Below, in pieces: positions 1 to 64,000 of a DNA stretch of 64,000 nucleotides. The notes under the pieces are model-generated. The model had not been told where the DNA came from, ran no database searches, and worked only from the letters and a program-made list of their open reading frames with translations. The position numbers and the translations under genes were made by a program. Every line of letters starts with the position of its first letter. Position 1 is the first letter of the stretch. The stretch comes from an uncultured Chlorobiaceae bacterium (GTDB lineage Bacteria; Bacteroidota; Chlorobiia; Chlorobiales; Chlorobiaceae), in NCBI GenBank assembly GCA_903917955.1, contig CAIXCO010000280.1, positions 3,450 through 67,449 of the forward strand, read 5' to 3'.

Positions 1-674
1 GATAGTGCACTTTGCGCATCTTCATAGAGAGAGGCCTGCAAGGCATCATCCGGCACGGTAACGAGACCCTTGGCTACCTGTCGGTGGAGGATGGTTTTTG
101 GCTCAACAGAGAGCATATAGAGCGAAAGATGGTGGGGGCGCAGTGCCAGAGCCTCATGCAGATCGGCCTGCCAGAGTGAACCATTCTCTCCGGGAACCCC
201 GCAGATAAGGTCAACGCTTACCGACTCAAAGCGCCGGAGTGCATCGGCGGTCACCCGGCTCGCCTGGAGTGCCGTGTGCGCCCGGCCAAGCGCATGGAGC
301 TTTTCTGTGGTAAACGACTGCACTCCAATACTGAGCCTCGTTATCCCTGCCGACCTGAGTTCATCCATTGTCTTGAGGCTGAGATCTTCAGGATTGGCCT
401 CAAGGGCTATTTCAATATCAGGAGCGAAGCTGCAAAGAGCCGCAAGCTCCTCAAGCCATAGGGCAAGGTAGCGCACAGGCACCATCGACGGAGTGCCTCC
501 ACCAACATGAATAGCGCTGATAGTCTGCCCTTTCAGCTCCTCCGACCGGGATACAGTTTCAAGGGAGAGTGCGCTGAAAAAAGCTGCGATCTGCTCCCTG
601 CCTGTAACCAGATAAAAATCACAATAGGAGCAGCGCGCCTTGCAGAAGGGGATGTGCAGATAAAGGGTCAGCAT
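1..674 (-). CDS. hemW: Radical SAM heme chaperone HemW / HemN-like protein (runs off left edge)
   Basis: Manual translation from ATG at 674: MLTLYLHIPFCKARCSYCDF (CxxxCxxC), then GGGTPS. Not in the ORF track because it is truncated by the window. Confidence 0.85.
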   Translation of the reverse strand, partial: MLTLYLHIPFCKARCSYCDFYLVTGREQIAAFFSALSLETVSRSEELKGQTISAIHVGGGTPSMVPVRYLALWLEELAALCSFAPDIEIALEANPEDLSLKTMDELRSAGITRLSIGVQSFTTEKLHALGRAHTALQASRVTADALRRFESVSVDLICGVPGENGSLWQADLHEALALRPHHLSLYMLSVEPKTILHRQVAKGLVTVPDDALQASLYEDAQSAL

Positions 675-710
675 AACCTGAACATACTGACATGATGAAG
701 CAAAACAAGA

Positions 711-1301
711 TCAGGAGCGGGCAAGGATATACTCCGTAACGGCTTGATAGAGATCGTCCGCCACAAATTCGGGAATGATGTTACGAGTCAGGCAGAGCGC
801 CTCTTCGTTATGGCCGGTACGAACCAGCACAGGCCGAAGCCCGGCACGCAGGCCGCACTCAACGTCAAGTGTTTTATCTCCGACAAAAAATGAAGCGCTT
901 CGGTCAACAACGATCCCTTCTTTCAAAAAATCGTTGATGGCCAGTTCAACCATCCCCGTTGCCGGTTTGCGGAAATCAGCAAAACGGTCGTACTCTGGAT
1001 GAGGGTATTCGGGGTGAAAGGGACAGTAATAACAACGGTCAAAGCTGGCATTTTTGGACGCAAGCAGCTTGTTGAGATAACGGTTTACCTCTTCAACCTG
1101 CCCAACCGTAGCAATGCCTCTGGCAATCCCCGCCTGATTACTCACAATGACAATGCGAAATCCGGCTCTCTTTGCCAATGCAATAGCCTCATCTGAGCGA
1201 TCAATCAGCTTCAACTGTTCTTTCAAAAAAACGTATGAGCCTGTGTCCTGGTTGATAGTGCCATCCCTGTCAAGAAAGAGCACCCTGGTTTTCTGCTCCA
1301 T
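711..1301 (-). CDS. gmhB: D-glycero-D-manno-heptose-1,7-bisphosphate phosphatase (HAD IIIA)
   Basis: FLDRDGTIN, SNQAGIARG, YYCPFHP, RKPATGM, VGDK..DV motifs. Confidence 0.85.
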   Translation of the reverse strand: MEQKTRVLFLDRDGTINQDTGSYVFLKEQLKLIDRSDEAIALAKRAGFRIVIVSNQAGIARGIATVGQVEEVNRYLNKLLASKNASFDRCYYCPFHPEYPHPEYDRFADFRKPATGMVELAINDFLKEGIVVDRSASFFVGDKTLDVECGLRAGLRPVLVRTGHNEEALCLTRNIIPEFVADDLYQAVTEYILARS

Positions 1302-1307
1302 AAAAGA

Positions 1308-2777
1308 CTATTGTTCAAGAAGTTCACGGTACAACTGATCATACTCTTCAGCCGATTTTTTCCAGGTAAAGTCGCGGGTCATGGCTGTCGTAATAATCTG
1401 CTGCCAACTTTCATCATCATGAAAAGAAGCAAGAGCCTCTTCAAGCTTGCCAACCAGCGAATCGGCAGTATAATCATGAAAAATAAATCCGGAGCCACTC
1501 TCTTCGGCACACTCTTCGATGGTTTCTACAATTCCTCCTCCGGCAAAGGCGACCGGTATTGTCCCGTAATTCATGGCAAACATCTGGATCATGCCACATG
1601 ATTCAATCATGCCCGGCATGAGCAGAATATCGAGCCCCGCAACGGCAAGGTGAAAAAAAGAGTCGGAATATTCGCCATGATAGCTCACCTGCTCAGGATG
1701 CTCCAGTGCAAAATCCTGGAATTTTTTTTCGTACTTATTATCACCTGCGCCACTGATCACAAGCTGAATATCAAGAGCTGCAAGCTGCTCAAGACTCTGC
1801 TGCAACAGTCCGGCTCCCTGAAACTCGTCAAAGTTGATAATCACTCCCACCACAGGAACGCCTTCGGTGTACTGAAGACCAGCCTCTGCAAGCAATGCTT
1901 TTTTGTTGTCAAGCTTGCCATCCATGTGCTCATTACTGTACCGCTTCTTGATGAGCTTGTCCGTCGAGGGGTTCCACTGCCGGGTATCGATACCGTTCAC
2001 AATGCCATAAAACTTTGCCTGCTGCTCCTCAAGAACCCGTCCAAGCCCGTAGGTCTTCTGGCCATCATGCACAATTTCCTCGGCATAAAGTTTAGAGGTC
2101 GTGGTCAAAAGGTCGGCATGTTCAACGCCGGTATAGAGCAGATTAACCTCATCGTCATTGCAATGCAGAGCGGAGCAAACCTCTTCAGGAAGCAGCTTCT
2201 GAAATGCCTTAAGGGGAAGAATTCCCTGACGATAAATATTATGAACGGTAAAAACCGTTTTTACATCTTTGAAAAACTCATGAGAGGCATAAACCGTTTT
2301 TAAAAGAAGGGGAATAAGGGCAGCATGCCAGTCGTGACAATGGATAATATCAGGTTTCCAGCCAAGCCGTTGCAGAGTCTCAAGCACGCCAACATTGAAA
2401 AAAACAACCTTGTCGGCACTCCCTTTCAAATCACTTCCGTTGTCTCTATCGGTAAAAAGACCGTTACGCTTAAAATATTTTTCGTTATACAGGAAATAGG
2501 TCTGGATCTTGCTTGAAGGCAACGCCGTCACCTTGACATGCAGCAAATCGATTTTCTCCTTGAGATCGACCTCAATGTCGGAAAGACGCAGAACATCATG
2601 CAACCGGAATTTACGGTCATTGATTGTACCGTACTTCGGCATCATGATGCGGGCCTCAAATCCTTCCTCCTCAATAGCTTGGGGGAATGATGCCATAAAA
2701 TCAGCAAGAGGGCTGATCCTTACAAAAGGAGAGACTTCACCGGAGACATAAAGAACTTTAAAATTTCGTCTGGACAT
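1308..2777 (-). CDS. glgA: Glycogen synthase-like protein (GT5) with degenerate ADP-glucose-binding motifs
   Basis: PDIIHCHDWH, TVHNI.YQG, GIVNGID..WNP, AM.YGTIPV, DFTWKKSA.EY; KxGG loop replaced by RISP. Confidence 0.75.
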   Translation of the reverse strand: MSRRNFKVLYVSGEVSPFVRISPLADFMASFPQAIEEEGFEARIMMPKYGTINDRKFRLHDVLRLSDIEVDLKEKIDLLHVKVTALPSSKIQTYFLYNEKYFKRNGLFTDRDNGSDLKGSADKVVFFNVGVLETLQRLGWKPDIIHCHDWHAALIPLLLKTVYASHEFFKDVKTVFTVHNIYRQGILPLKAFQKLLPEEVCSALHCNDDEVNLLYTGVEHADLLTTTSKLYAEEIVHDGQKTYGLGRVLEEQQAKFYGIVNGIDTRQWNPSTDKLIKKRYSNEHMDGKLDNKKALLAEAGLQYTEGVPVVGVIINFDEFQGAGLLQQSLEQLAALDIQLVISGAGDNKYEKKFQDFALEHPEQVSYHGEYSDSFFHLAVAGLDILLMPGMIESCGMIQMFAMNYGTIPVAFAGGGIVETIEECAEESGSGFIFHDYTADSLVGKLEEALASFHDDESWQQIITTAMTRDFTWKKSAEEYDQLYRELLEQ

Positions 2778-2902
2778 CTATATGACACTCAATCTATAAT
2801 TTTTCATGAAAAGCTTTCATAGAACTACATTAGTTTCTAATTTACGAATTTTCACAGTCACATACAATCAAGCCTCACTCACCAAGGAACCAAAGGATTT
2901 TC

Positions 2903-4021
2903 ATGCAGACGGCCTCCCGCATCACAAATTTCTTCCTTATTCCCCTGCTTTGGCTTGCCAGCGGTTGCGCTTCCGATCGGCCACCTTCGGGAGGCCCTGT
3001 TGATGCAACTCCGTTGCAGGTGCTCTTTTCTGATCCTGCGCCATCAACTGTTCAGGTCTCAACAGAGAGAATTCACTTGACGTTCAACCATGACATTTCC
3101 GTTCGGGAACTGCTCAATACCGTCATCATTTCGCCATCTATCGGTGACTACGATATTGCCATTTCTGGAAGAAAAATGGAAATAAAAGGGTTCAAACCTC
3201 TGGAACGGGAGAAAACCTACATTCTCACCCTCGACAAAAAGCTCAGGGACAACAATGGCCGCACCTTTAGCGCACCCTATACTTTTGCATTTTCGACTGG
3301 AGCGGTTCTCGATAACGAAACAATCAGCGGTACGGTGATCGAGAAAGAGTGTTCCCCAGCCACGAATGCGCTGATAGTTGCTTTTGCCGAACACCCGGAA
3401 AACTCCGGTATCGGAAACCTGCTGCAAAGAGAGCCTGATTATTGGACACAGGCAGACGGCTCAGGAGCCTTCTCGTTGCAACATCTGGCCAAAGGAGTCT
3501 ACCGGATTGTTGCTTTTAACGACCAAAATGGGGACCGGCGTATCAACACAGCAACCGAAGAGATTGGCCTCTGCAGTAAAGCGGTTGTTTCCACAGGCTC
3601 TTCCGATCTCCTGCTCAGATTTTCCGAACTGAGGCACAAAAGCGGTGCCCCTCCATCCATACCAAACGGCAAAGTAACTGCCCCTGCTGCAACCGGTACC
3701 ATTTCGGGAAACTGCCTTGCCTCCGGGCAATACGTGGTTGTTGATGCGTCAAGTGTGACGGCATCATACCGCACAACGGCATCACGCGACCAAAACGGCG
3801 CCTTGCACTACTCCTTCCCGGAACTCCCTCCCGCCCGCTATACCCTCACCGCATTTACACCCTCCGACGGCAAAAAGCCCAATGCTGAACGGCAATGGAA
3901 TCCCGGTTCCATCGAGCCATTTCAACCCTCCGAACCCTTCGGATTTTATCCGGAAAAGGTAACCGTACGTCCGCGATGGACAACAGAGCATATCGATATT
4001 CGAATCACCACGTCCAAGTAA
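2903..4021 (+). CDS. Lipoprotein with Ig-like (Big_5-type) and carboxypeptidase-regulatory-like domains
   Basis: Lipobox LASGC, then P.GGP.D..P N-terminus and YILTL...LRD.NG..F..PYTFAFSTG. Confidence 0.7.
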   Translation: MQTASRITNFFLIPLLWLASGCASDRPPSGGPVDATPLQVLFSDPAPSTVQVSTERIHLTFNHDISVRELLNTVIISPSIGDYDIAISGRKMEIKGFKPLEREKTYILTLDKKLRDNNGRTFSAPYTFAFSTGAVLDNETISGTVIEKECSPATNALIVAFAEHPENSGIGNLLQREPDYWTQADGSGAFSLQHLAKGVYRIVAFNDQNGDRRINTATEEIGLCSKAVVSTGSSDLLLRFSELRHKSGAPPSIPNGKVTAPAATGTISGNCLASGQYVVVDASSVTASYRTTASRDQNGALHYSFPELPPARYTLTAFTPSDGKKPNAERQWNPGSIEPFQPSEPFGFYPEKVTVRPRWTTEHIDIRITTSK

Positions 4022-4041
4022 TAAAACCAATGCTTTCCACG

Positions 4042-4608
4042 ATGAACACATCTTCCAGAATAGGCCCTAATTCCATTATCCAGACAGTCGCAGCCCTTGA
4101 GGCACTCTATGGTAAAACAAAAGCTGAAACGCTCCTCCGCAAAATCGGGCAAGGGTACCTTATTGAAAACCTGCCGAAAGAGATGGTAGAAGAGGCGAAA
4201 TTTCACTCACTTGTCATTGCTCTGCAAAAAGAGATCGGAGAGACTTCCGCTATCCTTAAAGAGGCTGGCGAACGAACCGCCCGTTATCTTCTGAAGGTGC
4301 GTATTCCCTTCATTTTCCAGAAATTTCTGAAACTTTTGCCACACCGCCTGGCATTCCGGCTCTTCCTCTTCGCCATCAGCAAAAACGCCTGGACTTTTGC
4401 CGGAAGCGGTGAATTCACCTACTCCATGAACCAACCGCCAGAAATAACCGTCAAGGTAATCTTCCCGAGCCATCCGGTTGTCGGAAACTTCTACCTTGGC
4501 ACCTTCACCACACTCTTGCAAGAGTTGGTCAACCCAGCAACAAAGATCAAACCCGACATAAACAAGGTGGACGGAAAGATACGATGCCACTATCAATGTG
4601 AAATTTGA
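4042..4608 (+). CDS. bchJ: Bacteriochlorophyll biosynthesis protein BchJ (V4R family)
   Basis: RIGPNSIIQ, AGERTARYLL..RIP, AISKNAWTFAGSGEF; start moved to ATG 4042 (4030 also possible). Confidence 0.9.
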   Translation: MNTSSRIGPNSIIQTVAALEALYGKTKAETLLRKIGQGYLIENLPKEMVEEAKFHSLVIALQKEIGETSAILKEAGERTARYLLKVRIPFIFQKFLKLLPHRLAFRLFLFAISKNAWTFAGSGEFTYSMNQPPEITVKVIFPSHPVVGNFYLGTFTTLLQELVNPATKIKPDINKVDGKIRCHYQCEI

Positions 4609-4621
4609 GATAATGCAATGC

Positions 4622-4650
4622 AAAAAGGCAGCCCTAAAGCTGCCTTTTTT
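4622..4650. terminator. Bidirectional intrinsic terminator between convergent bchJ and bchL
   Basis: AAAAAGGCAGC-cctaaa-GCTGCCTTTTTT inverted repeat with A/T tails on both sides. Confidence 0.85.
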
Positions 4651-4670
4651 GTACAATGTAAAAGCCAGAG

Positions 4671-5498
4671 CTACTGCCAGCCGTTAACCATTTTGAAGAT
4701 TTCCCTGTCACCGATTGGTACGGGTACTGAGGCAATGGGGTTCTCCTGAATGAGGTAATCGGCAATTTCATTGTAGGGTACAAGGCACTCCGCCTTATCA
4801 GAAGTATCGTCCATGGCATACATGGTTTTGCCGGCAAATCGGCTCTTGCGGATCAGTTCGTGGTAGGGCACTTTTGCAAGCAGCCTTGTTCCAACTTTTT
4901 CGGCAAACTGGTCGAGCATGTTGGTGCCTCCGCCAGTGGTGTAGTCAACGCGGTTGGCAACAATGCCTGCCAGCTTCACCTTGTAGCGGACGCTTTTCTG
5001 CTGAATCGCCATACAGAGACGGTTGGCAGCAAAAATGCTGTCGAAATCGTTGGTGGCAATAATGATGGCGTAGTCGGCATAGTTCAGCGGGGCGCTGAAA
5101 CCTCCGCAAACAACGTCACCAAGCACATCAAAAAGGATAACATCATATTTTTCGTAAAGACCAAGCTCCTGGAGCAGGGTAACAGATTCACCGACAACAT
5201 AACCACCGCAGCCGCTTCCAGCAGGAGGGCCACCAGCCTCAAGACAATCGATACCGGCAAAACCCGTTTCGATAATATCCTCGGCACTCAGCTCCTCATG
5301 GTGAAAATCAACCTCTTCAAGAGCTTCGATAACGGTTTTCTGCAGTTTTCCTGTAATGGGGAATGTGCTGTCATGCTTGGGATCACAACCGATCTGGAGT
5401 ACCTTGGCACCTTTCAGGGCAAGTGCCGCTGAGATGTTGGCGCTTGTGGTGCTCTTTCCTATGCCGCCCTTGCCATATACCGCTAAGACTAAACTCAT
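4671..5498 (-). CDS. bchL: Dark-operative protochlorophyllide reductase Fe protein
   Basis: [39 protein letters not shown]; start at MSLVLAVY. Confidence 0.97.
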
Positions 5499-5532
5499 AA
5501 TGATAACAGAGAATTTGATTGATAGAAAAATC

Positions 5533-7134
5533 TTACCCGCCAAGCGACTCTTTTGCCTGCCGGAACACCTCTACAGAGACCATGGTGTCACCGTTACCCC
5601 GGGCAAAGGTTTCTGTGTTCTTCCGCACTTTTTTACGAACAAAGAAGGGCACCTTCTTGAGCATGGTTTCTGCCTCATCGCTCCACTTCATCTCTCCCTC
5701 CTCTGCAATCGTCACAACATCGGCTGCGACCTCCGGTGATAGATGGTCATTACTGGCAGACGGCTGTGGCTCTTCAGGGGATACGGATGCTTCGCTCTCC
5801 TCATATTCAAGACCAGCGTCACCGAAAAAGTCGATAAGATGCTTTTCGAGGCCAAGTTTGCAGGAGAGATAGACCCTGTCGGCAATAACATCGGCACCAT
5901 CAAAACCAAAGAAGGGGTAGTAACCGAGCAGATGATTTTCAATATGGGTCGGTGGACAGACCACCATGCAGGGAACATCGAGCTTGCGGCAACTGTGACG
6001 CTCCATCTGTGTGCCACAAACCAGGTCAGGCATTTGATCGTCGATGATTTGTGCAACATCCTGGAACTTGTCGGTGACAATGAGTGCTCCGGGAAGGTAG
6101 CCCTCAAGCTCCTTGCGTACCCAATCGGCGTGACGCTCCAGATAGGTACCAGCACCGATAATCTGCATACCGAGTTCGTCGCGCAAAAACTTTACAAGGG
6201 CAACGGTATGGGTCGCGTCTCCAAAAACAAAGGCGCGTTTGTTGCTGAAACTCTCCATGTCGGCTGTTCGGGCAAACCAGGGCACACCGCTTGGGGCACT
6301 CTGGCCGTCAAGCGAAAATTCGTGCATCTTGGGCATGGCAATCAGGGGAACTCCCCGTTCAGCACCTGCCGCATTCAGCTTCTCGATCAGGGAGCGGAGC
6401 CATGCAAGCGTGGGCTCGACCCCGATCGGAGCTTCGTAGAGAGCTGGCATATCGAAGGTGTCAGCAAGATATTCCGCCGCCGTTGTCCCAATTTCGCGAT
6501 AAGGGGCGATATTAAGCCAAGCGGCTGGCAGTTTCCGAAGATCGTCAATGCTGGCTCCCCATGGGGCAACAACGTTGACCGCAATGCCAAGCGTCTGCAA
6601 CATGCGCCGGATGCTTGTCAAGTTGGCACGCAAATGAAAACCAAGTGAGGTAAAGCCAAGCAGGTTCACTGAAGGCTGCGCTGTTTTCTCCTGGGCAACG
6701 GCATAGCGTTTCACCAGTTCGGTCAACAAGCCGTCAGCCGCTTCGTTTTCCGATACCCTGAAGGGGTTCAGCGCATAGACCAGAATTTTTTCCTTTGGTA
6801 AACCTGAATGGGCTGCCAGTTGATGAAGATCTTCCTGGAGAAGAGCCGTGCTGCAGCTCGGCGCAATAACGATAAGTTCAGGATTGTAGTGGTGATCGAC
6901 CTGCTGAAGTGTTGCGGGAAGTCTCGATACTCCCTGGGCAAGGTCTCTTCCACGAACCACACTGATCGACAAGCCGGGAAATTGCGGGGTTCGTTCAAGC
7001 ATGGTATAGGTTGCCGTGATGTAATCATCTCCCTGGGGAGCATGATAGACGGTATGAACCCCTTTCATACTGTTGGTAACGCGGCTGATACCATGGAGGG
7101 CAGTGCCCTCGTAGAGCCAGAAAGCTAAGCGCAT
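5533..7134 (-). CDS. bchB: DPOR subunit B
   Basis: [26 protein letters not shown]-terminal PCP_red domain ([15 protein letters not shown]). Confidence 0.97.
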
Positions 7135-7175
7135 ACTCTTGTGTCGTTTGTTTATTGCATTTTCGGGTCGGTGAA

Positions 7176-8438
7176 TTATTCAGCGCTCGGCATGACTCCT
7201 TCAAGCCAGACCTCCCGGTCGAACGCTGGCAACTTGCTGCGGCGCTGGAGCGGTGAAACGAACATGTTGGCCAGAGTAACAACTCCCGACCAACTGTGAA
7301 TGGACATCAGCATGAATTCCATGCTCCACTTCACAACAAAACCGTTGCCAACAAAAGGGTTGGCCGTCATCAGCGAAGTGATGATCAAGTCGGGCTGGAT
7401 GCGGCGGACATCCTCCAGTTGACGATGAAAATTTGGCTGCTCAACGACGCGAACACCATCAAGAGCCTCAAGTTCTCGCGCATGAAATTTTTTGTTGATA
7501 TAGGCACTGCTGCATTCGACCACATCGGCCCCGGCACTGTGGAGAAAACGTGCAAGCGGCAATTCCATCATAGTATCGGCGGTCAAAAAAACTTTTTTGC
7601 CTTTAAGAAGCTCCGTCTGATTGCGGATCTTCTCCCATGCAGCTTTTTCACGGTCACGAAGATCGACAGTAATCCCGAATTCGCGGGCAAGATCCTCCCA
7701 GAAGGCTCGCGTACCATCGGGACCGAAAGGAAAGAGTGAATGAAGTACGCTGGCGCCGCGTTCACGGGCAAGCTTGACGGCAACCCTTGAAAGATAGGGT
7801 TGAATCGGTGCAAGAACGGTATCGGGGCCAATGGCTGGCATTTTGTCGAAACGGGACTCAGGAAGAAACCCGCCGACCGAAATTCCGAGCGCTTCGGCCT
7901 CTGCTCTGAGGTCATCAGCCGTCACGTCGTTGACCGAGCCAAGGAAAACCACGCTTTTCTGACCTGCCGGTGCTACGGGACAGAAAGGAACAAGAGCGGA
8001 GAGCACCGAGTCCTCTGCCTGGGTAAAATTATAGACCAGACCGCTTGCAGGCACAAAAAGTACCGGCACATCTGGCGTACTGAGCAGATGGGCAAGCCCC
8101 TTGAAATCAACCTTCATCACCTCGGGAGTACACGAAGAGAGAAGAAAAATCACCGATGGATTATGGTCGGCCTTGATTTCACGGATAATTTCCTCGAGGG
8201 TCGGTTCATTCTTTGAAAGATCGCCCTCCTCCATAAGGGCAATACCAAAGCGCGGCTTGGCAAAAATCATCATGCCGAGAGCATTCTGCAAAAAATGGGC
8301 GCAGGTATGTGTGCCAAGCACAAGAAAAAAGCTGTCCTTGATTTTCTGGTACATCCAGCCAACACAGGCAAGACCACAAAAACTATGCGTAACGTTATCT
8401 TCCTTGATAACCTGAATATCTCGGGAAAGCTGCATCAT
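7176..8438 (-). CDS. bchN: DPOR subunit N
   Basis: [25 protein letters not shown]; adjacent to bchB and bchL. Confidence 0.96.
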
Positions 8439-8534
8439 GACTGTTTTCTTTTGAGAGTTACTGCCCGCAATAAAGCTGTGTTATAGATGCCAAACGTAAA
8501 GAGAGGTGAAGATAAAATATTTTCAGTAATCCCC

Positions 8535-8855
8535 CTACTCTTCCGCTCCCCTCGCCTGGACTATTTTCGCTTTGACTGAAGCACTTTTTTCGCCAAGGCG
8601 GACAGCCCGATCACGACGGTCATCAATCTTCATAACCGTATAGACACGCTTGCCGCCCTGACTGAACGAGTACTCATGAAGCTTTAGCGCGAGATCGAAC
8701 AGCAGGGGCGCCGGCCCTTCAACCGTCGTCCCCATATCGTGAAGCCTGAAACTGCAACCGCTTGCGGCAAGAAGCTCCTGTAATCCGGCAACAAAGCCGC
8801 TCAGGCTTCCCTCCTTGCTGTCGAGAGGAAGAACTGCGATATCCATCAATGCCAT
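8535..8855 (-). CDS. MTH1187 / thiamine-binding family protein
   Basis: IAVLPL, L..MGTTVEG, RVYTVMKIDDRRD. Confidence 0.85.
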   Translation of the reverse strand: MALMDIAVLPLDSKEGSLSGFVAGLQELLAASGCSFRLHDMGTTVEGPAPLLFDLALKLHEYSFSQGGKRVYTVMKIDDRRDRAVRLGEKSASVKAKIVQARGAEE

Positions 8856-8871
8856 AACAAGAGTGGTTTAT

Positions 8872-10769
<1,898 letters not shown>

Positions 10770-10913
10770 ACAAAAAGAGCGGTCACAAAAAAAGAGCTAT
10801 AAAAAAGGAAGCTAAAAACCTTGCGTTAAAAACCCAAATGTTTAACTTTCATCGGGCCATTCAGGCGTACTAGACCCTCATTTCACCATAAGAAAAAGGC
10901 AGAACAGCAGAAG

Positions 10914-12368
10914 ATGTCACTCTTCATTTATAACTCCCTCGGCAGAACAAAAGAGAAATTCGAACCCCTCCACCCGGGGATTGTAACCATGTATGTATGC
11001 GGGCCAACCGTCTATGGCCATGCCCACCTTGGCCATGCAAAAAGCTATGTCTCATTTGACGTAGTCGTTCGCTGGCTTCGCCATAGCGGGTACCGGGTCA
11101 AGTATGTGCAGAACATTACTGATGTGGGTCACCTGACTGATGACGCCGATGAAGGCGAGGACAAAATCATAAAACAGTCGCGCCTCGAACAAACCGACCC
11201 CATGGAAATTTCGCAGTTCTACACCCGAAGTTTCTATCATGATATGGATCAAATGGCGGTTCTTCGCCCCAATATTGCTCCCGCTGCCACAGCCCATATT
11301 CCCGAGCAGATTGCCCTGGTTGAGCGGTTGATAAAAACCGGCCACGCCTACGAGGTCAATGGGAACGTCTATTTCTCTGTCGCATCGTTTCCGGCCTATG
11401 GCAAACTTTCGGGACGCACTGACCAGGATGCACTGCAATCAGGTGCAAGGGTAGAGTTACGCTCCGAAAAACGCCACCCTTCCGATTTTGCACTCTGGAA
11501 AAAGGCCGATGAGCAGCACCTGATGAAATGGAACTCTCAATGGAGTCTCGGCTATCCCGGCTGGCATCTGGAGTGTTCGGCAATGTCGATGAAGTATCTT
11601 GGAGAGACGATTGATATTCACGGTGGAGGGATGGAGAACAAGTTTCCTCACCACGACTGTGAAATCGCCCAATCAGAATCGGTAACCGGCAAACCCTACG
11701 TCAGGTTCTGGATGCACAACAACATGGTGACCATCAATGGAATAAAAATGGGGAAGTCCCTGAAAAACTCTGTCAATTTGAACGAGATTTTCAACAATAT
11801 CGACCCGCTGGTCATCCGCTTCTTTATTTTGCAATCCCACTACCGATCACAACTTGATTATTCCGAAACCGCTATTAAGGCATCAGCAACCGGACTTGAA
11901 AAACTCCATGAGAGCCGGCGGCGACTTCGGGAACAAAGCCCGGGAAGCGGAACTTTCGAGAGTGCAGAATTCCTGCAACGCTTTACTGATGCAATGGATG
12001 ATGATTTCAACACTCCGATAGCCATTGCGGTGCTGTTCGACTTCTCCAAATCGCTGAACGCGGCCCTTGATCGTATCGAAGGCATATCAGAAAGCTCCCG
12101 GCAAGAGGCAGAGGCTTTTTTTGACAAAGCTGGGCGAGAGATTCTCGGTATAGTGCAGGACGGCGGCCAATCAGGAAACCGGGGTGAAGAATTAAGCGGC
12201 CAAAAACTCAACTGCGTGATGGAGATTCTGCTTGAACTGCGGGCTGATGCCAGAAAAAACAGGGATTTTTCCCTCAGCGACAAAATACGCGACCAGCTCC
12301 TTGATGCCGGAATCGAAATCAAGGATACAAAAGAGGGTGCGAGCTGGTCAATAAAAAATGGGCTCTAA
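10914..12368 (+). CDS. cysS: Cysteine--tRNA ligase
   Basis: YVCGPTVY, HLGH, GWHLECSAM, KMGKS. Confidence 0.98.
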   Translation: MSLFIYNSLGRTKEKFEPLHPGIVTMYVCGPTVYGHAHLGHAKSYVSFDVVVRWLRHSGYRVKYVQNITDVGHLTDDADEGEDKIIKQSRLEQTDPMEISQFYTRSFYHDMDQMAVLRPNIAPAATAHIPEQIALVERLIKTGHAYEVNGNVYFSVASFPAYGKLSGRTDQDALQSGARVELRSEKRHPSDFALWKKADEQHLMKWNSQWSLGYPGWHLECSAMSMKYLGETIDIHGGGMENKFPHHDCEIAQSESVTGKPYVRFWMHNNMVTINGIKMGKSLKNSVNLNEIFNNIDPLVIRFFILQSHYRSQLDYSETAIKASATGLEKLHESRRRLREQSPGSGTFESAEFLQRFTDAMDDDFNTPIAIAVLFDFSKSLNAALDRIEGISESSRQEAEAFFDKAGREILGIVQDGGQSGNRGEELSGQKLNCVMEILLELRADARKNRDFSLSDKIRDQLLDAGIEIKDTKEGASWSIKNGL

Positions 12369-13486
12369 AGGTACTCTTCAAGCCCTTCACGCCGAAGAGC
12401 GTCAACAACGTTACCTACCCGGTGCGAGTGCCCCTTGCTGCAAACAAGGAGTGCGTCATCGGTCTCGACAATGATCACATCACGAAGTCCTATGGTGCAG
12501 ACCACCTTCCCTGCCGTTTTTTTGACAAAAACATTATCGCAGTCGAGCTGCACCACCAGGCTGTCGGGCAACTCCCCTGCCACAGCATTGCGGTTACCGG
12601 CTACTTTGAGAACTTCATCCCAGCAGCCGAGATCAGACCAGCCAAATTCTCCCGCCAGCACAAAAACCGTTTCGGCCTTCTCCATGATGCCGTAATCAAT
12701 GGAGAGAGGATGAATCCAGGAGTAGACGTCTTCAATGACTTCACGCTCACTCTCCGATCCAAGGCTCTCGTAAATGGCAAGCAAATCCTTGTATAAATCG
12801 GGCATGGAACGCTCAAATTCCCTCTCTATGACATCAATGTGCCAAATAAAAACCCCGCTGTTCCAGTAAAAATCCTTGCTTTCCAGAAACTCGACCGCCG
12901 TCGCAGCGTCTGGCTTTTCAGCAAATGCTTTTACCCTGAAGAGCAAAAAATCGCACCGATCTGAAAAAGCCATCGGAATAGAACGCTGTGCGTCCACCTG
13001 AATATATCCGTAAGCAGTTTCTGGGCGATCGGCTGTAATGCCAATGGTTACAAGAGCTTTTTTTTCACTGGCGATCTCTATACCTGCCTCAAGAATTTTA
13101 ATAAAGGCCTCTTCATCAAGCACAAAATGGTCTGAAGGAAGCACAATGGTTATCGCATCGGGATCACGTTTTTTGATATGAGCCGTTGCAAGGGCAATGC
13201 AAGGAGCGGTATGGCGATGGGAGGGCTCAACGATGATGTTGTCTCGATTGAAACTGCCAAGAGAATCCGAAAGAATCGTTCGTCCCAACTCGCAGGTAAT
13301 GATGAAAATATTCTCCTCACGGACCAATGCGGAGATACGACGGACGGTTGTTGCGACCATTGTTCCATCGTCCAACAGATCAACAAATTGCTTTGGCATT
13401 TTTTTCCTTGAAAGGGGCCAAAGTTTTTTGCCTATCCCGCCCGCCATGATAACGGCATAGACATGCAGACTTGAACCATTACTCAT
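12365..13486 (-). CDS. manC: Mannose-1-phosphate guanylyltransferase
   Basis: IMAGG.G..LWPLSR...PKQF, PSDH, YGYI, WNSG, SIDYGIMEK, WSDLG.W. Confidence 0.9.
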   Translation of the reverse strand: MSNGSSLHVYAVIMAGGIGKKLWPLSRKKMPKQFVDLLDDGTMVATTVRRISALVREENIFIITCELGRTILSDSLGSFNRDNIIVEPSHRHTAPCIALATAHIKKRDPDAITIVLPSDHFVLDEEAFIKILEAGIEIASEKKALVTIGITADRPETAYGYIQVDAQRSIPMAFSDRCDFLLFRVKAFAEKPDAATAVEFLESKDFYWNSGVFIWHIDVIEREFERSMPDLYKDLLAIYESLGSESEREVIEDVYSWIHPLSIDYGIMEKAETVFVLAGEFGWSDLGCWDEVLKVAGNRNAVAGELPDSLVVQLDCDNVFVKKTAGKVVCTIGLRDVIIVETDDALLVCSKGHSHRVGNVVDALRREGLEEYL

Positions 13487-13890
13487 AAAACGCCCTCTTT
13501 TGTTCGTATTTTCCTAAGAAACTCATGTCAAATATTACAAAATTCGGACTCTTCTTCCTGATGACTACCTGTACTCCAGAGTTTGTATCTCACAAAAAAG
13601 AAGAGGCTTATTGAATTTGTTTCAAAGAAACTCCCCTTGAACACCAAACAAATCGTTAAGTTACCCCCTTGGCGAGCCGTATAAACTCTAAAGTTTTGAG
13701 AGTAAAGAAAAAAAAGAGTTATTGAATTGTTCCCCAAAAAACAGTCACCGACACGATGTAAAAGTAATTTACAATTATTTTTATTGAAAGAAGTGACTGC
13801 ATCGCAGCAAAAAAAAACTGGCAATTTGTCATTCGTTGTAAAATATTGTTTTTTGGGGGTAAACTCTTGAACAGAACGGATTAGACACTT

Positions 13891-14553
13891 ATGGAACGAC
13901 ACAATGATGATCTCTCGATACTGCATGCATTATGTGCTGAACAGGCTATAGAGGTCGATCTTGAAACACTTCAACAACTGGTACGCTATGGCGAATGCCT
14001 CGAAAAGTGGAACGAAAAAATTAACCTGATCAGCCGGAAAGAGGACGCACCGGTCATCATCAAACACATTTTTCATTCACTCCTGATCAGCCTTCACCAT
14101 AAGTTCAGCGATAATGAGCATGTTCTTGATCTCGGAACAGGGGGAGGACTGCCGGGCATTCCGCTCTCTCTCCTTTTTCCCCGCACCCGCTTTCTTCTCG
14201 TTGATGCGACCGGAAAGAAAATTGCTGCCTGTCAGGCCATGATCAAGGAACTTGGCATAACCAATGCCGTCGCTCTGCATACGAGGGTAGAGGAACTCAA
14301 GGGGGTTATGTTTGATACAATACTTTCAAGACAGGTGGCACCTCTCGACAAGCTCTGCGGTTATGCAGGGAGGCTTTTAAAGCCTAGCGGTACGATGATT
14401 TGCCTGAAGGGAGGAAATCTCGACAAGGAGATTGCGAGCGCACTGAAATCGAGCAAGGATCATGAAGGATTTCCCGCCAGAATAGAGTTGCATCCAATAC
14501 AGGGCGTCAGCCCCTTTTTCTCTGAAAAACAGATAGTCATTGCCCGCGGATAA
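13891..14553 (+). CDS. rsmG: 16S rRNA m7G527 methyltransferase
   Basis: [25 protein letters not shown]. Confidence 0.95.
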
Positions 14554-14614
14554 AAACTTTTCCACAAGCAATGACTAACGATAGCTCTCAAAAAAAGGAT
14601 TCGAACGGAGTCGA

Positions 14615-15073
14615 TCAGACGGCGGAAGCAACGGATGCTTCTGCTGTTTTCTTTGAACCCTGAACTCGTTTTGCGCGATCCTGCTTGCCAGTACTTTGGC
14701 TTGCTGATGGTGCTTCCTGATAATCGACAAGCTCAATGACGGCCATTTTAGCTGCATCACCAAAACGGGGAGCAAGCTTGATGACGCGAGTGTAACCACC
14801 CTGACGGGTACCCACTTTGGCCACAATCTCTTCAAAAAGAATTCTTACGGCCTGTTTGTCGCGGATGTTTTTAAAAACTTCACGCTGGGCATGAACCGTC
14901 CCTTTACGGGCCTTGGTAATGAGCTTTTCTACAACCCTGCGAGTCTCTTTGGCTTTTGCCTCTGTCGTTTCAATACGCTTGTAGACAAGCAGTTGTGTTG
15001 ACAGGTTGCTGAGCGTCGCCTTTCTATGGGCTGCGGTTCTTCCAAGTTTTCTTACCGGCTTAGTTTTACGCAT
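14615..15073 (-). CDS. rplQ: 50S ribosomal protein L17
   Basis: [20 protein letters not shown]. Confidence 0.97.
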
Positions 15074-15119
15074 GTCTATTTCCTGATCTCAATAATTCAA
15101 AAAAACGGTTACGATTTAA

Positions 15120-16103
15120 TCATTTCATCTGATATCTGGTAATATCCATACCAAACTTCAGGTCAAACTTTTCAAGCTGTTCTTTCAACTCCGTGAGCGA
15201 CTTCTTGCCAAAATTCTTGTAGTTAAGCAGCTCATCCTCTTTGTGGGAAACAAGTTCACCAATCGTATCAATTTCTGCAAGTCTAAGGCAGTTATGTGAA
15301 CGAACAGAGAGATCAAGATCTTCGATTTTGGTATGAAAGAGCCGTCGCATGGTCTCAAACTCATCATCCTGCTGCTTGAACTCCTCCTCGGTAAACTCCT
15401 CTTCTGTTGGAGAGAAGTTGGCAAAAAATGTTACATGATCAGTGATGATTTTACCGGCAAGACTGATTGAATCATCAGGAGAGACCGAACCATCTGTCTC
15501 GACATCAAGAATCATCTTTTCATAATCAGTCCGCTGACCAACACGGGTATTTTCTACCGTAAACTTAACATTCCTGATCGGTGTATAGATAGCATCGACG
15601 GCGATGTACCCTATAGGCATTCCTTCAGGCCTGTTGTCTTCCGCTGGCATGTAACCACGACCTCTTCCGATATAGAGATCAATTTTGAGCGTCGCACCAG
15701 CATTGATAGTAGCAACATGCATCTCTTTGTTCAATACCTCAAATTCGCCTTCCTGAGCCACGATCTCACCAGCAGTGAAATCCATTGGCCCGACCAAAGT
15801 AAGGGAGGTTTTGCAATTCCTTTTGCAAGTAGACTTAAAACGGACTTTCTTAAGATTCAAAACGATTTCCGGTACATCTTCACGAACACCCTCAATGGCT
15901 GCAAACTCATGAAAAACACCATCTATTTTAATCCCTGTTATTGCAGTTCCCGGAAGCGAGGCAAGAAGAACTCTTCTCATAACGTTTCCGAGGGTCACAC
16001 CATAACCGCGCTCAAGCGGCTGGGCAATGAACCTGCCGAAACGATCCGTATGGGAAGCTTCGTCAACCTCTATTTTTGCAGGCATCTGCATCTGGTATAT
16101 CAT
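15120..16103 (-). CDS. rpoA: RNA polymerase alpha subunit
   Basis: [28 protein letters not shown]. Confidence 0.98.
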
Positions 16104-16132
16104 AGTAATTTATACCTTAGAATTCATTAAAA

Positions 16133-16744
16133 TCACTTCGAGTATAACTCAACGACTAACTGTTCGTTGAATGGCTCCTGCACTTCCACTCTCTCTGGTA
16201 CACTCAGAAAAACCGCTTTCTGGTTTGCCTTGTCAACCTGTATCCATGAAGGAATGCGGGATTCAGGCGCTTTGGTGAGTGAATCGGTAACAGCTCCCAT
16301 GTTTTTGCTTCTCTGACGGAACTCAATGACCTCAGAAGGAGAAACAATGTAGGAAGGGATATCAACCTTCTTACCGTTGATGAGTAGATGGCCGTGCGTC
16401 ACAAGCTGACGGGCACCTGAGCGCGAAGGCGCAAAACCCGCACGAAAAACAACATTATCAAAACGTCTTTCGAGAAGCTTTACAAGGTTATCGCCTGTAA
16501 CACCTCTTTGCGACACCGCTTTCTTGTAATAATTCCTGAACTGCTTTTCAAGAATCCCGTACAGGTATTTCATCTTCTGCTTCTCTCTCAACTGGAGAGC
16601 GTATTCAGAGACCTTTCCTTTCCGTCCCTGTCCATGCTGGCCAGGAGGAAATGGACGTCTTTCGAGATATTTTTCTGCCTTTGGTGCAAGCGCAATACCT
16701 AACCTGCGGGATACTTTTGTTATTGAGCCTCTGAATCTTGCCAT
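16133..16744 (-). CDS. rpsD: 30S ribosomal protein S4
   Basis: [23 protein letters not shown]. Confidence 0.98.
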
Positions 16745-16781
16745 ATCACTTGCTTCATTGAAATTCTATGAATATATAAAA

Positions 16782-17165
16782 TCAGACTCTTCTGCGCTTG
16801 GGAGGCCTGCAGCCGTTATGCGGAAGAGGTGTTATATCCTTAATGGTCCGAACATCAAGACCTGCGCCCTGCAGAGCCCGTATAGCAGCATCACGTCCGG
16901 CACCAGGCCCTTTGATAAAGACATTGACATGGCGCATCCCAAGATCATAAGCCTCTTTTGCAGCAGATTCCGACGTAATCTGCGACGCATAAGGAGTATT
17001 CTTTTTTGACCCCTTGAAGCCATTTTTGCCCGCGCTGGACCAGGAAACCGTGTTACCCTGAAGATCTGTAATGGTCACCATGATATTATTGAAGGAGGCC
17101 TTAATATGCACAGCACCTTCAGGGGTAACCTTAACCTTCTTTTTTTTCTTGCTTATTGTAGCCAT
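16782..17165 (-). CDS. rpsK: 30S ribosomal protein S11
   Basis: [21 protein letters not shown]. Confidence 0.98.
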
Positions 17166-17209
17166 GAACTTACACTCTTTAGTATCGAAGATTTTATTGC
17201 CTGTAACTA

Positions 17210-17587
17210 CTACTTCTTGACTGCCTTCTTCTTACCGGCGACAGTCTTCCGTTTACCTTTTCTGGTCCTTGCATTGGTGCGCGTCCTCTGTCCACGAACA
17301 GGAAGCGAGCGCCTGTGACGAAGTCCCCTGTAGCAGCCGATATCCATCAAACGTTTAATGGCAGTCTGCTGCTCACCGCGCGCCTGCCCTTCAACCTTGT
17401 ACTCTTCGGCAATAATTTCCCTGATAGCATGCGCCTCCTGATCATTCAGATCAGAAATCTTCCTGTTCGGCGCAATACCTGCTCTCTGCAAAATGCTTTC
17501 GGCTGATGCTCTCCCAATACCATAAACATGCGTCAAAGCAATAACAGCATGTTTGTTCAACGGCAAATTTACCCCAGCTATCCTCAT
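17210..17587 (-). CDS. rpsM: 30S ribosomal protein S13
   Basis: [25 protein letters not shown]. Confidence 0.98.
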
Positions 17588-17620
17588 ATTCTCTTTAAAG
17601 TTCTATTGTTTTTCTGAAGA

Positions 17621-17737
17621 TCAACCCTGGCGCTGCTTATGGCTGGGATTTACTTTACAAATCACATATCTCTTGCCTTTGCGCTTGACAATGCGGCAAT
17701 GCTCACAGCGCTTTTTAATAGAAGAATATATTTTCAT
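17621..17737 (-). CDS. rpmJ: 50S ribosomal protein L36
   Basis: Manual translation (below ORF-track cutoff): [38 protein letters not shown]. Confidence 0.96.
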
Positions 17738-17846
17738 GATAACACCCAGATGCAATGATTAAACGAACTAACCCGAAACCTGAAAAGGTCTGTAATGTAA
17801 TAAATAAAGATTAGAAAATCAATATTCTGATCACTTATTCCGTGAT

Positions 17847-18065
17847 TTATTTATACCGGTAGGTGATCCTTCCCTTGGAAATATCGTAAGGGGATATCTG
17901 GACTTTCACCTTGTCACCAGGCAGGATCCTGATATAGTGCATCCTGATTTTACCTGAAACATGCGCCAACACCTCAAGGCTGTTTTCGAGTTTCACCTTG
18001 AACTGTGCATTCGGAAGTGCTTCCAGAATAACACCTTCAATCTCAATTGATTCTTCTTTGGCCAA
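17847..18065 (-). CDS. infA: Translation initiation factor IF-1
   Basis: [23 protein letters not shown]. Confidence 0.98.
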
Positions 18066-18104
18066 ATTGTCTGCTCCTTTGTTTCTGTAAAGTGTTGTAA
18101 GCGA

Positions 18105-18902
18105 TCAAGAGTTTTTACCATCAAGAAAGGTGCTGGTCAGTATCTCAGCTTTCCCTGCCCTGACGACTATCGTATGCTCAAAATGTGCTGAGGGCTTTCC
18201 ATCCTCTGTTACCGCAACCCATCCTCCACGACGGCTGATTGCCTTGCGCGACCGTCCAAGAGCGATCATGGGCTCAATGGCAAGCGTCATACCCTCCCGA
18301 AGTTTGACTCCAGTATGCTTCCTGCCATAATTTGGTACCGCAGGCTCCTCGTGCAGCTCGCTGCCAATACCATGACCAACCATATTTTCGATAACACTAT
18401 AGCGGAACGAACGGGCATACTCCTCTATGGCAGATGAGATGTCATGAAGACGGTTCCCTTCAACAGCCATAGCAATTCCCCGATAAAGACATTCCCGTGT
18501 TGCATCCACAAGCTGCTGTACCTGCTCATCAATGACGCCAAGTACAAAGGTTCGTGCCGCATCACCATGATAGCCACCCTTGTAGACGCCACAGTCAACT
18601 GAGACAATATCACCCTCCTTGACAACCCTTTTTGAGCTCGGAACACCATGAACAACCTCTTCATTGATGGAGACACAGAGTGTTGCCGGATAGGGCGTCA
18701 CATCCGGATCGCCTTTTGGCGCATAATTGAGAAAACTTGGGACTGCATGGTGGTCGCGGATAAATTCCTCAGCCATTATGTCGAGCTGTTTGGTCGTCAT
18801 ACCTGGCTTTATTTCCGTCTCAAGCAAATCAAGTACCTTTGCCACGAGGGCGCCGGACTCTCTCATCAGCTCAATTTCCCGCTCACTTTTAATCGTAATC
18901 AT
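18105..18902 (-). CDS. map: Methionine aminopeptidase type I
   Basis: SINEEVVHG, GHGIG..LHEEP, AHFEHT. Confidence 0.97.
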   Translation of the reverse strand: MITIKSEREIELMRESGALVAKVLDLLETEIKPGMTTKQLDIMAEEFIRDHHAVPSFLNYAPKGDPDVTPYPATLCVSINEEVVHGVPSSKRVVKEGDIVSVDCGVYKGGYHGDAARTFVLGVIDEQVQQLVDATRECLYRGIAMAVEGNRLHDISSAIEEYARSFRYSVIENMVGHGIGSELHEEPAVPNYGRKHTGVKLREGMTLAIEPMIALGRSRKAISRRGGWVAVTEDGKPSAHFEHTIVVRAGKAEILTSTFLDGKNS

Positions 18903-18912
18903 AAGAGTTGCA

Positions 18913-20244
18913 TTACCTGCCTTGTCGTCCCCGTGTTTTGCCTGACTTCATGAACCCATCGTAGTGGCGCATGAGCAGATGGCTTTCAACCTGCTGCAAA
19001 GTATCAAGACCTACACCGACAATAATCAAAAGACTCGTTCCACCAAAAAACTGGGCAAAGCCCTGCGTTACATTGGCGAACTTTGTCAGAAAAGTTGGAA
19101 GAATTGCAATGATAGCAAGCGATATAGCCCCAGGCAACGTGATCCGTGTAAGGATATTGTCAATAAAGTCTGCGGTGCTCTTTCCAGGCCGCACACCAGG
19201 AATAAACCCACCCTGACGGCGCATGGTGTCGGCAACTTCCTTGGGATTAAAGGCAATCGCTGTATAAAAATAGGTAAAGAAGACAATCATGGTGCCGAAC
19301 ATCAGTGCATACCACCAGGAGTCATAAGCGAGTAATTTGGCAATGCTCTGCATCACCTCATTCTCAGGAAAAAAGGAGAGAAATGTAGCAGGCAAAAACA
19401 TGATGGACTGTGCAAAAATAATAGGCATAACACCGGCAGTGTTGATCCGCATCGGAATGTACTGGGTGCTGCCTCCGTAAACCTTGCGTCCCACAACCCG
19501 TTTGGCATGCTGGACAGGAATACGGCGGGTACCAACCGAAAGTATCACAACAAAAGCAACGATGGCGGCCATCATGGCAAGAATAATGATCTCAATAATC
19601 CAGTTCTTGCTTCCCAATGAGACCGAACGGAATTCAGCGACGAGTGCCTGAGGAAAGCGTGCAAGGATACCGATCATAATAATGAGCGAAATACCGTTAC
19701 CGATACCACGTTCTGTAATCTTCTCGCCAAGCCACATGACAAAAACTGTCGATGCTGAAAGAAGAACCACGACGGTAATAGTAAAAAAGATACCGGGATC
19801 AGGGACAACGGTCTGGCCGAATGCGGCGGGACTCGAAAGGTTGACACTTACACCCCATGACTGCAGCAGAGCAATAAGGACCGTTCCATACCTGGTCATC
19901 TGACTGATTTTCTGACGACCATCTTCCCCCTCTTTCTGGAGTTTCTGGAAGTAAGGAGTAACAGCTCCGAGCAACTGAACGATGATCGATGCCGAAATGT
20001 AGGGCATGATACCGAGAGAAAAAATAGAGGCTCTGGTAAAGGCTCCACCAACAAAAAGATCAAACAATCCAAAAAGATCGTTTGAATGGGAAGTTGATGC
20101 ATGTGACAGAGCCGCAGCATCAACACCCGGAATGGTTATGTATGAACCAAGCCTGTAAACAAACAAGAGAAGAAGCGTATAAAGGATCCGCTGACGGAGT
20201 TCAGGGATTTTATTGATGTTGCTTATACTTTCAGTAAGCTTCAT
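18913..20244 (-). CDS. secY: Preprotein translocase SecY
   Basis: SIFSLGIMPYISASII, GIGNGISL, IPGVRPG, GGTSLLI. Confidence 0.98.
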   Translation of the reverse strand: MKLTESISNINKIPELRQRILYTLLLLFVYRLGSYITIPGVDAAALSHASTSHSNDLFGLFDLFVGGAFTRASIFSLGIMPYISASIIVQLLGAVTPYFQKLQKEGEDGRQKISQMTRYGTVLIALLQSWGVSVNLSSPAAFGQTVVPDPGIFFTITVVVLLSASTVFVMWLGEKITERGIGNGISLIIMIGILARFPQALVAEFRSVSLGSKNWIIEIIILAMMAAIVAFVVILSVGTRRIPVQHAKRVVGRKVYGGSTQYIPMRINTAGVMPIIFAQSIMFLPATFLSFFPENEVMQSIAKLLAYDSWWYALMFGTMIVFFTYFYTAIAFNPKEVADTMRRQGGFIPGVRPGKSTADFIDNILTRITLPGAISLAIIAILPTFLTKFANVTQGFAQFFGGTSLLIIVGVGLDTLQQVESHLLMRHYDGFMKSGKTRGRQGR

Positions 20245-20262
20245 AGCGTCCTTTTAACGGAT

Positions 20263-20817
20263 TCATGCCTTGGTGGATTTTTTTGCTCTCTTGACCAATT
20301 TCGCTTTTGGCTTCAGAAGCGCATCTTCAAACGGCAGATCTCTGACCTTGGATGCCTCTTCGAGTGTACGGAACGCCTTCACGGCTGAACCACCTGCTGC
20401 GATAATTTTTTCTTCGGCACTTTTGCTGAACGCATGAGCGTTTATTTTAATGGCGCTCGTAAGTTCACCATTACCGAGAATCTTGAAATAGTCGGCATTA
20501 CTGGCATGAAGAAGCGACTTGAGATCGAAGATGGTAATCTCGTTCTCTACAAGTCCGTCCTCAATCCACTTGTCAATCTGGGTAAGATTAACCGTGTTTA
20601 CCGGCTTTTTATCAATAGGAGTAAAGCCGAATTTAGGCAGTCTCCGGTAAACCGGAACCTGGCCACCTTCAATAATAGGTCTCTTGTAGCCACTTCGTGA
20701 CTGCTGACCATTGTTTCCTTTGCCAGCCGTCGTTCCGTTACCTGAACCTTGACCGCGGCCAACTCTCTTTTTGTTTTTTACTGCGCCTTTTGCAGGACGA
20801 AGTGAACTTAAATCCAT
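20263..20817 (-). CDS. rplO: 50S ribosomal protein L15 (C-terminal extension)
   Basis: RVGRGQGSG, EGGQ.P.YRRLPK; start at MDLSSL. Confidence 0.95.
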   Translation of the reverse strand: MDLSSLRPAKGAVKNKKRVGRGQGSGNGTTAGKGNNGQQSRSGYKRPIIEGGQVPVYRRLPKFGFTPIDKKPVNTVNLTQIDKWIEDGLVENEITIFDLKSLLHASNADYFKILGNGELTSAIKINAHAFSKSAEEKIIAAGGSAVKAFRTLEEASKVRDLPFEDALLKPKAKLVKRAKKSTKA

Positions 20818-20851
20818 GGTTTCAATTCCCGACTTGCTATTAGTAAAAATC

Positions 20852-21037
20852 TTAGACCTCTTCAACCTTTACAAGGTGCTGCACAACCCTTATCTGTCCC
20901 CTGGTGCAAGGATTGTCCTGACGGTCAACATGATAATGGGGTCTTCCAAGGCCAAGTGCTTCAATGGTAGCTCTCTGTTTTTTCGTGCAACCGATGATGC
21001 TACGCACCTGGGTAATTCTTAATATTTTCTCACTCAT
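20852..21037 (-). CDS. rpmD: 50S ribosomal protein L30
   Basis: ITQVRSIIG, ALGL, RGQI..V.HLV. Confidence 0.95.
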   Translation of the reverse strand: MSEKILRITQVRSIIGCTKKQRATIEALGLGRPHYHVDRQDNPCTRGQIRVVQHLVKVEEV

Positions 21038-21054
21038 GATCGCATTTGTCATTT

Positions 21055-21573
21055 TTAGCTTTCAAAAACCTCTTTCAGGCTCTTTGACCGTCTTTCGCCT
21101 ACATCATAAGCGTCAGAGATACTCTGAAGTCCCTTGATAGCCGCCTTTACCACATTGTGCGGATTGGAGGAACCCAGCGATTTGGTCAGAATGTCGTGGA
21201 TACCAGCCATTTCAAGCACAGCGCGGACTGCTCCACCGGCAATAAGACCGGTACCAGGCGTTGCCGGCTTCATCATCACCTTGGCTGAACCATACTTTGC
21301 AATAATCTGGTGAGGTATGGTGCCCTTGACAATCGGTACCTTGATGACATTCTTCTTGCCATCCTCGATGCCCTTTGCAATCGCATCCTGCACTTCATTT
21401 GCCTTTCCCAGCCCGTAACCTACATGACCCTCTTTATCGCCAACGACAACAATAGCATTGAATCCGAAGCGTTTTCCACCTTTGACAACTTTTGCAGTCC
21501 TGTTGATATGAACCAGTTTCTCTTTCAGATTTAATTCACCGGGTCTGATACTCTTAGCAGACGTTTTTGCCAT
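21055..21573 (-). CDS. rpsE: 30S ribosomal protein S5
   Basis: [17 protein letters not shown]. Confidence 0.98.
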
Positions 21574-21596
21574 TTACCTATCTCTTTGAAAAGTTT

Positions 21597-21956
21597 TTAA
21601 AAGATCAGTCCTGCTTCTCTCGCACCATCAGCCAATGCCTTGACTCTTCCATGATAACGAAATCCATTTCTGTCAAATACTACACTTGTTATCCCCGCTG
21701 CAAGGGCCTTCTGACCGAGCTGATTTCCGATAATACGACACCGTTCTGACTTTGTACCCTCAAGAGCTGCATTATCCTTTGAGAGCGTAGACACTGCCAA
21801 TATGGTTGTGCTGCTGACATCATCAACCAACTGTGCATAAATCTGCGAAAGGCTCCTGTAGACACAAAGCCTTGGCTTTTCCTGGGTACCCTGGACATTG
21901 CCTCTGCTTCTGTCCTTGATTTTCTGCCTCCGGGAGGCTTTATCGATTTGACTCAT
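21597..21956 (-). CDS. rplR: 50S ribosomal protein L18
   Basis: [24 protein letters not shown]. Confidence 0.97.
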
Positions 21957-22014
21957 TCTCTTGAACCGTTGTATAATGTTATTGCCTGACTACTTGAGCT
22001 TTTCCGTTCACTCT

Positions 22015-22554
22015 TTATTTTCCTGCAGCCTTACCTTCCTTGCGGCGAATCACTTCACCAGCATACTTGATACCCTTTCCACGGTACGGTTCCGGTTTGC
22101 GGAATGAGCGGATCTTGGCGGCAACCTGGCCAACAAGCGCCTTGTCGATACCGGTTATAAGAACAGTAACCTGATCCGGCACCTCAATCTTGATTTCATC
22201 CGGAGCCTTGAAATAGATCATGTGCGAATAGCCAAGTGTAAGAGCGAGCAGATCATTTTTCAGCTCTGCACGATACCCGACGCCCGCAATTTCGAGTTTT
22301 CTGGTAAAACCTTTCGTAACACCATCAATCATATTACTGATGAGCATACGATAAAGACCATGCTGCGCCTTCGCCTTTTTACTGTCATCAATTCTCACTA
22401 CGGTAACAACACCGTTCTCTTCCGATACGGTCACCTGATCCGTCAGCCTCTGTTCAAGAGTGCCTTTAGGACCCGATACCCTGACATTGAAGTCATTGAT
22501 CTCTATCTTTGCCTGATTGCTCAGGGCTATGGGCATTTTTCCTATTCTTGACAT
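22015..22554 (-). CDS. rplF: 50S ribosomal protein L6
   Basis: MSRIGK, PEPYRGKG. Confidence 0.98.
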   Translation of the reverse strand: MSRIGKMPIALSNQAKIEINDFNVRVSGPKGTLEQRLTDQVTVSEENGVVTVVRIDDSKKAKAQHGLYRMLISNMIDGVTKGFTRKLEIAGVGYRAELKNDLLALTLGYSHMIYFKAPDEIKIEVPDQVTVLITGIDKALVGQVAAKIRSFRKPEPYRGKGIKYAGEVIRRKEGKAAGK

Positions 22555-22582
22555 GGTATTCTAATGCTCTTTGGCTTGTGAA

Positions 22583-22978
22583 TTAATAGATACGGAACAG
22601 GATTTCACCACCTACGCCCTGTGCCCTTGCCTCTTTGTCGGTTATAACCCCATTCGATGATGAAAGGATGTATAACCCGAGACCACCAAGATACTTTTTA
22701 ATATCCTTTCCGTCATAAACACGCCGACCCGGTTTGCTGACCCTGGTAATCTCCTTGATAGCGGGATCACCATGCGCAGTATACTTGAGATCAATCCGCA
22801 AAAAAGGAAATTTTTCGGTGGTAATGACCGTAAAGTTCTTGATGTACCCTTTCTCTACGAGCAATTGCGATAGATTTTCCCTGAGCTTTGAATAGGGAAT
22901 ATCGGTTGTTTTATTTTTTGCTCTTCCCGCATTTCTGATACGGGTGATATAATCTGCAATAGAATCCGTTACAGGCAT
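22583..22978 (-). CDS. rpsH: 30S ribosomal protein S8
   Basis: [23 protein letters not shown]. Confidence 0.98.
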
Positions 22979-23040
22979 AGCGAACGTTGGTTACTTTCTA
23001 AAATGAACAAATACCTTACTTTAACTTAAGGAAAGCCCGC

Positions 23041-23310
23041 TTACCAGCTTGCTTTCTTGACACCAGGCAACTTTCCTTCAAGCGCAAACTTGCGGAACAT
23101 ATGCCTGCACAACCCATACTTTGCATACACACCTCTTCCACGGCCTGTCAACACACAACGGTTACGCACCCTTGTCGCAGAACTGTCTCTCGGCAGTTTG
23201 CGGAGAGCTTCGTAGTCGCCAGCTTTAAGCAGCTCAGCACGAAGGACTGCATATTTCGCTACAAGCTTGATTCTCTTTTCGTTCCTTGCTATAACGCTTT
23301 TCTTGGCCAT
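23041..23310 (-). CDS. rpsN: 30S ribosomal protein S14
   Basis: [21 protein letters not shown]. Confidence 0.97.
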
Positions 23311-23326
23311 CTGTTTTCTGAATTAT

Positions 23327-23914
23327 TTAGTTGTTCTTCTTTTTGAATGGCATTCCAAGTTCCGAAAGCAGCACGTAGGCCTCTTCGTCTGTAGAGGCGG
23401 ACGTTACAAAACTGATATCCATTCCGGATATTCTCGGTACTTTATCAATATCGATTTCCGGAAATATAATCTGCTCCCTGACACCTACCGTGTAGTTTCC
23501 ACGGCCATCAAAGCTCGTATCGCTGAGCCCGCGGAAATCACGAATTCTTGGAACGGCAAGACTGACAAAACGGTCAAAAAACTCATACATTGCCTTGCGA
23601 CGAAGCGTTACGCGACATCCAATAGGCTGACCTTCACGTAATTTAAAGTTTGATATAGCTTTCTTTGATTTACGGATCTGGGGTTTCTGACCTGTAATCT
23701 GGGCAAGCTCCTGAAGGGCAATTTCAAGCAATTTTGGTTCTGCTGCTGCCGCTCCTACACCAATATTGATCGATATTTTTTCGAGCCTGGGGACAAGCAT
23801 AGCATTCTTGTACTGAAAGCGCTCCATAAGATTCGGCGTTGCTTTCTCTCTGAAGAACGTTTCAAGTCTTGCCAGTGATGGTGTTGCAGGTGTCATCTCT
23901 TTATTCTTGTCCAT
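23327..23914 (-). CDS. rplE: 50S ribosomal protein L5
   Basis: [21 protein letters not shown]; start uncertain (MDKNK chosen). Confidence 0.95.
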
Positions 23915-23975
23915 CTTGTTCTTTATCAGTTTACCCACGATGGTCTTGGTCATCGGGGACATTTAGTGGAAACAC

Positions 23976-24218
23976 TTAGCTTTTCTTCACATTTGAAGAG
24001 TGAATCGGGAACTCGCGTTCAATGATTGACCCTTGTGTCTGACCCTGTGCGGGACGGGTATGACGCTTCCGGATATTGACGCCTTCAACAATAACACGGC
24101 TTTTAACGGGAAATACTTTCAAAATTTTTCCAGCTTTACCTTTATCATTGCCGCTGATAACGACAACTGAGTCGTTTTTCTTGACGTGCAACTTAACCTT
24201 TTTAATCCCTGTTTTCAT
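23976..24218 (-). CDS. rplX: 50S ribosomal protein L24 (short form)
   Basis: KOW motif [22 protein letters not shown]. Confidence 0.95.
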
Positions 24219-24252
24219 TTTTAACTGATATGATATTATTCATAAAATCCGG

Positions 24253-24325
24253 AGCGGGAGACGAGATTCGAACTCGCGACCAACAGCTTGGAAGGCTGTG
24301 ACTCTACCAACTGAGTTACTCCCGC
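24253..24325 (-). tRNA. tRNA-Gly (anticodon TCC)
   Basis: Reverse complement GCGGGAGTAACTCAGTTGGTAGAGTCACAGCCTTCCAAGCTGTTGGTCGCGAGTTCGAATCTCGTCTCCCGCT: acceptor stem, D-loop TGGTA, anticodon loop CTTCCAA, T-loop GTTCGAAT; followed by CCG, so CCA is not fully encoded. Confidence 0.95.
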
Positions 24326-24335
24326 CTGTGACACC

Positions 24336-24704
24336 CTACAGTACTTCTGGCGCCAACGAAACAATCTTCATAAATTTTCTGTCGCGAAGCTCTCTTGCTA
24401 CTGGACCGAAAATACGAGTTCCCCTTGGCTCACCCTGTGCGTTGAGAAGAACAACTGCATTCTCGTCAAAGCGGATATAAGAACCATCTTTCCTGCGAGA
24501 CTCCTTGACACAGCGCACTACAACGGCCCTGCACACATCCTTCTTCTTTACAATACCACCAGGAACTGCGGCTTTGACCGTTACAATAATCTGATCACCC
24601 AATGAGGCATAACGCCTCCCGGTTCCGCCGAAGACATGAATACAACGAACCTTTTTGGCTCCGCTGTTGTCGGCAACAACCAGATTTGTTTCTTTCTGGA
24701 TCAT
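24336..24704 (-). CDS. rplN: 50S ribosomal protein L14
   Basis: [23 protein letters not shown]. Confidence 0.98.
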
Positions 24705-24742
24705 CCTGTTTCAAACTTTATTAAATGTATAAAAATGCTCTC

Positions 24743-25027
24743 TTACCTGGCTTTTTCTATAATTTCGACCAACCGGCAGCTCTTCCTTTTGCTCAGCGGA
24801 CGACACTCCACCACTTTAACCAGGTCACCGATTCCAGCTTCATTCTTTTCATCATGAGCTGTCAGCTTCGTTGTTTTCTTGAAATACTTCTTGTAAACCG
24901 GATGCTGTACACTACGTTCTATTGCAACCACACACGATTTATCCATCTTGTCACTGATAACCTTGCCCAACCAGCTTTTTTTCCTTCCCCTTACTGAAGC
25001 ACTCTGCTCCACTGATACACTGCTCAT
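24743..25027 (-). CDS. rpsQ: 30S ribosomal protein S17
   Basis: [22 protein letters not shown]; start at MSSVS (25042 also possible). Confidence 0.95.
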
Positions 25028-25074
25028 CGTATTTTCTTCCATGTAAGTAAACAGTTTTTTTGTTTGCCTTTCCG

Positions 25075-25281
25075 TCAAACCTGGGCCGTTTCGGCTGCAG
25101 CAAGTTGATGGAGACGGTTTTTCATGCGCGCAATATCCCGCTTCGAATTGCGGAAAACCATAGGATTCTGCGGCTGCTCAATAACCTTAAAAAAATTGAT
25201 ATCGGCAAGTCTATTTTCAAGCTCTTTAAGCCTGTCAATCAGTTCCTGTTTGTTCAGTGCCGCAATTTCATACTTTTTCAT
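25075..25281 (-). CDS. rpmC: 50S ribosomal protein L29
   Basis: 68-aa MKKYEIAAL...KRDIARMK, located between rplP and rpsQ. Confidence 0.93.
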
Positions 25282-25303
25282 AATAAGTAACCCTCGTATC
25301 GAA

Positions 25304-25735
25304 TTAGTTGCTCGGTTTATCTTCGTAATCAGGACGGACAATGAATCTGGTCTTGATGGGCAGCTTCTGTGCTGCAAGCCTGAAAGCCTCTGTGGCGACC
25401 TCTTTCGGCACTCCATCAGCCTCAAACATGATTCTTCCTGGTTTGACAACCGCAACCCAAAACTCTGGCGAACCTTTACCAGATCCCATACGGGTCTCTG
25501 CAGGCTTCTGGGTTACTGGTTTGTCCGGAAAAATCCTGATCCAGATTTTACCATCCCTTTTCATAAATCTCGTCATGGCAACACGCGCAGCCTCAATCTG
25601 ACGGCTTGTTATCCATGCTGACTCAACTGCTTTCAGACCGAACGAACCAAAAGATACCGATGTACCACGTCCTGAATTGCCTTTCATCCGGCCTCGTTGT
25701 GTCTTTCTATATTTAACTCTCTTTGGCATTAACAT
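25304..25735 (-). CDS. rplP: 50S ribosomal protein L16
   Basis: [18 protein letters not shown]. Confidence 0.98.
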
Positions 25736-25778
25736 ACAGGCAACTCCATTCTATTTTCTGATTTGTTGGTGCTTGATA

Positions 25779-26534
25779 TTATGATCGTTTGGTACGATTG
25801 CGGCGCTTGCTAGTGCGAGTGTCGCGATTTCTTGCTCCTGGATCACTACGTCTGTCCTTCATTCTCTTCATCTCTTCCTCTTCAATGGCGTCAATACGCT
25901 GCACAAGGACTTCACCCTTGTAAACCCAAACCTTGATACCGATGGTACCGGCTATGGTATGAGCGGTGACACTTGCATAATCGACATTGGCACGAATGGT
26001 ATGAAGCGGAATCTTGCCCTCTTTGTACTGCTCAGAGCGTGCAATTTCTGCTCCACCAAGACGACCACCACAGCGAATTCTGACACCTTCAGCGCCAGAG
26101 CGCATTGCCTGCTGTATAGCCTGTTTCATGGCCCTTCTGAACGATACACGATTTTCGAGCTGGTAGGCAATGTTATCACCAATCAACTGTGCCTCAATTT
26201 CAGGCTTTACAACCTCAACAACGTCAATCTTCACCTCTTTGCCGGTAATCCGACTCAGTTCCTGAGAAAGATTGTTGATTTCCTCACCTTTTCTGCCAAC
26301 AACAGCACCAGGGCGAGCTGCATAGATATTTATCTTGACATGCTTCGTCGTTCTTTCAATAATAATGCGCGCAATGCCAGCTCTCTCCTTCTTCAGCCTT
26401 GCGAGAACATAGGTACGAATAACATGGTCCTGTTTGATCTTATCCGATATAACCGGACTGTCATCGTACCAGCGTGACGCCCAGTCCCTGATAATTCCCA
26501 GCCTAAATCCAGTAGGATTAACTTTCTGACCCAA
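25779..26534 (-). CDS. rpsC: 30S ribosomal protein S3
   Basis: [22 protein letters not shown]; TTG start. Confidence 0.98.
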
Positions 26535-26549
26535 TGCTCTCTCCTTGTT

Positions 26550-26909
26550 TTATTTAGTTGCTGGATTTTTAACCTTATCAATGACTATCGTAAGATGATT
26601 CGATCTTTTACGAATCCTGAATGCCCGACCCATGGGAGCCGGCAGCGTTCTTTTCAGTGTCGTACCTTCATCGACAAAAATGGTTTTGACGAAGAGCTCC
26701 TGGTCACTGACGCGTTCATCAGGATTCCGCTGAGCGTAATTTGCCACTGCTGACTTAAGCGTCATCATGACATTTCGCGAAGCAGCCTTTGTTGAGTTGA
26801 GCAGAATGGCCTTGGCCAGATCAACCTGCTTTCCACGAATCAGCCCTACGACAAGACGCATTTTCCGTGGCGATGTTGGCGTATCCCGTAAAATTGCTTT
26901 AGCTTCCAT
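26550..26909 (-). CDS. rplV: 50S ribosomal protein L22
   Basis: [15 protein letters not shown]. Confidence 0.97.
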
Positions 26910-26939
26910 TGTAATCTTTACCCTTTCGCGTTATTCAAT

Positions 26940-27239
26940 TTATTTTTTTCTTGGTGCTGATCCGCCTTTTTCAGCCTTTCCACCACCAGCATGGCCGCGA
27001 AACGATCTTGTCGGGGCAAACTCTCCAAGCTTATGACCTACCATATTATCACCAACATATACAGGCACATGGTTTTTACCATTATGCACAGCAACAGTGT
27101 GACCGACAAAATCAGGTGAAATCATTGAACTTCTGGACCAGGTCTTTATAACCTTTTTTTCTTCCCTGCTATTCATATCAAGGATCCGCTTTTCCAGTTT
27201 TATATCAATGAACGGTCCCTTTTTAAGTGATCTTGGCAT
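26940..27239 (-). CDS. rpsS: 30S ribosomal protein S19
   Basis: [19 protein letters not shown]. Confidence 0.98.
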
Positions 27240-27272
27240 AATTTCTCTGCTTGTTGTTGTTAACCGCTATAG

Positions 27273-28112
27273 TTATTTGGCGTTTCTGCCCCGTACAATC
27301 AATTTCTGTGAAGCCTTTTTCTTGTTCCTCGTCTTCAAACCCTTGGCAAGCTGACCCCATGGCGACATAGGATGCTTTCTACCACCGCCTGATTTCGACT
27401 TACCTTCACCACCACCCATCGGGTGATCGACCGGGTTCATCGCCATACCTCTCGTCTGAGGACGGATACCAAGCCAGCGACTTCTACCTGCTTTACCGAG
27501 AACCACATTTTCATGATCCGTATTTCCTACTACACCGATTGTAGCACGACACTCGACCCTGAGCTTGCGAATTTCGCCAGAAGGAAGCTTCAATGTAACA
27601 TAATCTCCTTCACGAGCAGCAAGAACTGCAAATCCACCTGCAGATCGTACAATTTGTCCACCCTTGCCCGCCTTCATCTCAACATTATGAATATCGGTAC
27701 CAAGAGGAATATTTTTCAGAGGCATGGTGTTGCCGGTCTTGATTTCGACCTTCTCTCCGCTTTCCACCTTGTCGCCGACATTTAAACCTTTCGGGGCGAG
27801 AATATAACGTTTTTCTCCGTCATTGTAATGCAATAATGCAATTCTTGATGAACGGTTTGGATCATACTCAATTGCAGCAACCGTTGCAGGAATTCCATCC
27901 TTGTTGCGCTTGAAATCGATGATCCTGTAATGCCTTTTGTGTCCACCACCTCTATGCCTTGACGTCTTGCGTCCAGCAGCATTGCGGCCACCTGACTTTT
28001 TTAGGGGCACAAGCAAGCTTTTTTCAGGCGTGCTTTTTGTGATTTCATCGAATGCAGGGTACGACATGAACCTTGACCCTGGCGTTACCGGCGCTAACTT
28101 CCTTATAGCCAT
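27273..28112 (-). CDS. rplB: 50S ribosomal protein L2
   Basis: [20 protein letters not shown]. Confidence 0.98.
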
Positions 28113-28143
28113 TTGAATGTATGATCTATCCTTTTTATGAGTA

Positions 28144-28455
28144 CTATCCTTCGCTCTTCTGGGCTGAACCTGAGTAATAATCTATTGACTGACCCTTTTC
28201 AAGAGTGATAATCGCTTTCTTCCAGTCACTTTTCTTCCCGGTAACCCTTCCCTTGCGGGTATTCTGGGCTCGGGATTTGCCGAGGCAATTGATCGTACGG
28301 ATCGACTTGACCTCAACACCAAATTTGTTCTCTACCGCTTTCTTTATATCAGTCTTGTCAGCATCGTTTTTAACGACAAAGACATACTGTCCTTTCTTCT
28401 CTGTCAGCCCAGTACTTTTCTCTGTCAACAAAGGGCGCAATAACGGGTTTATCAT
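28144..28455 (-). CDS. rplW: 50S ribosomal protein L23
   Basis: [15 protein letters not shown]. Confidence 0.97.
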
Positions 28456-28487
28456 CTCTTTAACTCCTTTTTTGGGGAAAACTCCAA

Positions 28488-29114
28488 TTACCCTAAAGTA
28501 TCTTCTATTTTTTTCAGCGCAGTCTTCTGGACGAGTAACGTATGGCTATGAAGAATATCATAGGTAGAAGCCTTATCGGCTGTCATGATATTCAATGCCG
28601 CGATATTCTTTCCGGATCTTGCAATGATCAGATCATACTCAGGCGTCAACATAAGAGTTTTTTTCTGAGAAAGACCAAGATTTTTCAGGATCTGGGCAAA
28701 AGGTTTTGTCTTGATGCTTTCGAAGATGAAATCCTCTATAACAAGAATCTGGCCAGCCTTCGCTTTCGAACTCAGTGCAGAGCGTCTTGCAAGAAGTTTA
28801 ACCTTCTTGTTGACTTTCTGATCATAAGAGTGAGGCACAGGTCCGAAGATAGTACCACCACCGCTATTGAGTGGGGAACGACTTGAACCCTGGCGCGCAT
28901 TACCGGTACCTTTCTGACGAAGGGGCTTTCTTCCGCCGCCTCTTACCTCACCGCGTGTTTTGGTCTTGTGAGTTCCCTGCCGTCTGTTTGCGAGAATCGA
29001 CTTGACGTCGAGGTACATCGCATGTTCAGATATTTCTGCGCCGAATATATCATCACGGAGCGTTACCACTTCCCCGGTTTCAGTTCCGCCGGTATTTAAG
29101 ACTTTAAGTTCCAT
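28488..29114 (-). CDS. rplD: 50S ribosomal protein L4
   Basis: [20 protein letters not shown]. Confidence 0.97.
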
Positions 29115-29133
29115 AGCTTCGTGCATTCAGCAT

Positions 29134-29763
29134 TTACTTTTTTGTAGAAACAATCTTGACATAGGAATTCTTTGGTCCAGGCACCGATCCCTTGATGACA
29201 ATAAGATTCGATTCCGGCATGATCTTGAATATTACAAGATTCCTCACGGTAATATTGTCTGATCCCATGCGTCCAGCCATTCTGGTACCCTTGAAAACCC
29301 TTGATGGATCGGAGGAAGCACCAATCGAACCAGGCGCTCTCTGCCTATCCGACTGACCATGTGTCCTCTGAGCACCGGAGAAGTTGTGACGCTTCATAAC
29401 ACCAGCAAAACCTTTTCCTTTCGAAACACCGAGAACATCAATCTTTTCGCCCTCTTTGAACGATTCAACACTGACGGCACTGCCCAGTTCCAGCTCCTGA
29501 TTCAGCTCTGTAAAGTCAAACTCAGCCAGCTTAAACCCCGGGGTCACTCCAGCCTTTTTGTAATGTCCCTGCAGTGGCTTGCTGACATTCTTTTCCTTTC
29601 TTTCTCCGATACCAATCTGATAAGCATCGTAACCGTCTGTATCAACACGCTTAACCTGTGTTACAAAGCATGGACCTGCCTGGATAATCGTGCAGGATAC
29701 TGCTTCGCGTTTCTCATTGAATAAACGGGTCATGCCGATTTTTTTTCCAAGAATCGCACCCAT
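29134..29763 (-). CDS. rplC: 50S ribosomal protein L3
   Basis: [21 protein letters not shown]. Confidence 0.98.
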
Positions 29764-29786
29764 ATCTGATTATCTTTTCTAATTCT

Positions 29787-30098
29787 TTAAGACTTAATTT
29801 CAACATCAACGCCGCTTGGAAGTTCGAGCTTCATCAGCATATCAATGGTTCTGGATGTCGGATTTATAATTTCAATCAACCTCTTGTGAGAGGAAAAAGA
29901 AAACTGCTCACGGGACTTCTTGTCGACATGCGGAGACCGGTTTACGGTATAAACATGCGATTTTGTAGGCAGCGGTATTGGACCAAAGATAATAGCGTCC
30001 GTCTGCTTGACCACATCAATAATCCTTAAAGCCCACTTATCAACCAGGCTATGGTCGTAAGACTTGAGCTTGATTCTTATCTTTTGCTGTACAGCCAC
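29787..30098 (-). CDS. rpsJ: 30S ribosomal protein S10
   Basis: [29 protein letters not shown]. Confidence 0.98.
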
Positions 30099-30125
30099 TT
30101 GTCAACCCTGTTTCGTGTTATCAAT

Positions 30126-30156
30126 AAAAAAGGGACGGGATTTATGACCCCGTCCC
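30126..30156 (-). terminator. Intrinsic terminator/attenuator hairpin after tuf
   Basis: Minus strand GGGACGGGG-TCATAAA-TCCCGTCCC followed by TTTTTT. Confidence 0.7.
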
Positions 30157-30175
30157 GGGACGCCATACAATCTTC

Positions 30176-31357
30176 TTATTCAATAATCGAGGTAACGGAA
30201 CCTGCACCAACCGTACGACCGCCCTCACGAATAGCAAAACGCAGCCCTTCATCCATAGCGATAGGGGCAAGCAACTCAACCTCTACACCAAGGTTATCAC
30301 CAGGCATAACCATCTCAACGCCTTCAGGCAGCGTCACAGAACCGGTAACATCTGTGGTACGGAAGTAGAACTGGGGACGGTAGCCGTTAAAGAACGGAGT
30401 ATGACGGCCACCCTCTTCTTTCTTCAAAATATAGACCTCAGCCTTGAACTTGGTGTGCGGCTTGATAGTACCTGGTTTGGCAATAACCATACCACGCTCG
30501 AGTTCAGTTTTATCGACACCTCTGAGAAGAAGACCGGCGTTATCACCTGCCTGACCTTCATCAAGAAGCTTCTGGAACATTTCGATACCGGTAACAACCG
30601 ATTTACGCGTTGGTCTCAGACCGACAATTTCAACCTCTTCGTTGATTTTAACACGGCCTCTCTCAATTCTGCCAGTACCAACCGTACCACGACCAGAAAT
30701 TGAGAAGACATCTTCAACCGGCATCAAGAATGGTTTGTCAATGTCGCGAACAGGCTCAGGGATAAATGAATCGACAGCATCCATAAGCTCCATAATTGAA
30801 GCTTCAGCCTCTGGGTCGCCCTCAAGAGCCTTGAGTGCAGAACCCTTGATGATCGGAATATCGTCACCAGGAAAGTTGTACTGGGTCAAAAGCTCTCTCA
30901 GCTCAAGCTCAACAAGCTCGATAAGCTCAGGATCAGCAATGTCAACCTTGTTCAGAAAAACAACAAGTGAAGGGACGTTTACCTGACGGGCAAGCAGAAT
31001 GTGCTCGCGTGTTTGAGGCATAGGACCATCGGTACCGGCTACAACAAGAATCGCGCCATCCATCTGGGCAGCACCGGTGATCATGTTTTTGATGTAATCA
31101 GCGTGGCCAGGACAGTCAATGTGCGCATAGTGACGCTTTTTTGTCTGATACTCAACGTGCGCTGTTGAAATGGTAATACCGCGTTCCCTCTCTTCAGGAG
31201 CCTTGTCGATACTGCCGAAGTCACGCACTGCAGCAAGTCCCTGCTTGGCGAGAACCGAAGTAATCGCAGCGGTCAAGGTTGTCTTGCCATGATCAACGTG
31301 ACCAATGGTTCCTATATTGACATGGGGTTTATCCCTTTTGTAGGACTCTTTTGCCAT
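30176..31357 (-). CDS. tuf: Elongation factor Tu
   Basis: [21 protein letters not shown]. Confidence 0.99.
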
Positions 31358-31423
31358 AACTTATCTCCGTGTCGGTTATCTGTTATTGTTTGTGTAATTA
31401 AATCTGATACAGCCGTCGCCCGC

Positions 31424-33538
31424 CTAGTCCGAATCCTTGCTTGTCCTCTTCTCCTGCAAAGCCTCCGCAATGCTGCGTGGAACTTCGCGATAACAGTCAA
31501 ACTCCATCGAATAATTCGCCCTTCCCTGACTCATCGAACGCAAATCGGTCGAATAACCGAACATTGCTGAAAGCGGAACCTTGGCGTTGACAAACTGAGC
31601 GCCAGCCCTCTGGCCCATACCTTCGATATGACCACGACGACTCGACAAATCACCCATGACATCACCAAGATATTCCTCTGGTGTAACAACCTCAACCTTC
31701 ATGATCGGCTCAAGCAAAACCGGAGCAGCCTTTTTAGCCGCACCCTTGAACCCGATTGAACCGGCAATCTTGAATGCCATTTCCGAAGAGTCAACCTCAT
31801 GATACTTGCCATCCAAAAGGGTGACCTTGATATCCTGCATCGGATAACCTGCAACAACACCGCCTTTCATCGCCTGCTGCACACCGGCATTAACTGCTGG
31901 AATATATTCTCTCGGAATAACTCCACCCTTGACAGCATCAACAAACTCATATCCTTTTCCCTCTTCAAGCGGCTCAACGCGGAGAACAACCAGACCGAAC
32001 TGACCCTTACCACCGGACTGACGAACAAATTTGCCCTCAAACTCCACCGACTCCCTAATCGTTTCACGATAAGCAACCTGCGGCTTTCCAACATTGGCTT
32101 CGACCTTGAACTCACGTTTGAGGCGATCAACCAAAATTTCAAGATGAAGCTCACCCATACCAGCAATCAACGTCTGACCAGTCTCATCATCAGTCTTAAC
32201 CTTGAAGGTCGGATCCTCTTCAGCGAGCTTGGCAAGTGACATGCCGAGCCTGTCAGAATCACTCTTGGTTTTCGGCTCGATGGCAATCTGGATAACAGGC
32301 TCAGGAAAAACCATTTTCTCAAGTACCACTGGATGATTTTCATCACAAATGGTATCGCCTGTCCTCACATCTTTCAAACCAACTGCCGCTGCGATATCAC
32401 CGCAATAAACACAATCTATATCCTCTCTCTTGTTGGAATGCATCTGAAGCACCCTGCCGATCCGCTCTTTTTTGCCAGTCATGGTATTGAGTACATAACT
32501 GCCAGCTTTGAGGAAACCGGAATAAACCCTGAAAAATGTAAGCTTTCCAACAAATGGATCCGTTGCAATCTTGAAGGCAAGAGCTGCAAATGGCTCCTCA
32601 TCTTTCGGCTCGCGACTCACCGACTCCTCGGTACGTGGATGATGCCCTTCAACAGCACCAACATCGACCGGAGAAGCAAGATACTCGACTACAGCATCAA
32701 GCATAAACTGAACACCCTTGTTCTTGAAAGAGGAACCGCAAAGTACCGGAATAATGGTAACCTTGAGTGTCGCCTGGCGCAACACGTTTCTTACCTCTTC
32801 CTCAGTGATCTCCTCACCATTCAAATATTTTTCGAGAAGCGTGTCGTTATGCTCCGAAACCGCCTCAAGCATATTGATCCGCCATGTACGAGCCTCATTC
32901 TGAAGGTCGTGCGGAATCTCGACTTCATCATAAGTGCTGCCATCTTCTTTATTATAGATGATACCTTTCATTCTGATAAGATCAACGAAACCGGCAAAAA
33001 TCTCGCCTTCGCCAATCGGTATCTGAAGAGGAACCGGGTTGGCACTGAGCCGCTCCCTGATAGCCTTGACCGTATCAAAAAAGTTTGCACCAGTCCTGTC
33101 CATCTTGTTGATGTAGGCAATCCTTGGCACACCATACTTGTTCGCCTGGCGCCAGACCGTTTCAGACTGAGGCTCTACTCCACCAACCGCACAAAAAAGC
33201 GCTACAGCACCGTCAAGCACACGCAGGGAACGTTCAACTTCAACCGTAAAATCAACATGGCCAGGTGTATCGATAATATTGATACGATGATTGACACCGA
33301 CATAATTACCAAACTTCGGTACCCAGAAACAGGTTGTCGCAGCAGAAGTGATGGTAATACCACGCTCCTTCTCCTGATCCATCCAGTCCATCGTTGCACC
33401 ACCATCATGCACTTCACCCATACGATGCAAGCGACCGGTATAATAGAGAATTCTCTCTGTTGTCGTCGTCTTTCCGGCATCAATGTGAGCCATGATACCG
33501 ATATTGCGTACTTTATCTAAATCAACCAGCCTTGCCAT
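31424..33538 (-). CDS. fusA: Elongation factor G
   Basis: [24 protein letters not shown]. Confidence 0.99.
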
Positions 33539-33578
33539 AACAAAATTTTAGACCTTTTATCCACACTTTGACAAACTC

Positions 33579-34046
33579 TCAGAACCTGAAATGCGCAAAT
33601 GCCTTGTTCGCATCAGCCATACGATGTACCTCATCACGCTTTTTCACCGACGCACCCTGCTCATTGGCAGCATCCATCAGCTCAGCAGCAAGCTTCTCAG
33701 CCATTGAGCGGCCACCACGCTTTTTAGCATAAATCTTCAACCAACGAAATGCAAGCGCACCTCTGCGGGAAGCCTTGACCTCCATAGGAATCTGGTAGGT
33801 CGCGCCGCCAACCCTCTTGCTCCGAACCTCAACGACCGGCGCAATATGCGACATAGCCTTGCGGTACACTTCAAGCGGATCCTCTCCAGCAAGTTTCTCG
33901 GCAATGATAGCAAACGCATCATAGACTATCTTTGTAGCAACAGCCTTCTTACCATCAAGCATCACAGCATTGATAAAACGGGCAACACTCTCATCCCCGT
34001 AACGGAAATCAACACCGATTCTTTTATAGCCAACTTTTTTGGGCAT
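33579..34046 (-). CDS. rpsG: 30S ribosomal protein S7
   Basis: [23 protein letters not shown]. Confidence 0.98.
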
Positions 34047-34078
34047 GTTCTTCTCTGAATTTATGATTCTGTTTTTAC

Positions 34079-34489
34079 CTACCTCTTACCCTTGCCCTTG
34101 ACAGGAGCTGGCACACCAGCTTTCGGCTGTTTTGCTCCGTATTTCGACCTACTCTGCTTACGATCAGAAACACCGGACGTATCGAGCGAACCGCGCACAA
34201 TGTGATAGCGCACACCAGGAAGATCCTTTACCCTGCCGCCGCGAATCAAAACGATTGAATGCTCCTGCAGGTTATGACCTTCTCCCGGAATATATGCCGT
34301 AACTTCAATCTTGTTAGACAACCTTACACGCGCAACTTTCCGTAACGCTGAGTTAGGTTTTTTTGGAGTTGTCGTGTAAACACGCGTACAAACCCCGCGC
34401 TTCTGTGGGCATTTTTCAAGCGCTGGTGACGCTGTTTTTGAGGCTTTTACACTTCTTCCGAGCCTGATGAGCTGCTGAATCGTCGGCAT
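34079..34489 (-). CDS. rpsL: 30S ribosomal protein S12
   Basis: [29 protein letters not shown]. Confidence 0.98.
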
Positions 34490-34753
34490 ACTGAAACTCT
34501 CTTTCTTTTTAAAAAACCTCTGATTACAAAAAAACGCAATGCAATGCTTAAAAATCCATAAGGACAGACAATGTAAGCGAATTATGAAAAAAACCAAAAC
34601 CTAAATGAATATATTTCGTCTTCTGATGAAAAAAATTCTTTACATCCGCTCAGCCCCGCTTGAAGAGAGCAACCGTCCGTACGGAGCTCACCAAAACTTC
34701 CCTTTATTACTATAGATCTCTCTTCGCCAACCCGTCTCAGCGCGACGCCAAAG

Positions 34754-34995
34754 CTCAAGCAAATCAACGCATTTCCGCTCGATCCAGAGCTTGACCTCTC
34801 GGCGGGCAATTTCTTTCCGGAGGGCTCCAATTTCGGAGTCTTCATGGATTCATGTCCCGATCGCTGGGGCCAACTCCTGATGAAACGGAGGGAGGCGATC
34901 GAGGCAAAAGAGGAGGGGCGCACACCAAGATCTCTTGGCCCATGGGATTTCCTGTTGGGAGTCCAGGACTGCACACGCATGGGCGCCTTGGGTTT
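34754..34995 (+). pseudogene. N-terminal fragment of a HipA-family toxin kinase
   Basis: In-frame translation LKQINAFPLDPELDL...FGVFMDSCPDRWGQLLMKRREA...DFLLGVQDCTRMGAL resembles the HipA N-terminal region (PDRWG...MGALRF); no kinase domain follows. Confidence 0.7.
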
Positions 34996-35363
34996 AGCGG
35001 GCAGGAGTGCTCGGTGGCGGAGCATTTGTTTTGTTGCGGCAACTGACAACACCGCAAACTCGTGAATGCTGCCTGCGCTGGTTGGCACTCAAGTTTTAAT
35101 AACTTCCAACAGCAAATCATTCCTGAAATGCTGATACATTGTATAGCGAAATACTCAATCCCCCCTCTTACGCCAGTCAGGAAAAAAACGGAAGCATTTT
35201 TCATGCCAGAATTACGTCCAATAACTTATATTGGAAAAAAAGCGAGGGTGATGCTTATGCCAATTCCAATGTTGAGCAGGTCATAACCAAATTAATCGCC
35301 GAAAAAGGCACATGAAAGGAACTCTACAAAAATGAGCCCGGTTTGAAAAAGGGAGGTACTAAC

Positions 35364-35594
35364 ATGCCAATGACAATAAAAAAAATTGAATCAGAAGCTC
35401 TCAATCTGGATATGCACTCCCGAAGCAGGCTCGTTGGAAAGTTGCTCTTGAGTCTGGATGAGCCAACAGTGTCGGAAGTCGAACAACTTTGGCTGGATGA
35501 AGCAGAAAGGCGACTTGATGATTATCGTGCAGGGAAGGTTCACGGTATTTCTGGTGACGAAGTATTCAAAAGAGCGATAAGCGAGTTGTCATGA
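35364..35594 (+). CDS. Addiction module antitoxin (TIGR02574-like)
   Basis: Small acidic protein EALNL...LLLSLD...WLDEAERRL..YRAG; RBS GGAGG; ATGA overlap with toxin. Confidence 0.85.
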   Translation: MPMTIKKIESEALNLDMHSRSRLVGKLLLSLDEPTVSEVEQLWLDEAERRLDDYRAGKVHGISGDEVFKRAISELS

Positions 35595-35893
35595 ACTTCG
35601 AATTCTTGCCGGAAGCAGATGAAGAGTTTCGGGAGGCTTCCCGCTACTACGAAAATGCAGCTCCAGGGGTAGGCTTGGCATTTATTGCTGAAGTACATAG
35701 GGTAATATCAATAGTTATTTCCAATCCCCTTGCCACAAAACAAATAAGAGGCACTATCCGCAGCAAAGTACTCCTTCATTTTCCTTATAGCTTGTTCTAT
35801 TCCATTGAATCCGATTTAATTTTGATAGTCGCTGTAGCCCATCAAAAAAGGCGTCCAACATACTGGCGAAGCAGATTAAAACGTATGGAATGA
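35591..35893 (+). CDS. RelE/ParE family type II toxin
   Basis: EADEEF.EA..YY, FPYSLFY, IVAVAHQKRRP.YW. Confidence 0.88.
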   Translation: MNFEFLPEADEEFREASRYYENAAPGVGLAFIAEVHRVISIVISNPLATKQIRGTIRSKVLLHFPYSLFYSIESDLILIVAVAHQKRRPTYWRSRLKRME

Positions 35894-36019
35894 GACGTTC
35901 ACCCATAGTACACCTCTATAATCATATCCGATAACTCTCTTGTGCTGTGACGATACCAATACTCACGAATTGGCCAACAGCGAACTCATCAACCTGTTGA
36001 ACCCTGAGTTTCCGCACTA

Positions 36020-37223
36020 ATGTCATGTCACTCTTCAATTGTCGGATAAAGTCGTAACAGCTTTATTCTCGCCTTTTCGTTTGTAAAACGCCAATTTATC
36101 TTGGAATTTTTATTGTTTCGTTCCATCTCCCATGCTGCAACTTCCGACCTGACTTCTGTAATCGTATCAATGCGACGGTTCAAGCATTGAGTCGTCAAAA
36201 CTCTCAATTCTATCTCTGCCATATTCAACCAGCTTCCGTGTTTTGGGGTATACACAAACTCGAACCTATCCAATAACTCCTTTGCTTTATTTGGTTTAAG
36301 TGTATGATATAATGATCCTGGCTCATGCGTATTGAGGTTGTCCATCACCAGCGTAATCCGTTTTGCATGCTTGTACTAATTGGCTATTTCTTCAAGGAAT
36401 TTTGCCCAGTCAGGTCTTTTTCTGTTTGTGGTTATTTGAACCATCCGTTTTCCGACCAACGGTTCATTGGCCATAAAAATATTACAGGTACCATTCCTGC
36501 TGTATTCATAATCATATCTGGCCAACTGCCCAGCTCTTGCCGGTATCGGTGTTCTTGTTTCAGCAATCAACTGCTTTGGTGATTCATCCATGCAGACAAC
36601 CGGGTACAGGGGGTCATAAGGTTGCTTATAAACGTCAAGCACCATCTCCATATGTGCCACAAAATTCCCATCACTGAGCGGAGGAATTATCCATCCATCC
36701 TTTTTCCAAGGCTTAATGACGTTTTTTTTAAAACCCTTCGGACGGTCTCATAGGAAATATTGTCCACATAGTCCAGTTCGACTACCTTATCTACCAATAA
36801 GCTAAGGGTCCACCGTTTATGCCCTTCGGGTGCGGGTGAGCAGCTCAGGGCTATCAAATGAGCTTCAAAGTCCCCATCTGCTTTCCTGCGATACACTTGT
36901 ATTGACGGCTTTCCTGTGAGGGCCACATCAAAACCCTCCTCTATAAATCGCTTTTTTACCCGGTCTATCGTTTTCATGCTGATATTCAGAACGCACGCAA
37001 TGGTTTCGTTTATTGAACGTTCTATCTGGTATTCGCCTTCATCACAAGCCAGTAAAATCAAGGCATTCAGCATCGTTTGAGCCGCGCGCTTTCCTTTGTT
37101 ACTGAGTGCATTCAGTTCTTTTCTCTCTTCTTGGGTCAGGGTCACTTTGTACTTCTTCATAGTCAAATCTTGGTTGGTGATTATGAAGAATGAGATAACG
37201 CTTTTATACGAATGACATGACAC
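36020..37223 (-). mobile_element. IS630-family insertion sequence, 1204 bp
   Basis: Terminal inverted repeats aTGTCATGTCAcTC / gTGTCATGTCAtTC flanked by duplicated TA (36018-19 and 37224-25). Confidence 0.9.
36028..37160 (-). pseudogene. IS630 transposase: orfA/orfB joined by -1 slippery site, premature TAG at 36376-78
   Basis: orfA MKKYKVTLT..., slippery TTTTAAAAAAAAC near 36721-36733, VCMDE, MDNLNTH, PKHGSWLNMAE; in-frame TAG between the catalytic D residues. Confidence 0.88.
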
Positions 37224-37290
37224 TAATTGGCGAAGTCGGGAGACGTTACTGTGATGGGCAACTTCACGTTATGCAAAATATTTTTCGACT

Positions 37291-37305
37291 GGGGGCTTTG
37301 CCCCC
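37291..37305 (-). other. GC hairpin (GGGGGC-AAA-GCCCCC) 32 nt downstream of the DUF1566 stop; candidate DGR target-recognition stem-loop
   Basis: Perfect 6-bp GC stem with 3-nt loop, no adjacent U tract. Confidence 0.55.
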
Positions 37306-37337
37306 GGTACCCCCTTAATTGTTTAATTGATAAATGG

Positions 37338-38144
37338 TTAAAAAGCCCGCACAGCCCGAACCCGACCGTGGCGCGTCTTAATGTTCCAGCCCTGGCCCCC
37401 ACTGCCGAAGGACTGGCTCCATGCGCTACCCGCACCGATCTCCGTAGAACTCCAGTAGCCGTTAACCGCAAAACCGCCAACAACATTTCTATTACTGCAT
37501 AGTTGCGCCAGCTCGTCTCTGCTTGGCAAAAACCAGTCGCTACGCCCACCACCTCGATACGCTTGTGCTACCGCAGCAGCACTGTTCGGATAGCGCGATG
37601 GTGAATATTTTGTCAGTATTTTTTCTGTATTTGATCTTCCAGTTCCGATTCCTGTGCTTGTACCCAATAAACCATAAGCATAATCCGGAGCATCGGCATT
37701 CTTGTCTTCGCCTGTACTCCATCGAAAAAAAATTCCTGTTGATCCATAAGTTGCACCCCATTGGTCTGTATACGGTTTGCAAATATCCTCCCTGGCTACA
37801 ATCAAGCCATGCTGCCCACTGGCATCAACGTAAAATACAATGCCTCCGCCATATTCGTCGTTGATTTTGAGTCTCCCTGAAGAGTCAGGGGTAGTATGCG
37901 AAGTATAGTGGGAGCTGTAGGAACTGTATTGAGAAGAGTAGGGAGAATACGAGCTATATTGCGCACGATCGTAGGAGGAGTAGGAGGAGGAGTAGGAGGA
38001 AGAGTACATGTAGTGGGAGTAGTATTCATACCCTGCGAACGCATCACGCCCTAACGCAAGAGAGGTTATTGCGCCTGCAGCACTGAGCGCCAGCATTTTT
38101 ATCGCCTCTCGTCGGTTTATCGTTTTTTCTGGTTTATCATCCAT
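37338..38144 (-). CDS. Tat-exported protein with Tyr/Ser-rich tract and C-terminal DUF1566 (CLec-fold) domain; putative DGR target
   Basis: INRREAIK twin-arginine + hydrophobic + AFA cleavage site; YSSSYSSSYSSY tract; GGIVFY, DWFLPSRDEL, YWSSTE...AW...F...VRAVRAF; RBS AAAGGAGA. Confidence 0.85.
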   Translation of the reverse strand: MDDKPEKTINRREAIKMLALSAAGAITSLALGRDAFAGYEYYSHYMYSSSYSSSYSSYDRAQYSSYSPYSSQYSSYSSHYTSHTTPDSSGRLKINDEYGGGIVFYVDASGQHGLIVAREDICKPYTDQWGATYGSTGIFFRWSTGEDKNADAPDYAYGLLGTSTGIGTGRSNTEKILTKYSPSRYPNSAAAVAQAYRGGGRSDWFLPSRDELAQLCSNRNVVGGFAVNGYWSSTEIGAGSAWSQSFGSGGQGWNIKTRHGRVRAVRAF

Positions 38145-38242
38145 GCTCACTCTCCTTTCGCTTTTGAATTAATGGTTGCAAGTGGATACGATTCAGAGAA
38201 ATTACTTTTTTTAGTCTTTACAGCAAAAACTTTCCCGGGCGC

Positions 38243-39076
38243 TCATTGAACATCTTTGCTGTTGACCATTTTCCACACATCCTCTGCTGTTATGGATGCC
38301 ATGCAATGATTGACCTCGGTACAGGGCACTCCATACTGGCCACCACGAGTTGGGCCAATACAAGCGGGTGTGCATTGTTTTTCAGCTGAAATATGCCAAT
38401 GCCCTTCATAGCCATACACTGATAAAAGCGTTGGCCCCCAGAGAATAATGGCAGGTTTTTTAACCAGTTTGGCAGCATGCATGGCAAAACTATCAGTGGA
38501 TATCAAGAGATCACACTCTTTCAGCAAGGCGATCAATTCAAGCGGCGTGGTGAGCCCCAGCAACGACAGAGCTCCTGGAATATATGGCTCATCCAATCGG
38601 CCTGTCTGAAGAACACTCCACCCCTCTTTCCGAAATCTTGCGGCAAGCGCTGCCCACTCGCGCCTCTCCCACTTTTTGCGTGGTGAATCTGTATTTGCAG
38701 AAAACACAACTCGCGGACGCAGTGGCGGAAACGAGGGCCATGGAAATGATAGCTGCTCCATATTGGGCAGCCACAAACGTTCTGACACCGGCAACGGCAA
38801 ATTGAACTTTTCGGCAAGGCACTGAAATGCACGCCCGCCCTGCCGATAACGTTCCGTGCTCCAATAGTCAGTGCCAATCAGCGTTGCCGTCCGAGGTGGC
38901 GAACCAACAAAACTAATCGCCGGATGATGCGCTAAAAATGGCAGATATTTGGTACGGCGAACAAGTTGAAAACGACAATCAGGATCGCGCTCCAGAGCTA
39001 ACTTGAGCACACCGGAGAGCATCAACGTGTCGCCAAGTCCGCCAAGCGGGTTAATCCAGGTAATCTCTTCCTGCAT
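38243..39076 (-). CDS. Glycosyltransferase family 9 (heptosyltransferase-like)
   Basis: GGLGDTLM, RKKW, CDLLISTDSFAMHAA, IILWGPT, four C-terminal Cys; start at MQEEI with GGAG RBS, overlapping the upstream rSAM stop. Confidence 0.85.
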   Translation of the reverse strand: MQEEITWINPLGGLGDTLMLSGVLKLALERDPDCRFQLVRRTKYLPFLAHHPAISFVGSPPRTATLIGTDYWSTERYRQGGRAFQCLAEKFNLPLPVSERLWLPNMEQLSFPWPSFPPLRPRVVFSANTDSPRKKWERREWAALAARFRKEGWSVLQTGRLDEPYIPGALSLLGLTTPLELIALLKECDLLISTDSFAMHAAKLVKKPAIILWGPTLLSVYGYEGHWHISAEKQCTPACIGPTRGGQYGVPCTEVNHCMASITAEDVWKMVNSKDVQ

Positions 39077-40163
39077 ACAATGCTCCGGTAATCGGTTCAA
39101 AATATTCGGTAATAAATTTTTTTTCGGCACATCCCCACGGGCTTTGACGAAGAAGATCGCCATGAACAGCCCATCCATCCAGAGGGCAACCACCATGGCA
39201 GAGACTCCAGAAACGGCAATCAACACACTCACTATTGCGAAGGAGCGCATTGCGATTTTCGAGCGCCTCCCGTTGTGGATCATTCAACACCACATCAAGA
39301 GTTTTATCCTGCAACATGCCGTAGTCGAGCAAATCCCAGTCTTCGGAACGGCCACAGTGTGAAAGATGCCCGTCGGGAGCTATCGAAATATGGTTACGCA
39401 TACAGCTCCCGCTAAAAACACATCCAAGCGAGCGGTGATTTTCAATAATGTTGCGCACCAATGAGTTGAAAGGTTCAATCTTGCCATAACGTTCACGATG
39501 CGCCCACCACTCAGGAAAAATTTCCCCAAGAAAAGCCACATATTCATCGGGAGTAACTGCAAGGTCAGGCCTGCGGTTATGATACAGCAGCACCGGATGG
39601 ATGTTGAAACCACCACCGGTAATATTGACAAGATGATAAAAAATATCCAACGGGCGTTCAAGCGCTGGCTTGGTCAACACATAGATGATTCCTACCCCTA
39701 TGCCATGCTGTTCAGCAACCATTTTCCCTTGCAGAAACGCCCTGTTGTAGGTGGTGGTATCACAGATGGTTCCGGGCCCCCGTGCGCCATCAAGTGGATC
39801 ATAACTTGAACCAACAGAATGGATTCCAAGCTCCTTGAGCAATCCCGCCCACTCCTCATCCATGAGCATCAAGTTGCTCTGCATGGCGAAAGTGATTCTG
39901 TCTCGTGTTGTTTTACACACCGTTTCAAGGAGTTCCCGGCTCTTGATATAAAAGGGCTTCCCCATCAAGAGCGGTTCACCACCATGCCATATCCAGGTAA
40001 TGTCGCCGTCAGGATACGTTTCCAGGTAATCATTGACACGCTGAAACACAAGCCGCAACGTCGCCTCTGTCATATCATCGAATTGCCTCTTTTTTGTAAC
40101 CACATCGCAGTAAGCACAATGCGATGTACAACGTTCAGTTGGTTTAACAATCAGGGTCGGCAT
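39051..40163 (-). CDS. Radical SAM/SPASM domain protein (anSME/peptide-maturase-like)
   Basis: VKPTERCTSHCAYC, WHGGEPLL, QSN, SPASM cysteines C..C...GHLSHC...CVDCRFWSLCHGGC. Confidence 0.9.
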   Translation of the reverse strand: MPTLIVKPTERCTSHCAYCDVVTKKRQFDDMTEATLRLVFQRVNDYLETYPDGDITWIWHGGEPLLMGKPFYIKSRELLETVCKTTRDRITFAMQSNLMLMDEEWAGLLKELGIHSVGSSYDPLDGARGPGTICDTTTYNRAFLQGKMVAEQHGIGVGIIYVLTKPALERPLDIFYHLVNITGGGFNIHPVLLYHNRRPDLAVTPDEYVAFLGEIFPEWWAHRERYGKIEPFNSLVRNIIENHRSLGCVFSGSCMRNHISIAPDGHLSHCGRSEDWDLLDYGMLQDKTLDVVLNDPQREALENRNALLRNSECVDCRFWSLCHGGCPLDGWAVHGDLLRQSPWGCAEKKFITEYFEPITGALYAGRDYLD

Positions 40164-40612
40164 ACTGCTCCTCCTGGCTGTTTTTGCCTGTAGAGACGAG
40201 CATCAATAATTTCAGTGAAAAAGTCGCGGCATTGCGATGTGCATTGCTCTTTCCACTCGCCATAGCAGGCACGCCACCCCGGACAGTTGATGCAAGAGTC
40301 TCGGTTAATAAAACGCTCGTTCAACGCCTCTTGTTGCGGCGGAGGTTGTTCAATCATCGTCTCAAATGGCTCAATAATGGCATGTGAACAACGCCCGTAC
40401 ACAGCATAGACAAGAAGCTCACGTAATGCTTCCCAGTCAATCGTACCAAGAGAGAGATCCAGTGTTACCCGAACTCCCAGCGATGCAACTATCCTTGCTT
40501 TGGTCAGGTTTTCTTCAGTGGCAGGCAAGGAGACCGTTTCAGCTTGGAGATTCATCAGTTGTGGAATCCATTCTGCTGGACGACAGAATAAATCTACAGG
40601 TTTTGCAAGCAT
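40151..40612 (-). CDS. Small protein with SPASM-like Cys cluster
   Basis: CINCPGWRAC...CTSQC; overlaps both neighbours, suggesting translational coupling. Confidence 0.7.
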   Translation of the reverse strand: MLAKPVDLFCRPAEWIPQLMNLQAETVSLPATEENLTKARIVASLGVRVTLDLSLGTIDWEALRELLVYAVYGRCSHAIIEPFETMIEQPPPQQEALNERFINRDSCINCPGWRACYGEWKEQCTSQCRDFFTEIIDARLYRQKQPGGAVCRP

Positions 40613-41607
40613 TTATTAATCTCCGGAAGACGGATAAAAGGTTCATCTTTCATAGCTTTGAGTATATGGGCAGCACAACCGCCTTCGCAACGTTTTATTT
40701 CCCGTTGTTGACATTCATCGCACTCATAATGAATGCCTCCGGCTTCGGCACGAATATCATTCATTTGTGAGCGAAAATGGTCAAGCAACTCCTCAAGAGA
40801 GCTGAATTCATAGAGCGAACGTGGCGCAAGACGTGACAGCGGAAAGCATGACCAGACCATCATATCCGGCCCAATATCAATTGCGGGACCACAACCGAAA
40901 TTCAGTGGTGACGAAATCTTGAACAGCTTCCCCAGCTCTTCGTCAGTAAAAGAGCATAGCGTAAAGCCACAGTCAAGCCCAATCTGCAACCGGTTACGAG
41001 CAAAATCCTCGCTAAAAGAGAGCAACCGTTTCATTGCAGGACGAATTGAGCTGATTGAGAGACATTGGTTATCAGCACCGGGAATGGGCGCAGCAAGACC
41101 AAGACGCAGGTGACGCTTAAGCCCGTATCGATTGACGAGGTCAAACAGAAAGGTGAGGTCAAAGTCCGGTCGGTAAATGTTAAACCCTGGACCGCACTTC
41201 GTACCAAACTGCTCCAGAAAATATTCAACACACTCATTTTCTTTTTTCGGAGAAAGCGTTGGTTCATTCAGGTTGCAGACAAAATCCAACGGTATTTCCG
41301 GATCCGTCGGGAGAAAATGCCGTAAACTATCTGTCAGTTCCTGCGGTATCGCCGCACTGGTAAAAACCGTAACCTGAAAGCCACGTTGAAGCAGATAGAG
41401 TACCATGTCCGGAAAATGGCGATGCAGTAACGGTTCACCACCAAGCAACGACAGTCGCTTTTCGCCAGATGATTCAAAAAAATCAACAACATAGATCAAG
41501 TCCTCCCAACTGACCTCAGCATGTAAATCATTTGTACTCATGTGATCACGAGCAAAACAGTAAGGACATGTGCGGACGCACCTCCTGGTTAACAGCAGAT
41601 TAGCCAT
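40594..41607 (-). CDS. Radical SAM protein with C-terminal SPASM/twitch-like domain
   Basis: CVRTCPYC, LLGGEPLLH, CGPAIDIGPD..VWSCF, CDEC......CEGGC. Confidence 0.88.
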   Translation of the reverse strand: MANLLLTRRCVRTCPYCFARDHMSTNDLHAEVSWEDLIYVVDFFESSGEKRLSLLGGEPLLHRHFPDMVLYLLQRGFQVTVFTSAAIPQELTDSLRHFLPTDPEIPLDFVCNLNEPTLSPKKENECVEYFLEQFGTKCGPGFNIYRPDFDLTFLFDLVNRYGLKRHLRLGLAAPIPGADNQCLSISSIRPAMKRLLSFSEDFARNRLQIGLDCGFTLCSFTDEELGKLFKISSPLNFGCGPAIDIGPDMMVWSCFPLSRLAPRSLYEFSSLEELLDHFRSQMNDIRAEAGGIHYECDECQQREIKRCEGGCAAHILKAMKDEPFIRLPEINKCLQNL

Positions 41608-41740
41608 ATATCTGATTCAAAAATTTCCATAACACTCTATTCGATAGCTTTATCAGCAGATTTTTGAACGGAATGCTTTTATCTTTATGCAAAATAGCAG
41701 AAGTTCCAGCAATAAACGAATGGGGAAACCCTATAACGCG

Positions 41741-42584
41741 TTATTTTTTCCCTTGTGACTGCATCGACATTTTTGGCATCAATGATTGAGGGATGTGTAA
41801 TTCCGGCAGCGGCCAGCAACTCCCCGGCAAGTCATTTCGACTGAGGGATTTTCTGACAGCTTGACTCTTTGAGGGTGACGATTGTGCTGCGTATGGCCCC
41901 AAGTTCATCAATTCCTTCCAGCACGGAGCATTCACATTTTTTCCAGAGCTCTGATAGCAGTCTCTCAATTTTATAGGCAAGCATGACGGCAAAGACATGA
42001 CCACGGGTACTGGCTTCGGTTCGTACATGAACCGGTCTGATTTCCAGATGACTTTGTTTGAACGTCCGGAAAGCATGTTCCACTTTGGCCAGATCTTTGT
42101 ACCGGTCATGAACTTCTTTGGTCGAAAGAAGCTCTTTCTTTACATCAGTTTTGATCACATAACACCCATCGAGCAAAGCTGATCTTTTTAGGATTTCTTC
42201 TGTAAAACTTTCTAATTCAAGCACATCACAGGCGCCATAACTTGCAGCCATCCTGACCGCACCCAAGCGTGAACCTTGCCCGATCAATCGAGCCATGATC
42301 TGCCACAAGGCAAGCACTCCCTGACGGGTACTGCCCAGTGCCTTACTGATACCGAGTCTCTCAGCAAGCGTATTGAGCACAAACACCACGCCAACCCGGA
42401 AGGCCTTCATGAAGCTCAACATCCTCGACATGCAACAGAGCCGTCAAATTATCTTTGTACTTCAGGGCAAGTTTAATGGCGGCAATTTCACCTTCTGAAC
42501 ATTTTGAAATTTTGCCCAAAGTGCGATTCTTCACCTTGCCATCTTCACGATAGGATTCGCGAAAAAGATAACGCTGGTAGGTTT
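41741..42584 (-). pseudogene. IS1634-family transposase remnant (internally deleted, frameshifted)
   Basis: N-terminal RYLFRESYREDGKVKNRTL and C-terminal LDGCYVIKTD...YKDLAKVEHAFRTFK..LEIRPVH...RGHVF; central region missing. Confidence 0.8.
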
Positions 42585-42912
42585 AGCCAGCAACTCTGCA
42601 TCTATCCCGGCGATTGCAGCGGCCTCTTCATCACTCATTCCCTTCGCTACCAATCTTCTGGCAACTTCAAGTTTACCTTTCTCAAGGCCCTGTTCAATGC
42701 CTAACTCAATCCCCTGCGTCATTCCTTCACCAATACCCTCTTCCTTGCCTTCCATACGGGCAAAGTCATAGTTTGTTTCTACATAGCTGGCTTGATCGCG
42801 CAAGGAATCCTGATAACTGTTATAGGCACGAAGCTCTTCATCCGTCATGCGCAGCAGTGAAAACGACTCTTTTGCTTTCTGAATCCCCTTGGCTTTAAAC
42901 TCGTCCTTGATC
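42585..42912 (-). pseudogene. C-terminal remnant of an Rpn / PD-(D/E)XK transposase-like protein
   Basis: MTDEELRAY..Y..SLRD, EGKEEG..EG...GIEQGLEKGKLEVARRL...GM; N-terminus absent. Confidence 0.7.
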
Positions 42913-42941
42913 TAGTAATAATCGGGATACCTATCGCCTCA

Positions 42942-43703
42942 TCATATCGGGTTAATTCCTCTGTGCAGGTTACGGTATTGTAGCTTGTAGCCGTCAGCAG
43001 CATCAAAACAATCCTGTGCTGTACCAGGAAGAATGTCCGGGTTCAGAAGAGCTTGCATAACTTCTGGTTCATTCCGGAATTTTTCAAACCAAAGGCCAAA
43101 GAACCCGATTCCTTTTGCCCATTGAACCATTGATAAGGAAGCCAAATGAGCATGACCAGCCGCTTTGGCAACTTGATACAGGGTGAATGCTGATTCAACA
43201 GCAACAAGAGCGTCTCTTCGCTTTAGCCAACGTATGTCAACAATATTATTTCTTCTATCGATGTTTGCCAAACCCAGCAATGCAATGGTGTTTTCTGCTT
43301 TGCTCTGCTGAATCAATTCAAGATCTTCAGCTTTCTGAACGATTGCAGCATCTTCATGATTCGGATGAATACGGATTTGAAATGGAAGCAACGTGTTATT
43401 GTTTTCCGGAAAGTAGTAATCGTTAAAATCAACAGGCGTATTGCCCTTTGCATTGTTGCAGGGGCCGCAGGCAAACAGCATGTTCTCCCAGCCCAATGGA
43501 TTGCCAGAAGTGTACCCTGCTGGCGGGTTTTTGGGAACCACGTGTTCCATTTGCAGACTGTGGCTCAAGGGCATATTGCAATAGGCGCAATAGTACCCTA
43601 TACGATCAATCAATCTCTTGCGCCACAGCGTATAATCATGAACAGAAATCGGATCACCGGTCTCATCAGTCGGGCAGGAGCCCTTGTCCAATGGCCGCAT
43701 CAT
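42942..43703 (-). CDS. HNH endonuclease (Septu PtuB-like)
   Basis: CAYC...MEHVVPK...WENMLFACGPCNNAK; directly downstream of an ABC-type ATPase. Confidence 0.8.
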   Translation of the reverse strand: MMRPLDKGSCPTDETGDPISVHDYTLWRKRLIDRIGYYCAYCNMPLSHSLQMEHVVPKNPPAGYTSGNPLGWENMLFACGPCNNAKGNTPVDFNDYYFPENNNTLLPFQIRIHPNHEDAAIVQKAEDLELIQQSKAENTIALLGLANIDRRNNIVDIRWLKRRDALVAVESAFTLYQVAKAAGHAHLASLSMVQWAKGIGFFGLWFEKFRNEPEVMQALLNPDILPGTAQDCFDAADGYKLQYRNLHRGINPI

Positions 43704-43704
43704 C

Positions 43705-45042
43705 CTACTTTTGTACTGCCAGTTTATTCAATTCCAGAAAGGCTCTTAACCCCGGATCTGAAACATTGTCTATTTCAGCCTGTATTTCTACTTCCGATAC
43801 TCCCGTTTTCAGTTTACCCAATATCAATTGAGCAATATCATGTTTGCCTGTATTTTCATCAGAAAATGCGCTTTCAACACCCATGACACTTGTTGCCACA
43901 TCATCAATTTTCAAGCTGTTCAAGAGAACGTCAGTCAACCGGTCAAGATTGAGCAGTTCATCAGAAGCAAGCGACTGAACAATAAATGCGGAATGTGTTG
44001 TCACGACAAACTGAATATTCGGAAACGCACTCTTTAAATCTTTGACAATATGCCGTTGCCACTTTGGATGGAGGTGCATATCCAGTCCATCAATCAAAGC
44101 AATACCTCTCGACTCCTTTACAGCATCTCTCCCCAGAAAGCCATTAAGCACAACACACCTGAACGCCAATTCTGCTACCAGATTGAGCATGGCTTTCAAA
44201 CCATCACTCATGTTGGAGTGTGTCTTTTTTCCTGGATCTTGTTCATCAATGTTAACAACAGCTTCAAGCTCCTGGTAATGATGATTATATCCTACATCTT
44301 CCAGATAGGGAATTGCCGTTGAAATAGCTTCAAAGACCGCTTCCCGGGTACCTTCAAACTCTTTTTTGTACTTCAGCTCATTATCGTAATTATGAAGCCA
44401 CTCAATCACACCATCAAAATCTACCTTGTCAGAGAGTGCTGCCAAATAGCCCTTCTCCATTCTGCTTCTGTTTTGTTGGGCCTTTTTACCCTTGCGTAAC
44501 TGTGCCACAGTTCTTTCAGTGCCGAAACTGGCCAAAACAGGCAAAAGCGCTTTATTATGAAACCCTCTTCCTGATTCCACCAAATCCCTGATGGCATCAA
44601 TCAAATCTCCTGCATATTTCCTGTTATGGCTTGTTGTACCATTAGCCAGCATTACTCTGCTCCATTCTATTGGCCGTTCCTGAAAAACAAAACGGCCTTT
44701 ACCAATATTGAAAGGTTCATCCTTGCCAATCAATATGAATGTATCGCTTAACAAGCTGCCTGTAACTCTGATAAGTGTCTCATCCTTGCTGGAAATATAA
44801 TCCCTCTCCTCAGCAGCCCATTTAACAAATTTCTCCTGCCTTTTAAATTGTCTCCGATAAAGAGGTGATGCTGGAAGGGGCAAACATTGCAAACAAGCAC
44901 CCAAGCTGACCTGTAACGCATGAAGCAGTGATGATTTACCCATGCCATTATCACCGATGGCAACAGTAAAGTTTGAGTTCAAAAAAATCTCTTTTTTCTC
45001 AAACCCCCTGAAATTCTGGATATATAATCTGCTGATATGCAT
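43705..45042 (-). CDS. ABC-type ATPase (AAA_15/AAA_21, Septu PtuA-like)
   Basis: NFRGF, Walker A GDNGMGKSS, MSDG, Walker B LIDGLDMHLHPKWQ (E>G), TTHS. Confidence 0.8.
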   Translation of the reverse strand: MHISRLYIQNFRGFEKKEIFLNSNFTVAIGDNGMGKSSLLHALQVSLGACLQCLPLPASPLYRRQFKRQEKFVKWAAEERDYISSKDETLIRVTGSLLSDTFILIGKDEPFNIGKGRFVFQERPIEWSRVMLANGTTSHNRKYAGDLIDAIRDLVESGRGFHNKALLPVLASFGTERTVAQLRKGKKAQQNRSRMEKGYLAALSDKVDFDGVIEWLHNYDNELKYKKEFEGTREAVFEAISTAIPYLEDVGYNHHYQELEAVVNIDEQDPGKKTHSNMSDGLKAMLNLVAELAFRCVVLNGFLGRDAVKESRGIALIDGLDMHLHPKWQRHIVKDLKSAFPNIQFVVTTHSAFIVQSLASDELLNLDRLTDVLLNSLKIDDVATSVMGVESAFSDENTGKHDIAQLILGKLKTGVSEVEIQAEIDNVSDPGLRAFLELNKLAVQK

Positions 45043-45234
45043 CTCTTTTTATAATGAGATATTTTTTTGCGGCAGGAACCTGCCTTGGATAATCACAGCT
45101 ATTTTCTTCAAAGCTTTTTACAAGTTGAATCTTTTCCCCAAAAAACAGTTGGCCCACTGGAACAGTGAAAAAAAAATTATACCAATAAAAAAAGATAAAA
45201 AAAACAAGAGAATGCCTTCAGGGAGTCGCCTCAC

Positions 45235-45669
45235 TCACGCAAACAGCTCCAAAGGTTCCAGTTCAAGAAACTCCTGCCACGGAATCCCCGAGTTTCCAAC
45301 CAGAAGCACCTTGTAGGGCTTGCACTGTTGCTCAAATGCTGCCATGCCGGAAGCATGCCCGGTATGGCCATTTTTGACTTCAAGGCCAATCACTTTTCCT
45401 TTGTGTTCCAGCACGAAATCCACCTCATGGTTACCCTGACGCCAGTAAAAGAGGTTAATGGCATCGGTGCGGGTATGATTGAGGAGATGGGCACCAATTG
45501 CTGACTCAACCCATCGGCCCCATTGCGACGGGTTTGTGGCAATCTCCTGAAAAGAGTACTGCTGCTGTGCACTGACGAGAGCGGTATTATGCACCTGAAA
45601 TTTTGGGATGGATGCTCTACGCCGCACCATTTCGGGGCTGTACTTTTCCAGTCCACCGAGTAACCCGGC
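45235..45669 (-). pseudogene. 3' fragment of an ATP-binding DUF4143 protein
   Basis: AGLLGGLEKY...PKFQVHN, GRWVES, LFYWR...EVDFV, LEVK; N-terminal ATPase domain absent. Confidence 0.7.
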
Positions 45670-45678
45670 GAGATAAGG

Positions 45679-47031
45679 TCAACAGACTTTCCCCTCTTTC
45701 TGGAACTCTCTTTCAATTCCTGCCTTGATCCTCCCGATGGTAATTTCTTTTGCATTACTGGCCAGCGCATCAATACAACAGAACTGTACCACGTTAACTA
45801 TACTTGCTCCGCTGATCTCATACTTCTTTGCAATTTCCATCAGTTCTGCTGCACCCGGAACGTTGAGGCTGTTTTTAGGGGGAAACGCTTTCTGCCAGAT
45901 CGAAAGCCGTTCTTCAAGTCGCGGCAAAGGAAAATAGATCACCGACTGGAAACGCCGGATAAAGGCGTCGTCAATGTTGGATCTGAAATTTGAAGCAAGG
46001 ATAACCAGACCATCGTGGCACTCTATACGCTGCAAAAGATACGCCACCTCCTGATTGGCATACTTGTCGTGGGCGTCGCGAATATTGGTTCTTTTGCCAA
46101 AGAGAGCATCCGCTTCGTCGAAAAACAAAATCCAGTTTTTTTTCTTTGAGCGCTCAAAAAGTTGTGCAAGATTTTTTTCGGTTTCACCGATAAACTTGGA
46201 CACCACCATGGAGAGATCGATCCGGAAAACTTCCCTTCCGGTTTTTTTCCCAAGAATCATTGCTGCAAGTGTCTTTCCCGTACCCGGTGGACCGTGAAAC
46301 AAAACCCTGTACCCCGGCTTCAGCAATCGCTTCATGTTCCACTCTTGCATCATCACCTCTTGGTATCGCAACCAATTCTCAAGTTCCTTCAGTTGTGAAA
46401 ACGTACTTGCAGGCAGTACCAGATCGTTTTCCGTTAAATCGGTGGTAATGTATTCAGCCGGAAAATCCATCGACATCCGGGGGCGCACAAATTTCCCCTG
46501 AACAAACAGTTCAAGGTAGTCATTCGCCATTACAAGCTTGCCACTCAGGTGGGGCTCACCTTGCTCCGACTCATCCAGCCAGATGAGACGATTCTGCGCA
46601 AAAAAGTGTTCCGAACCGAAAAGTTTGAGATAGTCGAAGCGCTGATGCAGACTGTTTCCAGCCAGAATAAATAATGCCGTCTCCCCTGTTGGCAAAAAAC
46701 CGCGGAATTGTTTGCCCCGAACACCGCCGATCTGTGGAAAATCGCCGACCTGCGAGAAGTGCTGAGCGATGACCGTATCAAAAAAATTCGGCTGGACATG
46801 CGGGGCAAGGGCAAGCAACAGAACAATGATCTCCTCGGGGCACAATTGATTCGCCAGAATAAAGGTGGATAGTTCAGAATCATCTTTCACCGATACGATT
46901 TTCTTTATATCCACCAGTTTTGGAGGCATATTTCCCGGTTCAAAAAAGTGTTTTAGTCGCTGCCTGAAAATCTCAGCAAGAAAGTCAAGGTAACGTGTTA
47001 CCGCAAAGGCATTCTTTTCGGAGGATGTCAT
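45679..47031 (-). CDS. eCIS AAA+ ATPase (Afp15/Pvc15-like)
   Basis: GPPGTGKT, DLSMVVSKFIGETEKNL, FFDEADALFGKR, DAHDKYANQE; start at MTSSEK. Confidence 0.88.
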   Translation of the reverse strand: MTSSEKNAFAVTRYLDFLAEIFRQRLKHFFEPGNMPPKLVDIKKIVSVKDDSELSTFILANQLCPEEIIVLLLALAPHVQPNFFDTVIAQHFSQVGDFPQIGGVRGKQFRGFLPTGETALFILAGNSLHQRFDYLKLFGSEHFFAQNRLIWLDESEQGEPHLSGKLVMANDYLELFVQGKFVRPRMSMDFPAEYITTDLTENDLVLPASTFSQLKELENWLRYQEVMMQEWNMKRLLKPGYRVLFHGPPGTGKTLAAMILGKKTGREVFRIDLSMVVSKFIGETEKNLAQLFERSKKKNWILFFDEADALFGKRTNIRDAHDKYANQEVAYLLQRIECHDGLVILASNFRSNIDDAFIRRFQSVIYFPLPRLEERLSIWQKAFPPKNSLNVPGAAELMEIAKKYEISGASIVNVVQFCCIDALASNAKEITIGRIKAGIEREFQKEGKVC

Positions 47032-47096
47032 GATCGCAACGCTTTCGACTTTTGGTGTCAGAAATTCAAAGGCTGTTTTTCTCTTCCCCGATATTC
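46845..47096. repeat. Diverged ~250-bp direct repeat, copy A (5' end of the AAA ATPase gene)
   Basis: Aligns with 48081-48333 at an offset of ~1236 nt. Confidence 0.9.
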
Positions 47097-47221
47097 GCCT
47101 GGCCAGAGGATAACCTTGATAGTGATAAAAAATTATCAGGTAACCATACGCCAGTAACATTGATTCGAAATACGCTCCCGCTCCTCGGGCATAGGTGAAT
47201 ATCAGTACCCGATTTGCTGCT

Positions 47222-47983
47222 TTACGCGTCGGGCACTTCTCCAAATCCCAATAATTTGTCCATGCGACTGAATACATAACTGAAGCCCTGCACATTGGGA
47301 CTTTTATTACCTTCAATTGTATACAAAAAGCCATCTTTTAACTGATGAACCAAGCCAATATGCCCTTTACCGCTTGAGGGCTGGTCACGCCACCAGACCA
47401 CAATATCGCCGGGCTTTGGCGCATAACCACTACCTGGTTTATTGGCCCAACCGCGTTGTTGAAATGCACGCAAAATATCGCGGGCACCAACTTTATAAGG
47501 ATAAGGAGAACCTGCCGGATGCTGAGAGAAACAATAACTCACAAAGCCGGCACACCAGGGATTTCCCTCCGGCACTATGCCATGCAGATATTTTTTTACA
47601 AACGGTCCGCAATTGTTTCCGCCAACTTCACCAGCCCCTGATTTTAATTCACTGATCGCAATCTGCAGAGCTGCTCTTCCCCGTGCGCTGCCTCCCATAG
47701 CTTCCGGTGGCATAACCTTATAATCAACAGCACTATGAGTCTCAATCAATGGCTTGGGATTTGTAAGGCTCCACCAGCTAAGATCGCCCACTTTGCCATC
47801 CACAACTAAAGGTTGACCCTGTTTATCCAAATTTTGCGCCTGAAAAGCCCGTACCGCCTGATAGGTTGCGTTATCGAACAGCCCATTAATTTCTTCGTTA
47901 GTCAAAAAGCCTTTATCCATCAACAAGGTTTGCAATTCTTTGACCTCAGAACCTTGATCACCTTTTTTTAATAGTACGGACAT
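47222..47983 (-). CDS. Peptidoglycan-binding domain + CHAP amidase
   Basis: LKKGDQGSEVKELQ..L, AVRAFQ, VDGKVG; PWCAGFVS, PGDIV, GHIGLV, TIEGN. Confidence 0.88.
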   Translation of the reverse strand: MSVLLKKGDQGSEVKELQTLLMDKGFLTNEEINGLFDNATYQAVRAFQAQNLDKQGQPLVVDGKVGDLSWWSLTNPKPLIETHSAVDYKVMPPEAMGGSARGRAALQIAISELKSGAGEVGGNNCGPFVKKYLHGIVPEGNPWCAGFVSYCFSQHPAGSPYPYKVGARDILRAFQQRGWANKPGSGYAPKPGDIVVWWRDQPSSGKGHIGLVHQLKDGFLYTIEGNKSPNVQGFSYVFSRMDKLLGFGEVPDA

Positions 47984-48078
47984 TTTACTCTCCCGAGTTT
48001 GATATTATTATGCAATCAATTTTACTTAGGACTTACCGAACAAATCGTTTCTAACAAGCTTATACCCTTTTCATAGTG

Positions 48079-48267
48079 CTATTGGTGACTGAAAATAAAA
48101 GTCGATAGTTCGCAATCATCTTTTATCAATACGATCTTTTTTACATCCAGCCGTTTTCGAAGATGGTTACCAATATCGAATGAGTGCTTAAACCGCTGCC
48201 TGAAAATCTCAACCAGAAAGTCAATGTAACGTGTTACCGCAAGGGCATTTTTTTCGGAAGCGGTCAT
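48079..48267 (-). pseudogene. Truncated paralogue of the eCIS AAA ATPase N-terminus (repeat copy B)
   Basis: MTASEKNALAVTRYIDFL versus MTSSEKNAFAVTRYLDFL; stops after 62 aa. Confidence 0.85.
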
Positions 48268-48293
48268 AATCGCAACGCTTTCAACTTTTGGTG

Positions 48294-48545
48294 TCAGGAA
48301 TTCAACGGCTGTTTTTTCTCTTCTCCGATTTTGGCTTTGCTGATAGCCGGGGTATTTTCTTTCTGTTCATCTGAAGCCGCTTTACGAATAGTCTGTACCT
48401 GCTCTTCGGTTTCACCTTGTTTTGCCTGAGCCTGGAAAAATGCACCCTCTCCAGAATGGCCGTTATCCGGCGAAAAGAATGGTTGCTGGCTCTTAACCGG
48501 TGGCTGTTCCTGCCGTTGAAGCGGTCGTTTTGAAAATTTTTTCAT
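48294..48545 (-). CDS. Small hydrophilic protein resembling DUF4157-protein N-terminal leaders
   Basis: ATGA overlap with the TPR gene, GAGG RBS; PFFSPD...AFFQAQ motif. Confidence 0.55.
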   Translation of the reverse strand: MKKFSKRPLQRQEQPPVKSQQPFFSPDNGHSGEGAFFQAQAKQGETEEQVQTIRKAASDEQKENTPAISKAKIGEEKKQPLNS

Positions 48546-49525
48546 GGTAGCACCTCAGGGATTGATTTCAGCAGTTCTACTGCCTTCTGTTTATAGTCAT
48601 CGTTGTCGCTCTCAATGGTTTGAAGCAACATTCTTTTGGCCAATTTGACATCACCTCTTTGCAACATGAGAACGCCTTTATAATAGAGTGCCTTTGAATT
48701 TTGCGGCTCCTGCTCAAGAGTAATCGTGAAATGCTCAAGGGCTGATTCCGCGTCACCAGCCGATAGCTCAATAACTGCAAGGTTATTGCGTGCATCAGTA
48801 TGGCTTGGCTCCAGAAGAAGAATCCGGCGAAGCTCAGCCACAGCTTCCTCGCTTTGACCGGTTTTAAGATAGGCCATTGCCAGGTTGTGACGTACCTCGG
48901 CATCCTCCGGCGTGAGTCCCAGCGCCCGCTTGAAGCACTTGATTGCCGAGCCAAAATCATATTTGACAAAATAGATAATGCCCAAAAGTGAATAAAGTCG
49001 AGGGTTCTCCTCTTCAAGTGGAAGTGCTCGATTCAACTCTTCGAGCGCTTCATCCAGTTTCCGTTGCTGAATCAGAGAGTAAGCCAGATTCAAAAGAATA
49101 CCCGATTCGGGTTTGATAAGGTAACTCCTCTTCCAGTGATACTCCGACCTCTCACTCTCTCCCTTCAACATAAAGAGCTTGGCAAGACTTTCATGAGCAT
49201 AAAATTCATCGGCATTAAGCGATAAGGCTTTTGTTAAAACCTCTTCAGCCTCATCCCATCGCTGCATCAGCAGATAAAGCTGACCGAGGTTGCTATATGC
49301 GGTGGAATAGCCCTTGTCGAGTTCTATTGAGCGAAAGTATTCCTTTTCGGACTCCCCAAAACGCTGAAGTTGCATCAAAAGAAAGCCCAGGTTGTTGTGG
49401 GCCACGGCGCTGGACTGATCAAGTTCAAGAGCCTGTCGATAGCGTTCTTCAGCTTCCGGAAAATTCCCTGAAAGGTGAAGCGCAGCCCCTTCTTTCAGTA
49501 ATCTCTTCATCTCTTCGTTCATCAC
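48542..49525 (-). CDS. Tetratricopeptide repeat protein
   Basis: Multiple TPRs (AHNNLG, AYSNLG, HNLAMAY, ARNNLA). Confidence 0.9.
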   Translation of the reverse strand: MMNEEMKRLLKEGAALHLSGNFPEAEERYRQALELDQSSAVAHNNLGFLLMQLQRFGESEKEYFRSIELDKGYSTAYSNLGQLYLLMQRWDEAEEVLTKALSLNADEFYAHESLAKLFMLKGESERSEYHWKRSYLIKPESGILLNLAYSLIQQRKLDEALEELNRALPLEEENPRLYSLLGIIYFVKYDFGSAIKCFKRALGLTPEDAEVRHNLAMAYLKTGQSEEAVAELRRILLLEPSHTDARNNLAVIELSAGDAESALEHFTITLEQEPQNSKALYYKGVLMLQRGDVKLAKRMLLQTIESDNDDYKQKAVELLKSIPEVLP

Positions 49526-49542
49526 AGCAGCACTGTTTAAGT

Positions 49543-52500
49543 TTAGAATTCATTGACCAGCGGATCGACAATCTGCTCCCTGACCTTTTTTGTCATATCA
49601 TCAAGACTGGGATAGGTGAATTTGAGGTTTTCAAATGCAACATCCGCCTTGCCATCCTTATAAGCCAACGGGAATTCGAAACCAATTTCCAGCCCCGTAT
49701 CAATCTCTTTCTTGAAAAGCGGCCATTGCCAGGTCTTCGAGATTTCAAGTGGCCACACTCCGGCCGAGGCTCTGACGAAGAGATCGCCGCTGAAACCGAG
49801 AATGGCGGCTACCTTGGCATTGACAAGCCCGTTGAGCTCAAACCCGGTTTTTGGCGAATATTTCACCTCGGTATGAAACACTGGCTGCTTAGCTGCCGCT
49901 TTGATGAAGGCTGAAAGGTTGATGCCGCCGGTCAGTGAGGCAATGGCGATACTGGCTGAAAGCCCGAAGTCAACTCCGGCCCTGATACCCGCCTCAGCGA
50001 TGAATTCAAAATCGGCACCCCCGGTGATCGACATCTCATCCGGGTGGGCGGGATTGTAGGTAATCTCAGCAGCCACCTTGGTCAGGCTGCCCGGCCCAAT
50101 CTGAACATCGGCCTCCAGCCTGGGGGTAATCACCGCTTCTATGCCTATGGTAGCCACCCCCAAAGGAATACCAAACAGCGGAATATGGATCGGTGGAATG
50201 GTGATGAGGGGTTTGTTTTCCACACTGAAAAGCTTGGGCACAACCTCCAGCTTCTCCGGAAGCTTGATGCCGCCCTTGACTTCAATCTCGCCGTTTTCCA
50301 GCAGTGTTACCCCGGCGTTCACCACAAGTTTGTCGGTAATCTTCAACTCCAGATCGCTTTTGCCGTAAACCTTGTAGTCCGGAAGGGCTTCACCGGTAGG
50401 CTTGCTCTCGGCATTGATGGCCCGGTTGGTGATCCCGATGTTCAAGTTTCCTTTAAGGCGACCCTTCTCATAGGAGGCCCTAGCATCGACGAGGAAAATA
50501 TCGTTATGGAATTCAAAGTCAACCTGTGTGTCGATTCCTGGTATATCGGGGGTAATCTTGCCCTTGCCGCTGAAATCGTACTCTTCGCCTTTTTTGATGA
50601 GGTTTAGCTTGCCTTCACCATCCTTGATTCCGGGAAGTTTCCCGATCTTGACACTGCCTTCAATCTCCGAGCTCTCTTCAGAGAACTTGATCTTCAGCGT
50701 TACATCCTTGACTCCCTTCAGAGTAACTTCCGCTGTTCCGTTGGCTTCCAGAAGATTATTGGCATAAGCAACGTTGATTGTTGCCGAGTTGATTCCTTTG
50801 ACGCTGCCGTTACCAATTTGAAGCACGCCACTGGCCGACCATCCATCCTTATTGTTGTACTCTACCTCAATGCCAGCAGCACCTTTTTTGAAGAGCTTCG
50901 GGTCAAAATCAAAACGACCCTTGATACCAAAATCCCCATTGCTCTTTCCCAGGCCGGAGATCTGCCCCTTACCGAGTTTACTGATCTCGAAGAATACGTC
51001 ACCTTCAACAAAGACCCCCTTGTTGCCAGCGCCGATAGTAAGCAGGGCATCGTTGATTTTGAATGGCGGCGGAACCTTGATTTCCCCAGCAGTGATGGTT
51101 TTGCTGATGCCGAACTCATCGCCTTCCATGAAGAAATCCAGATCGATTCCTTTGATAATATCCAGGGTCGGATGGATCCTTCCTTTAACAGCCAATCCCT
51201 TATCCTTCAAAAACTGCGCACTGTCAACCGTGACCGGGCTCATGCCCGGCAGTTCAAGGCCGACAAGGAGTTGTTCAAGTCCGCCTTTTCCTTTTTGGCC
51301 CTTTCTGGGTATTGAACCACCATGATCAACACCGTCCATTTTATGGATAGGGATTTTAATTTTTTTTTCTTTTCCTTTACTCCCATAAAAATTGAACTTA
51401 GCTTCAAAACTCCCAACTTCATCTCCCACATTTTTTCCGGCTGCGCTTCCGAATTGCGGCGGCTCAAACTTTATCTGCGGGTTACTGTTGTTTAAAGCAA
51501 GAATATCCGCCTTTTTCATTGCCGTACCTCCAATTGGCGAGGTATATATGGTTTCGTCACCGTCCTTTCCCTTTATTGCATCCATATCACTCGTTTCCAT
51601 CGGCTCGAAATGCTCAAGATGCTTTCCTGCTTCAATTTCATCCAATTTCCAGTAATACTCCGCAAAAGATGCTTTTGTAAATCTTGCTTCAGCATCATTG
51701 AACTGGATATTGCTAAAGGTGATCTTATACTTTTTTTTTGCGTCCTCTATTGCAGGAAGTTTTTGCTTACTATCAAGAGCCTGTTTTTTTGCATCTTCTG
51801 AAGCGAGAAAGTTGTTGACAAGCCGTTCGATTGAACCAGCAAGTAACGCTCCTGCGGAACGGTTGGCCGAGATATTCAACAGTTCCATGTTGTCAGGTGT
51901 ATTCGTACCACCGATCTGCAACTCCTGGATATGATCAACATCGTAGGCTGAGGCTTTGCCATCCCTGCTCCAGGTCGGGACAAGGGCATTATCAGCCAAG
52001 GTCTTTTGGGTGCCGATAAGCTTTAATGTGCCCCATTTCAGGTAGTAACAAAAGGAGCCGCCCTCCTCTTTGTAAGCATTTTTGGCTTTGGCTTTTTCTG
52101 CTAACTTTTCCACCCCCTTCTTAACGTTGGGCTCAACCTTCTTCTCCCATTCTGCGCTCTGGTTTGTAACTGTCCTTTTGTAGTTTTTCGTACGGGTGAC
52201 AGGGGCAACATTCTTACCACTATTTCGCTCTCTGAATTTGGGGAGATAAAGTGTTTCTCCTATAACAATATCTTCGTTAAAGTCGATCGTTGACTTTTTA
52301 TCGGACAGCGGATTTCCTGTTTTCTGCACCTGCTTCTGCAAACCCTCCTGCTGCTGCACTGTATGCGTCAGTTCATGGGCAAGAAGGTGTTTGCCCGAAG
52401 AGGTGTCGGGATTGTATTTGCCTTCGTTGAAATAGATGTCGCTTCCGTGCGTAAAAGCCTGGGCATTCAGGTTTTGGCTCAACTGGGTAGCTTCGCCGCC

Positions 52501-53007
52501 CGTATGGAGCTTAACACCGCTGAAATCCTTGCCGAAGCCGCTTTCCATTTCGCCCCGCGTCTTGTTGTCCATCGGGGAACCCTGACCTTTTGATGCCTGC
52601 AACTGGCTTTCAATATTGCTTGATTCTGCGGCCCCGCTCTCCTCTTTCTCCTTTTTCTGCACATTGGCGTTCTGCTCACCGTCACTCTCAAAAAAGGGTT
52701 TGCGGTGAATATCGCGTTCCAGCTCGCCATTGGGCTCCTCTTTTTTGCTCAGCCGCTCTTCCTGCTCACCAGGTTTGGTTGCAGGCGCCGACACTGGTGG
52801 GGCCGACTGACTCACGACCTTGTCGGCCATGGCATCAGCCTGCTGCTCGTATGGATCTCCACGTTCACCAACTTTCAGTTTTGCCTGTATACCCTGAGCA
52901 TTGAAAAACGATGATTTTTTGTCAGACGAAAAAAACTGCTCCCTTTTGCCTGAAATCTCTTTCGGCTGAGAGCTGTTGGACGGAGGAGCCTTAACCGTTT
53001 CTTTCAT
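49543..53007 (-). CDS. DUF4157 (eCIS core) domain protein with HNH-like motif; putative effector
   Basis: IQAKLKVG...EQQADAMADKV, DFSGVKLH, AQAFTHGSDIYF, LLAHELTHTVQQ; YDVDHIQELQIGG...N...N. Confidence 0.85.
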   Translation of the reverse strand: MKETVKAPPSNSSQPKEISGKREQFFSSDKKSSFFNAQGIQAKLKVGERGDPYEQQADAMADKVVSQSAPPVSAPATKPGEQEERLSKKEEPNGELERDIHRKPFFESDGEQNANVQKKEKEESGAAESSNIESQLQASKGQGSPMDNKTRGEMESGFGKDFSGVKLHTGGEATQLSQNLNAQAFTHGSDIYFNEGKYNPDTSSGKHLLAHELTHTVQQQEGLQKQVQKTGNPLSDKKSTIDFNEDIVIGETLYLPKFRERNSGKNVAPVTRTKNYKRTVTNQSAEWEKKVEPNVKKGVEKLAEKAKAKNAYKEEGGSFCYYLKWGTLKLIGTQKTLADNALVPTWSRDGKASAYDVDHIQELQIGGTNTPDNMELLNISANRSAGALLAGSIERLVNNFLASEDAKKQALDSKQKLPAIEDAKKKYKITFSNIQFNDAEARFTKASFAEYYWKLDEIEAGKHLEHFEPMETSDMDAIKGKDGDETIYTSPIGGTAMKKADILALNNSNPQIKFEPPQFGSAAGKNVGDEVGSFEAKFNFYGSKGKEKKIKIPIHKMDGVDHGGSIPRKGQKGKGGLEQLLVGLELPGMSPVTVDSAQFLKDKGLAVKGRIHPTLDIIKGIDLDFFMEGDEFGISKTITAGEIKVPPPFKINDALLTIGAGNKGVFVEGDVFFEISKLGKGQISGLGKSNGDFGIKGRFDFDPKLFKKGAAGIEVEYNNKDGWSASGVLQIGNGSVKGINSATINVAYANNLLEANGTAEVTLKGVKDVTLKIKFSEESSEIEGSVKIGKLPGIKDGEGKLNLIKKGEEYDFSGKGKITPDIPGIDTQVDFEFHNDIFLVDARASYEKGRLKGNLNIGITNRAINAESKPTGEALPDYKVYGKSDLELKITDKLVVNAGVTLLENGEIEVKGGIKLPEKLEVVPKLFSVENKPLITIPPIHIPLFGIPLGVATIGIEAVITPRLEADVQIGPGSLTKVAAEITYNPAHPDEMSITGGADFEFIAEAGIRAGVDFGLSASIAIASLTGGINLSAFIKAAAKQPVFHTEVKYSPKTGFELNGLVNAKVAAILGFSGDLFVRASAGVWPLEISKTWQWPLFKKEIDTGLEIGFEFPLAYKDGKADVAFENLKFTYPSLDDMTKKVREQIVDPLVNEF

Positions 53008-53027
53008 ATTTTTATGCAGATGCAGGT

Positions 53028-54695
53028 TTATGCAAACCAGTCAACAAACAGTGGACGCTCCAGCCAGGAAAGCTTGATAATCCCGTAACCCCAGGGAAGA
53101 AAGCTCAGCAGAACATCGTGAGTTTTGTTTTCAACCACAAGCCGGTTCTGGAAATCGTCCAGCACCAGTTTCCCGGATCTTTGAAGAAACCCTTCACGCA
53201 GGCCGTCAGGCGAGGTGTTTTTCAGAGCCTTCCAATGCCCGATGGCCGCCTGCAAGAGCGTTTCGCATTCATCTTTCATGGACTCGCCAACGGTTACAAA
53301 GCGCTCAACAGGTTCATCCAGCTCAGCGCCGCAAAGGAATTTTTCAAATGTCAACAGATGCTCGGCAGGAGAGTCCTCTCCAGTGGCAAGGAAACAGAGA
53401 AGGTGAATGGCAATGTTCCTTGATCTTTCATTCTTGAATCTACCATCCTTCAGCAAATCAAATTCCTTAAAAAAGCTCTCCATAAAAGGATGCAAAAGCA
53501 CCAGCCCTGCGTGATCAACATAAATTCCATCTTCTTCCCCTTCCCGGCTCTTGCTCTTTCCTAAATGTTTTTCAGACGGTGGCGTTGATCTTTTTTTCAA
53601 TTCTTGCGCCTCTGAGTGTACTGCCGCAGAGATGGCCTTAACGCTCTTGCTGTCAACAGGCTCTGAACCCTTGACCAGTTGACACAGGCTCCTGAGAAGA
53701 ACAGCATCCTGCAATCCGGATGCCGAGAGCAAGGCGAACCGTTCTTCAGGGCTTGTCTGCTTCAGAAAATATTCAAGCAGCAAAGCAAACTCTTTCGTGG
53801 AGTAACCCGACTTTCCATCATGCACATCCTGATTGATTTTTTGCAGAACAGCATCCGGCAATCCAGACGCCGAGAAAAAGGAGAGCCGTTCTTCAAGGCT
53901 TGACTGCTTCAGAAAATATTCAAGCAGCAAAGCAAACTCTTCCGGGGAGTAACCCGACTTTCCATCATGCACATCCTGATTGATTTTTTGCAGAACAGCA
54001 TCCGGCAATCCGGATGCCGAAAAAAAGGAGAGCCGTTCTTCAGGGCTTAATTGCATCAGGAGATTATCAAGAAGCAGAGCGATTTCTTCCTTCTCCAACT
54101 CCAGTTTCACCCTTCCCTGAAACAAGAACATGGTAATTTGTATGACAAACCACCGGGGAAATTGCTTGACCAATCGCTCGACGGCCCTTTTTTCAGTCCT
54201 GAACAACCCAATCAGGCGATCAATTCTCTCCTGATGCATACACCGGGTCAATTCCATGAGCATCTCCTCCTTCAATAAATCGTCCGAATTGCCGCTCCAC
54301 CAGGGCCGTCTGCCTGTTTCAAGAAAAAAGAGGAAAAACTCAAAGAGTCTCTCTTCGGCTGAGATAGAAGGAATTGAAACATCTGTGTTTTCAGCATTTT
54401 TCACCGGGATCGGGGTCATCAACAGCTCTATCTTTTCTCGGAAAGAGCAGAGCGCCAATTCTGAAAATCCTGCATCAAACCGAGAAGGGTCAAGAGATTG
54501 CAAATCAAGGTCAAGCCGGTCAAGACGGATGGTCACATCACCGGAAAGCTGTTTATCAAGCCACCCTTCCAGATCCGGAAGAATCCTATGGTAAAACAGA
54601 TGCAGTGCCTTGTCCTGCAAGGGTTTTGCAGATTTCTCGTCAGGCGCATCGATAGTGATATTGACGCGATGAATGATGTGGCGCTCATTACCCAT
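53028..54695 (-). CDS. Contractile injection system tape measure protein (Afp14-like)
   Basis: HIIHRV, FLETG..PWW, HAGLVLLHPF, IGHWKALKNTSPDGLREGFLQR, DVLL..LPW. Confidence 0.85.
   Translation of the reverse strand: MGNERHIIHRVNITIDAPDEKSAKPLQDKALHLFYHRILPDLEGWLDKQLSGDVTIRLDRLDLDLQSLDPSRFDAGFSELALCSFREKIELLMTPIPVKNAENTDVSIPSISAEERLFEFFLFFLETGRRPWWSGNSDDLLKEEMLMELTRCMHQERIDRLIGLFRTEKRAVERLVKQFPRWFVIQITMFLFQGRVKLELEKEEIALLLDNLLMQLSPEERLSFFSASGLPDAVLQKINQDVHDGKSGYSPEEFALLLEYFLKQSSLEERLSFFSASGLPDAVLQKINQDVHDGKSGYSTKEFALLLEYFLKQTSPEERFALLSASGLQDAVLLRSLCQLVKGSEPVDSKSVKAISAAVHSEAQELKKRSTPPSEKHLGKSKSREGEEDGIYVDHAGLVLLHPFMESFFKEFDLLKDGRFKNERSRNIAIHLLCFLATGEDSPAEHLLTFEKFLCGAELDEPVERFVTVGESMKDECETLLQAAIGHWKALKNTSPDGLREGFLQRSGKLVLDDFQNRLVVENKTHDVLLSFLPWGYGIIKLSWLERPLFVDWFA
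53695..54047. repeat. In-frame 147-bp (49-aa) tandem repeat, ~2.4 copies, in the tape measure gene
   Basis: acagcatcc recurs at 53701, 53848 and 53995; unit SPEERLSFFSASGLPDAVLQKINQDVHDGKSGYSPEEFALLLEYFLKQS. Confidence 0.93.
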
Positions 54696-57600
54696 CAGGA
54701 TTCCGGAAACCTGGAAAGAATTTTTATGATCCCTCCCAATACTCTTAACAAATCTTGATTTTGTGAAGCGAATGAAGAAGAATAATCATTGATATCTTTT
54801 TCAAGAACATTACCAAAATCGAGCTGCGGGTAGCTATTCATAAGCGTCTCCCATAACTCATTAAATTGAGAGAGGTTGGAAATAATGATCTCAAAAGTTG
54901 GCCCCGGGATCTCCTTGTCGCACCTGACCAGATTGAGCATGAGCATCATCAATACACGCAGCAACTTTTCCAGTACTCTTGCTGCCTCCTGCTGATCGGT
55001 GGTCAACCGAAATTGGTAGATCTTGTCGAGAAGTTTAGCGATCATTTCAATGCAAGCGGCCTTCTGATTTTGATCATTGTTCCCGACCGCAGCCTTCGCA
55101 TCATTAAGACTAATTATGGCATTTTGGTATAAATCCGATAACAATCTATTCTTCAAATTAATGACCGTTTGACTATCTATCTTCAACTCCCCGGCTTTAT
55201 TCTCAATGAAATGGAGCACAAAATCCTTGCATGTATCGACCACGACTTGTGCCGGAACATCAACCATGAGGCTTTCCGAGGAACCACAGGGATCACCTGG
55301 AATGGTAACCGTTGCCAGGATCGTCTTGATTCCTTGCGCTTTCAGCTCTGATCTGCTGAATTCCAACGTGAATGAAGAGAGATCTGACTTCGTAACATCA
55401 CGTATGTCGCCATTAAATCTCCAGAGATAGGTATTCTTGCCAGGTGTCTCGTCAGTTTTATTGATGAATTCAACGCTGAACTTACCATCTCCGCTATCAG
55501 TAATTCTTGAGTCAAGTCGGATATCAACCGGCTTTTTCACGATGATGGTGCAGTCAGTCAACGCTCCGTCAAGGGTAAAGGTAACGGTTTGCCCAATTTT
55601 GTCATCCAGGACTTTAGAGGGATCAAAGGAGGGCTTGTCACCCGCAATGATGGAGTCTGGAGCTTCCGGTGAGGCAATCACCGCTCCTTTCGGAGAGTAC
55701 AGGCTGAAAGGTATTGGTTGCTGGTTATAGCAAACAGTGCTGGCTGGCAAGGCTAATAATTTTTTCTCCTTCGGTACAATAAAAGCCACCGGCGGACAGT
55801 CGGAACAGCAGATATAGGGCTGGCAGAAGTCAGCTATCACAATATCCGGCACTGGCGAATTCAGGTCACGGCAGAATACCTGACGGATATTGGCGATCTT
55901 TGTATTCAACTCCCGAATCAGGCTCTCTGAAGCAGGGCTTCCTGACCTTATTTTTTGAAAAGAGAAAAAATTGGAAAGCTCCACCTCTGTATCAAGACTC
56001 TTTTCATTACTGACGATATAATGAGCAAATGCATCCGTGTCCCTGTATTGCTGGGCGGTAAGCTCTCCTGTTGTAAAGAGTCCGGCGCCCGTCGTGATAT
56101 TTTTGGGCCGTAACTCACCAGGAAGCTGCTGACTTGTTCGGGGAGTCGGGGACGCAGTATAAACAAGCACGAAAGTGCCTCCGCGATGCACACCCGACTT
56201 GTGTTCAAGGCCAGGATGCTGCTCTGCGTACCGGGCAAAAGAGATACGCTGCAAAAGTTCTGCCTTGCGCTTTTCAATCTCCCGCATGATCACTTCAAGC
56301 TTCTCATTGCCACAGCACAATCCTTGAAGCCTTGCCACCATATTCAGGTAGTTACTCTCATAACCCCTTGAAGGGTATTTTTCTGATGTGAAAAACCCTT
56401 CGAGCCTTGTGCGCATGACCTTGAGCCTCTTGCAGAAAGTCTGGCTGAACTCCCTGTAACCGGTAATCAGAGTATCATTAATATCTCCGATATAGGCTGG
56501 AATGAACCGCTGGATATAATTCAGGTGTCCGATAATCTGCATCGGGTATTCAAAGCGTACGAAGTTCTCGTTCTCGTCTTTCAGTAAAGCGATAACATCG
56601 GGAGCAGTATCAAGGCTGGCCAGTTTGCGCGATTTCTCCATAAACTCATCAACGGAAACCGACTCGTTCTCCAATGCCTTGGTAAAATATTTTTTTCCGA
56701 ATGTATCCGGATTTTGATCGATTTTTGTCGTGACGATCCGATTGACGGCAAAAACCGCATTGGTGGGTGAATCGCAAAAATTGAAGGATTGATTGGAAAT
56801 GTTGGCGTTCACTGCACTCGCCTGAACCGGATCGGCCTCGGTTGACGAGGTAACCACGCTCCTGACATTTACTTTAGTGGCACTCTCCGCTTTAACCAGA
56901 TTATCATCGATGACCCATTTCAAGGCTCCCTCAGCTCGATAAAGCTGAATATCGATGTGTGGCTGTTCTAACTTCGATGTAAATCCGGAAAAAAATCTGG
57001 CCCCATCCGATAACAGGCAGTTGATCTCAGCCTGAAAAGCCCGCAGCATCGTATTCAGGTCTTCAAAGTAACAGTCAAAATCATCGAGGTTGATATCAGA
57101 AAGCTTCACATCACCAAGGCGCAAGGCAACCACATCGAAGGGTATCCCTTTGGATGCCCTGAGTTCCTCAATATTTTTCAGTGCCGAGCTGAAATCTTTG
57201 CCGATATGACCTTCAATACGAAAGAAATTATAGGGATCAATGTCATAGTCAAGCGGATTGAGTGCCTCATCACGGATAGGCGCATCGTATTTATCGGCAT
57301 TATATGACAGATTCAGCTTATCCTGCGCCTTGAGGGTACGACTGTAGTTCCACTCTTTTGAAAGTGATGATATGTTTTTAAAATAGAAGGGAATAGCTCG
57401 CTCAGCCAGAGGCTGGTCATAATCACGGGTTGGAGTTATCTTGATAGTGCTGACGGTTTCGGGGCTGAAGTTTTCAATAAGCAGCTTCAACCGGTTAAGC
57501 ATCCCGATAGCGACATTCACCTGCACCTTGTTCTTGCTTACGGCCGGAGAGGGATAAAACTGATGACGGTATTCGGGCGGCTGGGGGCCATAAGCGATAT

Positions 57601-58624
57601 TTGGCGCACCAAGCATGACGTGCTTGGGAAACGCATAAAGATTGGGATAACATTCAAACGCAACGTTGTACAGCACCTCCCTCAACTCATTGTATGCAAC
57701 CAAAACATCCTTGTAAAAATCATAAGTGTACTGGCCGTAGAGGGTATTGGTCGCGGTGGAAAGCAGCGTCGTCAATTGACCGGTCAGGGTATCAATACTG
57801 ATCACCCCTCCTTTGTCAATAAGAAAGCGGAATGCCGTGTAAAGCTTCTTGATGGCCTCCGAAAGAGCTGTGCATCCATTCCTGGCAGCAGTAAAGTAGG
57901 TACCCGCCAGTGTGGTGCTCGTCAGGGTATTGGCACTGTTCAGGATGACCCTTCTGGCACGAAGAACCGGAAAGGTAAAATAGCTGTCATAGGCTTCATG
58001 GTATTTCAGATAGATGTCATCCCCGATGGTCTCGTCATTATCCTTGTGAATGACCTTGTCCATATCAGTTTTGGACATGATGAGCACCTTCGGCCTGGAG
58101 ACCTGACGAATCCCCATATTGTCACAATTGGTGGGCGTGCATTTCTCCGGGTTTTTCAGGTAATACTCCAGATAGAGGACAGCTACCCAGTCATGGATGA
58201 TGGTACTGAGATTGTTGACCTCATATACCGTTCTCCCGCTGTTGAGTGAGTTCCTCTCCTCCTCAGTCAGCAACTGGTAAAGGGTGACCATCTTCTCAAC
58301 ACCGCTCTCTTTGTAATAGAACGGATCATAATGGCCGTTATCGGGCGGCACATAGTTGGTGAAATATTTGTGCGAGATGGCTGCCGGGATTGCAAGCAAA
58401 TCCCCATCTGTGGTCACGGCAACTCCAGGGCTCAGGGTAACGATATGTCCACTCAGCCTGAGATGCAGGCCACAAACAATCCCGGTACCAATGAGACAAG
58501 TACGAGTGAGCCGATGCTGGTCTTCAAAAACATCAATAATCTCATTCAACTGTACTTCCGTGAGCACCTGATCCTTGACAAACCGGCTGTATTCCCGGTT
58601 TAGTATCTCGAGCTGAAGTTCCAT
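54695..58624 (-). CDS. Large eCIS structural protein (baseplate-associated / tail-fibre-like, PKD-like C-terminal segment)
   Basis: FVKDQVLT..QLN, RLTR..LIG.GIVCGL, GVAVTTDG, HPGLEHKSGV.RGGTFVLVY; lies between baseplate J and tape measure genes. Confidence 0.65.
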   Translation of the reverse strand: MELQLEILNREYSRFVKDQVLTEVQLNEIIDVFEDQHRLTRTCLIGTGIVCGLHLRLSGHIVTLSPGVAVTTDGDLLAIPAAISHKYFTNYVPPDNGHYDPFYYKESGVEKMVTLYQLLTEEERNSLNSGRTVYEVNNLSTIIHDWVAVLYLEYYLKNPEKCTPTNCDNMGIRQVSRPKVLIMSKTDMDKVIHKDNDETIGDDIYLKYHEAYDSYFTFPVLRARRVILNSANTLTSTTLAGTYFTAARNGCTALSEAIKKLYTAFRFLIDKGGVISIDTLTGQLTTLLSTATNTLYGQYTYDFYKDVLVAYNELREVLYNVAFECYPNLYAFPKHVMLGAPNIAYGPQPPEYRHQFYPSPAVSKNKVQVNVAIGMLNRLKLLIENFSPETVSTIKITPTRDYDQPLAERAIPFYFKNISSLSKEWNYSRTLKAQDKLNLSYNADKYDAPIRDEALNPLDYDIDPYNFFRIEGHIGKDFSSALKNIEELRASKGIPFDVVALRLGDVKLSDINLDDFDCYFEDLNTMLRAFQAEINCLLSDGARFFSGFTSKLEQPHIDIQLYRAEGALKWVIDDNLVKAESATKVNVRSVVTSSTEADPVQASAVNANISNQSFNFCDSPTNAVFAVNRIVTTKIDQNPDTFGKKYFTKALENESVSVDEFMEKSRKLASLDTAPDVIALLKDENENFVRFEYPMQIIGHLNYIQRFIPAYIGDINDTLITGYREFSQTFCKRLKVMRTRLEGFFTSEKYPSRGYESNYLNMVARLQGLCCGNEKLEVIMREIEKRKAELLQRISFARYAEQHPGLEHKSGVHRGGTFVLVYTASPTPRTSQQLPGELRPKNITTGAGLFTTGELTAQQYRDTDAFAHYIVSNEKSLDTEVELSNFFSFQKIRSGSPASESLIRELNTKIANIRQVFCRDLNSPVPDIVIADFCQPYICCSDCPPVAFIVPKEKKLLALPASTVCYNQQPIPFSLYSPKGAVIASPEAPDSIIAGDKPSFDPSKVLDDKIGQTVTFTLDGALTDCTIIVKKPVDIRLDSRITDSGDGKFSVEFINKTDETPGKNTYLWRFNGDIRDVTKSDLSSFTLEFSRSELKAQGIKTILATVTIPGDPCGSSESLMVDVPAQVVVDTCKDFVLHFIENKAGELKIDSQTVINLKNRLLSDLYQNAIISLNDAKAAVGNNDQNQKAACIEMIAKLLDKIYQFRLTTDQQEAARVLEKLLRVLMMLMLNLVRCDKEIPGPTFEIIISNLSQFNELWETLMNSYPQLDFGNVLEKDINDYSSSFASQNQDLLRVLGGIIKILSRFPES

Positions 58625-58701
58625 ATTGCGTAATATTATATTGACTGGATAATCTGTTTAAGCACTCAGTGCACATTCCCCGAAACATTAGTTGTTCTCT
58701 T

Positions 58702-61515
58702 CTAGCTTGGTTGTGAATCGCTTTCGAGTGACCCTAATCGCGAACTGCCGAGCACCACGGGGTTCTTTTCCGGGGTGTCATCATCACAGTCGGTGAGGCG
58801 CCCCTCCTCATACACGGTAAACATCTCCTCAATCACCGTGATAAGTTCCATCAGAACCGAGTCGGTGACCTGCTTGAGCGGATCCGGGGAATTATGCCTT
58901 CCATTCAGCCATTTGGTATAGGCATCTTCAAATCTTTTCATGTACTCTTCATTGACAAAACAGATGCGTGGCAATACATGCGCAGGGCTCTCCATGCGAA
59001 TAAGTCGTTCAGCGAACTGCCGGAAATACTTGTTTCGCAATCGCATGCTGTAACCGGGCAACACCACGGTAACCCGAAAAGAATAAGGGTCAAGAGGAGA
59101 ACAATAAGAACCATCCTGCTCAATACAAACCGGAAAAAAGAGTTGACTCTTTGACGGCAGAATAGTGAAATCGGGCCTCAGCAAGAGGTGGTCAACCACG
59201 TACATCCCTTCCAGCCTGAACTCTTCGAGCAAGTAGTGGATGGACGCCTTGATGTTTTTTTCAAGCAGGGAATACGTGCCTGTATCTATTTCTCCGGCCA
59301 ATACCGAATATTTCTTGTGATTCAACGCAATATCCTGCTGTTTTGTATCAAGAAGGCTGAAGGATACTTTCTTGCGATCGGGAGTCAATACCGGTTTATA
59401 ATAGTCGCGCTCACAGCCCAGCAGACTGGCCAGCCCCAACTCTTCATAAGCATCGGCTTTTTTCAGAAACGCCTTGTTCACGCTCTCGAAAAGAATGACG
59501 CCTCCCATCCTGATTATCCATCCGTAGCGCTGCACCAGTGTAGAAACACCATTGACGAGCACGATCACCTTACTGGTTTCAACCACCTGATACGACTGGC
59601 CGGAAAGGTGATGGCGATTGTAGTGGTTGAATCCCAGCAGGCGGGAGGCCCTCTTTTCCATGCCCGGCACATTGGCGAGCATCGCCGTTGCAGAGCGGGG
59701 ATTATAATAGTCGAAGCCGCTGCCCCTGGAGGTACTCATGTTGTCATAATCTTTCAGAAAATCAACCTTGTGGCGAATGATGGTTCGGTCGGCATCCTCC
59801 GCATACAACCTGTGCATCAGAAAGACGTAGTCGCTGAAATGCTCGGAAAACCTGGCCAGCAGATGGTCCAGGAACATGTTCTTCCGGGTGATATAGGGAT
59901 CCAGTCCTTTGCTCAGGAGCAGTGTTTCCACATCCTGCTGCCAGTGATCAAAATCATGGAAAATTTTTTCCTCACGGGCAATTCCCTGGACTACATTGGC
60001 AAAATAGGTTCTGGCTATGGTTTTATCGGCTGAAAAGAGCACACTGACGTTGGCAAGTTGGGCAAAGTAGTTGGCAAGCACCTGCTCAAAGAAAAGGAGG
60101 TAGGCTTTCAACTGCTTTGCCTGCGACTTTCTTTGTGTCGAGGCGCTTTCTGACAGCCCCACCCGGCCAATTCCGTAGGTTTCCGGAAAATGGTTCTGGA
60201 AGGTCTGGTAATCGCTGATGTCTCGAAAAACACCTTCCGGCATCGGGATGTCTTCCGTCAGTTTTGACTGCATCACCTTTTTCCGATCCTTACGCAAAGC
60301 ATCAAGCTTCTCCATTGCCTGCACCTTCTTCAGCTCGATGGGCATCACCTCTTTCCAGAGGTTCAGAACAGAATTATCAGTGCAAAATACCGGTTTATGA
60401 CCTGACGGAATACACAGGTTCCATTTATCACCGGCTACGGCCTTGCGTACCTTGTCCATCTCTTTTTCATCGCACCCGCACAGACCAAAGGTGATTTCTT
60501 TCACCAATTTCACTCCATTGGTCTCCATGATGATGCGAATAATGTCGCTTAATCGGACTTCCGTGCGAAGATCACTTTTAACAAGATCTTCATGACAGAT
60601 AAATCCCTTCTTCAAGAACGGGTTCCCATGCGTTTTATACGTATAGGTATCATCAAAACTGAAAACGGGACCTTCAAAAATCTCGTCGGTGCTCTTGCCC
60701 ATCTCCTGCATTTCCTGAAGCGTGTAAAACGGAACATCCGGAGCCAGATACTGGTTGATGTTGAAAACAATCTGTGCCCAGACCTGCTCCGGATCGGCTG
60801 TTGGTTCAATATCGATATCGCCGCAAACGACAACTCCTTCCAACGACACCTCCTGCAGGGTATCGATATCTTCGCAAAGGTTCCTGTAACGTTGATAAAT
60901 CTCGAGTACCCTGCGGGCTATCTTTTTCTTTTTCTTTACAATGAGCTGTTTCTGTGTTGACTCATCCTGCTTTTTGTCTTCATCCGTCAAAAGTGATGAT
61001 TCATCATAATCCAACAGTATCTTATTCAGCCCCTGGAGTTTAAACTCTTTGGAATTTTGGGGCGCGACGATTTCGCCGGAAGCTTTGTAGTGCAACTCTG
61101 CTCTACCCGGTTGAGCAAGGTTCCTGAATTGAGCGACAATCCGGCGATCAGATGCCCTGATCCATGCATTGCGCACCCCGCCAACCCTGACAAATAGCTG
61201 TCGGTAATCGTCAGCGCTCACTGGACTGGATGGGAGAGCATGGATGGCCGAAAGAAAATGGCTGTGCATCTCCTTCAGGTTCTCCTTTGGTTTGGCCAGA
61301 ATCTCCTCAACCGGCATGGCAATCCGGTAACCGAGGTCGGTAATGGCGTAGCAGAGCACCTCAAGCATAGTCACACCCGGATCATGGGTATTATAATCCG
61401 TCCACAGCGTATGGGCAAGCTCTTCAATATATCTCATCCCTTCCCCGCGCAGAAATGCGAAGTCCTTGCCATATTCGCCACTGATCTCCTTCGGTATGGT
61501 CTGGCTCTCATTCAT
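58702..61515 (-). CDS. eCIS baseplate protein (Afp12-like)
   Basis: WTDYNTHDPGVTMLEVLCYAITDLGYR, RNLCED, QLKAYLLFFEQVLANY, FLDHLLARF, PAHV. Confidence 0.85.
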   Translation of the reverse strand: MNESQTIPKEISGEYGKDFAFLRGEGMRYIEELAHTLWTDYNTHDPGVTMLEVLCYAITDLGYRIAMPVEEILAKPKENLKEMHSHFLSAIHALPSSPVSADDYRQLFVRVGGVRNAWIRASDRRIVAQFRNLAQPGRAELHYKASGEIVAPQNSKEFKLQGLNKILLDYDESSLLTDEDKKQDESTQKQLIVKKKKKIARRVLEIYQRYRNLCEDIDTLQEVSLEGVVVCGDIDIEPTADPEQVWAQIVFNINQYLAPDVPFYTLQEMQEMGKSTDEIFEGPVFSFDDTYTYKTHGNPFLKKGFICHEDLVKSDLRTEVRLSDIIRIIMETNGVKLVKEITFGLCGCDEKEMDKVRKAVAGDKWNLCIPSGHKPVFCTDNSVLNLWKEVMPIELKKVQAMEKLDALRKDRKKVMQSKLTEDIPMPEGVFRDISDYQTFQNHFPETYGIGRVGLSESASTQRKSQAKQLKAYLLFFEQVLANYFAQLANVSVLFSADKTIARTYFANVVQGIAREEKIFHDFDHWQQDVETLLLSKGLDPYITRKNMFLDHLLARFSEHFSDYVFLMHRLYAEDADRTIIRHKVDFLKDYDNMSTSRGSGFDYYNPRSATAMLANVPGMEKRASRLLGFNHYNRHHLSGQSYQVVETSKVIVLVNGVSTLVQRYGWIIRMGGVILFESVNKAFLKKADAYEELGLASLLGCERDYYKPVLTPDRKKVSFSLLDTKQQDIALNHKKYSVLAGEIDTGTYSLLEKNIKASIHYLLEEFRLEGMYVVDHLLLRPDFTILPSKSQLFFPVCIEQDGSYCSPLDPYSFRVTVVLPGYSMRLRNKYFRQFAERLIRMESPAHVLPRICFVNEEYMKRFEDAYTKWLNGRHNSPDPLKQVTDSVLMELITVIEEMFTVYEEGRLTDCDDDTPEKNPVVLGSSRLGSLESDSQPS

Positions 61516-64000
61516 AGCACACCGTCCCTTTTTCAATTAATACAATGGTGTGTTCAGGGGCAGAGACCAGAATAGCTCTGGCGCTGCGAGCCGTGATCTC
61601 ATTGCAGTCTGTCATATTGTTATCTCTCCCTTCAACCCGGTGGTACATCTTGAAATGGGATACGAAATCAACGTATTTGCGTTCCTCAATGAACCGGATG
61701 ATGACGCTTTTGAACAGCTTCCCCCCAAAATGGATATCTGAAAAATCGCCGAAAGCCCAAGGTGAAAGGTATCGGACGATATCATCATTGAGCACCTTCC
61801 GATATGCATTCGCGTCATATCTGTCATAAAATTTAACCCTGAAATCAAGGAGAACGGTTTCATAATCGGGGTTGATCGCATCAAATTTGATATGCAACGA
61901 GTTCAGGTTATTAATGAAATTCTCGATCTCGCGGAGAAGGTTCTGGCTTGCCCGGGGTTGCAGGGGATCAAAAATGTTCTTGTTCCGGATATCGGGAATG
62001 ACCACCAGTGAAACTGAGCCCGGAGCCTGTTCGCAATACTTTGCTGTGCCATCCTCTTTCAGGGCAGAGGTGTGGCTGAGGCATTTCACTTTGTAGACGG
62101 ATGGGTACTGTTGCAACACAAGCCGTTCATAATCCCAGAGAGTTACCGCCCTTTGCTTGTGGCGCAGCCGTTCACTGACACGAAGATAAAAGGCGTTATC
62201 ATTTTCTGCTGTAACACCACCAAAGGATGCGAATGGCTGGCTGATTCCTTTGATAAGCGCTGGCTTGTCGATGATCTTGACAATGGTACTGGCGGGCAAC
62301 GCTGAAGACAAATGCGAAAGCTCATTACCATTGTCGGCAAAGAGTGCCGCAGCTGCCTGCGCAAAAACCCCTGCAAGCTGACACACCGAGGTATGAATAA
62401 GCCCGACCGGCAAGGAGGCCTTCAGCCAGAGGTATCCTGAATCGAGCAGGGTATTGCTCTCATTAATCGACGCCGGTAACAGGAATGTTACAATTCCCGA
62501 ACGGAGCAGGTTGTTGGTGCTGTCGGCGGTGAGAAAATCCCTGTTCAGCGCTTTCCATTCGTTATTTGAAAGGGCGTACCATGCGATTTTCTGCTCTTTG
62601 CCGAAGGTCGGCGCAAGAGGATCCTCGCTCCCCTCCTCCGCTTCCAGCAACAGGCTCAGAAGCCCGGATGGCTGGGCACTCTTCAGCCCTATGTAAAATT
62701 CACCTTCCGGAGAATAAGAGGGCACCAGAGCAATGTTGCGTTGAGAGGTGGGGTCGATAAAATCACATTGCTCCTTCAGAAATAGATGCTGCTCGGCCTG
62801 GCCGAAGGGATGCTCATGGAAAAGCTGGATGGCACGAGCAGTGAAGTCATCGTATTTGTCTTTCGGTTGAGCTGATTCATAGAAAACGAATGAGTTTTGA
62901 GCCGTAGCCTGGTACTCCACGGTCATGGAAGCAATAACCGGAGTATAGGGCTCTCTGGCCAGCTTTGCATCAGAAGACTGCGACTTGGTATCAGAAGCCT
63001 GCGGCTTGGCATCAGAAGCCTGCAGATCTATTTTGGACTTGTCGATCATGAACAGCATCATCAGCGGAACATAAAGGTCATGCAGAAAACCCTGCTGCAA
63101 CATCAGCCGGATATAACCTGACTTGGTTGCTGGACTGAACTGATCAAGAGTCGTGGCCAGAGTGGGAAATCCAGGATTGAACCGGGCTGACTCAAACTTG
63201 GCTGAGATAGCAAGCGGCTTTTTTGCAACCGTATTGCCCGCCATCTGTACCGGTGGATTCAGATAACTCTGAAGAACGGCCTTGTTGATGTCGATCCCCT
63301 TTTTCATGAGCAACGGTGGAACAGTCGGCAGGATGAAGGCTGTCGTGTCAGAGACAGGTTTGATCTCCATCAGCGAAGTGAACAGCGATAAAGGCCCCCC
63401 CCCCTGAGACCATTTATTGTCTTTGATATACTGAGGGATGACCGTAAAATACTCTTCACCTGTTACAACCGCCGTTCCGCTGAGGCTCGGTGCTCCATTT
63501 GTGGTTCCATCTGTGGTTTTATATGCCGAATAATGCGTCGACAGTTTGCCGGGCTTGTCTTTCCAGTTGATGTCCAGCTTGACATAGTTCCACTTTTTCT
63601 GGAAAATTTCCGGGCTGCCGATATAAAAACAGGAATCTTTTTTGGGTATAGAACCAAAGGGATAAAATGGTTTGGATGGATCGAGCTTGCCCTGATCGTT
63701 TTCAACGGCGATATCCCTGGCCTCCTTTACCAAAACAGTAATCGTTGCCTCCTTGATGACCGCCCGGCTCAATGCAGCATAGACCAGGTATCCATCCTTG
63801 TTGGAGGTATTTACCAGCACCCTCATGATGGGCAGATTGGTGCTGAAACGCTCACCGTGAATCTTCGAATCGTAAGGGACAACCGCTTTCTCTGAAGTAT
63901 CGACTTTCAGCTTGAATTCAAGCTTCTCTTTGTTGACTGTTGTAACTTCCGTTACCGTTACCGCCATCCACTCCTTTTCCCCACTCAGGAACACATTGAG
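61508..64000 (-). CDS. eCIS baseplate J-like protein (Afp11-like), 5' end outside window
   Basis: PFYPFG, SFGG...E...FYLRVSERLRHKQRAVTLWDYERLVL, YLSPWA. Confidence 0.85.
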   Translation of the reverse strand, partial: LNVFLSGEKEWMAVTVTEVTTVNKEKLEFKLKVDTSEKAVVPYDSKIHGERFSTNLPIMRVLVNTSNKDGYLVYAALSRAVIKEATITVLVKEARDIAVENDQGKLDPSKPFYPFGSIPKKDSCFYIGSPEIFQKKWNYVKLDINWKDKPGKLSTHYSAYKTTDGTTNGAPSLSGTAVVTGEEYFTVIPQYIKDNKWSQGGGPLSLFTSLMEIKPVSDTTAFILPTVPPLLMKKGIDINKAVLQSYLNPPVQMAGNTVAKKPLAISAKFESARFNPGFPTLATTLDQFSPATKSGYIRLMLQQGFLHDLYVPLMMLFMIDKSKIDLQASDAKPQASDTKSQSSDAKLAREPYTPVIASMTVEYQATAQNSFVFYESAQPKDKYDDFTARAIQLFHEHPFGQAEQHLFLKEQCDFIDPTSQRNIALVPSYSPEGEFYIGLKSAQPSGLLSLLLEAEEGSEDPLAPTFGKEQKIAWYALSNNEWKALNRDFLTADSTNNLLRSGIVTFLLPASINESNTLLDSGYLWLKASLPVGLIHTSVCQLAGVFAQAAAALFADNGNELSHLSSALPASTIVKIIDKPALIKGISQPFASFGGVTAENDNAFYLRVSERLRHKQRAVTLWDYERLVLQQYPSVYKVKCLSHTSALKEDGTAKYCEQAPGSVSLVVIPDIRNKNIFDPLQPRASQNLLREIENFINNLNSLHIKFDAINPDYETVLLDFRVKFYDRYDANAYRKVLNDDIVRYLSPWAFGDFSDIHFGGKLFKSVIIRFIEERKYVDFVSHFKMYHRVEGRDNNMTDCNEITARSARAILVSAPEHTIVLIEKGTVCYE
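62963..63025. repeat. 21-bp tandem repeat x3 encoding QASDAKP-like units
   Basis: ctttgcatcagaagactgcga / cttggtatcagaagcctgcgg / cttggcatcagaagcctgcag. Confidence 0.85.

Follow-up and report, generated by a model that had tools for sequence, protein, structure and literature searches.

A mobile gene cassette in an uncultured green sulfur bacterium carries a gene whose 3′ end is the variable region (VR) of a diversity-generating retroelement (DGR), and comparison with a nearly identical copy in another green sulfur bacterium species (G094) shows a swap of this VR between two templates. The gene lies on the minus strand of the window, the whole stretch of 64,000 nucleotides analysed here, which belongs to a 2.42-Mb assembly of 391 contigs that is 87% complete (G000; contigs are numbered with C). 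The account that we find probable as a whole is that the VR rides on a horizontally transferred cassette without a DGR of its own, that it was likely rewritten by mutagenic retrohoming from whatever compatible template the host carried, that the matching template was likely lost in G000, leaving the variable tip frozen, and that this tip sits on a modified, exported stalk. Taken by itself, the loss of the template in G000 appears fairly probable, and the window VR is probably not a live one there.

The gene end is confirmed as a genuine DGR variable region by sequence comparison. The C-terminal peptide quoted in an earlier note on this DNA is present at the 3′ end of the minus-strand gene at 37338-38144, whose TAA stop occupies 37338-37340, and the GGGGGC-AAA-GCCCCC hairpin (6-bp stem, 3-nt AAA loop) that the note placed 32 nt past the stop is found exactly, at 37291..37305 on the same strand. 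The 2.42-Mb assembly has five stems of the type G5C-loop(3-5)-GC5, counted as 10 when the two strands are added up, and each stands just downstream of a VR, which exceeds chance: two on C48, two on C338 and one at the window VR. In the direction of the gene, a 5′ homology block (37470..37484, minus strand), shared over 15 nt with the G094 allele, 13 nt with the G094 template and 15 nt with the template on C48, is followed by the VR proper, a 117-nt tract (37353..37469) that differs from the G094 allele, and by an invariant 3′ end (37341..37352) resembling an initiation of mutagenic homing (IMH) element, a role suggested by work on Bordetella phage (Guo et al., 2011, PMC3240598). Templates of the family differ from their own VRs by one base within this invariant end. 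The stop and downstream landing pad (37271..37340, minus strand) match the G094 allele, a proven target, at 70 of 70 positions. Three VRs of the same scaffold, that of the window and two on C338, vary in 34 columns, 16, 17 and 1 of which fall at codon positions 1, 2 and 3; 24 of the 34 show an adenine allele, and 18 of 19 variable codons keep one fixed third base (C in 11, T in 5, G in 2), the remaining codon having C or G. The earlier note had pointed to codons ending in C or T as a mark of the VR: most do so, but this sign is weak alone, the gene body also reaching 55%, and the case stands on the comparison of sibling VRs together with the hairpin.

The encoded protein (P0001; 37338..38144, minus strand) has 268 aa from an ATG with a ribosome-binding site, or 270 aa if translation begins at the GTG at 38150, and consists of a leader, Tyr/Ser repeats and a CLec domain of the Lcl_C/DUF1566 type. 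The leader (38034..38144) is of twin-arginine type, with an RR motif, a hydrophobic stretch and A-x-A, a type shared with the stand-alone precursors described below; the Tat-leader profile TIGR01409 gives 13.6 of the required 16.7 bits for the orthologue P0003 and no match for the G094-type protein P0121, and tatC scores above its cut-off in G000. The repeat segment (37887..38033, 49 aa) contains 14 Tyr and 19 Ser with nine Y-x-S and no H-x-S motifs, and is likely a radical-SAM substrate; gain and loss of repeats change its length, and alleles of 266, 268 and 289 aa occur. The CLec domain (37341..37874, 178 aa) is recognised by PF07603 in Pfam (39.1 bits, cut-off 34.9). An AlphaFold2 model built with an alignment reaches a mean pLDDT of 94.9 (a single-sequence fold gave only 38), and its best Foldseek match is 8q4e, the C-terminal domain of Legionella Lcl (E 7e-10, rmsd 1.9, 24% identity). 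Profile, model and structure match thus agree that the VR forms the 3′ end of a CLec-fold gene.

Upstream of the target gene, and likewise on the minus strand, lie a glycosyltransferase family 9 (GT9) gene (38243..39283 as longest ORF, the real start probably being further downstream), a radical SAM/SPASM enzyme (39051..40163), a conserved 153-aa protein with no match in Pfam, NCBIfam or PADLOC (40151..40612) and a second radical SAM enzyme that exceeds a cut-off only in Pfam Radical_SAM (40594..41607). The best NCBIfam match of the SPASM enzyme is DynA, at 134 bits of a cut-off of 450; the other named maturases GrrM, YhhB and XyeB also stay below cut-off, and no NCBIfam family reaches its cut-off for the enzymes or precursors of the cluster. 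PADLOC gives no match for the target, the GT9, the SPASM enzyme or the small protein, and N-terminal viperin matches only for the second radical SAM enzyme. The mobile cassette, defined by sequence comparison as the segment in common with G094:C109, spans 37019..41696. Just past the hairpin lies an element with terminal inverted repeats and an HTH transposase in two frames (36018..37225, minus strand), which we take to be of the IS630 family and which is truncated in G094. At the upstream border (41832-42848, minus strand) are a DDE_Tnp_1 transposase fragment and an Rpn-like C-terminal fragment, adjoined by a PtuA/PtuB pair (Septu-type ATPase and HNH nuclease, 42942-45042, minus strand); a similar ATPase-HNH pair follows the DGR on C48.

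Genomic context shows the target gene to be a fusion of a precursor with a lectin-like domain. We surveyed metagenome loci with an alignment of 26 SPASM homologues and considered ORFs under 330 aa as precursors. The four-gene cluster recurs among the best 80 of 490 loci, 22 of which were left out for an identity of at most 33%, although one of these, L178, also has such a precursor. Within this set a stand-alone Tyr-rich ORF of 68-253 aa with an RR leader accompanies the enzymes in 25 of the 58 closer loci and in 21 of the 27 loci of at least 6 kb, and the motifs Y-x-S (205) and Y-x-N (186) dominate about 620 Y-x-X triplets. The CLec domain is present in only two of 86 loci examined, those of G094 and G015, and when proteins of 175-559 aa were searched with the first 150 aa of P0003, the G015 orthologue, only P0003 and the G094-type protein P0002 came back (2 of 3194 candidates). 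The fused gene stays beside the enzymes in G000, G094 and G015, the target lying downstream of them in two genomes and upstream in the third. The SPASM enzyme was found in 4 of 137 genomes, and the enzyme alignment retrieved G000 only from a phylum sample of 251 genomes at E 1e-80; in G096 the enzyme stands at a contig end with no visible precursor. A deltaproteobacterial version of the cluster (L109, 3693-8067) combines a stand-alone Y-x-N precursor with a SPASM enzyme fused to GT9. Given this arrangement, the window gene likely encodes a tyrosine-repeat peptide that is exported and modified by radical SAM enzymes, joined to a lectin-like domain. The cluster context and the best profile matches, DynA and other cyclophane maturases, suggest that the paired radical SAM enzymes would cross-link the Tyr-x-Ser motifs, that the GT9 may glycosylate these repeats, and that Tat would export the product, in which a variable CLec head for ligand binding would sit on a modified stalk.

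The copy in G094 provides the key comparison. Across the cassette, G000 and G094 are 99.3% identical over 3732 nt, and 94.6% over the 1012 nt that hold the VR and the end of the insertion sequence, whereas the tuf-fusA background is only 84% identical; this argues for recent horizontal transfer. The context differs as well, with the G094 cassette lying between insertion-sequence pieces. The G094 target is on C109, and its template, avd and reverse transcriptase (RT) are on C123, in a layout equal to that of the C48 DGR of G000 with a different template. Allele and template in G094 differ at 23 adenines and at no other base over 123 nt; in a 132-nt core, 23 of 24 differences fall on adenines (hypergeometric p 1e-11). 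These sequences show the G094 allele to be a remote DGR target. The proposal of the earlier note that this VR is diversified in trans is therefore borne out for the G094 allele, whose mismatches to a template elsewhere, on a second contig, all fall at adenines, but the part that places the responsible RT and template elsewhere in G000 finds no support.

Against the same G094 template, the window allele shows 27 adenine and 12 other differences. The two alleles differ at 41 sites within 37353-37469 (codon positions 13/17/11), at only 2 in the next 468 nt and at none in the 70 nt downstream. So many differences in a 117-nt tract with near-identical flanks show, on sequence grounds, that one scaffold took the place of the other along the entire VR. 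Each allele has substitutions of its own, unlike any sibling VR, and retrohoming thus fits better than conversion; a swap by retrohoming after the transfer is likely. The scaffolds have 13-15 nt in common at the 5′ edge and agree in almost all of the GC-rich 3′ end, and end-to-end overwriting would be possible between templates that share such short 5′ homology and a near-identical 3′ end. As to direction, the window pad resembles pads of G094-type cassettes (59-67 of 70 positions) more than other pads (49-57 of 70), among them those of C338 (54-56 of 70), which suggests that the window state is the derived one; at its 5′ edge, however, the G094 allele has a single base of the window class, which speaks for the opposite direction. 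The cassette would then probably have come from the G094 lineage and been overwritten end to end by a second template. The G094-type allele, represented by P0002 and P0121, also appears in runs X2, X3 and X4, all of the same single study and not independent, which carry both of its changes outside the VR and skip 37361-37440. In run X2, a loose end at window position 37366 leads to a contig of depth about 560 with an RVRAVRAF-type end and pad and a different VR, a high-copy element with a related target. The G015 orthologue (P0003) was considered as a third scaffold: its VR has a C48-like ending with 14 non-adenine mismatches to the C48 template, and a search for a template of its own found none, which leaves a hint of a third scaffold only.

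Two kinase-CLec genes on C338 have VRs that share the scaffold of the window VR and differ from it at 24 sites each (codon positions 10/14/0 and 9/14/1). Their DGR has lost avd, template and RT: after the first VR, avd stops at residue 64, and after the second no part of the cassette is left. This avd junction recurs in G015, whose second site has the start of avd fused to the 3′ part of an RT that is 71% identical to the C48 RT. Orthologous VRs of C338 and G015:C74 have nevertheless diverged at 19 and 16 sites (12/7/0 in the first pair); since the first pair shares the avd deletion, a template must have been supplied from elsewhere at some time later than this loss, and it may still be supplied. 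VRs of the window class occur in at least six genomes (G000, G015, G023, G090, G021 and G027), G090 and G023 being closer kin of G000 (tuf-fusA 94% and 92% identical). At the C338 locus (L052, 355-10738), which is syntenic with G015:C74, genes for Ser/Thr kinase-CLec, FHA, PP2C-CLec and FGE-sulfatase proteins are clustered, and orphan VRs with hairpins form the ends of two of the kinases. Roughly a dozen other DUF1566 genes of G000, on C180, C126, C140, C188, C2, C374, C101, C120 and C319, have no such hairpin. Several VR-bearing genes, on C319, C338 and C48, have the opening codons of avd behind them, as though targets had spread by duplication of a unit made of target, pad and avd start.

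The earlier note saw no RT in the window, and the three RVT_1 matches of the genome are indeed all elsewhere, on C48, C52 and C306. The C52 RT is group II intron-like. That of C306 (L003), a second DGR-like RT, is 32% identical to the C48 RT and ends at the contig end; an FGE-sulfatase gene adjoins it, and the contig lacks its template. C48 holds a complete DGR (6808-11828, L002) in the order target, avd, template, RT, second target, the targets being a pentapeptide-repeat/CLec membrane protein and a TIR-like/CLec protein. In the assembly, 87% complete, a search for avd, template and RT cognate to the window VR thus yields the non-matching C48 DGR and the deleted C338 cassette only. The near-copy differing at adenines alone, which the note proposed to look for, did not appear in a whole-genome ungapped scan, where the best non-self hits were VRs (18 and 20 non-adenine mismatches) and the C48 template (26 over 153 nt). 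In a pattern search for templates of the window class in 77 genomes of the genus, 14 places in 12 genomes matched, each of them a VR or a template of another scaffold, and a DNA search of 137 genomes of the order, with up to six candidates scored per genome, gave 27 places in 18 genomes and no fitting template. RT searches in G015, G023, G027, G021 and G022 returned the 71% remnant of G015 and matches of 32-41% only, and an exact search of viral_contigs for the template returned 0. The best templates seen have 12-20 non-adenine mismatches to the window allele, and none of them is cognate. Templates of this class could assemble or bin badly, since none was found in 77 genus genomes although the VRs occur in at least six. 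The related templates of G007, G026 and G082 (L011, L034 and L067) differ from one another in the last codons before the GC-rich end, which are partly adenine-poor, as if VR-like sequence had overwritten the templates, and a template-like repeat in G035 (L018, C28 about 370-519) has an in-frame TAG where others have GAG.

Two readings would keep a DGR at work on the window VR. According to one, which we judge unlikely, the gene is a live remote target: the cognate avd, template and RT would sit on an unassembled or unbinned piece and still diversify it in trans, and the swap between species would hold all the same. The incompleteness of the assembly is in keeping with this, as are the intact pad and hairpin and the divergence of the orthologous C338 and G015:C74 VRs at codon positions 1 and 2, even though both loci have the same deletion in avd. 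A fourth VR of the window class, about 21 differences from the window VR, is present in run X1, a possible source run, but absent from the assembly, which indicates that pieces are missing. X1 is represented by Logan contigs, which drop rare variants and some records. There, the depth over the C338 VR core (171) equals the sum of three VR contigs (49.3, 68.7 and 53), so that no template contig is left over, and 46 records matching the C338 VR at 80% or more, 8 of them among the matches listed, include no template-like contig by summed depth. The window VR itself lies on one 4555-nt contig of X1 with 0 differences, where contigs would drop rare variants, P0001 is identical on four contigs, and the site where the cassette would be expected is deleted. 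According to the other reading, the resident DGR on C48 is the partner. It is complete, its template fits its own two targets well (17 adenine and 1 non-adenine differences; 14 and 1), it shares the hairpin type and the 15-nt 5′ block with the window VR, and the G015 orthologue has a C48-like ending. Its template, however, differs from the window VR at 22 adenines and 20 other bases in the 123-nt core (22 and 22 over 144 nt), 13 of the differences being at third codon positions, which contradicts the pairing for the consensus allele, and over the 3′ half no identity run reaches 7 nt. Because of this missing 3′ match the C48 template probably cannot take over the window VR, and we regard the pairing as most improbable. 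The note's expectation of an active RT and template elsewhere in G000 finds no support in view of the C48 misfit, the lost C338 genes, the searches for a fitting template and the VR without variants on its one X1 contig, although a template in the unassembled part of this 87% complete genome is conceivable.

The remaining alternatives concern how the VR changed and what it is attached to. One alternative to retrohoming is that a different gene with a VR donated the tract through homologous recombination or gene conversion. The identity blocks of 15 and 12 nt at the ends of the tract could have served this purpose, and the genome offers over a dozen paralogous CLec ends. Yet no close donor is seen, both the C338 VRs and the unassembled VR being as distant as stated; the G094 allele has substitutions of its own, unlike its two sibling VRs; and the tract ends where templates end and leaves the pad untouched, whereas the C338 pads differ. 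We consider such an exchange very unlikely. Somewhat less so, but still quite unlikely, is that the Tyr/Ser segment is a low-complexity linker and the radical SAM and GT9 genes are passengers, the gene being an ordinary secreted DUF1566 target of a DGR. Low-complexity linkers are common in proteins, and the enzymes match no curated family above its cut-off. In 25 of the 58 closer loci (among the best 80 of 490), leader and Tyr repeats recur on their own next to homologues of these enzymes, which speaks against a mere linker, as do the retention of the fused gene with these enzymes in three genomes despite changed order and a tblastn search with the N-terminal part that found no second copy in G000.

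Remote DGR targets have precedents. Wu et al. (2018, PMC5758913) count 73 non-adjacent targets for 45 DGRs, and remote targets are stated to have escaped the survey of Roux (2021). As in the remote targets of Treponema denticola described there by Wu et al., a CLec (DUF1566/Lcl_C) target stands far from avd, template and RT, has a GC hairpin downstream and, here for the G094 allele, differs from its template at adenines only. Unlike those targets, as that paper describes them, a single gene is found here with two template scaffolds in two species after a recent transfer, and the window genome has no fitting template among those found. T. denticola SP32 has a remote target with a VR that matches not the resident template type but another; the gene was taken either for what a lost DGR had left behind or for one that had arrived by itself (Nimkulrat et al., 2016, PMC4891356). 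The difference is that two 99%-identical copies show both states here, and that the parts of that paper drawn on here describe no rewriting of a single gene by a second template. In Bordetella BPP-1, an IMH and a hairpin suffice to target a foreign gene, and at least 8 bp of identity suffices for 5′ integration (Guo et al., 2011, PMC3240598); such retrohoming into a heterologous gene, observed in an engineered phage system, would offer a mechanism for the swap. The BPP-1 consensus hairpin has 7-10 bp and a 4-nt GRNA loop (PMC3240598), compared with 6 bp and a 3-nt AAA loop in the window. In gut Bacteroides, a preprint reports the transfer on ICEs of whole DGRs, not bare targets.

For the protein itself, the nearest working analogy for the enzyme pair and exported repeat effector is the HXS anti-phage system, HxsA-D (Li et al., 2026, PMC13128918), which likewise combines two radical SAM enzymes, a small partner and an exported X-x-Ser repeat effector with a folded binding domain. 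The repeats here are Tyr-x-Ser, with nine Y-x-S against no H-x-S; TIGR03978 and TIGR03977 reach 49.9 of 370 and 17.2 of 267.9 bits, far from HxsB/HxsC; and, in contrast to HXS as described (PMC13128918), a GT9 is present and a CLec head bearing a DGR VR takes the place of the peptidoglycan-binding domain. With Legionella Lcl (8q4e) the CLec fold is held in common, the Lcl stalk being collagen-like, according to its NCBIfam name, where the window protein has a Tyr/Ser repeat. DynA, GrrM/OscB, YhhB and XyeB are cyclophane-forming radical SAM/SPASM maturases. They are the best profile matches of the SPASM enzyme, and aromatic-x-x motifs recur in the partner peptide; the scores are all below cut-off, and the presumed substrate here differs from theirs in being a long protein of repeats that has a leader of export type and a lectin domain. 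A term search of the main text of the DAG-RiPP paper (PMC13056109) found no Tat, radical, glycosyltransferase or lectin term. Our literature search, which covered material outside subscription papers and supplements, found no report that joins DGRs to Tyr-repeat radical-SAM precursors and none that describes such a VR template swap.

Although remote DGR targets are known, the natural hand-over of a target between DGRs has usually been deduced only from mismatched leftovers. Two 99%-identical copies with two VR scaffolds, one of them matched to the template of its host, make such a hand-over directly testable, and the boundaries of the rewritten tract can be read from the paired alleles. Through the fusion, a folded binding domain is added to a precursor type otherwise found alone, which points to a role in surface or periplasmic display, and the CLec part may serve as a purification handle for this otherwise stand-alone, uncharacterised group of radical-SAM precursors. 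A further-reaching reading, which we offer tentatively and regard as possible but somewhat doubtful, is a mobile, DGR-less "plug-in" cassette that makes a Tat-exported, radical-SAM-cross-linked and glycosylated stalk with a hypervariable lectin head and borrows any compatible DGR of its new host, so that the entire binding site is rewritten. If true, this cassette would represent a RiPP-type precursor under DGR diversification, as well as natural evidence that DGR targets switch templates after transfer, and its product could, by analogy with HXS, act in defence at the surface or in the periplasm, with a receptor open to re-programming.

Follow-up and report, generated by a model that had tools for sequence, protein, structure and literature searches.

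A putative radical SAM maturation locus with a Tyr/Ser-rich precursor and a DGR-type lectin-fold head in an uncultured Chlorobiaceae bacterium, a variant of a widespread family

The sequence analyzed here is a window of 64,000 nt from contig CAIXCO010000280.1 (GCA_903917955.1) of an uncultured Chlorobiaceae bacterium, a green sulfur bacterium. All five open reading frames of the locus lie on the minus strand in the ORF list of the window, in agreement with the co-orientation described in an earlier note on this DNA. They encode a radical SAM enzyme of 337 aa (R1, 40594..41607), recognized by Pfam Radical_SAM and a conserved alignment; a partner protein of 153 aa without Pfam match (40151..40612); a radical SAM/SPASM peptide-maturase-like protein of 370 aa (R2, 39051..40163), with Pfam matches to Radical_SAM and, weakly, to SPASM; a GT9 glycosyltransferase of probably 277 aa (38243..39076; Pfam Glyco_transf_9, PF01075); and a precursor or effector of 270 aa (37338..38150) comprising a leader, a Tyr/Ser core and a CLec domain. 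The longest open frame of the GT9 gene spans 346 aa and reaches 39283, and its start was placed at the ATG at 39076 because the alignment of homologues points there. With this start, the first four genes overlap by 19, 13 and 26 nt and the precursor gene follows after a gap of 92 nt, much as first described (four overlapping genes and a fifth some 100 nt on); an alternative ATG at 38144 would shorten the precursor to 268 aa. The IS remnants reported on both flanks were also recovered with Pfam, on the minus strand, as an IS630-type transposase remnant with HTH/DDE_3 pieces (36028..37223) and a DDE_Tnp_1 transposase remnant (41741..42431). A Septu-like PtuAB pair is found 1.3 kb upstream of the locus and a ParE toxin-antitoxin pair downstream.

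The precursor opens with a twin-arginine leader (residues 1-39, 38034..38150, minus strand), delimited by leader counts across the family. Its non-canonical motif, RREAIK, has Ala in the usual place of Phe and is followed by a hydrophobic stretch and an Ala-x-Ala site, after which (Ala39) signal cleavage is predicted from the sequence. Neither Pfam nor NCBIfam scored this leader, and the TAT_signal models gave no score. Over 36 non-redundant precursors of the family the leader consensus is RR[ED]A[LI][KR]R[IM]A, and 17 of the 36 leaders end in a lipobox-like Cys; the window leader contains no Cys and the precursor no lipobox. The core (residues 40-87, 37890..38033, minus strand), recognized by its composition and the periodicity of the family, has 14 Tyr and 19 Ser among its 48 residues, and the genome's 6640 ORFs with a length of 80 aa or more contain no second tract of this kind; its length differs between strains (48, 69 and 96 aa). 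Ser, Asn or Asp stands two residues after 9 of its 14 Tyr (shuffle mean 5.7, p 0.03), and family cores are built of Tyr-x-Ser/Asn/Asp triplets, some of them being period-4 or poly-Tyr instead. In the 36 non-redundant cores another Tyr follows at i+3 at a frequency of 0.65, as against 0.42 after shuffling (z 19.6), a period-3 statistic that is inflated by tandem duplication of 9-nt units. At i+2 of Tyr, Ser (414 observed vs 243 shuffled), Asn (116 vs 81) and Asp (62 vs 35) are enriched and Gly is depleted (23 vs 47).

Among the enzymes, R1 carries a CxxxCxxC motif and a C-terminal SPASM-type set of cysteines and falls in no named family, every NCBIfam score lying far under its cut-off. The 153-aa partner, labelled SPASM-like in the earlier reading, fits that label as an internally shortened member of a family of about 287 aa with a radical SAM/SPASM fold and no SAM-binding motif; about half of the length has been lost in the Chlorobiaceae, with CxxCx5C retained. 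An N-terminal CxxxCxxC occurs in none of 150 homologues and CxxCx5C in 149. A full-length model of the family matches anSME (Z 13.7, rmsd 4.2, 271 residues) and also ChlB, whereas the best match of the 153-aa model alone (Z 6.9) is within background. In profile comparison the partner gave poor matches to R1 and R2 (probability 0.5 and 14.8), and the fold search alone could place it. It is predicted to be a catalytically dead radical SAM/SPASM-fold protein. An R1 fusion in another genome (G042) was considered as an R1-partner fusion and rejected; it belongs to a different cluster. R2 has no N-terminal RRE extension. Its best NCBIfam scores, for DynA (134 bits, cut-off 450) and anSME (123, cut-off 349), and those for the cyclophane-synthase families GrrM (70/310), XyeB (48/450) and FxsB (49/370) are far under cut-off, so that it joins no named 3-CyFE family, and its three PDB matches by sequence include anSMEcpe and the cyclophane synthase ChlB. 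On sequence grounds, R2 is a candidate cross-linker. The GT9 protein has LPS heptosyltransferases as PDB matches and an N-terminal GD motif; it scores under all LPS heptosyltransferase cut-offs, and gmhA and rfaE homologues for ADP-heptose supply are present in the genome. It can be regarded as a candidate heptosyltransferase. Against a second Chlorobiaceae lineage (L018), dN/dS is 0.09 for R1, 0.09 for the partner, 0.13 for R2 and 0.12 for GT9.

The block of radical SAM enzyme, radical SAM-fold partner lacking the SAM motif, radical SAM/SPASM enzyme and, usually, GT9 recurs across phyla, human-gut Bacteroidales included. Clustered at 50% identity, the partner gives 401 clusters; at 90%, R1-like proteins give 926; no curated model exists for the family, and no R1 relative was found on viral contigs. 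A same-strand Tyr-rich ORF with a twin-arginine leader sits beside the enzymes at 38 of the 40 loci with good flanks (21 clusters at 70% identity in R1), the other two having leader ORFs with fewer Tyr, and none of 4299 opposite-strand ORFs passes the same leader-plus-Tyr rule. The Tyr/Ser tract had been put forward as the partner of the enzymes, an idea that homologous clusters consistently devoid of such an ORF would have contradicted; these strict counts point the other way. Export through Tat and heptose transfer, both predicted, likewise gain support from gene neighborhoods. Of 88 loci, 12 encode TatC, which in the gut clade comes right after the precursor gene, and two have a TatA-like ORF; 10 of the 12 belong to one clade. 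The host genome has tatC. Homologues of gmhA, hldE and hldD occur in 9, 10 and 12 of the 88 loci, from three lineages. TatC is missing from most loci, and so are the heptose genes. Most family precursors stand alone: 34 of the 36 non-redundant ones have no long C-terminal domain, and another precursor (L020) ends in an S74 chaperone domain. Because the family is widespread and its precursors are mostly solitary, the DGR head is best seen as a narrow Chlorobiaceae addition. The earlier reading stands in part, having missed the breadth of the family, its mostly stand-alone precursors and a characterized analogue, the HXS system (PMC13128918).

The C-terminal head of the precursor is a CLec domain of the long-insertion subtype (37341..37877, minus strand; Pfam Lcl_C, also named DUF1566, scoring over its cut-off). 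Its fusion to leader and tract was seen only in two Chlorobiaceae lineages, which are separated by dS >1 and differ in gene order, and leader and tract accompany only 3 of 112 CLec homologues. Between these lineages dN/dS is 0.04 for the leader, 0.13 for the CLec scaffold and 0.41 for the variable repeat; the fusion is under purifying selection in the Chlorobiaceae. Both heads belong to one long-insertion clade (100/99), a subtype to which a DGR target on contig C48 of the host genome also belongs; in that genome, 19 Lcl_C matches occur on many different N-termini, among them kinase, TIR and phosphatase genes.

The variable repeat (37346..37478, minus strand) was delimited by comparison with a 99%-identical orthologue (L017) and by its codon-position pattern. 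The two sequences differ at 41 positions inside 37353-37469 (117 nt), compared with 8 across some 3.3 kb of the enzyme genes, and in three repeats of the host genome 33 of 34 variable columns fall at codon positions 1-2. All 23 mismatches between the L017 repeat and the template repeat of its own genome lie on template adenines. The CLec end of this near-identical strain's orthologue is thus shown to be a real DGR target, as had been surmised for the window protein, for which we infer the same. A GC-rich hairpin lies 3' of the precursor stop codon (37291..37305, minus strand) and also after other DGR targets of the genome; such hairpins have a role in target recognition. Contig C48 carries a reverse transcriptase and a template, with two flanking targets whose mismatches are all at adenines (17/17 and 14/14). 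Against the two templates seen, the window repeat shows 20 (C48) and 12 non-adenine mismatches, and the C48 cassette is not its cognate. In searches that included the host assembly, which is 87% complete, no cognate template was found on C48 or beside the other reverse transcriptases of the host genome and of two further genomes (G060, G061), and a guessed template pattern, which may be wrong, matched none of 77 genomes of the genus. The window repeat probably derives from a different template than that of L017 and, given the 20 non-adenine mismatches to the C48 template and the failure to find another, it may now be frozen; the L018 repeat differs from the nearest template seen at 15 positions that are not adenines. 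Contigs assembled from four runs of one study (one repeat in X1; X2-X4 break at repeat and tract) are uninformative on ongoing diversification because contigs drop rare variants; the alignment of X1 to the G060 template breaks off at the repeat. Near-identical strains seem to use different templates on the same gene, which suggests that any template present in a cell may serve a remote DGR target.

The closest analogue is the HXS antiphage system, of which the window system is not a member. In HxsABCD (PMC13128918), two radical SAM enzymes act together with a small partner to mature an exported protein that consists of X-x-Ser repeats and ends in a binding domain, and the layout predicted here is alike. 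The repeat residue, however, is Tyr instead of His, with Asn and Asp also accepted at the third place; leader, GT9 and dead partner set the window locus apart, and a DGR-targeted CLec head stands where HXS has a peptidoglycan-binding one. No HxS occurs in residues 40-90 of the window precursor, the HxsB and HxsC models reach 49.9 of 370 and 17.2 of 267.9 bits, both under cut-off, and nothing in the host genome exceeds the HxsB cut-off. Triceptides, whose hallmark is an aromatic-x-x motif like that of the Tyr triplets here (ChlB natively acts on YDR; PMC11499958), offer a second parallel: XyeB, GrrM/OscB, FxsB, YhhB, ChlB and HtkB are rSAM/SPASM enzymes encoded beside repeated aromatic-x-x precursors, and ChlB is a sequence match of R2 and a fold match of the partner. 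They differ from the window system, with its three rSAM-fold proteins plus GT9, an export signal as leader, long arrays, a fused protein domain and a cross-link that is predicted. DAG-RiPPs (PMC13056109, in the part available) also bear export signals on their precursors, some of which are joined to large proteins, and resemble in this the 17 of 36 lipobox-like leaders, but they rely on MNIO chemistry and a lipobox, whereas the window leader is Cys-free and none of the five genes encodes an MNIO; the words radical, rSAM, SPASM and Tat never occur in the text of that source.

As regards the head, Legionella LdtA is a DUF1566 CLec protein exported by Tat. Targets of the LdtA type have a C-terminal repeat with adenine-specific changes, a remote RT and varied N-termini (PMC5758913 and PMC7517822), features shared by the fusion protein in its L017 form. 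LdtA is a lipoprotein; the window protein has no lipobox, and its N-terminus is a RiPP-like core encoded within an operon that supplies the maturases. The word adhesin, applied to the product in the earlier note, is accordingly not upheld, the precursor having neither a lipobox nor another anchor.

We regard the locus as probably a Chlorobiaceae variant of a widespread, unnamed maturation system, in which a chain with modified Tyr triplets would leave through Tat bearing a CLec head targeted by a remote DGR. The conserved RRxALKR leader would recruit the enzymes and double as export signal. R2 might, with nearly even chances, act in the manner of a triceptide synthase and bond the aromatic ring of Tyr to C-beta of the second residue after it (-2 Da for each triplet), so that the stalk would be stapled and stiff; R1 and the dead partner may add a second radical modification, by analogy with HxsC and HxsD. 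GT9 would, on balance, use ADP-heptose as donor and attach heptose (+192 Da) to the hydroxyl groups of Ser or Tyr. Export of the folded, modified protein by Tat and cleavage after Ala39 by signal peptidase I are very likely, and would leave a soluble product, periplasmic or released. The last 45 or so codons would be rewritten adenine-specifically, as shown in L017. The resulting protein would bind its ligand in a variable pocket, carried on a stalk that has been stiffened chemically. Action of the two machines on a single chain seems somewhat more probable than the opposite.

The chemistry of this scheme faces its main challenge from other radical reactions, such as epimerization, Tyr-Tyr or Tyr-O ether links, hydroxylation or methylation, with the triplets reflecting a beta-solenoid or amyloid-like stalk. 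We deem this a serious possibility, if a minority one: both active rSAMs lack a family assignment, B12-rSAM methyltransferase genes occur in 4 of 88 loci, poly-Tyr and period-4 cores exist, and the HXS product shows an unexplained +8 Da instead of -2 Da (PMC13128918, accessible text). A cyclophane is nonetheless favored by the three residues enriched at i+2, all with an activated C-beta, by the depletion there of Gly, which has none, and by the kinship of R2 to anSME and ChlB. Formylglycine formation from Ser, also suggested earlier, is very improbable and that suggestion has been dropped. R2 does align with anSMEcpe over residues 3-329 and keeps its SPASM cysteines; yet it has Val and Gly in the places of anSME Tyr24 and Asp277, which we take to have catalytic roles, and stays well under the anSME cut-off. 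The anSME substrate motif, (C/S)xPxR, is absent from the window precursor and present in only 2 of 60 others.

Two further readings, both of which we consider unlikely, concern the head and the function. The CLec head could be a passenger, brought by a mobile DGR-target cassette that inserted in frame into the gene of a RiPP precursor, with the stalk peptide being the active part or the whole in decay. The 19 Lcl_C matches on diverse N-termini, the restriction of the fusion to two lineages, the IS flanks and the shortened partner are all compatible with this account. Against it, the fusion has persisted beyond dS >1 and a change of gene order, with heads of a single clade and low dN/dS in scaffold (0.13) and partner (0.09), and the S74 domain shows that another precursor also bears a C-terminal domain. 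Alternatively, the matured protein could serve as an HXS-like envelope defense, blocking or sensing phage entry in the periplasm with a DGR head of changing specificity, a function that could also sit atop the main explanation. The HXS-like architecture (PMC13128918, accessible text) and the PtuAB and ParE neighbors speak for it. However, PADLOC at 1e-25 matches only 6 of 91 flanking proteins in 24 loci (B12-rSAM, ABC and kinase domains; the 91 come from 170 listed ORFs, leaving out four redundant gut loci, precursors and shorter ORFs), with no enrichment of defense islands among them. The L018 copy has RNase R as one neighbor and a photolyase-like gene as the other, and the locus enzymes reach none of the Hxs models. 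The cores here are neutral or acidic, whereas the repeats of HxsA are basic, with DNA binding proposed for them (PMC13128918). Within six gut loci, no template/variable repeat pair was found for the kinase-FGE genes.

The preferred reading of a maturation system joined to a DGR-targeted head extends, as a doubtful though conceivable outcome, to an antibody-like protein with a stapled, heptosylated stalk and a tip hypermutated by a DGR whose templates are exchangeable between strains; it would serve the envelope as an adaptive receptor directed at phages or other cells. No account of this rSAM family, or of RiPP-like maturation combined with DGR diversification, turned up in the literature searched, which agrees with the earlier claim of novelty; neither PMC9062424 nor PMC11953309 describes the family in its accessible part, and subscription papers or supplements such as triceptide network tables could list the enzymes. 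If the reading is true, one polypeptide would be subject both to radical chemistry of the RiPP type and to hypermutation by a DGR, for the first time within that literature. The parent family is large, reaches gut Bacteroidales, has yet to receive a curated model and employs an rSAM/SPASM partner that is predicted to be dead, and the Chlorobiaceae fusion would provide a soluble, folded handle on the chemistry of otherwise sticky Tyr-rich cores.

The five open reading frames (ORFs) that the earlier note placed at 37338-41607 of the window are borne out, all on the minus strand, and the five-gene feature is real. Their domains are, in order, Radical_SAM (R1, 337 aa), no recognized family (the 153-aa partner), Radical_SAM with a weak SPASM match (R2, 370 aa), Glyco_transf_9 (GT9, whose start is most likely 39076) and Lcl_C (DUF1566), the CLec head of the 270-aa precursor. 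The Tyr/Ser tract of the precursor is the sole one among the 6640 ORFs of its genome assembly, G000. IS remnants lie on both sides of the block, as had been noted, and the island sits immediately upstream of the rpsL-rpsG-fusA-tufA operon. The window also holds a ParE-type toxin-antitoxin pair (35343-35893), a Septu-like PtuA/PtuB pair (42942-45042) and a contractile-injection-system-like block (45679-64000) with AAA ATPase, CHAP/PG-binding, TPR and eCIS-core/HNH proteins and large, presumably baseplate-like ORFs.

A search with R1 gathered 88 loci (8 in genomes plus the 80 best of 123 in metagenomes), in which the order R1-partner-R2-GT9 is kept wherever contig extent permits; the partner is found in 82, the six misses being contig edges. 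Forty of these loci have 1 kb or more of free sequence on either side; they fall into 21 clusters when R1 is grouped at 70% identity. Of these 40, GT9 is present in 37, and 38 encode on the same strand an ORF with a twin-arginine (RR) leader and at least five Tyr in 20 residues, as opposed to 0 of 4299 opposite-strand ORFs. In the exceptions, L057 and L079, RR-leader ORFs are present that are poorer in Tyr or carry a variant leader. This establishes the association of enzyme and precursor genes, the Tyr-rich ORF being the regular companion of enzymes that the earlier note supposed to act on the tract. By record names the enzymes occur in Bacteroidales, Gemmatimonadetes, Chlorobiaceae, Nitrospirae and Thermodesulfobacteriota, and a partner profile search returned 401 clusters at 50% identity; judged from sequence, they define a widespread family, for whose partner and stand-alone precursors neither Pfam nor NCBIfam holds a model. 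Distribution is patchy: a sample of 401 genomes of the phylum contained the system in 4, G000 included, all four from one genus. In G098, of this same genus, R1, a full-length partner and R2 lie at contig ends (L151, L152), with the precursor outside the assembled sequence; these enzymes are only 41-44% identical to those of the window, and the system there is a separate acquisition. A B12-binding rSAM methyltransferase gene lies immediately 3' of the precursor in L027, L031, L046 and L080. A distinct cluster in genome G042 (L016, 6456-16857) has five rSAM genes, a fusion of an R1-like enzyme with a U32-like domain and a precursor (13973-14437) with an RR leader and Cys-rich repeats.

Collapsing 61 precursors by leader left 36, the window and L018 (a second, diverged Chlorobiaceae lineage) merging into L017, the 99%-identical orthologous locus of a near-identical strain. 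The leader consensus over these 36 is RR[ED]A[LI][KR]R[IM]A, with a lipobox-like Cys at the leader end in 17. Tyr makes up 40% of the cores and Ser 28%. A Tyr is followed by another at i+3 with a frequency of 0.65, against 0.42 over 500 shuffles (z 19.6); at i+2, Ser, Asn and Asp are over-represented and Gly is under-represented. Tandem duplication inflates these figures, but unrelated lineages show the same Tyr triplet. Tyr residues of the triplet type number 9 of 14 in the window core (p 0.03), 15 of 21 in L017 and 19 of 26 in L018. Just two of the 36 precursors extend into a long domain at the C-terminus, namely the CLec fusion and the precursor of L020 (13902-14669), where it is a Peptidase_S74 intramolecular chaperone domain, which suggests a trimeric fibre. 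The CLec fusion is narrow in distribution: leader and tract are found on 3 of 112 CLec homologues (window, L017 type and L018).

R2 aligns with anSMEcpe and ChlB, but none of its NCBIfam scores reaches the cut-off, the highest being 134 of 450 for DynA. The formylglycine chemistry of anSME, entertained by the earlier note, is not upheld: the positions of anSME Tyr24 and Asp277, which we take to be catalytic, are not conserved in R2, and a sequence check found the anSME substrate motif absent. For the partner, a model of the full-length form (pLDDT 89.9) matches anSME (Z 13.7, rmsd 4.2, 271 residues), ChlB (12.3) and CteB-type structures, and the N-terminal CxxxCxxC is present in 0 of 150 homologues, CxxCx5C being kept in 149; the partner is predicted to be a dead rSAM/SPASM protein. 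About half of this form has been lost in Chlorobiaceae. Selection is seen in dN/dS against L018 (partner 0.09, R1 0.09, R2 0.13, GT9 0.12, leader 0.04, CLec scaffold 0.13), values that are rough because dS is 1.2-2.6, near saturation; since the partner resembles the other genes, it is not decaying despite its shortening. Additional R2 copies occur in L024, L045, L048 and L047 (1918-9138), and the additional partner gene of L047 suggests that the partner may pair with R2. R1 has no close relative among solved structures.

The enzyme genes of L017 differ from those of the window at 8 sites in ~3.3 kb, as opposed to 41 sites within 37353-37469, and tract length differs too. In the genome of L017 a template repeat adjoins a reverse transcriptase (RT) on another contig, and all 23 mismatches between the L017 repeat and this template (133 nt) fall at template adenines, as do 21/21 and 19/19 at two other targets of that genome. 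The L017 orthologue is a target of a diversity-generating retroelement (DGR). The window repeat shows 12 non-adenine mismatches to that template and 20 to the template on contig C48 of its own genome; its cognate template was not found in the sequences searched, G000 being 87% complete. Its fixed positions are common to two kinase-CLec genes on contig C338 and four repeats in genome G061, and among the three G000 repeats of this set 33 of 34 variable columns lie at codon positions 1-2. The DGR-type head put forward by the earlier note is supported by the adenine-only mismatches of L017 and by the codon-position pattern. The window gene itself, whose repeat fits neither of the two templates compared, is by pattern a probable remote DGR target, and the two strains probably drew on different templates to rewrite this gene. 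The L018 repeat fits none of the templates seen (at least 15 non-adenine mismatches) and may have drifted. The heads of the fusion proteins belong, together with a C48 target, to a single clade of the long-insertion type. The DGR on C48 (4600-11800; L002, L007, L010) is complete, with a pentapeptide-CLec target, template, 409-aa RT and TIR-like-CLec target (adenine-only mismatches 17/17 and 14/14), and adjoins an AAA-ATPase/HNH pair similar to PtuAB of the window. On C338 (451-10738), two kinase-CLec genes, whose repeats are of the same template type as that of the window, cluster with FHA proteins, a PP2C-CLec, a kinase and an FGE-domain gene. A second RT, similar to another DGR type, adjoins an FGE-domain gene on contig C306 (1-2088; L003), and like loci occur in genomes G060 and G061.

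Of the 88 loci (8 genome, best 80 of 123 metagenome), 12 have TatC (ten from one gut Bacteroidales clade, L054 and L079), with a TatA-like ORF between precursor and tatC in two, and 9, 10 and 12 have homologues of gmhA, hldE and hldD (the gut clade, L045 and L048). G000 has tatC, gmhA and rfaE domain I elsewhere in its genome. GT9 retains its family motifs and matches LPS heptosyltransferase structures weakly. The window leader ends Ala-Phe-Ala, without Cys, and the product is therefore predicted to be soluble, whereas LdtA is a lipoprotein (PMC5758913). In L075 (90-16000), as in nine gut loci related to it, the Tyr system sits inside a larger set (gmhA-hldE-hldD, PP2C, kinase-FGE, a 235-aa gene, the enzyme genes, the precursor, tatA-tatC and FHA genes). 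This set repeats the kinase/PP2C/FHA/CLec-fold theme of C338, which hints that the system may be connected with a signalling module.

The literature searches, with passages of PMC9062424, PMC5758913, PMC7517822, PMC11953309, PMC11499958, PMC13056109 and PMC13128918 among the texts consulted, turned up no description of the enzyme/precursor family or of a RiPP-DGR link. The antiphage system HxsABCD (HXS) has a similar layout, and the family cores share the aromatic-x-x motif by which triceptides are defined (PMC11499958); the window system fails sequence tests for both, the likeness to triceptides lying in the motif. HXS provides a precedent for periplasmic antiphage action (PMC13128918), and with PtuAB close by the window system might have a similar role, but 91 flanking proteins of 24 loci show no defence enrichment. 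Most likely, R2 would link Tyr as a staple to the C-beta of the residue at i+2, a second radical modification would come from R1 together with the dead partner, GT9 would heptosylate the precursor, Tat would carry the folded product out and the DGR would vary the pocket of the CLec head. The system would combine an exported repeat protein, predicted to be matured by radical SAM enzymes, with a DGR target.
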